From Octopus sinensis (Eukaryota): a stretch of 64,000 bases of DNA. Position 1 is the first letter of the stretch. Every line of letters starts with the position of its first letter. Where the stretch lies: positions 74,524,001-74,588,000 of the forward strand of contig NC_043000.1 in the NCBI RefSeq assembly GCF_006345805.1, read 5' to 3'. Made by a program: the position numbers and the translations under genes. Shown here in pieces: positions 1 through 64,000 of the stretch. The notes under the pieces were generated by a model. That model had not been told where the DNA came from and made no database searches. It worked only from the letters and a program-made list of their open reading frames with translations.

Positions 1-264
1 GGGAGCTAGCCGGCCTAAAAAAACCATTTATTGCCCCTCTCCCTTCCTTTCTATCTTTCTTCTCACTGATACGAACACAAACACTCACACACACTCACGC
101 GCACACTCATCCACATACACAAACGCACGTGTTCTATGTATACACATACATATACACACACAAGTACACATATTCATACATACATAAGTGTACCGACTTT
201 CACATAAACGTACACATGACTATGTCCACACAAAACCACATATATAAATAGTCCATATATATAC

Positions 265-335
<71 letters not shown>

Positions 336-441
336 TACACGTACGCATATACCTACATATACATACACATATATACTTACACCAGTCGTATACATACCTA
401 CATACACATACATCCATATATATTTATACATATACATACAC

Positions 442-505
<64 letters not shown>

Positions 506-638
506 ATACCATATGTGCATGTGTTTATATATGTGTATGTATATGTATAAATATATATGGATGTATGTGTATGTAGGTATGTATACGACTGGTGTAAGTA
601 TATATGTGTATGTATATGTAGGTATATGCGTACGTGTA

Positions 639-669
<31 letters not shown>

Positions 670-945
670 TTGTGTATATATATGGACTATTTATATATGT
701 GGTTTTGTGTGGACATAGTCATGTGTACGTTTATGTGAAAGTCAGTACACTTATGTATGTATGAATATGTGTACTTGTGTGTGTATATGTATGTGTATAC
801 ATAGAACACGTGCGTTTGTGTATGTGGATGAGTGTGCGCGTGAGTGTGTGTGCGTGTATGAGTGTTTGTGTTCGTATCAGTGGAAAGAAAGATAGAAAGG
901 AAGGAAGAGGGGCAATAAATGGTTTTTTTAGGCCGGCTAGCTCCC
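1..945. repeat. Long imperfect palindrome (arms ~1-506 and ~522-945, ~15-nt spacer) of microsatellite-rich DNA
   Basis: 1-15 gggagctagccggcc is the reverse complement of 931-945; ORF-track translations 174..512(-) and 513..764(+) are nearly identical; arms differ by a few substitutions and (TA)n lengths. Confidence 0.9.
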
Positions 946-1068
946 TCCGGAGGGTCTGACTTCAGTGCCACGGCCTCATAGGTCTAGGTCAAAATAAAAA
1001 TAAAATAAAATAAGGGAAGAAATGGGTGTGTATATGTGTGCATGTATATACATATGTATATGTATGTA

Positions 1069-1121
<53 letters not shown>

Positions 1122-1377
1122 ATATATATGTGTGTATATATATATGTGAGCGTGTGTGTATGGGGGTGTATATTCTTTTTTATATATATATGTGTGTGTA
1201 TATATGTGTGCATGTGCTTGCATGTTGGCATGTATGTGTGTGTGTATTGTATATATATATATATATATATATGTGAGTGTATGGATATATGTATGTGTGT
1301 ATGTATGAGTATGTGTATGGGTGTGTACGTATATGTATGTATATGGCTGCATATATATATATATGTATGTATGTGTG

Positions 1378-1416
<39 letters not shown>

Positions 1417-1615
1417 ATATATATATATATGTATATATATATAAGTGATAGTCTTCTTCTTTATTCTATTTATTCTTTTATCTACTTTATCACTGATTCT
1501 TTTGACTACTCCCCTAAGAAAGACAGTTTGCGCCATGCCTACCCCAAAAAGTCCCCCACCACCACCACTTTAAATCTGCCTAAATGTATAAATGCCAAAA
1601 CTATTCTTGTCACCT

Positions 1616-1666
1616 AGCTTCCTGATGATTTCTTTTGAATGAAACAGTTCTAGTCCTGTAGAAGCT
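1616..1666 (+). ncRNA. Minimal type-I hammerhead ribozyme, probably in a Penelope-like pseudo-LTR remnant
   Basis: agcttc-CTGATGA-t(ttc tttt gaa)t-GAAA-cag ttctagtc ctg-TA-gaagct: 6-bp stem I, intact core, GUA cleavage triplet; followed by aataaa/poly(A). Confidence 0.8.
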
Positions 1667-1734
1667 CCTTCTATAAAATAAAAAAAAAAAAAATAAAAAA
1701 AAAAAAAAATATATATATATATATCATACATACA

Positions 1735-1848
<114 letters not shown>

Positions 1849-2023
1849 ATGTATATGTATGCATACATGCAGTAGGACTGAATCTGGAACCATGTGGTTG
1901 AACAGCATATTTCTTACCACACAGCTACATAAGCACACAAACACATATTATAAACACCAGCACTCATACATAACACACATAGTTATATAATCATCTATGG
2001 AAAATCAAAACAATGGGAGAAAC

Positions 2024-2317
2024 TGTAGTGTGTGCGCGATTTGAATATAGAGGCACCTACCTTCTCTTCTTAGTGACGGAGACCCTCCAGTGGTGACTAG
2101 TCCTTCCACACAGCCCCGACCCGAACCCTAACAATAGCAGCTGCTAGCCCAAACCCTTAGCGACGTCCTCACACGTCTTGTCACCTGCACGACACATGTT
2201 GGAAAGGGGGCAATTCCCCGCTCCCTGCGCACGCCTGACGGCTGACCCCTTCCAGTTGCCCCAGCTTCCGGTCAACGCACCCGGCTGCTGACGTCCAGCT
2301 GCTGACGTCATCCCACA
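2024..2317 (-). repeat. 3' LTR of element A
   Basis: Direct repeat of 5063-5339 with about 13 substitutions and one 17-bp indel; purine-rich tract agggtggcg adjacent at 2318-2326 on the minus strand. Confidence 0.95.
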
Positions 2318-2330
2318 CGCCACCCTGATC

Positions 2331-4839
2331 TTAAAGATCACAATCTCTCCGCTCCATGTTGTAGTCCACCATCCAACCGGGAGAGCGCCTTGCTCGTCGA
2401 GATCTTCTCAAGCTGGGCTCCTCGTTCTCCCCCTCGCCAGAATCATCGTCCGTCGAAGCGACAATCCTGCAAGGGTCCAAGACGTGTCGTGGTGTTCCAT
2501 CTACGGACACGTTGTTTCTGGAACTGATCGCCGTCACCGTCCCTCTGCTCCATTGAGATGTACAGCGCGCCTTTGGTGGCTTGACCCAGACTTCCTCCCC
2601 TATTTTCATGCGAACGGGTCCCTTCTCTTCCTCGTGACCCTCCGGCGCTTTGCTCAGGTGCCTCCATTCATATTTGAACACAGCTCTCTGCGGCACAGAT
2701 TCCTCAGCCTGTCCGGATCGGGGAGACAAGTTGTACCAAAAAACTGCTTCAAGCGGCGAAATGTGCCCTCTTTCCGCTATGGCCTTGACAGTCCGATGGT
2801 GCCTCTCCACTATCCCATTACCACTCAGCCTATATGCTGCTCTGAACAAGCGTCGCACATTCCACCGATCAAGCATAACCCTCAATGCTTCCGAACGAAA
2901 CGCCGCCCCGTTGTCCATCAGTAGTTCTTCCACGGGACCTCTCTCTAAAAATATCCCGTTCAGGATCTGCGCGATCTCGTCAGCAATGCCCGATCTCAAC
3001 TCCCTCCAAATGGCCAGCCGGCCCGGCCCGCAGTCGACCATGGAGAGGTACATTCACTGACGGTAGTGTTTCACATCCACAGCTAGCCTTTTCCAGTTCT
3101 CCTCCACGGAAAGGCTTCCCTGTTCATGCCCACACGGAAAGGGTCGATAGACTGACACCTGTCGCAGCTCCCGACCACCTTCCGGACGCTTCTCCTAGTG
3201 ACGTCAGCATCAATTTTTTTCGGCAGATACAGGGTCCTGTCCACACCCAGGTAATGCATAGCATGCAGTTTCTTCAGTTCAGAGTCATCCAACCGACACG
3301 CGCAGCTATCCCTTTCCGGGCCTCCTCCGGTTCTTCCAACCACGCTCTTTTCACCCTGGTTAGTACGTCCGCCCTGTTTTTCTCCGAAGGCTCGAAAACC
3401 ACGTTCAGCTTCAGTCCAAACTCGGCGATCAATTCACCTAGAACTCCTAGACGGCGCTTCACTAACATCTCCGCAGCACCTTTCGTCCGCACTCTCCTGT
3501 CACCGGTGATCACCGATCCTACCCAGCCAAGCACAGTGGCCGAATCCGTCCGGATTTCAATCGTGCGCAGTCCCCATTTCAAGGCCAAGTTCACCCCTTT
3601 CAGCAGCGCGTCTAATTCGGCAACATTGATGTGGTTGAAATCATCTGCTTTCCGAAGCCAGGCCGCGTCCTCCACCGCAGTGCCTTCGATTGCCAACACC
3701 ACCCCTATCGCTATACTGCTAGCATCACACCAGACGGTCCTGCATTTTGTCTTGGGCACGTACCAGTTCCCCCTGACCGGATCTTCCGCTCTTGTCCTCT
3801 CCAGGATTTCCTGCATCATCGCCACCGTCCCTTCTCCCACCTTGTCGCCCCACCTCTCTCCTTCTGCTCGTCTCTTGGTGTAACTACACGCCGTGTGCAG
3901 CCATCCAGCGATCGGATAGTGACCGACCAACTTCCCACACACCGAGAACAGCTCTCTCCTGCTGACGCTGGAACTCAGCTCTGGGATTTCATTTCCTCTC
4001 CGGAACACCAATTCACCTGATCCATCTCTTCACAGCTTCAGCCCCAGCGCGGATCCCCCTTCAATCGAGTCCGGTGGCTTAGCAATCAGTCCGAACTTCT
4101 CCAGATGTCTAACTACCTCGTCGGCTGGCACTACAGTTTCGTCCACCAAAATGTCGTCAATGTAGGAGCTGGTGGCCTTTCTAATCTTGCCGTCTTTCCC
4201 TAGGACGGACCTAAGCACTGCCGCCATGATCTTCGGAGCGGAATTCAGCCCGAAACCCAGCCTGGTTAGACAGTACGTCCGGCCCTTATACCGCACCAGC
4301 TGATATCGCCACAGTTTGTCGCTCACATGGAGCTGCAAGTATGCCGATCTCAAGTCGACAATCGTCGCTGCCTCAGTCGACTGTCTCCACTTACGTAATG
4401 CCTCGCCACAAACGTTTGTCGCCTCACCTACCGTGTGACACGATATGTGCTGGTTTAGCTCCCTGAAGTCCAGCACCGGTCTGACTTTTCCCTTCGTAGG
4501 CTGCACCACCCCCATCAGGGGTAGCACTCTGCCCGCTACCTCCTCCTTCCAAGGGACAAGGACCCCTTCCTCGATCCACCTCTCCACCTTGTCTTCAAAC
4601 TCGACCCTGGCGTGGCCTTTCAGGGTATGCTGGTAACAGCTCACCCTGTTCTCCAGTGTAGGGGGCTCATCCTTCCATCGCCTCTCTATCGTCCACCGCT
4701 GACCATCGAACGCCACCTGAAAGTCTTTGTCCTCGATGGTGTAAGCGGCGCAGTCCCTCGCGGGGCTCTGCTCTCTCTGGCGATCCTGACTCGCAGTGCA
4801 CGACACCCCCATGCTTCCGAACATGACCTCATTTCCCAC
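2331..4839 (-). pseudogene. pol: Disrupted pol (RT-RNase H-integrase) of element A
   Basis: Motifs RPVLDFRELN, SSYIDD, WCDASS/HINVAEL, LLMDNG, NGIVERHHRTVK, split over four ORFs by frameshifts. Confidence 0.93.
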
Positions 4840-5050
4840 AACACTGACGCCACCGAGGCAGTTGATGGCATCACCACATCAACTCCATCTATCATGCGTT
4901 CGGCCACAATTGCCTGCAGCCTTGCCACCAGCCTGATTTTGCGAATCCAGGCCACTACATCGCCTTCGCCATTAAAAGGTCTGACGGCGTCACTGGCGAT
5001 CCTAATTTTTGCAGACATCGTGTTGAAAAAAATGTAAATGTTTAAGAACA

Positions 5051-5062
5051 GCCGAAATAGCT
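5051..5062 (-). promoter_or_regulatory. Putative primer-binding site of A, complementary to tRNA-Phe nt 1-12
   Basis: Plus strand gccgaaatagct abuts the LTR; identical to the 5' end of metazoan tRNA-Phe(GAA). Confidence 0.75.
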
Positions 5063-5339
5063 TGTAGTGTGTGCGCGATTTGAATATAGAGGCACCTACC
5101 TTCTCTTCTTAGTAACGGAAACCCTCCAATGGTGACTAGTCCTTCCACACAGCCCCGACCCAAACACTAACGATAGCAGCTGCTAGCCCAAACCCTTAGC
5201 GACATCCTCACATGTCTTGTCACCTGCATGACCCATGTTGGAAAGGGCGCAATTCCCCGCTCCCTGCGCACGCCTGACGGCTAACCCCTTCCGGTTGCCC
5301 CAGCTTCCGGTCAACGCCAGCTGCTGACGTCATCCCACA
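5063..5339 (-). repeat. 5' LTR of element A
   Basis: Direct repeat of 2024-2317, TG...CA termini, TSD follows. Confidence 0.95.
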
Positions 5340-5482
5340 GAAACCACTGATAAATGTCAGTAGTTGAATAAATATTCATACACAGAATTGAAGCACTTGA
5401 ACAATGAGATATGGTTGTAACATCTTTGTTGAAAATATTGGTCAGCCCTGACCTACAGTAGAAGACACTTGCTCAAAGTGCC

Positions 5483-5514
<32 letters not shown>

Positions 5515-5566
5515 AACTTTTATCCTTCAATTATTTTAGTCATTAGATTGTGGCGATACTACCTCA

Positions 5567-5724
5567 AAAGGTTGGCGTTAGGAAGGGCATCCAGCTGTAG
5601 AAACATTGCCAGATAAGACTGGAGCCTGGTGCAGCCTTCTGGCTTCCCAGATCCCCGGTCGAACCGTCCAACCCATGCTAGCATGGAGAACGGACGTTAA
5701 ACGATGATGATGATGATGATGATG
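5567..5724 (+). mobile_element. RTE-type LINE/SINE 3' tail ending in (GAT)n
   Basis: Same tail as RTE copies at 59260 and 62877 (gtccaacccatgctagcatgga...ggacgttaaacgatgatg). Confidence 0.8.
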
Positions 5725-5725
5725 A

Positions 5726-5986
5726 ATCAACCCCAGTACTTTTTTTAAGCCTATTGATCACTTTTGCTGGTTACAGGGATGTAAAACAGTGGTGGAGTAC
5801 AAAGACACAAAGACACACACACAAATAGATATGCATACAACAGAGTTCTTTCAGTTTCCATCAATCAAATCCACTTACATAGCTTTGGTCAGCTTGGAGC
5901 TATAGTAGAAGATACCCAATGTGTCATGCAGTAGGACTGAATAAGGAACCATGTGGTTGAACAGCATACTTCTTACCACACAGCCA
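5726..5986 (-). mobile_element. tRNA-derived SINE, decayed
   Basis: Reverse complement of the family seen at ~26500-26880 (gtggctgtgtggtaag head). Confidence 0.7.
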
Positions 5987-6864
5987 CATAACCACATAAA
6001 CACATATTATAAACACCTGCACTCATACATACACACACATAGTTATATAATCATCTATGCATCTGTATACATATACATATGTGTGTGTATGCATGTCTGT
6101 GTGAATGTGAGTGCATGTGAATATGTTATCCTTCACTTGGAAAAAGAAATAAGGGTGTCAGGAAGGGCAACCATAGAAAAATGGACTAAAATGAAAGAAA
6201 GGAAAAAAATCGAAAAATATAAATATCTACTATAATACTTTTGTGGTTTTCTCCATCACAACATATGAATAAGGAAGGAAGGGGTGATGGCAAATAATCA
6301 GACAGCGTTTCAACTCTGTGTGAGTATATGTTTGTGTGTGTGAAACGGAGGTATGTGAATGTTTATGTGTGCTTTGTGTGTGTGTATGTGCGTGTGTGTG
6401 TGTGCGTTTGCCTGTGTGTGTGTGTGTGTGTGTGTGTGCAATGGAAGTGGGATGGTGAACATTCAACACTGAAAAGAAAAATCAAACAGCATTTCAACTT
6501 TGTGTGAGTATATGTGTGTATGTATGTGCATGTACAAGGGAATTATTTGAATGTTTGTATGTGTGAACCAGCGATCTTTAAGTCACAAATGATGATCAAT
6601 GTAACATCTCAAAAGACAACCGCCAGATAATATTGACAAGTATATTAATTTGATTTACCATCCATATTCTATCTGTTTTGTTAAAGATAATTATTACAAT
6701 CACACATACTTACACAAACATATACATATACAAACTCATTAGAGAAAATAATTATTGCCTTAGTGTATCAAGAACATAAGATGGCTGCAGTTGAAAGGTA
6801 TATTATGAATACACATCTTAATTTAACAGTTTATATATGTCCCTAATTTATTTATATTAAGAAA

Positions 6865-8460
6865 TTTTTACCATCCCACTGCCGAGACACCTTTGGGAAG
6901 AAGTTCCCTTCAGTCCTCTTTGGTCTCTACAGAGATGACGCTCTGGCCATCTCTAGAGGAGCCAACAGGCCCACACTTGATAGACTTGAATTTGTGCCCT
7001 AGGTTTCATGTGACTCAAAATTACTATCAAGATTAACCTTACCACTATAGACGTCCATGATGTCACTCTAGACTTGGGCTCTGGTACATACAGGCCCTAC
7101 CACAAGGCTGTCCTACATCAACACAGCTTTCTGCTTCACCTCTATCATATTCAAGAACCCAGAGAGGGTTGTCAGCAAGAGGATCACAAATCTATCCTCA
7201 AGACAAAAAAATTTCAATGCTGCAGCCCCCTACTACAATGAGGCACTGGTGTCCAGTGGGTTTAAGGACTCACAAAAGGAAGCATTGCTTGAATGTCATT
7301 TGGTTTGCCCACCCTTCTCATTCAACGTCAAAATTTGTGTGGTAAGTATATTCCTCAGGTTAGTAGACAAATACTTCACATAGACACACTGGTACAGACT
7401 TTTGTTCAGTAGGCACAACCTAAGGCTCTCCTTTAGTGCACTCAACATGAAAAGTATTTTAGCAAACACCTATAAAATGTGGGATGAGGCTGGTTGCTCT
7501 CACAGGGATTACAATGACCGACTTGTGGAGGTGGGGTAATGCAAGGGTAATGGAGTCATTTATGAGGCTGTGGTAATACCCGGACCTAGCGATCATAGTA
7601 ATAGAAGCTGTGGATCATCCAACAACAGTGACGGCAATGGCAGCAATGACAGTGGCAGAAATGCCACATAACCATCGGTAATAGCAGTGTGAACACTATG
7701 GCCTGGGATGACCACTACAATGACAAAAGCTGCAGCAATATTGCCAGACCCATACCTTGTAATGATAACAGCATCAATGGCAGCTCCAGCAATACCAGTG
7801 GCAACAACATCTGACCAAGAACCAACTGAAAATATGCAAGAAATGTGAACACTCAAGCCTGAAAATATATCAGGCCAGTTGGGACTGCCTTCAAGTGGCA
7901 CCTGTGCAACAACAGGTCCTCTTTCAGGTTTCTGAAAAGACAGTTTGTCATATCCCTGGCAAGCCTCAAAGATGAAGGAACCTCATATGATATCAAGTAC
8001 AGGATCATAGAGTGACTGGTATCCGATATTAATGGGAGTGGACACTTGCAAGCTTTGCATAGCTGAGCAAGCAAGGATCCTCAATGACTCCCTGAAACCA
8101 GGATTACTGAACTCTCACCAAGAAATTTACAGTCCCTTCCTCCGTTTCAAGCATTACCTGCTGCAAGCATGGGATTTCCTATTTATTGATTAGATCCAGA
8201 AAGGTCCTTATGAACTAAAAGCAGCCTAAGGGTGTAATTCCCTGTTCACCCCTCTTTTGGCCCATATGAACTGGTCTAAGGGATATTAACCCCTCCTCAC
8301 CAACCCATATTGTTTATTCTTTGTTCACTTACTAACCGACTAACCATAACAGATTCCTGCTTCCTGGAGTTGAAGAGTTATATGTCTTCAGCTTTAGAGT
8401 CTGACAAGCCATCCATGGGGCTAGGCCCTTTATGGATATGAAACCATTGATCACTCTATG
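6865..8460 (+). mobile_element. Decayed Penelope-like element (RT C-terminus, GIY-YIG C-terminus, pseudo-LTR)
   Basis: Translatable pieces GLYRDDAL, DVTLDL, APYYNEAL..SGF, WF..PFS, CKLCIAE, LLNS..EI; hammerhead motif at the 3' end. Confidence 0.85.
8395..8458 (+). ncRNA. Degenerate type-I hammerhead ribozyme
   Basis: tagagt-CTGACAA-(atccat...atggat stem II)-GAAA-ccattga-TC-actcta: perfect 6-bp stem I, but G8 mutated to A and a mismatch in stem III. Confidence 0.65.
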
Positions 8461-8526
8461 ACTGGACATAGACTTAACTGCATATAACTACATTACTGCT
8501 TTATGCTTTAGAGTGTGCTTCTTTTT

Positions 8527-8567
<41 letters not shown>

Positions 8568-8588
8568 TATATATGTAAGTATATATAT

Positions 8589-8673
<85 letters not shown>

Positions 8674-8694
8674 ATATATATACATTATTTATTA

Positions 8695-9110
8695 TCAATA
8701 TCTATAAATTTGAAAGGCGAAAAGTTTGTTTGTCTGGTTTTGGCATTGGAACGTGTTAAAGGGAACTAGATCCCGTTGGATTGACTCCAAAATTTACAGG
8801 GACATGTAAAATGAGGTGAGGATGTAAGTGGGCTAGCTTAGAAATCCCTATCTTAAAAGATGTGGTTACCAGGGCAAAGAACGCACACTTTGACAAGTCC
8901 TCTTTCATTCTCTTATCTGCATGTCTTCCTCTGTCTCTCTCTGTTTCCTCCCTTCCCATCACCTTCTCTCTATAACGTCGCTTGACAGCATCTACTATCT
9001 TTCCCCCGTCACCTTCGCCAGTGCTGTCACTCTCTCTCTCTCTCTACGTCTGTCTGCATTCATAGAGAGAATTATCATCGCCACAACCACCACACAATCA
9101 TGAGAACAAA
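8695..9110 (+). mobile_element. Non-autonomous Helitron-like element, 5' part
   Basis: Homologous to 10346-10600 (ctagatcccg...gactccaaaatttacagggac); TC-TATA start. Confidence 0.6.
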
Positions 9111-9367
9111 TATTATGAATCAGATATTTATTGGGTTAATTTATATATGTGTGTGTGTGTGTGTGTTCTATATATAAATATATATATATATAATGTATAT
9201 ATACAAAGTGTATATATCTGTATTTATATATTATATATGTATAATTTTAATCCAAACGGGAAAACAGAAAAAACAACAACACGTGGAACAATTACAGTAT
9301 TATTATTAATAGGCGCTCAGGAAAAGATGGAAGCAGGAAGGTATGACGTTTCGAGCGGAGCTCTTCG

Positions 9368-9430
<63 letters not shown>

Positions 9431-9496
9431 TTGTATACATTTGTATATATAATGCATACACACACACACACACATATATAATGCGTATATATGTAC

Positions 9497-9564
<68 letters not shown>

Positions 9565-9619
9565 TTATTATATATATATATTATATATATATATATATAT
9601 GTATATAATGTGTGCATTA

Positions 9620-10947
9620 TGTGATCGGTTGAGCTAAAAATATGCACACCTATGTTAAAAGTGCTGGCAAGTTTGCATGACAACTATTTTTTTCCTCAAA
9701 TGACCTCTAGGACAAAATTCCTCATCTTATAAAATGTGGCCCAAGTAGATCCGAATGAAATCGGGTTATATTAACCAAAATGTGAAAAGGGGTCTAAATG
9801 GGGCTGGAAAGGGATTAAAATTTACAGGAGTGGGTGTTTAGGAATTTTCTTTTACATCAAGTTCAAAATTTTACGCCAGCCGTTAAACTGCCACTACGTT
9901 GCTGTCCGTCATTAAGAAATAACAGCCATGGTGGCTCTACTATCCTCAGACTTTATCCCTTCAAACTTTGGTTTCCAATATTTTATTTTCAGCTTGCAAG
10001 TTCATCTGTCCCTTTTAAATGTTAGTGTTTTGCTGTCTGCTTTGAAGCAGACCTTTCCGTTGTCACTGCCTGATATTTATGATTGATCTTTCAAACTACT
10101 TTCTTTCTCAACTTACTCAAGATCTTTTGTTGTTTATAAATGGGAGAGAGATAGATAGAGAAAGATAGAGAGTAAGAGAAAGCGAGGGAAAGTCCGAGAG
10201 AAATGAAGAGTAAGAGAGTGGGAAAGTGAGAGAGAAAAGAGAGAGAAACAAAGGGGGAGAATGTGGTGATAAGAAACAGAAAGGAAGCAACAGAAAGTAA
10301 CAACCACAACCTCACCTGCGCATAGAGCGGGTCACCTTAAGCTAGTCTCTATATTATAATTCTGAAATGCAAAAAGTTTGTCTGGTTTTGATTGGAATGG
10401 GCCACTAGATCCCGTCAGATTGACTCCAAAATTTACAGGGACAATGTAAATTGAGGTGAGGATGGGAGTGGGCTAGGTTAGAAATCCCTATCTTAAAAGG
10501 TGTGGTTACTAGGGTGAAAAACGCACACTTTGCCAAGTCTCCTCTCATTCTTTTATGTATCTGTCTTCCTCTGTTTCTCTCTCTTTCCTCCCTTCTCTTC
10601 ACTTTCAGCTCGCAAGTTCGTCTGTCCCTTTTAAATGTTAGTGTTTTGCTGTCTGCCTTGAAGCAGACCTTTCTATTGTCACTGCCTGATATTTATGATT
10701 GATCTTTCAAACTACTTTCTTTCTCAACTTACTCAAGATCTTTTGTTGTTTATAAATGGGAGAGAGATAGATAGAGAAAGATAGAGAGTAAGAGAAAGCA
10801 AGGGAGAGTCTGAGAGAAATGAAGAGTAAGAGAGTGGGAAAGTGAGAGAGAAAGGAGAGAGAAACAAAGAGGGAAAATGTGGTGATAAAACGCAGAAAGT
10901 AACAACCACACTCTTACCCATGCATAGAGCAGGTCACCTTAAGCTAG
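9620..10947 (+). mobile_element. Two head-to-tail Helitron-like units (..10345 and 10346-10947)
   Basis: Both end gtcaccttaagCTAG-t; the second starts TCtctatattataa; ~350 bp of 3' sequence is duplicated. Confidence 0.7.
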
Positions 10948-10961
10948 TATATATATAAATA

Positions 10962-12215
10962 TAGGGTGTCTAAGATATTTGAGGATAGATTTATGTTTAT
11001 AAAAAAACCCAGATATATAATAACAAATAACTTTATTTATAAAAAAATGCTTTGAGGATAAAAATAAACCTTATTATCCAATAAAGCCACCTTCAGCTTC
11101 AACAACTGCTACTATATGAGATCTAAATCATCTACATGCTTGAATCAAGTGGTCCTGGTTCATTTTGGACATTACTCTAACTATGGCAGCTTTCAAAGAA
11201 TCTTTGGTGTTATGGGTGTGTTCATTGACCTCTCTCTCAACAACACTCCACATGTAATAGTCCAATAGATTGAGATCTGGAGAATTAGGAGGCCAAATGT
11301 TAAGGGTTATGTGAACATGAAAATTTTCAGCCATCCATTCCTGTGTTACTAGAGCCATGTGTGATAGTGCAGAGTCTTACTGAAATACATGTGGCCGTCC
11401 ATTGTATACACTGTCTATCCATAGCTTAATAATTATTTCCAGAACCCCAATGTAGGTGGCAGCGTAAACTCTAAGGCCTTGTGGAAAGAAGTAAGGAGGC
11501 ATTACATATTCTTCATTGCTGACAACCCCTGAAACCATAACAGCTACAGGAAATTTTATATGCATAACATTTGGAACTTCAGAAGAGTCTGCACATAACC
11601 ATCAGTCATTTTTTCAGTTAACTTTTTGATCTTGGTTGAAGTTTTTCTCATTTGAGAAAAATCAAATCAAATCTTTTTCTGCTGGATTTTTCAGTTTGTT
11701 TAAGAGCCTTTTAGAGTTGATGTAGTGATTTTCTTTTGCTTTTTCTGACAAATTGACCTTTCCTCATCATATAAGACTTATATCTGATGTCTTTGTGGAT
11801 AACATTTCTGACTGTTCTTTCTTACACATGGAGATCTTTTCCAATTGACCTCATGGATTTTCTGGGATTGTAATCAATGGTCTGTTGAACTTGCTGGATA
11901 AATACAGGTGTTCTGATGGTTTCAGAGTGTTTAGAATGCTTTTTATGCTTTCATACTGGTGATACATTTCTATCTTCAGTCTCTAGCTCCTTACAAACTT
12001 TGTAGACGAAAGATCTGGCAACTTTTAAAAATTGAGATATTTCTAAATCGCTATGCTCAGCCTTTATAACCACATTAACAGCATGCCTCTTCATTTCTTG
12101 AATAAGCTGAGAGTCTTCCAATTGTTATTTTCTAAAACAAAGATTATACAGAGTTAGCAAAAAATGCAGCAATGACCCCAAAAAAGATATGTTCTCAAAT
12201 AATTTACGCACCCTG
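10962..12215 (-). mobile_element. Full-length decayed Tc1/mariner transposon
   Basis: Imperfect TIRs (tagggtgtctaagatatttgag / cagggtgcgtaaattatttgag), TA flanks, transposase motif WPPNSPDLNLLDY in ORF 11128..11358. Confidence 0.85.
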
Positions 12216-12319
12216 TATGTATGTATACACACACACACACACACACATTTGTGTATGTGTGTATGTGTGTATGAAATTGATATAAGAAATACAATTTACA
12301 ATAAAAATTTGCAGTTTTC

Positions 12320-12530
12320 ATCATCATCATCATTATCATCATTTAACGTCTGCTTTCCATGCTGGCATGGATTGGATGGTTTGACAGGAGCTGGATAGGA
12401 AGAAGACTGCACCAGGCTTCTTTGTCTATTTTGGCATAGTTTGTACAGCTGGATGCCCTTCCTAACATCAACCACACTGCAGAGTGGACTGAATGCTTTT
12501 TGCATAGCACCTTCACAGATGAGACCAGTG
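12320..12530 (-). mobile_element. RTE-type 3' tail fragment
   Basis: (CAT)n plus reverse complement of the RTE tail. Confidence 0.7.
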
Positions 12531-12934
12531 ACTAAGAGCAAAATCTCTCACCATAGTTAACCTGCATTAAGTGTCTCTGACTGCCACTCCCATTCTGTTT
12601 GTTATTTTAGTTTCCCTTTACCAGCATGATTGACAGGACCCTCATTACACTTTATTACATGTTAGATATATATATATAATGTATGAGGCATTTTTGTCAG
12701 GGTGACTCTAACTAACAGCTTTGTACTCAGAGTGCTCAATTTGGTATGCCACTAAAATTCTAGTATAAACTGCAGTTGAATGTGCAATTTGCAACTACCT
12801 TTCTAAAGCAGCTAGAAATGGCTTCACCTTGAGTAGGTGTGTATAGATTAAAACAGAAACAAAGAAGCAAACAACTTAGTATGATTGACAAGGACATTTA
12901 ATTTACCTGTCTAATAATATAATATAATAGAAAG

Positions 12935-14055
12935 GTGTGTATTTTATCATATTATATGTTTTGCAAACAACTTGCACATGCAAGTGCTACCAAACAGAAG
13001 CTTTGCATCCTGGAAGACAGCAAGTGTATGAGGCCATCAGAGAATGCATGCCATTTCGGGGCCTACCTCTTGACGGTATCATTGCACACCAGCCCCACCT
13101 GCAAGATCAACTGGTTATCAGATATAGCTCAATATTCTTCTAGCCATCGCTCATCATCTCTTTTTAACCAAATCCAGTGGCTTGCCTTTTCTACTGTTGT
13201 TTGGATATCACTCATGGTGGTATTTACTTTACGATGTGTTATGCCTAACGATAACAACAGTAACCTCATACTGTGTCCAACAAATCCTCTACATCCAACT
13301 TCAAATGGAAAATGCTCCACTTTCCAGCCTGCATTTTCATATTCCTCAAGCGGTATCCATGTTACCTTCATAAGGAACTTAACTTGACTACCACTGTTAA
13401 CTCGATTTACCACTTTTTGTCACACCATATTATGATATTTAGTTTCTTTGTAACTGGGATGCGACCCAGTAAATCCTTGGCACCTTGGTAAATCTGCAGC
13501 CACCTCCCAATAGCCATTCCACTTCTCATCACTCACAGGAAGTTTCTTCTTCTTCTTCTTGAAATGGATCTGCTGTCCTGAGCACATGAAGATAATGAAA
13601 TCTCTGGTTGATTCTTTCAATGTTTTTTGCCACTGTTGCAATTAGGTTCTTTATAGCATTGAAGATAACCTTAAGAACTGGATTGTGTCTCCGTGTATAT
13701 CTATTCAATGCCAGTGAACAGTTAGAAAGAATATATTTCAGTGTTCCAACTGTCCCTCATCTGCATATATCATTTTCTGAGATGTTCCAGCTTACTAGAT
13801 TTGTCGACAATGGCAAAACATAGGATGAATGAATCAGAAAACTTAGCTGTGATGTAGTCAACCTCCATATTTCATTCCAACTTATTTTTCTCTCAACAAC
13901 ATGTTCCTCCCATTTCATCATCTGTCCTGTTTGAGGGTATTGGATCAAATGAAGCTCACTTCTCTCTGTTTCCCTTGCTTTGATGCTGTTGCTAACAACA
14001 CCACGACACAATTCTGCAATAAATTTGGAAACAACAGGTTGTACTGCTTGGCATT
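12935..14055 (-). mobile_element. Decayed 3' part of a non-LTR retrotransposon with restriction-like endonuclease (HERO-like)
   Basis: WEEHVVERKISWNEIW, LSFLI, RH..VL, FEVGCRGF, EKASHWIWLKR. Confidence 0.75.
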
Positions 14056-14074
14056 CATGCAGGAAGCTCCAATA

Positions 14075-14715
14075 TGAAGAGATGGTGAACACAGAACAAA
14101 TGTTGGCTTGTCGTATCACCAAAACACATATTGAGAGTGATAAAAATCAAACAACAAGTCAACATCATGATGTTTGGAGTGATCACTAGTGATGGTGATG
14201 TTATGCCTCCATTCATCTTCCCACATGGCCTCAGACTCAATGTGGAGGCCTACATCAAGTGCCTAGAGGAGGTAGTGCTACCCTGGGTCAAGAGGGTGGC
14301 TGCTGGAAGATCCTGTGTCTGACAACAGGACTGTGCACCATGCCACACAAGCAGGAAAACCTAGTCAAGGTTGTCAAACAATTTCTGCAACCACATCACC
14401 CCTAACACCTGGCCACCTAACTCCTTAGACTGCAACCCCCTTGATTATTATGTATGGGGTGCAGTTGAGTGAGAGACCAACAAAACTCCTTGTAACACCA
14501 AAGATGAACCTAAGGCAAGGATTATGGCAGCATTCACCTACTTAAACAAGGAGACCATCCAGAAGAGTTGCAGGAGATTTCAGTCATCTGGTTGAAGCCA
14601 ATGGCGATTTTATTGAATAAATTTATTCTTTAGTATTTCAAGATATCTTTATGTAATTTTGCTAAATATATGTTAATTGAGATGTCAGTGTTATTTTCAT
14701 TTTTGCATAATTTAA
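14075..14715 (+). mobile_element. Tc1/mariner transposase fragment
   Basis: MMFGVITSDGDVMPPFIFPHGLR, QQD.AP.H, WPPNS.DCNPLDYY. Confidence 0.8.
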
Positions 14716-14733
14716 ACAACAATATATATATAT

Positions 14734-14766
<33 letters not shown>

Positions 14767-14767
14767 T

Positions 14768-15226
14768 CCTGAAGGCCGGTTTATGGGATTACCCTGGGTT
14801 TCCCATACATAAAGGGTTTAACTTTATGACGTATCATCAGACCCCAAGACCTGTTTAGAATATGGAGGGGAAAAGTCTTGGTAGAAAGGCAGTTATAAAC
14901 AAGGGGTGTTATCTCCCTTTGCTAATGGCTATTGACTTCCAGCCGTACTGCCATCGTTTAGCTATGAGGGTAAACAATAAGGGTTTATGTCCCACTCCCG
15001 TGAGCTATCAACTTACAGCTGCGCCATCATTTCGCGGTTCCCAAAATGCCAGCAGAAATTTCCTAAAGTGCAAACATGGCTCGAAAATCTCTGTTCTGGA
15101 GTTAAGTATAGCCCCTGGCCCTGGTTTGAATGAGTTTTAACGATTCTCATGTCTTTGGCTATGCATAGCTTGCTGCGTTTCGTCCCATTGATGTAGGGGC
15201 CTGGATTTTCGAGCCCCTACATCAAC
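14768..15226 (-). mobile_element. 5'-truncated Penelope-like 3' end with pseudo-LTR
   Basis: Minus-strand YINGTKR.KLCIA and LNSRTEIFEPCLHFRKFLL (GIY-YIG C-terminal motif of the same type as at ~8050-8150), followed by a hammerhead. Confidence 0.75.
14784..14846 (-). ncRNA. Type-I hammerhead ribozyme
   Basis: tggggt-CTGATGA-(cataaag/ctttatg stem II)-GAAA-cccaggg-TA-atccca: intact core, 6-bp stem I with one G-U, near-palindromic stem III. Confidence 0.7.
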
Positions 15227-15849
15227 ATATACACACACAGTTAAAGTTCTGTATGAATTATGTTATTTTTTGCTGTACACATTCTACCAGTATATGAAGT
15301 TTAAAAGTGTTTAGTTACAGCTCAAATCCTAGGGAAATTACCTTTTCCTATTCTCTCACTCCTGTTCGTGAGACAAGCAGACAGCCAGCTAGTAACTTGT
15401 GCCAGTCAAGCAGCCAACATATAACCACATATTCAGCATGAACAACTCAACACAGTTGCAGTCGTTGAATGTAAACAGAGACGACTGAATGACCAGTGCA
15501 CACACAGGCACAAAACATGTTCTACCTCATCACATTAACACTGTATTTCCCCTGTTTATTTTCTTCTTCGCCAACTCGAAGTAAGTTGGTAATGTCATGT
15601 AGCAGATTTCCTTGTGTCTACAACACGTAAATGCAAGTGTCAATTAAATAAACGATTTAAACCACAATCCAATGCTTTCCCATTGTTTTACTTTGCTGTC
15701 GTCCACATGCCTATTTCATCTGCTACCTGAACGACATCTTTTGCTACACCATCCGGCATAATGCCCCTCCCAATGCTCAATAGTATTTCTTTCTACACAT
15801 GAATTCACATCAAGAATTTTGCAAACCAAATACAAATATGAACTATATA

Positions 15850-16400
15850 TATATCTCTTATTATAAAAGGCAGATTTTATCTGCCTCCCTTTGTAACTTA
15901 TAGAAATCTACAATATAGGATTTCTTCAATTACAATTTACCTAGCATTTTTAAGAGTAGAATGCATCGGGTCATGCCAGGTCCAGTTTTTAAAATTTAAA
16001 CTCCAATTAAGCAAAATTTACAGAAAACTCACATTCTGGTGTGTATGTCAAATGCTTTTCTTAATGTGGTTTACACCACACGCACACGCACACACACAGT
16101 GTGCAACGAATAAAATGAAAGTAAATAGCGACAGAGTGATTTGAGGAAGACTAAACTGAAAGTATTTAAACCACTACTCAAAAAATAAAAAAACACAGCA
16201 AACAGAAACAAATAAATACATAACGATTTACTCCTCACACAATTTCTTCAATTAGAGTTTACCTAAGATTTTTCAAAGTAATCCATTCGGTCATGCCATA
16301 ATATATTTCTTTCAATTTCACCCCCAATTAAGACAAAATTCGAGAAAACTCAATATTTTAACATTTCACTCCGAAAGCATTGATGTACATGTGTGCGTGC

Positions 16401-16451
<51 letters not shown>

Positions 16452-19298
16452 ATGGGTTGTGCAACACAGAAAGTGTGGTGTGTAAGTGAAGTGCTTTTGT
16501 TAGTGTGTGTAAAGAGACAGACAGAGTGAAAGACAGAAATAACTGAACTTTTTTATTCACTTTTGTAGTGAGTGACTGAGAAAGAAAAGAGAGAGAGAGG
16601 TTATGTATGTATATATGTATGTATGGCTTCAGTGACACACACACACAAAAACACATACCTACGTACACCTAAAGCACGCACACACACACACACAAGCGGA
16701 GCGCGAACTTCAAAATTTTGGTAGTATTAATTTGCGAGCGTACTTCTAAGCGCGCGTAATTGAAAGTTTTCACTATGATATCATCACGTGCGAAAAAATT
16801 CGAAGGGTTTTGAACAATTGAGATACACATGTCACGCCTGTATTGAAACCATTGCTAAGCTGCCGTAATTGCTTATTTAAAACTTTGTTTAAATTGAAAG
16901 TGGCAAATATGTGACGAGGTTGAAAAAAAATACCCCAGAAAAAAAAATGTACTGCTGGTATTTATATAATTCACTACTATTTTGCTACAATGTCATGAAA
17001 AAAAAAAATTTAGGTATGTAAATCGAATTCGCCACCCCCTTTTCCCCGTTCGCGTTTGTGTAAAAAAAATTATTATTTAAGTTTTAAAAATTATTTACTT
17101 TGTTCAAAAAATATTAATATTAATTAATTTTCAAGAATTATTTAATTTTATTCTGTAAAATAGTAATTAATTCATTTATCTGTAAATCCGCGAGGTTGTT
17201 ACTCAGGCACCTACAATGGTAACCTTCAACTAACACTATCTCCTCCGAGACCCTGCGGCGCAAGTTGACCAAAATTGAGAGTATGGTAGAAGAAGGGTTG
17301 CTCTTCCTTCCGTAGAACATAAAATTCAAATCGGACCATGTTAACACCAAAAATTATTTACATCAAAAAGATGGTTTTTCTATGAAAATCCCTATTTTTT
17401 ACGATTTTTTCACTGCTGTGTCGCCACTTTTCGGTGTATTTCGACCAGAAAAATGTTCACAAAATTTTTACTTTTCAAAATTACAATTCCAGCGGGTCGA
17501 AACAAACCCGAGCAACGCCGGGCGATACTGCTAGTATATATATAAAGCTCAAGTTGTCTGTGTGTGTATGGTAGATTTGGTAGCCTTCAACTAACACTAT
17601 CTCCTCCGAGACCCTGCAGCGCAAGTTGACCAAAATTGAGAGTATGATAGAAGGCTTGCTCTTCATTCTGTAGAAGAAAAAATTCAAATCGGATCATTTT
17701 AAGACCAAAAATTATTTGGATCTTTTCCTTTTGACCGGCAGATTTTTAAAATAATTTCTTTGTAATTAAACACTTTTAAACTTCGTAGACTGGTCGAATG
17801 TGTTACATAAAACATCTTTTTCTCTTGGCTTGCTTGAGAAAATTCTGTAGTTTGTGAGCTATTTGTTGTTTAATTTCTTGCATTTCGGCAATTTCAACCA
17901 ATCAATGATATCTATTGAGGTGAATACAATTTCTCCGGTTTTTTATCAACAACATTTTCTGGCGGTGTCATATCAATTTTTTACTGTTATTTATGACATA
18001 TTTCATATCAGTTACGTTCGTATCAATAAAAGATTATTGTTATTAAACTTTTATTAATAAACACATATTGTAAGTTTACAACATATGCAGTTTTAATTTC
18101 CCTCTCTGTTGCACAGATACACACATTACATATTATATATTCGTTTAAGAAACAGATTGGGTTTACTTACATTTCTGAAGAAAAAAAGATACCCCTCCCC
18201 CACCCCTAATCATAACCCCTAACCCTAACCCTAACCCTAAAACAGATTGAAATGCAATAGATCGATACTAGGGTCATAATTATGGGTGAACACTAAAGAG
18301 GGAACGGTTTTGTTATCCAGCTCTGTTTACGAGTGACCCCTCAGTTTATGGCCACAGGGTATCTATTTTCTCATAAATAACAGTGACAAATTGATATGAC
18401 ACCGCCAGAAAATGTTGTTGACAAAAAACCAAAGAAATTATATTCACCTCAATAGACGTCATTGATTGGTTGAAATTGCCGAAATGCAAGAAATTAAACA
18501 ACAAATAGCTTACAAACTACAGAATTTTCTCAAGAAAGCCAAGAGAAAAAGATGTTTTATGTAACACATTCTACCAGTATATGAAGTTTAAAAGTGTTTA
18601 GTTACAAAGAAATTATTTTAAAAATCTGCCAGTCAAAGCGAAAAGATCCAATTATTTACATCAAAAAGGTGCTTTTTTCTAAGAAAATCACTATATTTTA
18701 TGATTTTTTTACTGCTGTGTCGCCATTTTTCGGTGTATTTCAACCAGAAAAGTGCTATCTACATGCTGTTACTATCTACGATGTTCAAGTCAAACCTTGA
18801 ATAGGAATGTTTTGATTTTACAGATTTTTTTAGTTATACGTGATGTAAAATAGTCGATTTTATTCATTTTATAGGTACAAACGCGATTCATGTTGCCCAC
18901 CTGTTTGGCTTCAAAATAACATTTCTTTTTTTGTAACCACAAACTGTTCTTACTAACGTTTTGGATTTTCCAGTACTTTTTCTTAATGAACACTGTTGCA
19001 GTGTTAACTTCTTAATAGATTTTCAGTGCAGTTCGAAACTTGAGCTTCATTTTGCTTTAAATCTACAGGTAATTTTTTTCTCCATAATGTTAATAGAAGG
19101 AATATTAACCAACAATATCAACAATTTAAGTTGGCATTACACATTTGCAGCACATTCAGAACAAACTCAAGCATCGCCACACTATACTTTTATTCAAAGA
19201 TTGAAACTATGTCAAAACTTTGTTAACATGACATCAAAGTCTGCCATTTTAAGCGCAACTAAAAAACAAACCCGAGCAGCGCTGGGCTATACTGCTAG
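15850..19298 (+). mobile_element. Composite/tandem non-autonomous Helitron-like array
   Basis: Units end with a GC-rich hairpin plus CTAG-t at 17534 (cccgagcaacgccggg) and 19298 (cccgagcagcgctggg); ~200 bp repeated at 17215 and 17578. Confidence 0.75.
17718..18649. mobile_element. MITE/foldback element with ~260-bp TIRs inserted in the Helitron-like element
   Basis: TIRs start ggatc; 8-bp TSD aattattt (17710-17717, 18650-18657); internal (CCCTAA)n at ~18215-18240. Confidence 0.85.
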
Positions 19299-19310
19299 TA
19301 TATATATATA

Positions 19311-19341
<31 letters not shown>

Positions 19342-20635
19342 CATACAAGGGGTGTTCATTAAAGATTTCCTCTCACCTACTTCCAAAAGACTAGGATAAA
19401 TGAAACTTGGCATAATTATTAGTCCTTTTCTACATAGCCACCACTAATGATGACACACTTTTCCTATCATTTTATGCAGCTATGAAGACCATGTCTGTAG
19501 AAGTCAGTAAGTTGAATCTGAAGCCAAGACTTTACCTCGGAAATAAGTTCATTATCATCTAAAAAGTGCTTCTTCTTCAAAAAAGACTTCATGGTTTAAA
19601 AGAGGTGGAAATGAGATGGTGTGAGTAAGAGTAAGTGGGATCAGGAAGGATTTCACAGGAATGTGCTTTCATCAGGGTAACATGTGCATTGTGAACTGGG
19701 GCACTGTCTTGGAGGAAGTAAACTCCTTTGGTCAGCATGCCCTGCCTCTCTGCTTTTATGGTGTCCTACAATTTCTGCAGCAGAGAAGCATATGCCCCAT
19801 TAATTATGGTGCCCTTTGCTTAAAAATCCATCATCACTGTACCATGCTGGTCCCACCTTGCCTGTTGAGGGTTGGACACAAGCCTTCTTTGGAGACAAGT
19901 GAGTTATCATACTTCCATTGCTTTAACTGGACTTTTGTCTCAGGATCATAGTAATAGACCCATGTTTCATCCTGTGTAATAAGTCTGCTGAAAATGTCCT
20001 CCTTGTTTTCTGGGCACTTTGCCAAAAGAGCCTGGGAGCAATTGACTCATTCCTGCTTCTGAAAAGATGTGAGCATCCAGGGAATCCATCATGCAGACAA
20101 CTTCTGCATGTACAAATGGTTATCAATGATTTTTTTCCGTGGACCCTACACTTATCATCATTTCTTGAGCTAATTGCTGAACAGTTATGCAGCGATCCTC
20201 TAAAATGGTGACTTCCACTTTATGGATGGTGTCATCATCAATGGCAGAATGCAGTCATCTGGGAATAGGAGCAGTTTCCACCGATGTCTGACCACATTTA
20301 AATTGACGATGCCAGTGTTTGACTACATCATATGATGGTACATCATCACCATAAACTTCTGTCGCCAATTCACTTATGCTCTATTGTTACTGCATGTATT
20401 TATGACTTGTAATAATTCGTTAAGAATGGGACTGCATGCGATTGTATTCCCTATACAATACGACCGCATGTGGTCCTATTTCTTACACTGGTGACCCCTC
20501 AAATACGCAGCCATTCATATATACTACGCAGCCGATAATAAACATAAGTACGGAAGTATTGACACAGAGGAAGCTGAAGAAGGAATATTTAAAAAAAACA
20601 AAAAAAAAAAAACAAGATACATATTCACAAATATA

Positions 20636-21460
20636 ATGGAACAGGAAAAAAAAGAATTCGAAGCATCATACTTCGACAGAAGTTACACACAAGCTTCTGT
20701 CAATGTCTTGAATTGTCCTCCATGGACTGGAGTCACACTAATATGGTTGGTGCAACTAGAGGCAAGCTTCAAAGCCAACAGAATAACAAACGAAGAGCAG
20801 AAGTACAACATCATACTTAGTAATTTGCCGCCACCGCTAAGCAATGAAATCAGGGATCTGTTACTGAACCCTATGGAACTGGTGTCGTATTCTTCGATTA
20901 AGGAAAAAATATTGAAGCGTACGTCTAGTTCCAAGCAAAAGGAATTCGCAAAATTATTTAACAACGAAGAGCTGGGTAGTAGAAAACCCACGCAACTGTT
21001 ACGAAGGATGAATGAACTGCTGGGGAACCAGCAAATAGAGGAATCGTACCTCAAAGAGGTATTTTTCAACAAACTGCCGTATAAAACCCAAACCTTGCTC
21101 TCGGCATTAAAAAACCAGAATTCAATTCAACAAGTGGCGGACAGTATTTTGGAGTTATCGTCCAAAGAGACTATTAGTGCGATTCCATCCATTTCAAGTG
21201 AAATACAAGAATTGAAGAAATGTTACGAGCAACAATTTGACGTATTAACGAAGAAAATTGAGAGCTTACAACTGAAGAGAAACAGCCGTGCCGATCAGAA
21301 AAAAAATACAAAATGGCGCAGGAGATCGAAGAGCCCTAGCGTGAACAGAAACACCATATGCTGGTATCATGCTAAATTCGGAGAAAATTCTTTCAAATGC
21401 ATCAAACCCTGTGCGTTTGATTTCCTTGCTAAAAAAAAAGGAAATTCGGAAAACTTCTAA
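20636..21460 (+). CDS. gag: Gag of element C
   Basis: 274-aa ORF with [12 protein letters not shown] and the CWYH.KFG...KC..PC motif typical of the CsRn1 clade. Confidence 0.9.
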
Positions 21461-21468
21461 ACCATAGA

Positions 21469-24400
21469 TTGGATGCGACGAAGTCTGTGGATAACATTAT
21501 AAAAAGTCGCGTGTTTTTCGTATACGACTTAAAATTAAAAGAAAGATTTCTCGTAGATACAGGAGCAGCATGTTCAATATGGCATGTAAGGCTCTTAAAA
21601 CAGAAAACCAAACCCGTGTATATGACTCTTCAAGCGGTGAATCAGTCTGAAATTCAAACGTTTGGAGAGATCAGCTTAACGCTCGATATAAATTTACGAA
21701 GAGAATACAAATGGGTATTCATAGTAGCAGATTTGCCATATCCAATATTAGGAGCGGATTTTTTGGCGCACTATCATTTAATGGTAGATGTGAACAAACA
21801 AAAATTAATAGACACACAAACTTCCTTAAAAATTCAAGGAATGCGATGCAGAAGAACAACAATTAGTCCACTATATTTCATAGCGTCCTCAGAAAATAGA
21901 TACCACAAGATTTTGGAAAATTATCCAAAAATCACAAAACAGTTAGCTCTGAATACCACGTGTGCACATTCGGTAAAACATCACATCATCACACAAGGAC
22001 CACCAAGTTTTTCTAAGCCGAGAAGATTATCGCCGGAGAAATTGAAGGTAGCTAAGGCAGAATTTCGGCATATGATGGAGCTGGGTATAATCCGTCCTTC
22101 CAGTAGTAGCTGGTCAACACCATTAGTAATGGTGAAGAAAAATCTTATCGACTGGCGACCTTGTGGAGATTTCAGACAACTGAATGCGAAAACAAAGCCT
22201 GACAAATATCCAATACCCCACATAATGGATTTTGCAACTTCTTTGAGTAGTTGTACCATTTTTTCAAAGATAGATTTAGTCAGGGCATACAACCAAATTC
22301 CTGTGGCAGAAAACGATATACTGAAGACAGCCATTACCACTCCATTTGGTTTGTTTGAATTTCTTCGCATGCCTTTCGGATTGAGGAGCAGGCAAATACT
22401 TTTCAAAGGTTTATGGATGAAGGGACATGAGATTTACCTTTCGTGTTTGCTTATATAGATGATATTCTCATCGCTAGTCCATCGGGAGAAACACATGAAG
22501 AGCATTTTTAAAAAATCTTCAAACGATTAACAAAATTTGGAATTGTGATAAACCCATCGAAATGTGTTTTTGGTGAAACAACTATATCTTTTTTGGGTCA
22601 TCTTATAGATAAAGATGGAATTCGCCCATTACCAGAAAAAGTTGAAGCGATAAAAAACTTTCCTGTACCACATAATTTAAGGAAGCTCAGAGAGTTTTTA
22701 GGGATCGTCAATTTCTACAGAAAGTTCATTCCTAAAGTCACGGAAACCCTATATCCCTTAACTGAGCTATTGAAAAATAGGAAGAAAAAAAATGAAGCCA
22801 TAACCTTAAAAGAAACGGAATCGCAAGCCTTTAAAGAAATCAAAGAGAAACTGTGTAAAGCAACGCTTTTAAACCATCAGGTTCCTGAAGCGAAACTATC
22901 ATTGATGGTTGATGCTTCCGATGTTGGAATCGGTGGGGTTCTACAGCAATTTCATTGTAATTCCTGGCAACCATTAGCATTTTTTTCAAAAAAATTCAAG
23001 GCACCAGAAACTAAATACAGTGTGTTTGACAGAGAATTGTTGGCAGCTTATTTGTCAATCAAACATTTCAGACATCTTCTTGAAGGTAGGTCATTTACTT
23101 TATTCACTGACCATAAACCGTTAACATATGCATTGAAAAATTCTTCGGAAACATATTCTCCTAGAGAAATTAGACACCTTGATTTTATTTCACAGTTTAC
23201 TGTGGATATACGTTTTATCAAGGGGGTTGAAAATATAGCAGCGGATGCACTTTCTAGAATGAATGTAGATGCATTAAACTCATTAAGCACTATAGATTTG
23301 GAAGAAATGTCTAAGGATCAAGTTACAGATAAAGAATTTTCTGTATATAAAAATTCCGATTCAACTGCTTTAAAATTTAAAATGTTGCCGATACATTCGT
23401 GTAATTCACACATTTGGTGTGATATTTCTACAGGTTTTTCGAGACCATTTGTGCCTGAAAAGCATAGAAAAAATGTTTTTTCTAGCCTACATAATTTATC
23501 TCATCCAGATATAGAAGCTTCGTTAAAGTTAATATCTAGTCGTTTTGTTTGGCCTGGTATGAATAAGGATATTCATTCATGGGTAAAGTCATGTATGCAA
23601 TGTCAGAAATCTAAGGTGCAGTGGCACATCAAAGCACCATTAGGCACATTTGCAAATCCGGATGCGAGATTCCAACATATCCATATCGATATAGTGGGAC
23701 CCTTGCCTCCATGCGAGGATAATATGTATTTGTTGACATGTGTCGATGGTTTTTCGAGATGGCCCGAGGCTTATCCGATAAAGGATGTATCTGCAGTAAC
23801 TATAGCAAAAACCTTGTTTACCAATTGGATGTCTAGATTTGGCATTCCAAATACAGTGACAACAGATCGTGGTAGACAATTTGAGTCTAGCTTGTTCGCA
23901 GAATTCAATAAATTGTTGGGAATTAATAGAATTCGTACAACTTCATATCATCCACAGTCTAACGGAATGGTAGAAAGGTTCCATAGAGAGTTGAAAGCTT
24001 CATTAAGAACTTATTCTAATTCTAACGATTGGCTAGAGGCTTTGCCAGTGGTATTGTTGGGAATTAGAAGTGCGGTTATAGAAGAAACTATAAAGTATTC
24101 TCCAGCTGAACTTTTGTACGGAACAACATTAACTCTACCTGCTCAAATGTTCGAAGAAACTAAGTTTTTCAACGGAGATGTTAATGACTATGTAACTCGT
24201 CTAAAAAGATTTCTTACGGATATTCCTTCTTGTACATGAAAATTCCAAAATGTTAAAAGTTTTCTTCCTTCGGATATAAAATCTTGGACACATGTGTATG
24301 TCTGCAACGATGCAGCGCATAATTCGCTGAAATATAAATACACCGGACCTTTTAAAGTCTTATCAGTTACAGACAAAACTATGACTTTGGAAATGAATGG

Positions 24401-24746
24401 AAAGAAAGAAATTGTCAGTGTCGACAGAGTAAAAAAAGCTTATTTCGACCATTATCCATGTCATGAAACCAGAGATATGAGCAACACACATCAACACAAC
24501 GTGAAACAAAAATATGATATAGAAAACAACAAATCCGATGTTGAGGGAAAAGCGAAATCAATTCTAAAATCACCTACAAATGTAAAAAAAACTAGAAGTG
24601 GGAGAACTGTACACTTCCCAAGAAAACTTTTTTTTTGTAAAAAAAAATTTTTTTTATTCATGGATTATTTAACAACAAAAAAGAAAGAAAAAACATTATT
24701 TTTTTTCAGTGAAAGGAGAAGAACAATGTACGAACATGAAATGTAA
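21469..24746 (+). pseudogene. pol: Pol of element C with frameshifts near 22390-22500 and an in-frame TGA at 24237
   Basis: [56 protein letters not shown]; pol lies in the -1 frame at G_GAA_AAC (21448-21454). Confidence 0.92.
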
Positions 24747-24862
24747 GCGGAAAGACTAAATTCATATGTTTTAAACCTGTAAATGCATTTATATATAAAA
24801 AAAATATATGTATAACGAATTTCCTTCGCAAAATTGTGACAATTTTTCTGGTAAGGGGCTGA

Positions 24863-25695
24863 TGTAGCATGGCAGTTTTCAGCCATTTTGAAATATGACT
24901 ATAGCGATTTCTAATATCTTCACTGTGTGAAAGGCAAGGTAGAAATGATCTCGTTTGAGGTTACAACCATCTTTGGCCAACTTGTTCTTGTTGTAAACAC
25001 TAACCTGATTGGTTGACAGGTGACACGAGTGGTCTCTACATAGTTTGCGCCACTGGTTGACATGTGACACGAGGGTCTCTACGTAGTCTGCGCCACTGGT
25101 CGAACGTGACGCGAATTGTCTCGACTTATTTTGCGTCACAGTCTCGAAACAACCAATCACGACCTTTGGTTAAGATTCCATTTCTGAAGTTCGGTGAGCC
25201 ACTCAAACAGTATATAAAGGAGGGTTCGCAGACACCTTTGTCTTTAGTTCCAGTTCTTCTAAGAACTAACTTAGGCCACCTGCTGCTCAACTTAGAGATA
25301 TGCGTTGTCTCTGCTACTACCTGTTGCTACGCTAATGTATACAATCACTGAAAGCCTGCTATATTCGCCGTCTCCATCATCATGTATCGACTTCGCGTCA
25401 CCTCTAACATCTTTGCCACACAAACTGTAAGCCAAATTCCATTATTGACCCTGTGCTTCGTACTTTTCTATGTCAACCGCATATTGCGTACATACGTGCT
25501 AACGTTTACAAACTCCCAACATCAACACAGTTCTAAATAAAATAATGTTTATATCTCAAACAGAAGACTTTTTGTCAATCCACTATGTTCTATTGTTACT
25601 GCATGTATTTATGGCTTGTAATAACTCATTAAGAATGGGACTGCGTGCGATTGTATTCCCTATACAATACGACCGCATGTGGTCCTGTTTTTACA
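24863..25695 (+). repeat. 3' LTR of element C with 43-44-bp U3 tandem repeat (~25010-25110) and TATA box (25211-25218)
   Basis: TG...CA ends; last ~120 bp match 20361-20487. Confidence 0.88.
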
Positions 25696-26499
25696 CCCTG
25701 CCTCTCTGCTTTGATGGTGTCCTACAATTTCTGCAGCAGAGAAGCATATGCCCCATTAATTATGGTGCCCTTTGCTTAAAAATCCATCATCACTATACCA
25801 TGCTGGTCCCACCTTGCCTGTTGAGGGTTGGACACAAGCCCTTCTTTGGAGGCAGTGAGTTATCATACTTCCATTGCTTTAACTGGACTTTTGTCTCAGG
25901 ATCATAGTAATAGACCTATGTTTCATCCTGTGTAATAAGTCTGCTGAAAATGTCCTCCTTGTTTTCTGGGCACTTTGCCAAAAGAGCCTGGGAGCAATTG
26001 ACTCATTCCTGCTTCTGAAAAGATGTGAGCATCCAGGGAATCCATCATGCAGACAACTTCTGCATGTACAAATGGTTATCAATGATTTTTTTCCGTGGAC
26101 CCTACACTTATCATCATTTCTTGAGCTAATTGCTGAACAGTTATGCAGCGATCCTCTAAAATGGTGACTTCCACTTTATGGATGGTGTCATCATCAATGG
26201 CAGAATGCAGTCATCTGGGAATAGGAGCAGTTTCCACCGATGTCTGACCACATTTAAATTGACGATGCCAGTGTTTGACTACATCATATGATGGTACATC
26301 ATCACCATAAACTTCTTCTTCATCTCATCGAAAATCTTTTATGGTGTACAACCTTTCAGGTGTAAGAACCTGATCACTGATCTGCATTCAACTGCCTCCA
26401 TTATAACACCTCAGTAGCCATAAAAGATAAACAAATACTAGTGGAAAGCTGCAATTTACAATGTGACATGTAGAGACATCTATAATTATGCCTTTACAG

Positions 26500-26880
26500 T
26501 GGCTGTGTGGAAAGATGCCTGCTTACCAACCACATGGTTCCGGTTTCAGTCCCACTGCATGGCACCTTGGGCAAGTGTCTTCTGCTATAGCCTCAGGCTG
26601 ACTACAGCCTTGTGAGTGGATTTGGTAGATGGAAACTGAAAGAAGCCCGTAGTATATATATATGTGTATCTGTTTATCCCCCCCACCATTGCTTGACAAC
26701 CGATGTTGGTGTGTTTATGTCCCCGTAACTTAGTGGTTCAGCAAAAGAAAACAATAGAGTGAGTACTAGGCTTATAAAGAATAAGTCCTGGGGTAAATTT
26801 GTTTGACTAAAGATGGTGCTCCAGCATGGCTGCAGTCAAATGACTGAAACAAGTAAAAGAATAAAATAATAATAACTGGA
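26500..26880 (+). mobile_element. tRNA-derived SINE
   Basis: gtggctgtgtgg head, ggttcagtccc B-box-like motif, caccttgggcaag CORE-like segment. Confidence 0.75.
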
Positions 26881-27049
26881 AGTGAGCCAAAGGAAATTTT
26901 TAATGAACTCTCCACGTGTGTGCGCGCGTGCGCATGCGTTCCTCTGAGTGTGTGTGTGTGTGTGTGTGTGTGCATTTATATATGTATTCTTGAAAATAGC
27001 TTACCAGTGCAAGTGCAGCCAGTTGAAAACTCCACATACCAGATGCCAG

Positions 27050-29330
27050 AAGGTTTCAGGAGGTCATCAGGAGAGAATGTGCACCATTTTAGGGCCTTCC
27101 TGTCAATGATTTTACAGCACCCCAGTCCCCTTCACTAATGTAAGGTCCCACCTATTGTTTGACTGACTAGTATTTGATCTCATGTCTGTTTTGGAATCAT
27201 CAACTCTTTAGCCAGTTTTTGTCATTCCTTTTCAGCCATATTCAATGGCTGGCCCTCTCAACTGTTGCCTGGATTTCCTTCAAGATGACATGTGCTTACC
27301 AATAGCCATCTCAGTCAGGTCCCAATAAACACCTACATCCAACTTCAACAGGAAAGTGTACTGCACTCTGACCAGTAGCACCCCATAAAGCTTGTCTTTC
27401 CTAACCTGGGCTGCATCTAAATTGTTTTCATGTGGAACAGTTAGTCAAACAAGATGTATTATCTTGAATTCCTCACATGATATTGTCATATCTGGTTTCC
27501 TCCTTGTTGGTACTGAAAAGTTGTATTCATGTTCTACAAGATCTACTTCTAACTCTCATACTCCTTCCCAGTTCTTGTCATTCACAGTTTTTTGTTTTGG
27601 GTAGCTATCTTGACCTTGACAGACAAACATGGTAAACTGTTTACTGCCATCCTTCTATGATTTTTTGTCACCACTGATTGCTTCCATCTGCTTCTTAGTG
27701 GTATTATAGAGAATTTTGAGGATCTCAATGTGCCTGTGTGTGTACCTTTCCTACACCATTGAACAGTTACATAGAATATGCTTTAATATACCAACTTTTC
27801 CATGTCTACATTTGTCATCGTTCACTATTTTCCACCTCTGCAGATTGCACGGGGATGGCAGTACATCATAGATGGCTTGAAAAATTAAACTCAGCCATGT
27901 GTTCCATCTCCAGATCTCATGCCAACCTACCTTCCTTTCAATAACCTTTTCTTTTCAGTTGGTCATCTAACCTTGCTGAAGACATCAACTCAAATGCAGT
28001 TCCCCTTTTCTGCTTCTCTCACTTTAACATAGCCACTAACGGTAGCTCTGTGGTCCCTCTGAGTTATTGTTGAAAATGGTTTAAATGGATTGCAACCAAT
28101 CTCCTTCCAATTACTTTGAATTGTTCCCACTATTTCTTGATGTTTCAGTGATGTTATTACGTCATCTGCTTCTTTCTCTGTGTACCATTTTCAAACAGTT
28201 TTGACACCTGGTGGATTGTCACATATTGCTACATCTTTGGACTCCCCCAGAATCATAACTGTTCACACCTCTCCAGCTTTGTAGATCTCAACAACTGATG
28301 TTATAGGTAGCCGAAGAGACCTATTTTCTGATATAGTACTGAACTGTTGTTCGAGGTAGAACAAGCCATCTCCTGATATAAACATTGCACATTTGCTCTA
28401 GGGTCTCCACTTTTGACAGTGCTACTATAAGCAGGGGTTCAAGCAATATAGGGTTATAGGTCAAACTGCAAGCATCAGATCTTGTATTTTCCCTGCAGTT
28501 TTGACTTGTCTATGGCCTTCAGCCTATCCTCAGCTTTTGTCACAATCTCAACGCTCCTACTCTTATCAGACAAATCAGAGACAAACCAGATGACCAATAT
28601 AGTACAACCTGCAGTAGTTCCAATTTCTAGATTATGCCAGTCCATTATAAAATTCTGTCATGAACTGCATTTTGAAGTTGTTATAGTAGTTCCTCATCAG
28701 AACCTTAATCTTCTCCAGCATGTATAAGAAGTCCATTGCTTTTATCAACAATTTGTGTGGTACAGAACCATAAGCATTAGCCAAATCCAGCCACACAATA
28801 TTCAGATCCCTCTTATTCTTATTCACATCTTGCATTCCATCTCAGATTGAAAATGTATGTTCCACACACCCAGAAAATTTTCATCTTGTAGATAAGTACA
28901 TAGCTGCTCTCTTAACAAGTACACCCATGTAAATCTTGCCATCTATATTCAGGATCAAAACTGAACCAGCCAATCAGTTCTGCTTCAGCTTCTTTTGGTA
29001 AGTAAGCTCCTTCTGCTTTGCACCAGTCATCAACCAGTTCACCTTTACACCACAACTCTCTGAGTTGTATACAACTGAGATGTATATACATGGACTACAT
29101 ATACATATTCTAACCTTACTATGTAGCCATCATATCCTTATCTCTACTCAATCTGAAGCCCTAGCCCATACTCCCTTGCTCTCCCTGCTTCTTTGTGCTC
29201 ACTCTAGATGATGGTGTATAGGGTTGAGAAAATTGCTATTCATTGAGTAAATCAACTATGTGCTAAAGCCTTTTGCCAGCTGGCAAGTATCTGCACAAAC
29301 TTTCTTTCAGATGCTAACAAAAGTTACTCA
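27050..29330 (-). mobile_element. Decayed HERO-like non-LTR RT region
   Basis: IVWLDLANAYGSVPH (ORF 28632..28835) and further decayed RT/C-terminal motifs. Confidence 0.7.
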
Positions 29331-29349
29331 ACAACTGTCTTCCCACTTT

Positions 29350-31620
29350 TCCTTCCAGGTCCATAATCAATGTTGACACAATGAAAAGAAGGACTGGTGA
29401 GATTATTGAAATGCTGGGCTGATGGCATGTAAATGTGTGTGGTGTGCAAGAAGTAAGATGGTGGGGAGCTTCTGCTAGATTCCTTGTGGGTAAGAAACAA
29501 GTACAAATTCTTCTGGGTAGGCAGGAGTGATGGGGTGGGTGGTGGAGGTATATCTTTGGAATAAAAGTGGTTAGATAAGGTAATTGAGGTAGTCAGAATA
29601 TGTAATAGTGTAGTTAAGGTGAGACTAATTGTAGATAAATTGCTCCACAGTCTGGGCTGGCTAATGATCAGAAGGACCAATTTTAGGAGGTCCTTTTGGA
29701 TACTAACTCAATGACAAAGACTTGGTTATTGTGGCTGATGACTCCAATGGACATGTTGGGTAGCATGCTCAAGAATTCCATAGTGTCTGAGAGAATAAAG
29801 ATGTCATGGGTGAGAAATGTGTTGTGAATAGCTACCAAATTTCTAAGTTAAGATTTGAAACCAAATTCACAATTTCCTATAAGTCCTCTACATATTGTTC
29901 TCACCTGTTGCACTTGTTGCATTAGGAAATTTATGAGAGTGACCTGACCACTTAGCCTTTTTTTGAGTCAAACATAGATCAGAGCTGATTAGAGAAGGTA
30001 AAATCCTTTGTTCTGTCTGACCTAATCGAGTTAAAGAAAATATAAATACACAACCAAAATCAGTTCTTTCGGGGTTTTTTTGGTCACTTGGCCTCTGATC
30101 AGGGAGATCTGTCTTTTCTTCCTTCTTCTTTCTGGCACGGATAGAGGAAGCAACTTTATTCTAGGGACTACACAGCTTTTACTCTCTCTGCTTGTGTAGA
30201 CTCTTTTACTTGCTCTCTCCCTTTCTCTCTCTAGGAGTCACAGACAGATGAAGCTAACTACCATACAGAATGGACAATAGAACAACAAATAATTTGTGTA
30301 CACAAACAACTCAAGGTAGTTGTAACTTATGTTGTAATGACAGTAACAATGATATAGATAAAAGACCATCTCGGCAATCAATTAATATTGTTCTTCTCTC
30401 ATTTATTCAGCGCATATTATCGTTAAACATGATCATCATAATTGGTGACATCCAATGCTTATAAAGTGTTAAAATTGGATTTTACTCTTATCTGTTACAA
30501 ATTAATGACTACAACATTCATTGATTGTTATACATAGTCATTACAAATATCAAATATGTGTGAATATGGAAAAGAAAGATGCATGGAAGTGACTGGTTTA
30601 GTAGTATTACTAGCTGCTACAAGGGTAAAGGTGATGCCTTAGATAGAGACAACTACAGATGTATCAAACTGCTGGACCATGTCATGAAAGTTATAGAGAG
30701 ATTTATTTCTCAATTGATTAGGAATAGAATTAAACTAGATGTAGGGCAATTTGGTTTTGTGCCTGGGAAGAGTACCACAGATGCCATCTTTCTAGTGAGA
30801 CAGCTGCAGGAGAAGTATCTGGCAAAATATAAACCATTGTGCTTGGCTTTTATCGACCTGGAGAAAACTTTTGACAGAGTCTCTTGCTCTGTTATCTGAT
30901 GGTCTCTAAGGAAGTTAGGAGTAGACAAGCAACTTGTTAGAGCCATAAAAGCCCTATATAGCAGTGCTGTCAGCAGGGTGAGGGTCAGCCATGAGGACAG
31001 GTACAGGTTTTGTGCACAACTAAGGGCTCATCAAGGCCCAGTTCTTAGTCCACTCTTATTCATCATAGCCCTCCAGACCATAACAGAGGAATTTTAAATT
31101 GGCTACCTGTGGGAAGTATTATATGCTGATGACCTCACTTTTATAGCAGAATCTGTTGCAAACTTGGAGAATAATTTCAGCTATAGAAGCAAAACCTGGA
31201 ATCAAAGTTGTTAGCAAGAATACAGATACAGTTTTCTTTTCATCAGGTAAATGGCTATCCTATGTATGTAGGGAAGGTGTTGGTGTGATATGGTGGATCT
31301 GAGGAAACTAAGGGTAGACAAGTGGTTGTGAAAGCTGTACAAGTCATACACAGAGTTTCTATCAGTAATGTAAGAATTAATTATGGGTACAATGATGAAT
31401 TTAGTGTACAGGTGGGCGTTCATCAATACTCGGTTCTCAGTCTCCACTTATTCATCGTTATCTTCCAGGCCATAACAGAGGAATTCAAGACTGGCTGTCC
31501 CTAGAAACTACTATGTACTGATGATCTTGCTCTTATAGCAGGTTCTATAGCAGAACTAAAAAAGAAATTCCAGTAGTGGAAGCAAAACCTGGAATTGAAG
31601 GGCCTTAAGGTTAACTTATC
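29350..31620 (+). mobile_element. Fragmented RTE-clade LINE (endonuclease 29350-29790; RT 30570-31620 with a partial repeat)
   Basis: VQEVRW, CYKGKGDALDRDNYRCIKLL, QFGFVPGKSTTDAIF, FIDLEK, YADD. Confidence 0.85.
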
Positions 31621-31759
31621 AACACACAAGTGAATTGAGAAGATACATACAACACTTCATTTACCCCATGCAGTTCTCTGGGTACAGCCAAAGAGACACG
31701 ATCAAAGTGTATGAAGGAGCCAGGGCAAAATATGGGACCATCATAGAGAATGAGGCAAA

Positions 31760-32350
31760 TGGGATCTATCTGCTATACAGGAGTAAATCCTGGAATAGCT
31801 AGAAAGAACTAAGAAGATAGGTGAGGCCAACTCATGGTATAACAACCATAAATACCAGAATACCTCTTCATCAATGCTACCCTGGAGGCAAACTAGCATA
31901 TCTTTTTAGGCAAAATTTAGGTAAGATGAATCTATGGATTAAAGTAGTAGAAAGATCAGGGATCCCCATAAAATCCCTGATCTGTAGAACATACCCATTT
32001 GAAAGAACCTCCTATTCAGTGTGCAGATAAACTGTAAAACTAGGAACATAGTCTATAGTATAAAGTATAGAGAGGGATGGTACAGAAATAGGACAACAAC
32101 ATACATTGGAGAGACAGCATGTAGCATAGGTGAGTGGATAAGTGACAATTGGTGGGAGCTCAAGGAGGAGAAAAGTTCATCAGTGCTCTACCAACATGCT
32201 GAATTAGAACATGGAAGTTGGATTGACAACATTGGTGTTAGGATCTTATTGACACATAGAACAGGTATGACAGACAGAGTATGGAGGCTACACACATCAT
32301 GGAAGATAGACTGAGTCTCAAAAGAGAATGTGAATGGAATAATAACACCA
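31760..32350 (+). mobile_element. Penelope-like GIY-YIG endonuclease fragment
   Basis: NCKTRNIVYSI...YIGET...SSVLYQH. Confidence 0.75.
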
Positions 32351-33042
32351 CTACCTTACTCCATCACACTATGCAACCTGGTGACTAAAGACAGAATGAG
32401 AAAGAGAAAAATAAATAAATAAAAAACATGGGTACATGTGTGTGTATATACAAATGCATATAAACACACATTAAGCACATATACTAAACACAGACACATA
32501 CACACTCGCCACATACAAATGTAAACACATGTGCAGATAGTGATAAATATCATAAAAGAATAAAATGGAATAGGTAGGACAAGAGGAGACACATGAGACA
32601 GTGAGTCACTGAAGATATCATAGAATGTGTGACAAAAGAACTTTGATCAACAAATAAGCTAAAAGTAATAATAATAAACTAAAGCAAAGATCAAATGAAT
32701 AGTGTGTATGTTTAATTGGCAAAATATGTCCATCCCCAAATATTTCAACACACATTTTCACTTCAAGAATCTTGCAAAGCAAATACATAAATGTGTATGT
32801 ATATATATTTTTTCCTATCTTCTCTGTAATGGATTTGTGACTATTTGGTGGTACAGAAGTATTTTTTGACTTCTTTCATTAGTGATATAGGTACTCATGT
32901 AGTACCCTTGTATATATGTGTACATATCTAATATTGTATGCATATATTTTATTAATTTGCCTGTACAGCTGATAATTCGCTTACCACTTGTGATGGTGTT
33001 ATAATAATACCATCCCTATATTTATTTATATATATATATATT

Positions 33043-33621
33043 TATAGATGATAAGAAAATGGAAGAAAAATAACAAAACGAAGTTTGTCTTTTGTACTAG
33101 GAAGCCATTATTTAATTAGTTAAGAAAGGTGAGAGTAAGACTGAGTTTATGATTGTTTCTGTGTACCATGGTGAGGAAAATATATATTTATATTTTTGCC
33201 TCATTGTCAATGGTAGACATCATCAGAACGAAGAAGTCAGAGGTAGAGAAAAGAGCGAATGATAGAGGGATACATCGGAAAAGATAGTGTTCAAAGGTTT
33301 GAAAGTCTTACATTATAGTTAGGTTCACAGTTTGTTAAATCCATTGTGAGGTAAAGGAATAGAAGTTAGTTGAATCTGCAGCAATATTTAAGAATAAAAT
33401 TAGAGCCATAGCCTGACTAGTAACTTAGCTACCATCATAGCCTCAATAAATAATAATAAGCTAGATACCTTCTGTGAAACTAGGAAAAATAGCAACATAA
33501 AACATAACAGCCAACCGGCAAATAGAATAAATTTCATCCCTAATGACGCGCCTTCAAACAACTTGGACAACGACCAGTTATCATGTGATGGTGGGGAACA
33601 AACACAGACACAAAGACACAT

Positions 33622-33653
<32 letters not shown>

Positions 33654-33818
33654 GATGGATTTCTTTGAGTTTCCTCATGATATATAATAATATATATATA
33701 AATATACATTTTCCTCGTAAACTCACTCTTACTCTCACCTTTCTTAACTAATTAAATAATGGCTTCCTAGCGCTAAAGACACACTTATTATTTTTCTTCC
33801 ATTTTCTTATCATCTATA
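33043..33818. repeat. Inverted repeat pair (33043-33193 / 33694-33818), probably inverted Penelope pseudo-LTR copies
   Basis: 44-bp perfect core ctaggaagccattatttaattagttaagaaaggtgagagtaaga and its reverse complement; left arm overlaps a hammerhead motif. Confidence 0.8.
33145..33229 (-). ncRNA. Degenerate long-stem-II hammerhead ribozyme
   Basis: gtt-CTGATGA-tgtc taccat..tgagg..cctca..atggta caca-GAAA-caatca-TA-aac; stem III mismatch, short stem I. Confidence 0.55.
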
Positions 33819-34023
33819 TAAATTAAACTACAGTTTACCCGCTAAATTACCTGCTGCCGTATACCTTTTACAAAGGACTATACCTACTGAGGTAATTACC
33901 AGGAGTGCCTTTGGATATATCTATCCCTTAGAGGGTTTAAACACTGCTAACTTATACCTGTATGTATATGTATATATATATATATATATAATCAAAAATA
34001 AGCAACAAGAATGACTCCAGTAA

Positions 34024-34111
34024 TTTGGTACAATTGTTTCGCACTACAACATTTTATTAAAAGTTGTAATTATTACAGCAGATTTAAGATGTTGAGTGCT
34101 CCTCAGCCAAA
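34024..34111 (-). ncRNA. Type-I hammerhead ribozyme with long stem II and palindromic stem III
   Basis: tttgg-CTGAGGA-gcactcaacat...atgttgtagtgc-GAAA-caattg-TA-ccaaa; all core nucleotides and the G10.1-C11.1 pair intact. Confidence 0.85.
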
Positions 34112-34318
34112 AAGGTAGGTTTTCCAATAATACAAAAGCTTTTAAATCAAGTAGTAACATTTTAGAGAAGGTAGATATACAGATAAAGATGTAGCATTAA
34201 ATTTTAAGAACATTAGGTTGTGAAGTCCAGCCACTAACTGACCAAAACTATGGTTGTGTTTAACTAGTTATAGGAGTGAGGGTAAGGGGGTTTCAGAATA
34301 CCATAAAAGGAATTCAAG

Positions 34319-34792
34319 TTAGTTGTAGGAAATAGGGTAAGGTAAGGAATGGTCCATGCTATCGAATGCTTTAGCTTGGCCTAAATGGACCAGTGCCCCA
34401 CCTTTGCCAGAATTATTACCATACCCTTCTACTGTGTAGTGTATAAGATGAAGATTATACTGGACGGTACTGCCAGGGACTGCACAGGTTTGTGCTTTCC
34501 CGATCAGGCCATCCGTGACTCGTGTCAATCTTTTTGCTAGCACCTCGGCCAAAATCTTCATCTCTATGTTCAGCAGAGTGATGGGCCTAAAATTATCTAT
34601 TCTATCCCCCTTGTCTGGGTCCTTCCTGACTAGCATAACCACTCCCCACCGCACAGATCTGGGAATCCACCCATTCTGTTGCCAGTTCGCATAAACGCTA
34701 GCCTGTACGTGCCCGAACAAGTCTGTCATACTTCTATATAACTTGTAAGGTAGACCATCGAATACCATCGAATACATCAATGTACCTTCCAA
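34319..34792 (-). mobile_element. L1/Tx1-clade RT fragment
   Basis: NFRPITLLNIEMKILAEVLAKRL...QTCAVPG...AKAFD. Confidence 0.85.
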
Positions 34793-35570
34793 TCATCCTA
34801 AATCAACCATCAATAGCATAGTGACTGCAATATCCATTAGAGTCTCAAACCTATCAGCTAATGAAAACATTTTTGATCAATATGCCCCTATCTATAATAA
34901 TGCTTTAAAATTAAGTGGATTTATTAATAATATTAAATATATACACAATACAAAATTAAAAACAAAACTAGCCAGCATCATGGATGATAAGAAACAGATC
35001 TCGGATAATGGAAACTCTCTAGTCAATACCCTAGAAGCTCACGTTAAATCGATGATGACTAATGTTTGTGCCGATAAACTGAAGTTTAACAGTGATAGGA
35101 ATAAAGGAGATAAAGTTGAAAATGAAGGTAATAATAATAAAAATAGTACTGATGTGGATACCATGGATGATAGGGATAATAACCGATGTAGAGTTGGTAG
35201 TAATAAGAATTATATATATGAACAGAATTATAAAGTTAGGTTTATATCAAATGATGGTGGAGATAAGTAGGAAAATAAAAATAAAAATATAAATAAAGAT
35301 AAAAACGTGAATAGCTTTACATATGGCAAACTAAGTCAAACAACATATTGTAAGCTCACTTATACGACCAAATCTAGGGTTTGTCAGGTTATTTGGTTTG
35401 CCCCTCCCTTTTCACTAAGAGTGAAAGGTCTATGAAGATTATTCTTTAAATTATTGAAAGAAAACTTCCCAAATCATTATAAATATTACTCAATATGCAA
35501 TAAATCTTCAATAAAGCTAGCTTATTCGGTCACTCCCAATCTTGGGTCTATTATTGCTTCAATGAACAGG
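34793..35570 (+). mobile_element. Penelope-like fragment (post-RT region with Asn-rich insert)
   Basis: NHPK...SIRVSNLSANE..F...APIYNNALKLSGF; WFAPPFS; KLAYSVTPNL..II. Confidence 0.8.
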
Positions 35571-35782
35571 AATACAATAAGATACTGTAATGATAAAAAA
35601 TGATAATAATAATTTTGGTAAGAACATTAAATCTGATAATGAGAAATTCATTAATGGCACTGATGATAGTAGTAATAGAAATAGCATACCTTATGAAATT
35701 GAATGTGAAAGGAGTATAAGAATGATTGATAATACAAATGATAATAATAATAACAATAACAATAATAATAATAATAATATTA

Positions 35783-36965
35783 TCATGTTTTGAGACAAGT
35801 TTTGAGACGGGATGTTAAAACTTGTCTCAAAACATGAAAACAAGAAAGCATCATACTCAGTAACAAAACAGGCAAAGGAATGTCTAAGTGAATTCCGAAT
35901 ACAACAAATTTCAGAATTAGAGATAGACATACAAGAAACAGGCACAGAAAAAGCTAAGCACATGAAAACCCGTGCTAAATCTGCGGCCTTAGATATTCTG
36001 AATGATAAATGGCAAGAAAAACCTCTCTATGGCAAATAACCCAAAGAGAGCAAATAATGCAGATGTTGACAAAGCCCTGACCCATCAATGGCTAATGGCC
36101 TCTGGCTTAAAATCTGAAACAGAGGGGTTTATCATAGCAGCTCAAGATCAATGCCTACCAACAAGAAACTACCAGGCCAACATATTAAAGATCAGAAGCA
36201 GTCCAACGTGTCGTGTATGCCAGCAACAAAATGAAACCATTGACCATGTGATCTCCAAGTGCAGTCTTCTAGCGCCTACAGAGTATCTCAACAGACACAA
36301 TAGAGCTGCACAATATATTCACTGGGTAATCTGCAAAAACCTGGATTTGCCCCATGAAAAAAACTGGTGGGAACACAAACCACCCCCAGTGCTTGAAAAT
36401 GACCACATCTCACTCCTCTGGAACTTCACCATTCAAACTGACAGAAAGATAGATGCAAATAGGCCAGACATCATATTGAAAGACTTCAAACAAAGAACAT
36501 GCCTCCTCATTGATATGACTGTCCCAATCGATATAAACGTATCTGTCAAGACCTACCAAAAACTGAGCAAATATAAAGATCTTGAAATAGAAATCAGCAA
36601 AATGTGGAACCTGAAGACTAAAACAATACCTGTTGTCATAGGTGCCCTGGGAATGATAGCAAAAGGGGCTGATAGCTACCTAACTCAGATACCAGGAAAC
36701 CCCAAAATGGCAGAAATTCAAAAGATAGTGCTCATGGGAACTGCTCATAGCATACGCAAAATACTTTCTATGTAATCTCAAGGTTTAAAACAAACATAAT
36801 TTTCGGTTTAAAAAAAAAAAAAAATTTTTTTTTTTTTAGACATTCATTAGTACAACACCAAAAACTCCCCCCAAATATATGGCACCCTAGGCATAACAAC
36901 AACATGAACTTCCAGCCTGTTATCTCTTGAGGTCTCTGGGTGAGACTTGGAGCCAACTTGTACAG
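35783..36965 (+). mobile_element. 5'-truncated R4/Dong-clade non-LTR retrotransposon (CCHC zinc knuckle plus restriction-like endonuclease)
   Basis: 257-aa ORF 36002..36775: ETEGFIIAAQDQ, CRVC..ETIDHVISKC, NRPDI, IDMTVP, KYKDL, VVIGALG; starts directly after (TAA)n. Confidence 0.9.
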
Positions 36966-36989
36966 CATTATGGCTAGCCCAAAGAAACA

Positions 36990-39250
36990 AGATGTCTAGA
37001 TGGAGGGAATATTAGAAAAAATTGTCGAATTGAAACTGGAAGAAGATTCAGATGAAGAGAGTCTGCTAACAAAGAGAAACAGAAAACAGGAACCAAAAAT
37101 AATGAAGTCGCCAACCACAAAAAAGAATACTGATGTACCAAGCCTTCTAACAAAGGTAAAAATTGAAGAGAAAAAAAGAAAAAGAAAAGAAACAGACTTC
37201 ACTGCTGTGGTGGGTGCAAAAGTAAGACAAATCAACTTGAATAACATGGAGGTTCATAAAAAATTATTAACAAGGGAGGGACATGAAACCATAGTGGTCC
37301 CTCCTAAGAGTATACAGAAAGAGTTGGAGAAGACAACTCTAATTTTCAAAACATAAAGTTAAAGAAAAAAAAGATTGACTATGTTGTGGAGACTGAAATT
37401 GAAAAATGCCTCAAACCAATATGGAAGAAAATAAAATACATATCAAGAGGAAGACGATTCGCAATGGTAGAGGTCAGGATGGTGTCGGAAGAGGAAGCCT
37501 GGCTCCATTTTGTAGACCCAGTGAGAACAGAAAAAGTGATGCTTCTACCCATATATATGTGTAGAAGATCATTGTGAATTAGCATTACAAATATCCCCCC
37601 TGAGGTGGACCCAGGGTGGCTTGTCGCAGCAGTGACACTGGGCTTGGAGGATAAAATTATGATATTAGATGCTGCTGTGATGGAACCACGCAACTGGCAT
37701 GGACAAAGCATTCAAATTATCATACAAGTGGAACAAATCACACTAGAAGAGATTACAGAAATTATCGAGGTTGGTGAGACCCATCTAGTAGTGATGGTGG
37801 AGGGTCACCAGCCTCAATGCTTCCAGTATGGCAAGAAGGGCCACCTCAGGGCAGACTGTAAGCCCAAAGAAGCAGAGAGAAAGAAAGAAGATGTGGAGAA
37901 GGAACTGGTAGAGAAAGAACCAACGACGTTGTCCTGCAAGCAACACCAATGCCAGAAGAAACAGAAGGGGAGGGGTGGTCTCTGGTACAGAACAAGAGGA
38001 AGATGAAGCCACCCTCCCCAGAAAAAAAAGGAAAAGCGGTGCTAGCAAAAAGATTGATGCGTGTTGCGGATTGCCTGATCGGGAAAGCACAAACCTGTGC
38101 GGTTCCCGGCAGGATAATCTGCATCTTATACACTATACCGTAGTAGGGTATGGTAATAATTCTGGCTAAAGCATTCGATAGGGTGGACCATCGTTACCTG
38201 GATTCTGTTCTTGCACAATTTGGACTGGGTCTTGGTTTCCACAGGTGGATCATACAGTTGTATAACAACATTGACTTGATCGTTCGGGTGAACGGCTTTC
38301 ATTTCAAAGTCATTCTGCATCAAAGGGTCGGTTCACCAAGGGTGTCCGCTCTCTCCGCTTTTATATGTATTGGCTCTCGAGCCATTACTGCGAAAGCTGA
38401 GTGGCCTCCTGACGAATTCAGGAGGTGGAGGATTGGTTACAGTGTACGCGGATGATATCACTATCATCCTGACCAAGATGGACCTCCTACGGAAAGTAGG
38501 CAATACCATCAAGTTTTACAAGACAGTGGCAGGAGTGAAAATTAATTGGGAAAAATCAGTCAGCTTGCAACTTAGCACCTGGAGGGGCAAGTCGATGCCT
38601 TCGAATAGCGTCGTTGGATGCTGGATGGAGGGCCTGCATAAGTTGCTAGGAATCTGGTTTGGTCCAGATCTCTAAATAGAAAAGAACTGGTCTAAGGTAT
38701 CGAGCAAGGTGGCCTACTTAGTCAAGACCTGGTCTTGGCAGGGGCTATCCTTGAAAGGGAGGGCAGAGGTGGATAATGTGTTTATCGCATTGGTCATCAT
38801 TTACCACCTAACTGTTGTTCCTTGTCCAAATTCGTGGTCGAGCAAGTTGGAGAGGCAAATCTTTTGCTTTTTGTGGAAGAACTCCACTCCACTTGTAAGA
38901 CGTTCTATTTGCTGTCAAAAGCCATTAAAAGGTGGATTAGGGATGCCTCAGCTGTTTATGCGAAAGCATGCGCTGAGGTTGAGGCACGTCTCTGATATGA
39001 CCAGTAGATGGAATTTTTAAATGTTTGTAATATTTTTGTGATGTTTTAGTACATCCTTTTAATGTTTTATCATCTCAAATTTTATTACATCAATGTATTG
39101 TAACTTTTAAATCTAAAATTTACTGTGTTTTATGTATCATAGCAATATTTATCTATTTATATGTATTTTTATATTTGGAATTTTTATATCAGTTTTATAA
39201 ATGTAGAAGAATATATATATATATTTGATTTTGTGTGGGGCTATTAATTA
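36990..39250 (+). mobile_element. Internally deleted L1/Tx1-type LINE (ORF1 joined directly to RT; endonuclease and C-terminal domain missing)
   Basis: ORF1 with knuckle CFQYGKKGHLRADC, then AKRL..QTCAVPG, KAFDRVDH, YADD, KIN.EKS, GGLGMP. Confidence 0.85.
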
Positions 39251-39490
39251 TGTTCCTCTAGTTTCCGCCTGCATTGCCTCCATTCAGATTATTAAACAGA
39301 ATATAGCTCACTTGGAGCACTACAACTCCAGTCTGTATTTTCTTTGCGAGTATTGTTAATATTGGGTATCTCAAAATAAAGCAGTATATTTTATATGTGT
39401 ATATGTGTGTGTGTGTGTCTGTATGTATGGTGGTTGTCTGTTCCTTATGCAGAGTTTGACCATATTTAATATGAGCAATATATACATATA

Positions 39491-39854
39491 TCTCTATATA
39501 TATAAACGGCAAAATGTCTGTGTGCGTGTCCTTTATACAAATCCACAATTTTTCAGTTAGAGGACTTGCACTTTCTATGGTCATTCAAAACCGTCCAAGG
39601 GTGGTCGTGCACATCTTTACATTTCCCCAGTCACCCTGCAAAGCCATTAAAAAAATCAATAGAAGTGACTTTTTGTGAATTTTTTATCCCAAACCCAATC
39701 AAAATGCCCGAAACTTGATACGCCAATTGAATGCCAGCTAGCTATATGTGATTGGTCAGAGATTTGGACAGTACTCGTGTGTATGTGTGCATGCACGCAG
39801 CTGTATATGCATGCACTAGCACTATGACCCAGTGCTGCCGGGTCATAGTGCTAG
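39491..39854 (+). mobile_element. Non-autonomous Helitron-like element
   Basis: TC start, 12-bp subterminal hairpin gcactatgaccc/gggtcatagtgc, CTAG-t end. Confidence 0.85.
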
Positions 39855-40041
39855 TTTTTTAATAATATATTATTATTACTAATATAAGGAAATCAATATC
39901 GAATTTTTCACAAAGATATACCCATATGAAAGATTTTATGTATTAAAAATATATATAAATAAATAAATGAATATTAAAAATCTAAATATGATGTATAAAA
40001 TAAATTTGAAAGTTTAAAAGTTTTGAATTAAGTTTTTAAGC

Positions 40042-40131
40042 ATTTTACGATTGTTTCGCAAAAGGGTTGTCCTTATAATGAAGTCCTATATTGATAAGCA
40101 CTTATAGACAACCCATCTGCTCTTCAGAGAT
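40042..40131 (-). ncRNA. Long-stem-II hammerhead ribozyme with weakened stem I
   Basis: atct-CTGAAGA-gc agat gggttgtc...gacaaccc tttt gc-GAAA-caatcg-TA-aaat; decayed Penelope-like sequence upstream on the minus strand (~40130-40560). Confidence 0.65.
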
Positions 40132-42404
40132 ATAAAATATGAATATTGTATAATGTATTGAATGATATTTCTTTTTTAAATTTGAATTAAAATTGTGAAA
40201 TGGTGTTTGTAGAAAGATGTTTGTAAAATAGTGTTTGTTTGAAATGTAAAATAAAAATTAAAAATTACTACTTTTGATGAGAGTTTTAAATCCCTATATA
40301 TTTCCTTGGTTACTCTTCTGCAAAAATCCATAATATTCATACTCAATATCTGTCATATTATCTTGCATTCCAGTATAGTTCATGTAGATTAGTTGAGAAA
40401 TGTGAAAAGTGCATATACTATAGTATGAGAGTCTTGAAATTCACATGTCTTCTTGGTAATTCCTCTGTAGCAATCCATGACACTTTTGTATAAAATTCAT
40501 TACATTATACGGTAATCCAAATATAGTTCTTAATACAAAATCAAACTATATTTTAAATTATATTTGAAGCCATGAATTTGTAAATATTTCTTTATTTGGC
40601 ACTCAGGGCACCAACATAGAGGGGACACTACAAGGACAGACACAACACCACAGTGGGGACAGTAAACATAAAAATGCAGACGATTTCCTTGAACTGGTGC
40701 TGAATTCGAAGTGGTCCCAAGTTGTTACCTCCCCCACAAGGGGTAACAACACTTTGGATCTGCTACTTACCGCTTCTCCTGAAACAATCATTAGTGTCGC
40801 TACCGAAGAACCTTTGGGTGACTCTGATCATTCCATGATCATGGCCGACTTGTCTCTGATTGGTTGTAACAAAAAACACAACCATCTTCAGATTGCCCGC
40901 TTTGACTGGAATAAAGCAAACTGGAGCTCTTATTGTACGGAGCTGCAACGCCCAAACTGGCGTGAATTTTATGCCTCTGGAGATGTGGACACTATACTCC
41001 AGAACATTCTGAATTCAATATGGGCAGCATGTGCAGCATCAGTACCACGCAAGCACAAAAAACCACCCAATAGTGCAATTTGGGAGACTGCAGCAGTCCG
41101 ACTTGCCAGGAAAGAATGCCGTAATGCTGAACGGGAATACAAATTGCACAAATCAGAGAGCAACAGGAAAAAGCGCAATAGGTCAGCCAACCACCTCAAG
41201 CAGGTGACAAAAAAGGCAGTGCTTGAATTTGAACAATGCATTGCAGCTAACCCTGACAGCAAAGGGTTCTGGAAGTATGTGCACTCAAAGCAGAGACCCC
41301 ACTCTCCTGTTGGTCCCCTTCGCAATCCCCACACAGGACAGATTACTGGCAATCCCGAAGAATGTGCAGAAATCATTGCTGGATGCTATGCCGGCATCTT
41401 TACTGTCGAAGACCAAAATGTTCCATCATCATCACCACTGACATCGGACTCTATATCTTCTATGCAATTTACACCAGCAATGCTGCAACGCCACCTAAAG
41501 AATAAACGCAATTATGCCTCTCCTGGTCTCAATGGTGTTACATACCTACTTCTCAAACGCGGTGGGTACTTTCTTCTAAGCCAACTTTCTCTATTCTTCC
41601 AATTCTGTCTTGACAATGGTGTTACTCCAGAACAGTGGAAAACTGCCAGTGTCATGCCTCTGTTCAAAAAAGGCGACCGCACATCGCCTGTCAACTATCG
41701 CCCCATCAGTCTTACTAGCTGCATCACCAAACTGATGGAATCCTGTATCAGAGAAACCCTCTGGAACTTCTGGAAGTCTCACAGCCTCATCCAGCCATCA
41801 CAATTCGGATTTGCAAATTTGACTGACCAATTTAGATGAGTTCTAGTTTGTATACACCATTAACGGTTATAAGTTACTAATCTCTCATTAGACAGCACAC
41901 ACATACATGTATGTATGCATACATGTATGTGTGCATACATGCATACCTGCATACATGCATATATACATTATGTCAGGGAAACCCTCTGGAACTTCTAGAA
42001 GTCTCACATCCTCATCCAGCCGTCACAATTTGGATTTATTCCTAACTCCAACTGCTGTAATCAACTCATTGAGTTTCTTGAGGACATTACCCATGTGGTT
42101 GATGAAAGGAGCACAACAGAACAAGGAAATAGGAAACAGAAGTGCAACAGGGTCTTACCTGACAGGGGATGAAGTCGGATGGCCTTCAGCCAACTTGCTC
42201 GCGTTTCGTCGTCTCGGTGCCTTCGTCCGGTCTGTCGCCACCGCTCGATGCCGCACGTGCCTTTTTGTCGCTCACTTCCGCTTCCGCCGGCGCATGCGCC
42301 CTGCAAGACCTGTAAGCATCACTTCCGCTCCCGCCCGTCCCGTCACACTCCTTCATCACCACACCACACGCCCCCCTGATCTATAAATCACTGAACCGGC
42401 TTCC

Positions 42405-45326
42405 TCACTCGCTCCCGCACCCGAAACTGGTTTCATAATCAGCCAGCCAGGGAGGAGGGTGCCGCTCCCTCTGTGGTCGCAGCGCGACCCTAGGACTTGT
42501 TTCAGGTGTGTTGCTGTCGACCTCGTCATCCTGTCGGTTGTTTTCGTTCTGCCCACTGTTGCTTGTCCCATCCTCTGGGGCATGGACAATCCTCCGTATG
42601 TCCAAAACGTGGCGTGGCATACCATCGATGGAGATGTTATTCTTCGAATTTACGGAGGTTATTGTCCCCTTTCCCCATTGCGATGTACACCGTGCGTTTG
42701 GGGGTTTTACCCAGACTTCCTCCCCGACCCGCACGAAGGCGTGCTCTTCCTCTGCCCCGGGTTGCATTGATTTAGTACACGGATGCCTCCACTCGTACCT
42801 GAATATTGCTCTGTGTGGCACCGATTCCTCAGCCTGTCCGGATCGGGGAGACAAGTTGTACCAAAAAACTGCTTCAAGCGGCGAAATGTGCCCTCTTTCC
42901 GCTATGGCCTTGACTGTCCGATGGTGCCTCTCCACGATCCCGTTACCGCCCGGCCTATACGCTGCTCTGAACAAGCGTCGCACGTTCCACCGATCAAGCA
43001 TAACCACCAATGCTTCCGAACGAAATGCCGCCCCGTTGTCCATCAGTAGTTCTTCCACGGGACCTCTCTCTAAGAATATCCCGTTCAGGATCTGCATGAT
43101 CTCGTCAGCAATGCCCGATCTCAACTCCCTCCAAACGGCCAGCCGGCCCGGCCCACAGTCGACCATGGAGAGGTACGTTCGCTGACGGTAGTGTGTCACA
43201 TCCACAGCTAGCCTTTTCCAGTTCTGCTCCATGGAAAGGCTTCCCTGTTCATGCCCACACGGAGCAGGGTCGATGGACTGACACCTGTCGCAGCTCCCGA
43301 CCACCTTCCGGACGCTTCTCCTGGTCACGTCAGCATCAATCTTTTTTGCCAGATACAGGGTCCTGTCCACACCCATGTGATGCATAGCGTGCAATTTCTT
43401 CAGCTCAGAGTCATCCAACCGACACGCCGCAGCTATCCCTCTCCGCGCCTCCTCCGGTTCTTCCAACCACGCCCTTTTCACCCTGGTCAGTACGTCCGCC
43501 TTGTTTTTCTCCGAAGGCACGAAGACCACGTTCAGCTTCAGTCCGAATTCGGCGATCAATTCACCTAGAACTCCTAGACGGCGCTTCACTAACATCTCCG
43601 CAGCACCTTTCGTCCGCACTCTCCTGTCACCGGTGATCACTGATCCTACCCAGCCAAGCACAGTGGCCGAATCCATCCGCATTTCAATCGTGCGCAGCCC
43701 CCATTTCAAGGCCAAGTTCACCCCTTTCAGCAGCGCGTCTAGTTCGGCGACATTGATGTGGTTGAAATCATCTGCTTTTCGAAGCCAGGCCGCGTCCTCC
43801 ACCGCAGTGCCTTCAATTGCCAACACCACCCCTATCGCTATACTGCTAGCATCACACCAGACAGTCCCGCATTTCGTCCTGGGCACGTACCAGTTCCCCC
43901 TGACCGGGTCTTCCGCTCTTGTCCTCTCTAGGATCTCCTGCATCATCGCCACCGTCCCTTCTCCCACCTTGTCGCCCCACCTCTCTCCTTCTGCTCGTCT
44001 CTTGGTGAAACTACACGCCGTGCGCAGCCATCCAGCGATCGGGTAGTGACCGACCAACTTCCCACACACCGAGAACAGCTCTCTCCTGCTGACGCTGGAA
44101 CTCAGCTCCGGGATTTCATTTCCTCTCCGGAACACCAATTCACCTGATCTATCTCTTCGCAGCTTCAGCCCCAGCGCGGCTCCCCCTTCAATCGACTCCG
44201 GTGGCTTAGCAATCAGTCCGAACTTCTCCAGATGTCTCACTACCTCGTTGGCTGCCACTACAGTGTCGTCCACCAAAATGTCGTCAATGTAGGAGCTGGT
44301 GGCCTTTCTGATCTTGCCGTCTTTCCCTAGGACGGACCTAAGCACTGCCGCCATGATCTTCGGAGCAGAATTCAGCCCGAAACCCAGCCTGGTTAGACAG
44401 TACGTCCGGCCCTTGTACCGCACCAGCTGATATTGCCATAGTTTGTCGCTCACATGGAGCTGCAAGTATGCCGATCTCAAGTCGACAATCGTCGCTGCCT
44501 CAGTCGACTGTCTCCACTTGCGTAATGCCTCACCACAAACGTCTGTCGCCTCACCTCCCGTGTGACACGATATGTGCTGGTTTAGCTCCCTGAAGTCCAG
44601 CACCGGTCTGACTTTTCCCTTCGTAGGCTGCACCACCGCCATCAGGGGTAGCACTCCGCCCGCTACCTCCTCCTTCCAAGGGACAAGGACCCCTTCCTCG
44701 ATCCACCTCTCCACCTCGTCTTCAAACTCAACCCTGGCGTGGCCTTTCAGAGTATGCTGGTAACAGCTCACCCTGTTCTCCAGTGTCGGGGGCTCGCCCT
44801 TCCATTTCCACTCTATCGTCCACCGCTGACCATCGAACGCCGCCTGAAAGTCCTTGTCCTCGATGGTGTAAGCGGCGCCGTCCCTCGCGGGGCTCTGCTC
44901 CCTCTGGTGATCCTGACTCGCAGTGCACGACGCCCCCACGCTTCCGAACGTGACCTTATTTCCCACAACGCTGACGCCACCGAGGCAGTTGATGGCGTCC
45001 ATCCCCATCACCACATCAACTCCATTTATCACACGTTCGGCCACAATTGCCTGTAGCCTTAGTGTCGCGCCGCGCACCACTATCTCTACCGTGCTGCTGC
45101 CTCTGCAACGGATTTCGCTGCCGTCGACCGCCCGGACACTACACACCCCGTTCCATTCCTTCGTCACCCTCGAAGTCACCAGGGTGGTCGTACAGCCCGT
45201 ATCCACGAGGGCCTTGAACGCCTCCCCCTCGGCCTCCACGTCAATCACTGGCAGTGTCTCCAATAGCGCCTCTACTCGTTTGAGGGGAAAGTTCGAGAGG
45301 CAGCAACTTCCCCGCGGTCGTTTCCC
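42405..45326 (-). CDS. pol: Pol of B (PR-RT-RNase H-IN), probably reached by -1 frameshift
   Basis: 976-aa ORF: LVDTG, RPVLDFRELN, YIDD, WCDASS/HINVAEL/NKAD, HHCC (H..H..C..C), DVT..MDNG..ERHH. Confidence 0.95.
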   Translation of the reverse strand, partial: GKRPRGSCCLSNFPLKRVEALLETLPVIDVEAEGEAFKALVDTGCTTTLVTSRVTKEWNGVCSVRAVDGSEIRCRGSSTVEIVVRGATLRLQAIVAERVINGVDVVMGMDAINCLGGVSVVGNKVTFGSVGASCTASQDHQREQSPARDGAAYTIEDKDFQAAFDGQRWTIEWKWKGEPPTLENRVSCYQHTLKGHARVEFEDEVERWIEEGVLVPWKEEVAGGVLPLMAVVQPTKGKVRPVLDFRELNQHISCHTGGEATDVCGEALRKWRQSTEAATIVDLRSAYLQLHVSDKLWQYQLVRYKGRTYCLTRLGFGLNSAPKIMAAVLRSVLGKDGKIRKATSSYIDDILVDDTVVAANEVVRHLEKFGLIAKPPESIEGGAALGLKLRRDRSGELVFRRGNEIPELSSSVSRRELFSVCGKLVGHYPIAGWLRTACSFTKRRAEGERWGDKVGEGTVAMMQEILERTRAEDPVRGNWYVPRTKCGTVWCDASSIAIGVVLAIEGTAVEDAAWLRKADDFNHINVAELDALLKGVNLALKWGLRTIEMRMDSATVLGWVGSVITGDRRVRTKGAAEMLVKRRLGVLGELIAEFGLKLNVVFVPSEKNKADVLTRVKRAWLEEPEEARRGIAAACRLDDSELKKLHAMHHMGVDRTLYLAKKIDADVTRRSVRKVVGSCDRCQSIDPAPCGHEQGSLSMEQNWKRLAVDVTHYRQRTYLSMVDCGPGRLAVWRELRSGIADEIMQILNGIFLERGPVEELLMDNGAAFRSEALVVMLDRWNVRRLFRAAYRPGGNGIVERHHRTVKAIAERGHISPLEAVFWYNLSPRSGQAEESVPHRAIFRYEWRHPCTKSMQPGAEEEHAFVRVGEEVWVKPPNARCTSQWGKGTITSVNSKNNISIDGMPRHVLDIRRIVHAPEDGTSNSGQNENNRQDDEVDSNTPETSPRVALRPQRERHPPPWLADYETSFGCGSE
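45268..45326 (-). promoter_or_regulatory. -1 programmed ribosomal frameshift signal (G_GGA_AAC, 6-nt spacer, H-type pseudoknot)
   Basis: Heptamer in the gag frame with pol in -1; stem 1 ggggaagtt/aactttcccc, stem 2 gcctct/agaggc. Confidence 0.8.
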
Positions 45327-46036
45327 TGGCCGCAATCACGGGCAATGTGCCCTGTCTGCCTGCATCGATAGCAAACTGGCCCCGGCTGCGTACAGTCCCG
45401 CGCCATGTGCGGTCCTTGGCATTTAAAACATCGTCCTGAGAACGGCCGCTCTCGTTGCACGGTGGGCTTCCGTACCTCTTTCTCGAGACGTCGTCCGTCT
45501 TTACGCGCCTCCGTCACCGCCATCACTATCCCCTTCCGCCCCGAGTGTCTCGTCAACCCGCGAGCATGAGTTACAAGCTCGCTCAATGGCATCTTTTTGA
45601 CCCCGGGCAGTTGTTGTAGGTGAATCCCTACATCATCGGGGAACCCATTTACAAATGCCAGTCGGGCTGCTCTCTCCATTCCTTCTCCGGCAAACCCGGC
45701 CAGAGTCGCTAGCCTTCTAGCTTCCGCCGCAAAATCATCCACCTGGCCTCCCGTCCACCTGATTGCACCCAGCTTAGCGAAAGCTGTGTACTCGCATTCT
45801 GTGTATGCGTCACACAAGCGCCGCTCTATATTCCCATCGCAGAGCCGTTCTTTTTCGTCCATTTCCAGGTAAAGCGACAACGCACTTCCTTCCAAATACA
45901 GGGCCATAAGACTCGCCACGTCGCTTATGCCCTGCAGTCTCGCCACCAGCCTGATTTTCTGAATCCAGGCCACTACATCGCCTTCGCCGTTAAAAGGTCT
46001 GACGACGTCACTGGCGATCCTAATTTTTGCCGACAT
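45272..46036 (-). CDS. gag: Gag of B with two zinc knuckles
   Basis: MSAKIRIAS... 254 aa; CFKCQGPHMARDC and CYRCRQTGHIARDC. Confidence 0.92.
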   Translation of the reverse strand: MSAKIRIASDVVRPFNGEGDVVAWIQKIRLVARLQGISDVASLMALYLEGSALSLYLEMDEKERLCDGNIERRLCDAYTECEYTAFAKLGAIRWTGGQVDDFAAEARRLATLAGFAGEGMERAARLAFVNGFPDDVGIHLQQLPGVKKMPLSELVTHARGLTRHSGRKGIVMAVTEARKDGRRLEKEVRKPTVQRERPFSGRCFKCQGPHMARDCTQPGPVCYRCRQTGHIARDCGQGNDRGEVAASRTFPSNE

Positions 46037-46080
46037 CGTGTTGACAAAAATGTTGAAAAAAATGTGAACGCTGACTAAAT

Positions 46081-46092
46081 GCCGAAATAGCT
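46081..46092 (-). promoter_or_regulatory. Putative primer-binding site of B, complementary to tRNA-Phe nt 1-12
   Basis: Plus strand gccgaaatagct abuts the 5' LTR, same 12-mer as in A. Confidence 0.78.
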
Positions 46093-47630
46093 TGTGGTTG
46101 ATGAAAGGAGCACAACAGAACAAGGAAATAGGAAACAGAAGTGCAACAGGGTCTTACCTGACAGGGGATGAAGTCGGATGGCCTTCAGCCAACTTGCTCG
46201 CGTTTCGTCGTCTCGGTGCCTTCGTCCGGTCTGTCGCCACCGCTCGATGCCGCACGTGCCTTTTTGTCGCTCACTTCCGCTTCCGCCGGCGCATGCGCCC
46301 TGCAAGACCTGTAAGCATCACTTCCGCTCCCGCCCGTCCCGTCACACTCCTTCATCACCACACCACAACCCAAATCACTGATCGCGGATCCTGGGTGGAT
46401 GTTGTTTACCTGGACTTTGCTAAGGCTTTTAACTCTGTGCCACACAAAAGACTTATGTTGAAACTCTCTGCGTTGGGCGTAAGAGACGATCTCTATAACT
46501 GGTTGAAGTCCTTTATTTTCGGCCGAAAAGAGGTTGTCACAGTTCTAGGACAGCACTCTTCACCCTATGAGATGACATCTGGTGTACCACAGGGATCTGT
46601 TCTTGGCTCCCTTTTATTTGTTGCATATGTTAATGACATAGATGCCAACTTAAAGAATGCCACAGTGCTGAAATATGCAGATGACATCAAGCTGTACCTC
46701 GAAATAAAGAGGTCAAATCCTGTACACTATGGATCTCTATTGCAAGCAGACCTGGACACAATGCAGCAGTGGATCATGGACTGGCAACTCAAGCTGGCTG
46801 TGGACAAAGGTACCACCATGCATTTTGGGAGGAGAAACCCAGCGTCCACCTACTCCCTCCACAACACTAGTCTCAAAAAGTCTTCAAGTGAACGTGACCT
46901 GGGTGTTATTGTCGACAGTGATTTGCGTTGGACAAAACACATCGCTAAAATTGTCAAGAAGGCTGAGGGTGTCTTGGCATCACTCACCAAATCCTTTGTG
47001 AGCCGCTCTCCAGCTATCTATCTGCGGCTTTATATAGCTATGGTAAGACCTCACCTGGAATTTGCATCACCGGTCTGGAACCCCTATCTTGCCCAGGACA
47101 TCAATCGTCTGGAAGCTGTTCAGCGACGTGCAACCAAAAGAATACCCTCCATCAGGCATTTGCCATATCCTGAACGCCTTACTTCCCTGGGCATGGACAC
47201 ATTGAAACTCCGACGTCTGGCAGCTGACTTGGCAGACACCCATAAAATTATCAACCATCGCACAAACAATAACTCTGAGCACCTCTTCAAACTCCACCCA
47301 TCTAACACCCGTGGACATATTTACAAAGTAAGAAAACAGCACAGCTCTCATGACTTCAGGAAACATTTTTTCACGCTGAGAGTTGCTGAAGCGTGGAACA
47401 AACTGCCGGCATCGGTTGTTAGTTGTCGGAGCACTGCATCCTTCAAAACTTCCATGCTTCCTGAGATTCGCCAACACTACACTTGATTTTCTCCCCTCCA
47501 TACACACACAAGCATGTTCACTTTCCAGACATTTCTACATTACTGCATGTACTTTATATGCACTTTCTGACAAGTTGTGGTGCACCTGAGCACTGTATAC
47601 AATAATTTCATTATTATTATCATTATTATT

Positions 47631-49380
47631 AAAACGGATGAGAATGAATATTATACAATAATGAAAAATGAAATGGCTGCATGGGCCCCACTCCTCATGC
47701 ATTGGAACGTTTTTACACACTGTTATTACAGTCTTGTTATTTTATCTGGTTCTTTTTCATTAATTATCATTGTTTCTTCAAAAATACATTTTCCTTTCTC
47801 CCCCCCCCCTTTTTTTTAACGCTTCATATACTGCTCCAGTTCTATCAGATCGATTACTGGTGGCAGTTCATTGAACTCCACTATCGCTATGCCTGGGTCA
47901 ATTCTATCCCTGCACTTATCTTTAAATTTTTCGTAGGCTACCTTATCGACCACCAAGTCCTTCACTCTCTCAGGGTACGTGTCTCTGGGAATTTTTACCC
48001 TTATGATGTTCTTGAACTTCACGATTTCCTTCTCCACTTCCTTGTTTTTTGAATAAGTAAAAAAATTCCACTGTTTCTTCCCTCCTCTAGGCTTTCTCCT
48101 TTCTTCCTCTCCCAATATAGGTTAACCTATACTCTTCTCTGAGGCTGGAACTTTCTTCTTCTCCATCTCCACTGTATACAGTTTCTCCATCTCACCCTCT
48201 TGTAGCTGAGTTCCTGAAACTTCTGCCAAATCATATGTCGTCCTCATCCTTGCTTCCTCCTTCTCTGGCTCATTGTCACACACCTTAATTATTTTTTCAC
48301 TTCCCTCCTCCGTCTTACTTTTATCATCTTTCTTTCTTGTTACATCTTTCCTTTCTACCTCTTCTTTCTTCTTTTTCTGGTTAGTCGGTGGTGGGCTTAC
48401 CCTACTGCTCCTCCTTCTTTTTCTTTCCACTATCGTGAAACTTTCTTCCACTGTTTTTTCACTACTCTCGACCAGCACTGCCTGTTCGACATTTTCTTGA
48501 ATCTCTCTCTGTTGTTTCTGTGGGCATCTCACCGTCATGTGTCCCTTTTCGCCACATTCAAAACACACAGGCAGTCTGCCCTCCACCTTCATTCTTAGTG
48601 AGAAACCGTCAGGCAACACTATCTCCTCGGTTATTCTATTGAGGTTTTCTACTGTTGCCTGGATTGTTAATTCCGATCCATAGCCCCAGTAGTCCAGCCT
48701 ATTTGTTCTGGTGGCCTTCAGTATTCTGGCCCCTTCATGTTATACATAATGGCTGTGTTTAGCCATGCCTCCTCCAGCTCAGGGCGCACTTGACCTACCC
48801 GAACTCTCGCCACACGTTTTCCGCAATACGATGGCAAAAGAATCCATTCATCTGAACGAATTGCCTCTGTTGCATGTCTTATTGCTTCCTCCTCCGATAT
48901 GAATCGCACATCCACAGTGGCATACCTTCTGCCTCTTGTTTTGAAGGTTATCACCTTTTTAATGCCTTCCAACACTTTTTCAATTTCCTCTACTGCTGCT
49001 ATTTCTATTTTCCTTGTAGTGACCTTCATGGTCTTGTAGGTTGCCGTTTTCTTCATTACACTGTTCGTCAGCTCTTTGGGTGTCATTAACTTTATCGTTT
49101 CACCCTCCTTCTTTATCAGCTTCTCTCAAGCTTTCATTTTCTTGGCTTCGACTTTTATTTCAAAAGTCTCTAGTGTTCTTTCCTCTGCTCCTCTTCCAGT
49201 TGCGGCTGTATAGCTGTGGCCGCCCACTGGCGCCTTCTCCATTTTCCTCAATGGGAAAATTTAACAACACAAAAATTTAACAATATTAACAATGATATCA
49301 ACGAACAGCAATAATCAACAATAATTTTAACGTTCTACTCACAAATATAACTCAGCTTCAATAACTCAACTCACTGTGAA
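47631..49380 (-). mobile_element. ORF1-only L1/Tx1-like element (HAL1-like), with point lesions
   Basis: ORF1 from ~49243 (RGRRYATVDV, CFECGEKGHMTVRC) continuing past an in-frame stop at 48122 to 47816, then ~185 bp of 3' UTR; no ORF2. Confidence 0.7.
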
Positions 49381-49682
49381 TTTGTAAAATTATAAATTGG
49401 TCACAGTATTTCTTTTATATTTTTATTTTTGTAATTGAAAAATACCAAATAAAATTTTGGATTTTTAAATTTAATTCAATTATAACTGTCCATGGTTCTT
49501 GTACTACAACCATGACTATAATCTACATCCTGTAGTGGAACCCTGGGGTCCTGGTTTCAGGGTTTGAGGAGTATGGAATCACCTCTTAGCCACTATTGTT
49601 CCCAGTTCTACTCAGGCCCAGAGTGGTAGCACCTGTAAGGATCCCAGCTATGGGTTAACTAGCAAACCCTGCTGTTGTCGCT

Positions 49683-49950
49683 GTATTTCCTTGTGGCAAC
49701 CTTCATGGTCTTGTAGGTCACCGTTTTCTTTATTACACTGTTTGTCAGCTCTTTGGGTGGCGTTAACTTTATTGTTTCACCCTCCTTCTTCAGCAGCTTC
49801 TCTCAAGCTTTCATTCTCTTGGCTTCGACTTTTATTTCAAAAGTCTCTAGTGTTCTTTCCTCTGCTCCTCTTCCAGTTGCGGCTGCATAGCTGTGGCCGC
49901 CTGCTGGCGCCTTCTCCATTTTCCTCAATGGGAAAATTTAACGACACAAA
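49683..49950 (-). mobile_element. Second fragment of the same Tx1-like ORF1 5' region
   Basis: Closely similar to 49010-49272. Confidence 0.8.
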
Positions 49951-50034
49951 GGGGCAGCGACTAAAAGGGGCAGGAGTGAGGGGGCTGGGAATCCTCTTCT
50001 CTTAGTAAATTCATACTCCTAAAAAGACATCTGT

Positions 50035-50280
50035 AACACTAACTTCAGAAAACCAGCCAATCACCTAATCACTTATCAGTCTGGTGGGAACATAAGCCAG
50101 GTTGATTACCTCCTCACCAGGTAACAAGATAGGCCGATGCTCACAAATGTGAAGTCTTTTACAAGTGAAGAGTGTACACTCCAACATAAGCTACTAGTTA
50201 GTGATTTCAGAATTAGGGCTAGAGAGACCCAGGGAAATAAACCATGCTGGAAAAAAAGAATGAGGAAGCTCAAAGACTAA
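50035..50280 (+). mobile_element. RTE-clade endonuclease fragment
   Basis: NTNFRKPANHLITYQSG...VDYLL, QHKLLV. Confidence 0.7.
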
Positions 50281-50289
50281 GTCACTAAC

Positions 50290-53200
50290 AGTGAGGTAAA
50301 GAGGAGAGAGATAGGGAATGTGATGATGAGGAGAAGGATGGATGTACTGGTACTGAGCGAGAATAAGATGAAAGGTAAAGGAGAATATCAGTTTGAGAAT
50401 ATGACTGGACAAGTGTCAGGAGTAAGAGGGGTAGGGCTTGTGAGGGAGTGGCATTGCTAGTGAGTGAGCATGTGAAGAAGATTGTGGTGGAGTGGAGGGA
50501 AATGTCTTCAAGATTAATGTGGGTTAAGGTGAGGTGGGGAAATGTGGGTATTTTTTAGTGCATATGGGAGTGAAAGGAGTGAGGAAGAAGTAGTGGAGCT
50601 CTGGAGAGAACTAACAGCGTGTGTGGATAGGGTAGGGAAAAGTGGTTATGTGGTGGTGTTGGGTGATTTGAATGCAGTGGGAAATGAGGAAGTAGAAAAT
50701 GTAGTAGAAAAATATGGAGTTCCTGGTTGGAATGAGAGTGGAAGGAGGTTGTTGGGAATGTATATGGAGCAGGAGTTGGTGGTGAGAAATAGCCTTTTTA
50801 AAATGTTGGAGAAGAATAAGTTCACATGGTGGAGGGTGGAGGGAGGAGCAGTAGTTGATAGGGCCTGGATGGATTATATATTAATTGGTAAGAGAGTGGT
50901 AGGAAGGTTGGTGGATGTGCAAGTAATTAGAGGTGAAGGTGAAGGAGTGTCAGATCACTTCTTAGTGCAGAGTATGCTGACAGTATGCTGAAATTGGAAT
51001 GCTAGATGAGTGAAAGGGAGGAGAGAGGTTGTGAAGGTGAGTGAACTGGATAGGAGAGAAAGGAGCAGGAGTATGCAGAGAAACTGAGAAGTGAGTATGA
51101 ACAGGTTACGAAACGGGAGGTAGGAGATGTGGAGGAGGAGTGGGAGGCTTTTAGAGATGCAGTAATGAGATGTGCATCTGAGGTAAGTGGCTGAAATGGG
51201 TGTGAGGAAGGGTAGTAAGTGGGGGAATGAGCAGGTAAGGGATGTGGTAGCAGAGAACAAAAGGGCCTTTAAAGAGTTGTTGCAAAAAAGGGGATGGAGA
51301 GGCTTATGATTGCTACAGAGAAGGGAAGAGGGGAGGAAAGAAAGTGCTGAGGGTTATGAAATGGGAGGTGAGGGAAAGGTTCAGGAAAAAGTTAAGTGAA
51401 AATTTTATAAGAAATAAAAAAATGTTTTGGAAAGAGGTACAGAGGAAGGGAAGAAAGGGTAAAGGATGTAAATAGAAATTTGTTGAAAGGGAGTGAGGTA
51501 TTTTAGTGGGCTGTTAAACATGGAGGATGTTAGGGAGGCAAGTATAGTGGCTGTAGGAGGAGAGGAGGAGAATGCCTGTTGTTGGGGAATGGACCTGCAG
51601 TACAGTTGGAAGAGAAGGGGTGAGGGAATCCTTGTGGAAGATGGCAAACTGGAAGGTGCCAGATATAGATGGGTGTACAGTGGAATGCCTAAAAAAAGGA
51701 AGAGTGACAGTGATTGAACGGTTAGTGAAGCTCATGAATATTTGTTATATGGTTAGAAGAGTACTGAAGGACTGGTGCAGTGTCTATGTAGTGCTACTGT
51801 GCAAGGGGAAAGGGGATAAATATGAGTGTGGAAATTTTAGGGGTATAAGTCTGTTGTGTGTGGTTAGTAAACTATATGCGAGAATTCTGATTGTTAGGGT
51901 TAGGAACCAGAGAGAGAGAGTACTAGGAGAGGAGCAGTGTGGTTTTATGAGAGGAAGGGTGTATGCAGATTAAATATTTGTAGTAAGGCAGATGTGTGAG
52001 AAGTTTTTGGCAAAAGGGAGGGAGGTGTATTAGGCCTTTATGGACCTAGAGAAGGCATATGACCATGTGGATAGGGATGCAATGTGACAGGTGTTGCAGT
52101 TGTATGGAGTAGATGGTAGATTGTTGAAAGCTGTTCAGAGTTTTTGTAGAGAAAGTAGGACATGTGTTAGGGTGGGTGGGGAAGTAAGTGAGTAGCTTGA
52201 TGTGAAGGTGGGGTTAAGATAGGGTTGTGTGATATCTCAGTGGTGTTTAATTTATATATAGATAGTGTGGTGGGGGAGTCCAAATGGTGGTAGCAAATGG
52301 AAAGAAAGAGCAGGTGAGTCAGTTGTTTGCTGATGATACAGCACTGGTCACAGATCCGGAAGAGCAACTGAGGGTCTCCTCAGTTGATAGAATTTGGTAG
52401 AGTGTGTGAGAGGAGGAAACTGAAAGTGAATGTAGCTAAAAGTAAGGTGAGAAGATGTTTGAGAGATGGAACGACTGGTAGGATGGATGTGAGTATAAAT
52501 AGTTAGATGTTAGAAGAGGTGAGTGTTTTTAAGCATCTGGGATCACATGTGATGGCGGATGAGGGGTTAGCTGAGGAGGTGGGATATAGAATGAAGGAGG
52601 AGAGTAAGATACTTGGAGTTGTGAAAGGTATGCTGAGAGATAAAAGGTTGAGTATGAAAGTGAAAAGAAGGGTGTATGAGGACGTGATTGTGTTGACAAT
52701 GTTATATGGTGCAAAGACATGGGGGTTGAGAGAGCCGGAAAGGAGGTGACTAGATGTGTTTGGGATGAGATGTCTGAGGGCTATGGAGGAATCAGGAGAT
52801 GCGAAGGTGAGTAGGAATGAGAGAAAAACTAGCAACCAAAATGGATAGAAAATGTTGAGGTGGTTTGGCCACATAGAGAGGATGGATGAAGAGGAGATGG
52901 TAAGGAGGGTGATGAAGACAGAAGTGGTAGGCAGCAGAACCAGAGGCAGACCTCGGTTTGTATGGATGGATGAAGTGAGGAAAGCTTTGGTGGTTAGAGG
53001 TGTTGGAATTAGAGAAGCAAGAGAGTTTATAAATGTAGAGTGTTTGTGAATGGATGAGTGAATTTGATATTGCTCAAAGGAGTGCAGAACCAGCATGATG
53101 CTGCGGTGGTAAACCAGCATATGCTGTCAAGCCCCGCTACTGATATTAGGGGTTGTGTTCTATGCCTTGACCCAAACATAGAACGGGGGTCAACTCTATG
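50290..53200 (+). mobile_element. Near-full-length decayed RTE-clade LINE of a second, purine-rich family
   Basis: VLGDLNA, NESGRRLL, MDYIL, YECGNFRGISLL, EEQCGFMRGR, FMDLEKAYD, LFADD, MLYGAKTW, LRWFGHIERM; 8-bp 3' hairpin 53157-53184. Confidence 0.88.
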
Positions 53201-53224
53201 AGCTAAGAAATGAATGGATTACCC

Positions 53225-53780
53225 ACTCCTAAAAAACAGAGAATAGGCCTAGGCATATATAAAAAAAAGTGTTGCAGATCATGAGATCATTTGCATCACA
53301 GAACTCCAGTAGCCTTGTTCCCTCCTCATTCCTGGGGTCAAAGCCATAACCACCATGCACGCCATGAAACCCATGGGAATACTGCCCAACATGTCCATTA
53401 AAGTTGCCAACCACAATAACTAAATCTCTAGTTGAGGTAGTCTGCAGAAGGACCTTGTAGAATTAGTCCTTCTGATTATCAGCCAGCCCAGCCTGTACAG
53501 CATAGACAGAGATAAATGTAGCTGTTAATCTATCTTTGATAAGTTTCAACTTAATAACTCTGACTACCTCAGTTACTTTATCTACCCACTTTTCTACTAA
53601 GTGTATACCCATACCAGCCACTCCATCACTCCTGCCTACATAGAAGAATCTAAACCTCTGTTTCTTACCCATGAAGAATCTAGCAGAAGTCTCTTTCCAT
53701 CTCATATTTTGCACACCAAACACATTGATATGGCAATGCTCTAACATTTCAATAATTTCTCCACTTCTTTCTTTCATTGT
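53225..53780 (-). mobile_element. RTE-clade endonuclease fragment
   Basis: ORFs 53463..53777 and 53229..53414 (GNFNGHVG, NEEGTRLLEFC). Confidence 0.8.
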
Positions 53781-54014
53781 ACTGACATTGATGGTAGTGG
53801 CCTTGAGATTGAGTACATGGAAGGGACAATGGGAAGGTAGTTGATGTGGGGCTTTTGAAAAGAAGATGTGTGTTAATGCCTGCTAGGTAGTGTTGAACCT
53901 TGGTACATTGTGTATTCAAGTCAATGAAGTACAATTTCCTCATCCCCATACATCATCCAAATTAAGGGTCAGAAAAGAGATGGGTAAAAAGGGCATAAAA
54001 GTAGTCTTATATGT

Positions 54015-54144
54015 CTGGCAAGCTGGCAGAATTGTTAGCATGCCAGGCAAAATGCTTAGCAGTATTTTGTCTGCCATTACATTCTGAGTTCAAATTCCGC
54101 TTGTTTGTCCCCTCTGTGTTTAGCCCCCTGTGGGCAATAATGAA

Positions 54145-54145
<1 letters not shown>
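54015..54145 (+). mobile_element. tRNA-derived SINE, internally deleted
   Basis: agctggcagaattgttagc head and tttgtcccctctgtgtttagcccc tail. Confidence 0.7.
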
Positions 54146-54187
<42 letters not shown>

Positions 54188-55368
54188 TACACCTTATTAA
54201 TTTTATATGTTTTTATATACATACATCATATATGTCTACATATACAGATACTACACAGCATGGTATGAATCTTACATATTCATACAAACACACACACACA
54301 GAGTTCAATTTACAGAAAACAAAAGACAAAGACAGGTGTGGGAACAACAAGCAGGTGTATAAGTTTAAAGTTCGGGAAGAATGGAAAAGCTTTTTACATT
54401 TCAAGCCTATGCTCTTTGACAGAAAGGATTAAGAGGAAAAAAACAGAGAGAGAAGGAAAAATATAGAGAGAGAGAAAAAATGTGTATTTGCTCATTTTTT
54501 TTTAATATGAAACCCAGTTCAAAAGAGAATACAGTTCCAATAACCCTTTTCTGAAGAAACCCAGAAAGAAAACCTGTAGAACAATGACTAAACAACCAAT
54601 TAATCAAACAATTAAAAAAACCAATTAATCTAAAAGAACACAACTTTCCAGAAATGAGAAACACTCCAGGGAATACATTTAACTCTTAACTCAAACCATA
54701 TAATTACAACCAATATGCTCAGACAGCAAAAACCAGCCTCCTCACAATTCAAATATAATTAGTAACACTGATAATTCACAACAATGTAATTAAAACAAAC
54801 GTTTTTAGACCTAGTCCAGAGGAACAGGGTCATACATTGAAACAAAACATACAGGAAAATCCCAAGTAATAAACTTAGCAAAGAAAACTTTCTTAACAAA
54901 AATCAACATGCTAGAGAAAGGACTAATGAAATTGAAGACAATATTACAGAATTTTGCCAACAATTGTGACTTACAGAAGCACTACTTGATTATAATAATG
55001 ATGACGAATCACTGGTCAAAAACGAAAGCAATTATTTTATTCTGTTTAGGGAGAGTCATTCTCTTTTAGTGCCTTATTATTTAACACACTCACTGGTTCG
55101 ATTTCCACTAATTTAGTAACTTATTTTTTCTAAAATTTTTGTTGCATCTTGCAACCTTTTCAATAGTCATTGACTCTGTCCATTATCAGAGCTGCATTCT
55201 TTTTATTTGTTTGTTTGTGTGCATGTGTATACGTATATGTATGTGTATATGTATGCATGCATGTATGTATGTATGTGTATGCATGTATATGTGTGTGTGT
55301 GCATATATATGTATGTGTATGTTTGTATGTATGTATGTAGTCTGCATATTCATGTGCTTGTGTGTTCA

Positions 55369-55410
<42 letters not shown>

Positions 55411-55740
55411 TATATGTGTGTGTGTAGATCATGAGATCATTTGCATCACAGAACTTGTGTGTAGTTGGGTGTGTACCTCTGTCTCCTTGTGTGTGCATGT
55501 TTGAATGTGTCGATTTGTATGGGTTTGTGTGACGATGTACATGCGTCTGTAATGTATGGATGTGTGTCTCCATACATGTCTTTGTGTGTGTGAAGTGTGC
55601 ATATGAAGTGTATATGGTCATGTTTTCAGTCTTCATTTGTGTATGTATGTGTGTATGTGTATGTGCTTGTCTGTCCGTGTTACTTATGTGTCTGTCTATC
55701 TATTTATCTATCTGTTTACTTATATATCCATTTACCTACA

Positions 55741-55782
<42 letters not shown>

Positions 55783-55799
55783 TACATAACAGCTTACTA

Positions 55800-57290
55800 A
55801 CAATTCTGCCTGTGTATATTTAAACTGTGGGTATTGGGGTATGACTACCGTCTAAAAATATTTTCTATTTAGTACTGGGGATGTTTCATTTATGAGGATG
55901 TACCCCTGTATTCGTCTGAGTGTTGGGTCCTTCGGGTACTTTGATAAAATGTGGATGTCAAGTTGACCCAGTGTGCCTCCATGTTGGTCTTTGGCATGTT
56001 GATAAAGTATGGAAGACTGTTTTCGCCATCATGTTGTCTCTCTGCAATGCTTCTAGATGTCTATCATATTCTTGTCTTTACAAGCCCCCTCTATGCACCT
56101 TATGCTGTAGACTACATTTCTAGTTTTACAGTTAATGCCAGGGTTAATCTTATATACCTATTTCTTTATTACCCACAAGGGGCTAAACATAGAGGGGACA
56201 AACAAGGACAGACATAGGTATTAAGTCGATCACATCGACCCCAGTACGTAACTGGTACTTTAATTTATCGACCCCGAAAGGATGAAAGGCAAAGTCGACC
56301 TCGGCGAAATTTGAACTCAGAACGTAACGGCAGACGAAATACCGCTAAGCATTTCGCCCGGCGTGCTAACGTTTCTGCCAGCTCGCCGCCTTATATACCA
56401 TCTTATATACCATGCAGTTGTCATTGGTGCATGTAGCATTCTCAAAGGGGTATGTCCTATATAGTTGTGATCTGATGGAGCTCCCTGGCTTTTCAATGAT
56501 CTTAATGTTGAGCCTGGCCTCCTTCAGAGCTTTCCAAAATCTTCAGGCTAGTTCTCCATGGGCTGTGGCCACTACAAACATCACTCCTGAATATTTTTCA
56601 CCGTTTCCTTTGTCACAAACTCTTTGTATCCTATTCCAGTCTTTACTTTTATATCTAGGGCAAGTACCATTTGTTTCATTATATATAATGCTAGTTAACT
56701 TCTACCTAGCTCCCCTGTATACCCCAAACCTTTCTTTCTGATCATATCCAGAGAATTGCATGCAGTGCATGAAGTTCTGTACATGTTTCTTTATTTCATA
56801 GGGTTTGCATAGTGGGGACACTTTGTTCATTATCCTAAGTCTGCTATCAGTATGTTGATTTTCATGTTGTGTGACAAAGCCGAGTTCTTGTGAATAACAT
56901 ATTTAGAAGCTATGGGTTTCATGAAATAGGAGTGGAAGAGCTTCTCTCTGTTGATCACAGTCTCTAACCAAAGTTCAGTATCAAGGACAGGAGTCTCTTG
57001 TTAGGGTGTCTAGTGAAGTAATCTATAGTTACCTTGATACTTTGGTGGATTGAGTTAGCTATGTGCTGGATGCTCTCCATTATGCTCCTCTCGGTTTCTA
57101 CATTACAGTTACAAGAGTTTGTCCTCACTAGAATATTAATGTCATCTACATACTTACAGTAAAGCAAAACAGTTGTGGATTGTTCCGCTAAGGATTGTTT
57201 AAGTTTTCTGTCCCACCAGGTCATGAAGAATCTGGCCACATCTCCAGCCGATGCCAATGGCTGCACCTTGAACCTGCATGTATAGTTTCT
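55800..57290 (-). mobile_element. Penelope-like element (RT YVDD and GIY-YIG remnant) with SINE insertion
   Basis: FMTWWDR..LYCKYVDDINI; KPIASKYVIH.NSA; VYSIRC; SSILYQH. Confidence 0.75.
56160..56390 (-). mobile_element. tRNA-derived SINE
   Basis: ggcggcgagctggcagaaacg head, gagttcaaat B-box-like motif; a second copy lies at 57785-58015. Confidence 0.85.
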
Positions 57291-57784
57291 TGTTAAACTT
57301 TACTATGTGGTTCTTCAAAATAACTAAATGAGTGAAAATCGAACTGGTGAGTGTGTTAAATAATAAGGCACTAAAAGAGAATGACTCTCCCCGGACACAA
57401 TAAAATATGCTTCAACACATGAGTTCTCATAAAGAATCTTGCAAACCAAATGCAAAAACGAAAAGCAATTATATTCCACCTAAAACACTTGATGACTTTT
57501 GCGACCATAGTCTGAATTTCCTGAATAATACTATACATAGATAAAAAATATACTCAAACCTCCACAATACTGAATAGAATATACTGTGGTACATAGACCA
57601 ACATACTGGAAGGTTCAGAATTCTACTTCAAAGAAGGACAGCAATTCATTATTAAGACAGGATTTATTTGTGCATCCAAAAATTTAATATGTGTGATATC
57701 TTGTTCAGGATGTGAATACAACTATATAGGTCAAACAGAGAATAACACTGCATAAGGAACATAGCTATTTCCCAAGACAAACAC

Positions 57785-58015
57785 CTATTTCTTTATTACC
57801 CACAAGGGGCTAAACATAGAGGGACAAACAAGGACAGACATAGGTATTAAGTCGATTACATCGACCCCAGTGCATAACTGGTACTTAATTTATCGACCCC
57901 GAAAGGATGAAAGACAAAGTCAACCTCAGCGGAATTCGAACTCACAACGTAATGTCAAACGAAATACCGCTAAGCATTTCGCCCGACGTGCTAACGTTTC
58001 TGCCAGCTCGCCACT
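57785..58015 (-). mobile_element. tRNA-derived SINE
   Basis: Same family as 56160-56390. Confidence 0.85.
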
Positions 58016-58134
58016 GGTATAGACAAATACCATTAAGCAAACATAGAAAGATGTGTGGGGCATCACCAACCAAACTTCACTGTTTTTTCCTGTTTATCAA
58101 TGTAAAGAAACAATTTCTATACAACAATGATTAA

Positions 58135-58855
58135 ACAAAATTGTTCAGACTTTAAATTTTTCTAAAAAAAATTATCACTTTGCAGAAAAAGTTTTAATAA
58201 AATGTTAAGCCTTCAAAAGTTAGAAACAACAATTGAAAAAAAAAACAAACTTTAATTGGCATTTTGTCACACTTTTTGAAAAAAATAATAGTTTTAATAA
58301 TAAACTCTTCCTCTTCTTTCTTTTCCTTTTCTCTCTGCCATTCCATTTTTCAATCCTTTCTCTTCATCTGGGTCATCATCCTTCTTCCCAAATCTATCTT
58401 GCTTTCATGCTTCTTCTCTGTCTCTTCTTTTCCTTTTCTCTTCTTCATTCTAGCATTCAACTCCTTCCATCTTTCCTCATCCAATAGCTCATTATCCTTC
58501 TTCCTGGACCTATCTTTGTTTCATGTTACTCTTCTCCTCTCCTCCATTCCATTATTTGTCTCCTTCCGTCCTTAATCTCCCATCAAATTTTTCTACTTGT
58601 GCTTCTAAAAAAAATGATATACTTAATCTTCATTTGTTAATAAAAGGGATTGAAGTGGTGGTATTCCCCACCACCTTAAAAATAGGATTTGTTTGCTAAT
58701 GAGATGAGCATTTCAAAAAGTGCAACAAAATGCCAATTAAGTTTTTTTTATTTTTTCGATTCTAGTTTCTAACTTTTGCAAACTCAACATTTTATTAAAA
58801 CTTTTTTTGTAAAACAATTTTCTTTAGAAAAATTTAAAGCTTGAAAATTTTGTTG
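58135..58855. repeat. Old MITE-like inverted repeat (58135-58285 / 58700-58855)
   Basis: ctttaattggcattttgt versus acaaaatgccaattaag, with degenerate extensions. Confidence 0.6.
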
Positions 58856-59259
58856 AACCCTTTCTCTGTAAAACAGGAATTTTTTTCTATTTGAATTTTT
58901 TGTTTTTTAAGATTATATTATGTCATTTATTATTTAGATTACCATCATTAGCCCAATTTCTGGTTCACCCCTATATCACATAGAGGTGGTTGTTGGTTTT
59001 TATGGGGGAAAGGCCACCACTGATTTTTAATTTTTATTTCATAATTATCATTTAGGCCTGTTATTTCATTTCAATTACATTTAAAAAAAAAAAAAGCCAT
59101 AATGTTCATCATTTTGGAAGGAAAATTGGCATTGTAAGAAGTGATTTTAGTATCACTAATAGTATTCCATTTGTCAGCATAATTTTTCACAATGCAAGTA
59201 TAATGCTCAAAAGCTCTAAACGTGCTTGACCACTATATTCGTTTAACTTGAGTATAATA

Positions 59260-60910
59260 TCATCATCATCATCATCGTTTAGCGTCCGTTTTCCATGCTA
59301 GCACAGGTTGGACGGTTTGACCGGGGTCTGGAAAGCCAGGAGGCTGCACCAGGCTCTAGTCTGGTGTTTCTACAGCTGGATGCCCTTCCTAATGCCAACC
59401 ACTCCAAGAGTGTAGTGAGTGCTTTTTACGTGCCACCGGCACAGGTGTCAGGGGACGCTGGCAGTGGCCACAATCGGTTGGTGCTTTTTACATGCCACCG
59501 GCACGGAAACCAGTCAAGGCAGCACTGGCATTGGCCACGTTTGGATGGTGCTTTTTACGAGCCACCAGCACAGATATCACAACTACAATTCCCATTTGAT
59601 TTTTATTTTGATGTTGATGTACTTTACTCAATAGGTCTCCTCAAGCACAGCAGGTCGTTCTGCGATCTAAGGTACTAAGGATGGGCTGGGGCTGCTATAC
59701 GAAACTGGTGCAGGAAGCAGCCATGAACTCACGTTATTTGTCAGATCCTCGCAGTCACAGCATATCCTCAGAGATCTCGGTCTTTCGTCATTGCCTCTGT
59801 GAGAGCCAACGTTCGAAAGTCATGCTTGACCACCTCATCCCATGTCTTCCTGGGTCTATCTCTACCCCGGATTCCTTCAACTGTTTGGGAGTGGCACTTC
59901 TTCACACATCTCTTCTCATCCATCAGTTGTACATGACCATACCAGCGCAGACGAATCTCTTGCATGCCATATCCAATGCTTCTTATGTCCAGCATTTCTC
60001 TCAGGGCACTTACACTCTGTCGTGTGTGCACACTGACATCACACATCCAGCAGATCATGCTAGCTTCATTTCTTTCAAGCCTACGCATGTCCTCTGCAGT
60101 CACAGCCCATGTTTCACTACCGTGAAGCATGGCAGTTCACACACATGCGTCGTACAATCTACCTTTCACTCTGAGCAAGAGACCCTTTGTTACCAGTAGG
60201 GGTAGAAGCTTTCTAAACTTTGCCCAGGCTATTCTTATTCTCTGAGCATCCACCTCCACTAATAACTTGGTCACCTAGGTAACGGAAACTATCAACTACT
60301 TCTAGTTTCTCCCCCTGGAGTGTGATGGAATCTGTTTTCTGAGTATCTGTGGTATCTATTGCCCCTGTGCATCCACCACATACGAAAGCTATCTTCTCAG
60401 TTAATTTTCCTTTGATATTGCTGCACCTCTTATGCATCCGTAGCTTACACTGGGTACATCTACCTACATCTTTTCTACAGATCGAGTAGGGCCACCTACT
60501 TGAGGGAGTGTGTGATGAGTTCGCCTTCCTACTTACTATAACTTTGGTCTTTGCTACATTGACTCTAAGCCTTTTGATTCTAAACCTAGCTTCCACACCC
60601 GAAATTTCTTTTCTAGTTCTGGTAGTGATTCTGCTATGAGGGCCAGGTCATCAGCATAGAGGAGCTCCCAGGGGCAACCTGTCTTGAATTCCTCTGTTAT
60701 TACCTGGAGGACTATGATGAACAGAAGGGGACTGGGGGCTGAGCCTTGGTGAACCCCTACTTCTACCCGTAATTCTCCACTATACTCATTGCCAATTCTG
60801 ACCTTACTAACAGCCTCTCTGTATAGGGCATGTACATCCCTTATCAACCATTCGTCAATCTCCAGTTTCCACATTGCCCACCAGATAAGGGATCGGGGTA
60901 CCCTGTCAAA
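59260..60910 (-). mobile_element. 5'-truncated RTE-clade LINE
   Basis: HQGS..SPLLF, WELLYADD, MLHGSETW, RLRWYGHV; (GAT)n tail at 59260. Confidence 0.9.
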
Positions 60911-61224
60911 TATGTGTTATATAAATATATATGTTACTTTATACATAAAACATATCTGATTATTTAGCCCCTGATCACTCCTGAGCTAGCAGACACTACA
61001 ATCAAAGTTGTTTCAGCATGACCAGCCATTATGTATTTCTGATACAGTACATGTAGAAATACATCATCAAATGCATCTTTTCTAAGAGACAGTAGGTGGT
61101 GATTTGAGGGCAATCTGGTTGCAATTTCTAACAGGTCAATGACCATGTTGTCTCAATAACTCCTGTACCACTCTCTGTCTATGTTATTCAGGTTACCCTT
61201 GGACCCACTGAAAAGGTAGAAAAG

Positions 61225-62877
61225 TAATCTGGCAGTGTCAGCTATAGTCTAGTCACTTGTATAGACAACCAGGTGATACACGAAGGAGTCATATCCAATG
61301 ACTGGTGTAGTAGCACCATAGTCAACTGCTACAAAGGTAAAGGTGATGCATTAGATATGAATAATTACAGAGGTATCAAGTTGTTGGATCAGGTAATGAA
61401 AGTCACAGAGAGGGTCATAGCCCAACTAATTAGGGAGAGAGTCAGTTTTGATGAGTCCTCAGCCTCCTCTTATTAATAATAGTCCTCCTGGCAATAACAA
61501 AGGAATTCAAGACAGGATGTCCCTGGGAGCTTCTCTATGCTGATGACCTTACTCTAAGAGCTGAGTCACTATCAGAACGAGAGGAGAAGTTTCAGGTGTG
61601 GAAGCAAGGATTAGAATCAAAGAGCCTTAGAGTCAATCTGGCAAAACCCAAAGTCTTGATAAGTAGGAAGGCAGATAAATCACAAATCCCTTCAGGTAGA
61701 TGGCTCTGTTCGATCTGTAGAAAAGGTGTAGGTAGAAACTCCTTAAGATGTACCCAGTGTAAACTATAGATACATAAGAGGGGCAGCAGTATCAAAGGAA
61801 GGCTAACTGGGAAGATAGTTTTTATGTGCAGCAAATGCTCAGGCACAATAAACACTGAAAATGTGAATAAAACAGCTTCCGTCACATACCAGTGGGAAAA
61901 ACTAGAAGTAGTTGATAGCTTCCAGTACCTGGGTGACCGAGTCAGTAGTGGGGTGGATGCTCTGAGAGTGTAGCTGCTAGAATAAGAATAGCCTGGGCAA
62001 AGTTCAGAGAGCTCCTACCTCAGCTGGTGACAAAGGGCCTCTCACTCAGAGTAAAAGGTAGACTCTATGATGCATGTGTGTAAACAACCATGCAACATGG
62101 CAATGAAACATGGACCGTGACTGCTGAGGACATATGTAAGCTTGCAAGGAATGAAGCTAGTATGCTCTGCTGGATTTGTAATGTCAGTGTGCATACATGA
62201 CAAAGTGTAAGTGCCCTGAGAGAAAAGTTGGGCATAAGAAGCATCAGCTGTGGTGTGCAAGAGAGATGACTGTGGTGGTATGATCATGTGTTGCGTATGG
62301 ATGAGGACAGCTGTGTGGAAAAGTGTCACACCCTAGCAGTAGAGAGAACCTGTGGAAGAAGTATACCCAAGAAGACCTGGGATGAGGTGGTGAAGCACGA
62401 CCTTCGAATGTTAGGCCCCACGGAAGTGATGACATGTGACTGAGACCTTTGGAGATATGCTGTACTTGAGAAGACCTGGCAAGCCAAGTGAGACCATAAC
62501 TGTGGCCTATGCCAGTACAGCCTAACCAGCCCATTTAAGAGTACCTTTCAATCATTGGGCAATAAACAGTGCTTGCGAAGACCTGTTGAGTCAAGTAATG
62601 TTATTGGCGTGGCCAATGACAGTATCGCCTGATTGGTACCCATGCCAGTGGCACATAAATAGCACCATTTGAGTGTGGTCGATGCCAGTCAGGCACTATT
62701 TGAAAATGGTCAATGCCAGCACCACCTGACTGGCCCTCATGCCGGCCACACGTAAAAAGCACCCACTATACTCTCAGATTGAAACCTGGTGCAGCCTTCT
62801 GACTTGCCAGCCCTCAGTCAAACCATCCAACCCATGCCAGCATAGAAAGCGGACGTTAAACAACAACGATGATGATG
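61225..62877 (+). mobile_element. 5'-truncated RTE-clade LINE, inverted relative to 59260-60910
   Basis: CYKGKGDAL..NYRGIKLL, LLYADD, tail ggacgttaaa..gatgatgat. Confidence 0.9.
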
Positions 62878-63526
62878 GTGTTAATTAAATTTGACCTGGC
62901 GATGATCACTGGAAAGAAGAGTCAAGACATAATCAGAGAGAAGACATGACCCAGTGTGATAGTTACCATAAAATATTCTCTATAGCTTCTTTGCTATGTG
63001 ATGGAGTGTCCGCTTTGTGATATATTTACACACCAGTTAAAGAGAAGTAACTATTGAAATTAGTCCTTACTCATTTTACCCCGTTTCAGACATCATTTTT
63101 TTGAATCTTGAAAATTATCAACTTTGACATTTGTCTGGAAAAAATTGACTTGGAATTCATCAGAAAAGAGAATATTGATTGTTAAACACTAAAAATTATC
63201 CAAATATTCTATTAGCAACCTCAAATACAATTGGATCAAAATAGAGGAAAAATTTCTTGAAAAAAGCGGACCTGCCACGTGACTACGTTCCAGACCCCCT
63301 TAACTTCAACAACAACTATGTTGGTCAATTTTTACACCTAAATATAATGCGGCAATACAAAACGATGATGCAATACTTGAAATGCAATGGTCGCAAACTG
63401 GTTGGGGAAAAATAATGCAAAATCAGAAGTTACGCATTTTGTCCCAGTTACTAATTTTGCCCCCTCCCATATATAATATATGCCTATGTATATGTATATA
63501 CATTCATACATATATATGTATATATA

Positions 63527-63630
<104 letters not shown>

Positions 63631-63654
63631 ATATATATATATAATATATTATGT

Positions 63655-63999
63655 GAAGGCGCATGGCTCAGTGGTTAGAGCGTCGAGCTTACGATCGTGA
63701 GGTTGTGAGCTCGAATCCCGGACGGGGCTGCGTGTTGTGTTCTTGAGCAAGGCACTTTATTTCACGTTGCTCCAGTTCACTCAGCTGTAGAAATGAGTTG
63801 CGACGTCACAGGTGCCAAGCTGTATCGGCCCTTGCCTTTCCCTTGGACAACATCGGTGACGTGGAGAGGGGAGGCCGGTATGCATGGGCGACTGCTGGTC
63901 TTCCATAAAAAACAACCTTGCCCAGACTTGTGCCTCAGAGGGTATCTCTCTAGGTGCAAATCCATGGTCAGTGCCTGACCGAAGGGGGTCTTTACCCTT
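63655..63999 (+). mobile_element. Young tRNA-derived SINE with CORE-like central domain
   Basis: A box tggctcagtggttag, B-box-like gctcgaatcc, tgttcttgagcaaggcact core; CpG-rich. Confidence 0.85.
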
Positions 64000-64000
64000 T

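Follow-up and report, generated by a model that had tools for sequence, protein, structure and literature searches.

Accounts of retroelement priming have so far recognized a short closed list of modes, in which the primer is a tRNA 3′ end, half of a tRNA that has been cut in the anticodon arm, or part of the element's own transcript (self-priming). The elements copia and Ty5 are primed by a 5′ fragment (a half tRNA) of initiator tRNA-Met that is cut in the anticodon arm, and the primer of the self-priming element Tf1 is 11 nt long. The Tf1 mechanism is summarized in the literature (Levin 1995). The fungal element FunCo1 carries a site complementary to an internal region of tRNA-Lys (PMC5445492), and the literature also reports primer-site motifs for which the primer is unknown, namely the polypyrimidine tract of Dictyostelium Skipper and the conserved hairpin of fungal GalEa. 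The priming modes found in the literature we searched are those using a tRNA 3′ end or an internal tRNA region, Tf1 self-priming, and the Skipper and GalEa motifs. Here, we describe LTR retrotransposons in which a 12-mer next to the 5′ LTR likely serves, throughout the lineage, as the minus-strand primer-binding site for the 5′-terminal 12 (or 10) nt of a tRNA. We place the probability of this reading at about 0.75, with both the priming event and the nuclease being inferred in the absence of small-RNA, cDNA, or particle data.

A complete member of the lineage, here called element A, is present in the window (the whole 64-kb stretch of DNA that was analyzed). Its features, all on the minus strand, are listed below.

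42094–46367, minus strand: element A, a complete LTR retrotransposon of 4274 bp, with an LTR pair, a target-site duplication (TSD), and intact gag and pol ORFs
46368–46372, minus strand: TSD TGGGT, 5′ side, 5 bp
46093–46367, minus strand: 5′ LTR (TGTGG...CCACA), 275 nt, 100% identical to the 3′ LTR
46081–46092, minus strand: candidate minus-strand primer-binding site AGCTATTTCGGC, the complement of tRNA-Phe(GAA) nucleotides 1 to 12, kept in relatives
45272–46036, minus strand: gag ORF, 254 aa, with a CCHC zinc knuckle, intact
42405–45335, minus strand: pol ORF, 976 aa, intact, in the −1 frame and overlapping gag
42369–42382, minus strand: polypurine tract AGATCAGGGGGG plus a CG dinucleotide, followed by the 3′ LTR, with the same layout in relatives
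42094–42368, minus strand: 3′ LTR, 275 nt, 100% identical to the 5′ LTR
42089–42093, minus strand: TSD TGGGT, 3′ side, 5 bp

Because the 275-nt repeats are bounded by a TGGGT duplication, they are the LTRs of one 4274-bp insertion, and the identical pair together with the 5-bp TSD fixes the LTR boundary independently. The plus strand at 46081–46092 reads GCCGAAATAGCT, which corresponds to AGCTATTTCGGC on the element sense (minus) strand, and this 12-mer directly adjoins the 5′ LTR, which terminates in ...CAACCACA. The leader that separates the LTR from the gag ATG (46036) comprises 56 nt and contains no TGG. The pol product carries aspartyl protease, reverse transcriptase, DUF7047, RNase H, and integrase domains, and with its TG...CA LTRs, TSD, gag and pol genes, and purine tract, element A meets the general definition of an LTR retrotransposon. 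Its identical LTRs and intact ORFs make recent activity likely, although this is inferred from sequence alone.

A prior sequence-only reading of the window had claimed that AGCTATTTCGGC directly follows the 5′ LTR, that no TGG-type site is present, that the complement of the 12-mer is absent from the LTR, and that a purine tract and CG precede the 3′ LTR. All four claims held: the first on the basis of the sequence, the LTR pair, and the TSD; the second for the 56-nt leader; and the third for any position in element A with up to two mismatches allowed. The further claim that Tf1-type self-priming is excluded held in the form that such priming is not supported in the six elements tested.

Element A resides within a LINE reverse-transcriptase ORF, the halves of which occupy 40697–41839 and 46371–47486 on the plus strand. 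Within this interrupted ORF (40697–41980 and 46371–47486, plus strand), a short coding stretch (the part ending ...IQPSQFGF) is doubled upstream of element A, with the two copies parted by a TA/TG-rich simple repeat; the doubling therefore points to an earlier small duplication or insertion.

The window also contains a second, decayed member of the same lineage, here called element B.

2024–5339, minus strand: element B, with TSD GTTTC at 5340–5344 and 2019–2023
5063–5339, minus strand: 5′ LTR (TGTGGGA...CACTACA), 92% identical to the 3′ LTR over 273 nt
5051–5062, minus strand: candidate primer-binding site, the identical 12-mer AGCTATTTCGGC, directly after the 5′ LTR
2331–5018, minus strand: gag-pol remnant with one large internal deletion of ~0.96 kb relative to element A
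2024–2317, minus strand: 3′ LTR, with an indel relative to the 5′ LTR

The deletion removes most of gag and the start of pol, and the remaining pol frame carries at least four interruptions that leave five ORF pieces. The LTRs of element B cannot be aligned with those of element A, and the two sequences diverge immediately past the 12-mer. Exact copies of AGCTATTTCGGC occur twice in the 64-kb window, both times at a junction between a 5′ LTR and internal sequence (those of elements A and B), where simple arithmetic for 64 kb and both strands gives ~0.008 exact 12-mers expected by chance.

Other repeats in the window were recorded as well. A Ty3/gypsy-type element at approximately 20375–25690 (plus strand) matches RVT_1, RT_RNaseH_2, Integrase_H2C2, and rve, with its coding region divided among several ORFs. 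Its LTRs are very short (~107 nt), and a canonical TGG primer site is located 1 base past the LTR, which indicates that the other elements of this host prime in the usual way. This element is flanked by a 630-bp direct duplication (19740–20369 and 25696–26315, 96% identical) that far exceeds a normal target duplication and might reflect recombination or an assembly artifact. Additional direct-repeat pairs that are 86–95% identical, 128–300 nt long, and 0.6–1.6 kb apart are found at 9982–10897, 49009–49950, 56260–58012, and 8804–10606, and the window is rich in TA/TG microsatellites (e.g., 160–760, 8468–8734, 55196–55416, and 63466–63659).

A protein search with the pol sequence of element A yielded 643 proteins at E ≤ 1e-20 among 8000 candidates scored. 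These include hundreds of relatives at 48–65% identity, many of which reside on element-length contigs (~4 kb), and the lineage is abundant, with young copies carrying intact genes. The lineage pol has the domain order PR-RT-RH-IN, which is the order expected of Ty3/gypsy elements, and among 13 pol sequences tested, DUF7047, RVT_3, and rve were matched by all 13, Integrase_H2C2 by seven, and RT_RNaseH or RT_RNaseH_2 by none. The neighboring gypsy-type element (20375–25690), by comparison, matches Ty3-type RNase H and Integrase_H2C2 domains. The Pfam families Peptidase_A17 and DUF1758/DUF1759 define BEL/Pao elements, and the test for this superfamily was not met, since none of these families was matched by the 13 pol sequences or by the gag of element A. 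The best matches of the lineage to solved structures were weak and were to retroviral integrases and reverse transcriptases. Placement was attempted with Pfam, NCBIfam, and solved structures, without a phylogeny, and no superfamily assignment resulted.

Junctions were then read for a set of 14 distinct elements, consisting of elements A and B plus 12 relatives for which DNA was obtained, with the later junctions read by eye. The named hosts of the relatives are Argonauta hians, Petrolisthes manimaculis, and Oratosquilla oratoria (a cephalopod, a crab, and a mantis shrimp, respectively), and the remaining relatives are from unknown organisms. Variants of the site, named for their last six bases, derive from assemblies GCA_054771915.1 of A. 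hians (TTCGGC), GCA_034508575.1 of P. manimaculis and GCA_046742065.1 of O. oratoria (CTAGGC), and GCA_046766455.1 (CCGGGC). The five types are represented by six elements (TTCGGC), five elements (CTAGGC), and one element each (CCCGGC, CCGGGC, and CCGGCC), as listed below in the order of LTR end, site, and next base.

TTCGGC type, element A: CCACA, AGCTATTTCGGC, A
TTCGGC type, element B: CTACA, AGCTATTTCGGC, T
TTCGGC type, Argonauta L001: TCAAG, AGCTATTTCGGC, C
TTCGGC type, L007/L008: TTACA, AGCTATTTCGGC, A
TTCGGC type, L131: TCACA, AGCTATTTCGGC, A
TTCGGC type, L133/L134: TTACA, AGCTATTTCGGC, C
CTAGGC type, Petrolisthes L002: CTACA, AGCTATCTAGGC, C
CTAGGC type, Oratosquilla L003: TCACA, AGCTATCTAGGC, A
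CTAGGC type, L005: CCACA, AGCTATCTAGGC, A
CTAGGC type, L006: CCATA, AGCTATCTAGGC, C
CTAGGC type, L130: TTACA, AGCTATCTAGGC, A
CCCGGC type, L004: CTACA, AGCTATCCCGGC, C
CCGGGC type, L009: TTACA, AGCTATCCGGGC, A
CCGGCC type, L132: CTACA, AGCTATCCGGCC, A

All 14 elements carry the consensus AGCTAT-NNN-G(G/C)C at the same position between the LTR and the internal sequence. Columns 1 to 6 (AGCTAT), column 10 (G), and column 12 (C) are each present in 14 of 14 elements, and column 11 is G in 13 and C in one. Variation is otherwise confined to column 7 (T in six, C in eight), column 8 (T in 11, C in three), and column 9 (C in seven, A in five, G in two). When 40 nt on either side of the site were aligned, only a few A residues at the LTR end proved to be conserved, and conservation stops sharply at both ends of the 12-mer; the LTRs and leaders of the 14 elements are otherwise unalignable. 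The pattern AGCTAYNNNGGC has exactly one match in each of the first nine loci, and even for the looser pattern AGCTANNNNGGC only 0.02–0.10 chance matches are expected per locus.

The distance from the LTR to the gag ATG is 13 nt in L009, 16 nt in L130, and 27 nt in L002, which corresponds to the 12-mer and a few more bases. Leaders of this size therefore leave no room for another primer site. At the opposite end of the elements, the purine tract and the initial TG of the LTR are separated by CG in six of the seven relatives for which the start of the 3′ LTR could be read.

Some relatives exhibit additional features. The related element L007/L008 is present in a metatranscriptome, and one metatranscriptome contig (L007, 4595–5857) fuses the retrotransposon transcript to a tubulin-tyrosine-ligase-like gene, for which read-through or chimeric transcription and an assembly chimera are possible causes. 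Repeated palindromic TCTAGATCTAGA-like motifs occur near the primer site at L131 1700–1750, L133 840–870 and 920–970, and L007 35–55. These motifs are found in relatives with longer leaders or U5 regions and are lacking in elements A and B, and it is conceivable that they act as dimerization or packaging signals. A search for relatives in viral contigs found none.

The first 12 nucleotides of tRNA-Phe(GAA) in both human and Drosophila are identical to the complement of the TTCGGC-type 12-mer, with the match starting at nucleotide +1 of the tRNA, as judged from a published forward primer for human Phe(GAA), GCCGAAATAGCTCAGTTGGGAG (PMC10505166), and a published 5′ probe for Drosophila tRNA-Phe-GAA, GCTCTCCCAACTGAGCTATTTCGGC (PMC7038984). 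Because neither ARAGORN nor Rfam identified any tRNA gene in the 64-kb window, the identity of tRNA-Phe for the host of the window rests on the conservation of this tRNA from fly to human. The L009 site AGCTATCCGGGC (CCGGGC) is the exact complement of nucleotides 1 to 12 of tRNA-Lys(UUU): the human tRNA-Lys3 gene starts GCCCGGATAGCTCAG... (PMC8715211), and a zebrafish 5′tRF-LysTTT, printed as a 30-nt fragment, provides a second source for this 5′ end (PMC4688932).

To find partners of the CTAGGC and CCCGGC types, metagenome contigs were scanned for GCCKRGATAGCTCAGTNGG, and ARAGORN was run on the 120 loci returned. The tRNA genes at these matches were nearly all tRNA-Phe(GAA), with a minority of bacterial tRNA-Thr, and most were bacterial or plastid. 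Only two eukaryote-type tRNA-Phe genes (L015 and L101) were recovered. The gene at L101 423–495 is a eukaryote-type tRNA-Phe(GAA) whose D arm (AGCTCAGTTGGGAGAGC) is that of human and fly tRNA-Phe and whose acceptor stem is well paired, and it starts with GCCTAGATAGCT, which is the exact complement of the CTAGGC-type site over nucleotides 1 to 12. The contig on which it resides contains few ORFs and has SLC12-like exon pieces. This partner comes from an unidentified eukaryote that has not been shown to be a crustacean; the CTAGGC elements include those of a crab and a mantis shrimp. The complement of the CCCGGC site of L004, GCCGGGATAGCT, was found only in plastid or bacterial tRNA-Phe, bacterial tRNA-Thr, and the heads of termite SINE-like repeats, and in no animal nuclear tRNA; for the CCGGCC variant of L132, no tRNA match was found. 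A partner tRNA, such that the site is the complement of nucleotides 1 to 12 of a real tRNA, was thereby identified for 12 of the 14 elements.

The invariant columns of the site pair with U8–U12 and G1/C3 of these tRNAs, and the variable columns pair with acceptor-stem positions 4 to 6, at which the partner tRNAs differ from one another. Pairing with the tRNA never runs past nucleotide 12 into U5, as the LTRs end in ACA, AAG, or ATA where CTG would be required. The complementarity to tRNA 5′ ends, the position of the site, its conservation across the family, and its switching between tRNAs are all directly shown by these data.

The metagenome scan returned other loci that resemble tRNAs. The second eukaryote-type gene (L015 1213–1289, plus strand) is a tRNA-Phe(GAA)-like gene that starts with GCCGAG and has the 5′ end GCCGAGATAGCT; its T arm contains a short tandem duplication, and a T run provides a terminator. 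A pseudogene or an atypical isodecoder is the probable explanation. Among L011–L129, the tRNA 5′ pattern is also present at about 50 additional loci from termite-gut metagenomes, where ARAGORN calls no tRNA. Two such loci that were read (L012 1600–1669 and L014 3180–3256, both on the minus strand) each form the head of a SINE-like repeat of tRNA origin (GCCGGGATAGCTCAGTCGGTATAGC...), and both continue into a common body that is not tRNA. These loci in gut metagenomes are probably host (termite) DNA.

We propose that these small elements (~4.2 kb) form a separate lineage of metazoan LTR retrotransposons in which the site would pair with nucleotides 1 to 12 of a cytoplasmic tRNA, comprising the 5′ strand of the acceptor stem (nucleotides 1 to 7), U8, A9, and three bases at the start of the D stem, rather than with the 3′ CCA end. 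The predicted partner in elements A and B is tRNA-Phe(GAA), and elsewhere in the lineage it would be tRNA-Lys(UUU) or variant tRNA-Phe 5′ ends. Extension from a 5′ end is impossible, which makes cleavage of the tRNA necessary, and a cut after nucleotide 12, inside the D stem, would generate a 3′-OH that abuts U5 and from which DNA synthesis would proceed into U5. Plus-strand strong-stop DNA would then copy the primer only to the tRNA 5′ end before running off; under this model, the site is exactly 12 nt long and its conservation ends there because strong-stop copying ends at the tRNA 5′ end. Alternatively, the cut may fall after nucleotide 10, provided that integration removes the AG beside the LTR as a terminal dinucleotide. 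Should each end lose two bases during integration, the AG of AGCT would be the counterpart of the CG at the other end. The integrated LTR of the Argonauta element ends in CAAG followed by AGCT, which is compatible with both the 10-nt and the 12-nt primer models.

Both the use of the site for priming and the identity of the nuclease are inferences. The cut might be made by the RNase H of the element acting on the annealed tRNA, in a Tf1-like reaction in trans, or by a host nuclease that yields a short 5′ tRNA fragment, and the sequence data do not discriminate between these two sources. Most reports of short 5′ tRNA fragments describe longer species with ends in the D loop, and, to our knowledge, no nuclease has been shown to make the D-stem cut needed for a 10- to 12-nt primer. 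Also counting against the proposal are the two site variants that lack an animal nuclear tRNA match, the unidentified source of the CTAGGC partner, and the leader RNA: the predicted fold of 171 nt around the site is no better than that of shuffled sequences (z = 0.22), which gives no hint of a Tf1-like folded substrate. In eukaryotic tRNAs, the pairing face of G9 often carries a methyl group, and we speculate that this methylation could be the reason why only tRNAs with A9 serve as partners. A bolder reading, which we consider possible, is that the element's own RNase H releases the 5′-terminal 12 nt of an intact host tRNA as a primer once that end has annealed to the genomic RNA, in a Tf1-like reaction in trans, that the host tRNA used (Phe, Lys, or others) is changed via three bases of the site, and that this system is widespread in invertebrates.

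With regard to the sequence-only reading, the start that it gave for tRNA-Phe(GAA) held for human and Drosophila as established with the published oligonucleotides, and the survey of the motif in relatives that it called for found conservation at the same junction in 14 of 14 elements. Further support is provided by the variable middle positions, which switch to match the 5′ ends of tRNA-Lys(UUU) and of a tRNA-Phe variant. Its central claim, that priming is by a 10- to 12-nt 5′ fragment of tRNA-Phe cut in the D-arm, is supported on the sequence tests, all of which it passed, with priming and the nuclease remaining inferred, and its suggestion that the primer might be 10 nt if AG is removed by integrase still stands beside the 12-nt alternative.

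The alternative that survives best is a sub-variant of the proposal above rather than a true rival. By this account, a mature tRNA is not the primer; instead, a short 5′ tRNA fragment already made by the host would serve, or a tRNA-derived SINE with the same 5′ end would supply the primer through its transcript, and the RNase H of the element would not be involved in making it. Consistent with this possibility, tRNA-derived repeats with such 5′ ends exist in animal genomes (e.g., the termite-gut metagenome loci L012 and L014), and 5′ tRNA fragments are abundant in animals, as exemplified by zebrafish 5′tRF-LysTTT (PMC4688932). However, the zebrafish fragment is 30 nt rather than 12 nt in length (PMC4688932), and conservation that ends exactly at nucleotide 12 fits a cut made at the end of an annealed duplex, although the two sources of the cut still cannot be distinguished. 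We regard a pre-made primer as unlikely.

A second alternative, which we judge to be very unlikely, is that the 12-mer is some other cis signal beside U5, such as one for integrase end recognition, packaging, or dimerization, and that the primer or the priming mechanism has gone unrecognized. In its favor, palindromic character is seen in AGCT and in part of the motif, the AG beside the LTR could belong to the end recognized by integrase, and no experiment ties the motif to priming. However, such a signal is not expected to vary exactly where tRNA acceptor stems vary, nor to match three tRNA 5′ ends at 12 of 12 positions. Moreover, the entire leader is 13–27 nt in L009, L130, and L002, so an alternative primer site is not available, and direct adjacency to U5 is what defines the position of a minus-strand primer site in the literature.

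Tf1-type self-priming would require that the 5′ end or another part of the element's own transcript folds onto the 12-mer and is cut by RNase H, with the likeness to tRNA being coincidental. The lack of a TGG-type site is in keeping with this mechanism, but it is all but excluded because a complement with up to two mismatches is absent from the six elements tested, LTRs included, and from elements A and B. In addition, the site is conserved among A, B, and the relatives despite the lack of any sequence relationship between their LTRs, and three variants match exact real tRNA 5′ ends in register with nucleotide +1.

Three other readings were rejected. Priming by the tRNA's own 3′ end after capture of its 5′ strand was ruled out by inspection, as no pairing is possible between the 3′ acceptor strand of the L101 tRNA-Phe and the sequences that end U5 in CTAGGC-type elements (those compared were CTACA, CACA, CCACA, CCATA, and TTACA). 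CCA is added to the 3′ end of such a tRNA and was included for this inspection. For element A, where the tRNA-Phe sequence was available only for its first 22–25 nt, the same exclusion is made by analogy. A hidden canonical site was rejected because the leaders are only 13–56 nt and contain no TGG-type site, and a chance origin can be dismissed because the exact 12-mer is confined to the LTR junctions of elements A and B within the 64-kb window, and each related locus has a single match to the motif, which is invariably at the junction.

We found no description of a primer site complementary to a tRNA 5′ end in the open-access literature searched, although subscription journals and Repbase reports were outside this scope and a prior description is not excluded. 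A BEL/Pao survey and the Odin paper do not mention primer sites, and a recent large survey sought only complements of tRNA 3′ ends as primer sites. Within the limits of that search, the tRNA 5′-end site is likely a new form of tRNA-primed reverse transcription, and no open-access full text contradicted the sequence-only reading, which knew of no description of this priming mode.

If the proposal is true, then the tRNA 5′ end would represent a fourth priming mode, and the priming step would be more flexible than has been supposed. It would also predict a D-stem cut in tRNA-Phe and tRNA-Lys and a 10- to 12-nt tRNA fragment with a defined function. The proposal would explain why primer-site calls are missing for these elements in pipelines whose searches are restricted to complements of tRNA 3′ ends, and host defense that directs 3′ tRNA fragments against primer sites would miss this lineage.

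The tRNA 5′-end site can be compared with each of the known systems. Canonical 3′-end priming, as used by retroviruses, Ty1, and Ty3/gypsy elements, likewise involves a site that abuts U5, a host tRNA, switching between tRNAs, and a purine tract before the 3′ LTR. In contrast, the lineage of element A uses the opposite end of the tRNA, without CCA/TGG pairing, and would need the tRNA to be cleaved. The test for membership in this class was not met, as TGG is absent from the leader of element A and the leaders of L009, L130, and L002 are too short. Skipper and GalEa resemble the lineage in having non-canonical, lineage-conserved motifs at the position of the primer site, but no complementary cellular RNA is known for theirs, whereas the lineage of element A has exact partners in tRNA 5′ ends.

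As with copia, Ty5, and FunCo1, a host tRNA is matched somewhere other than its 3′ end, and an internal cut would create the priming 3′-OH. Their sites are internal, near the anticodon arm, and the primer is approximately half a tRNA, whereas the lineage of element A matches nucleotides 1 to 12 and would use a D-stem cut, a 10- to 12-nt primer, and tRNA-Phe and tRNA-Lys(UUU) instead of initiator tRNA-Met. The copia/Ty5-type test was not met, given that the complement maps to nucleotides 1 to 12 of tRNA-Phe or tRNA-Lys (no initiator tRNA sequence was included in the comparison).

Tf1 and Tf2 of fission yeast are similar in that the site is short and lacks TGG, the primer is the 5′-terminal stretch of an RNA and is wholly paired, and it must be freed by endonucleolytic cleavage where the duplex ends. 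The Tf1 primer comes from the element's own transcript, and its complement is in the LTR. The lineage of element A differs in that no complement was found in the six elements tested and the match is to the 5′ ends of host tRNAs; the reaction would be in trans. Membership in the Tf1-type self-primed class was accordingly not met (no complement with up to two mismatches in six elements, nor in A or B). For the proposed tRNA 5′-end-primed class, in which priming itself is inferred, the sequence criterion of a 12-nt site abutting U5 is met by 14 of 14 elements, and 12 of these 14 have a partner tRNA.
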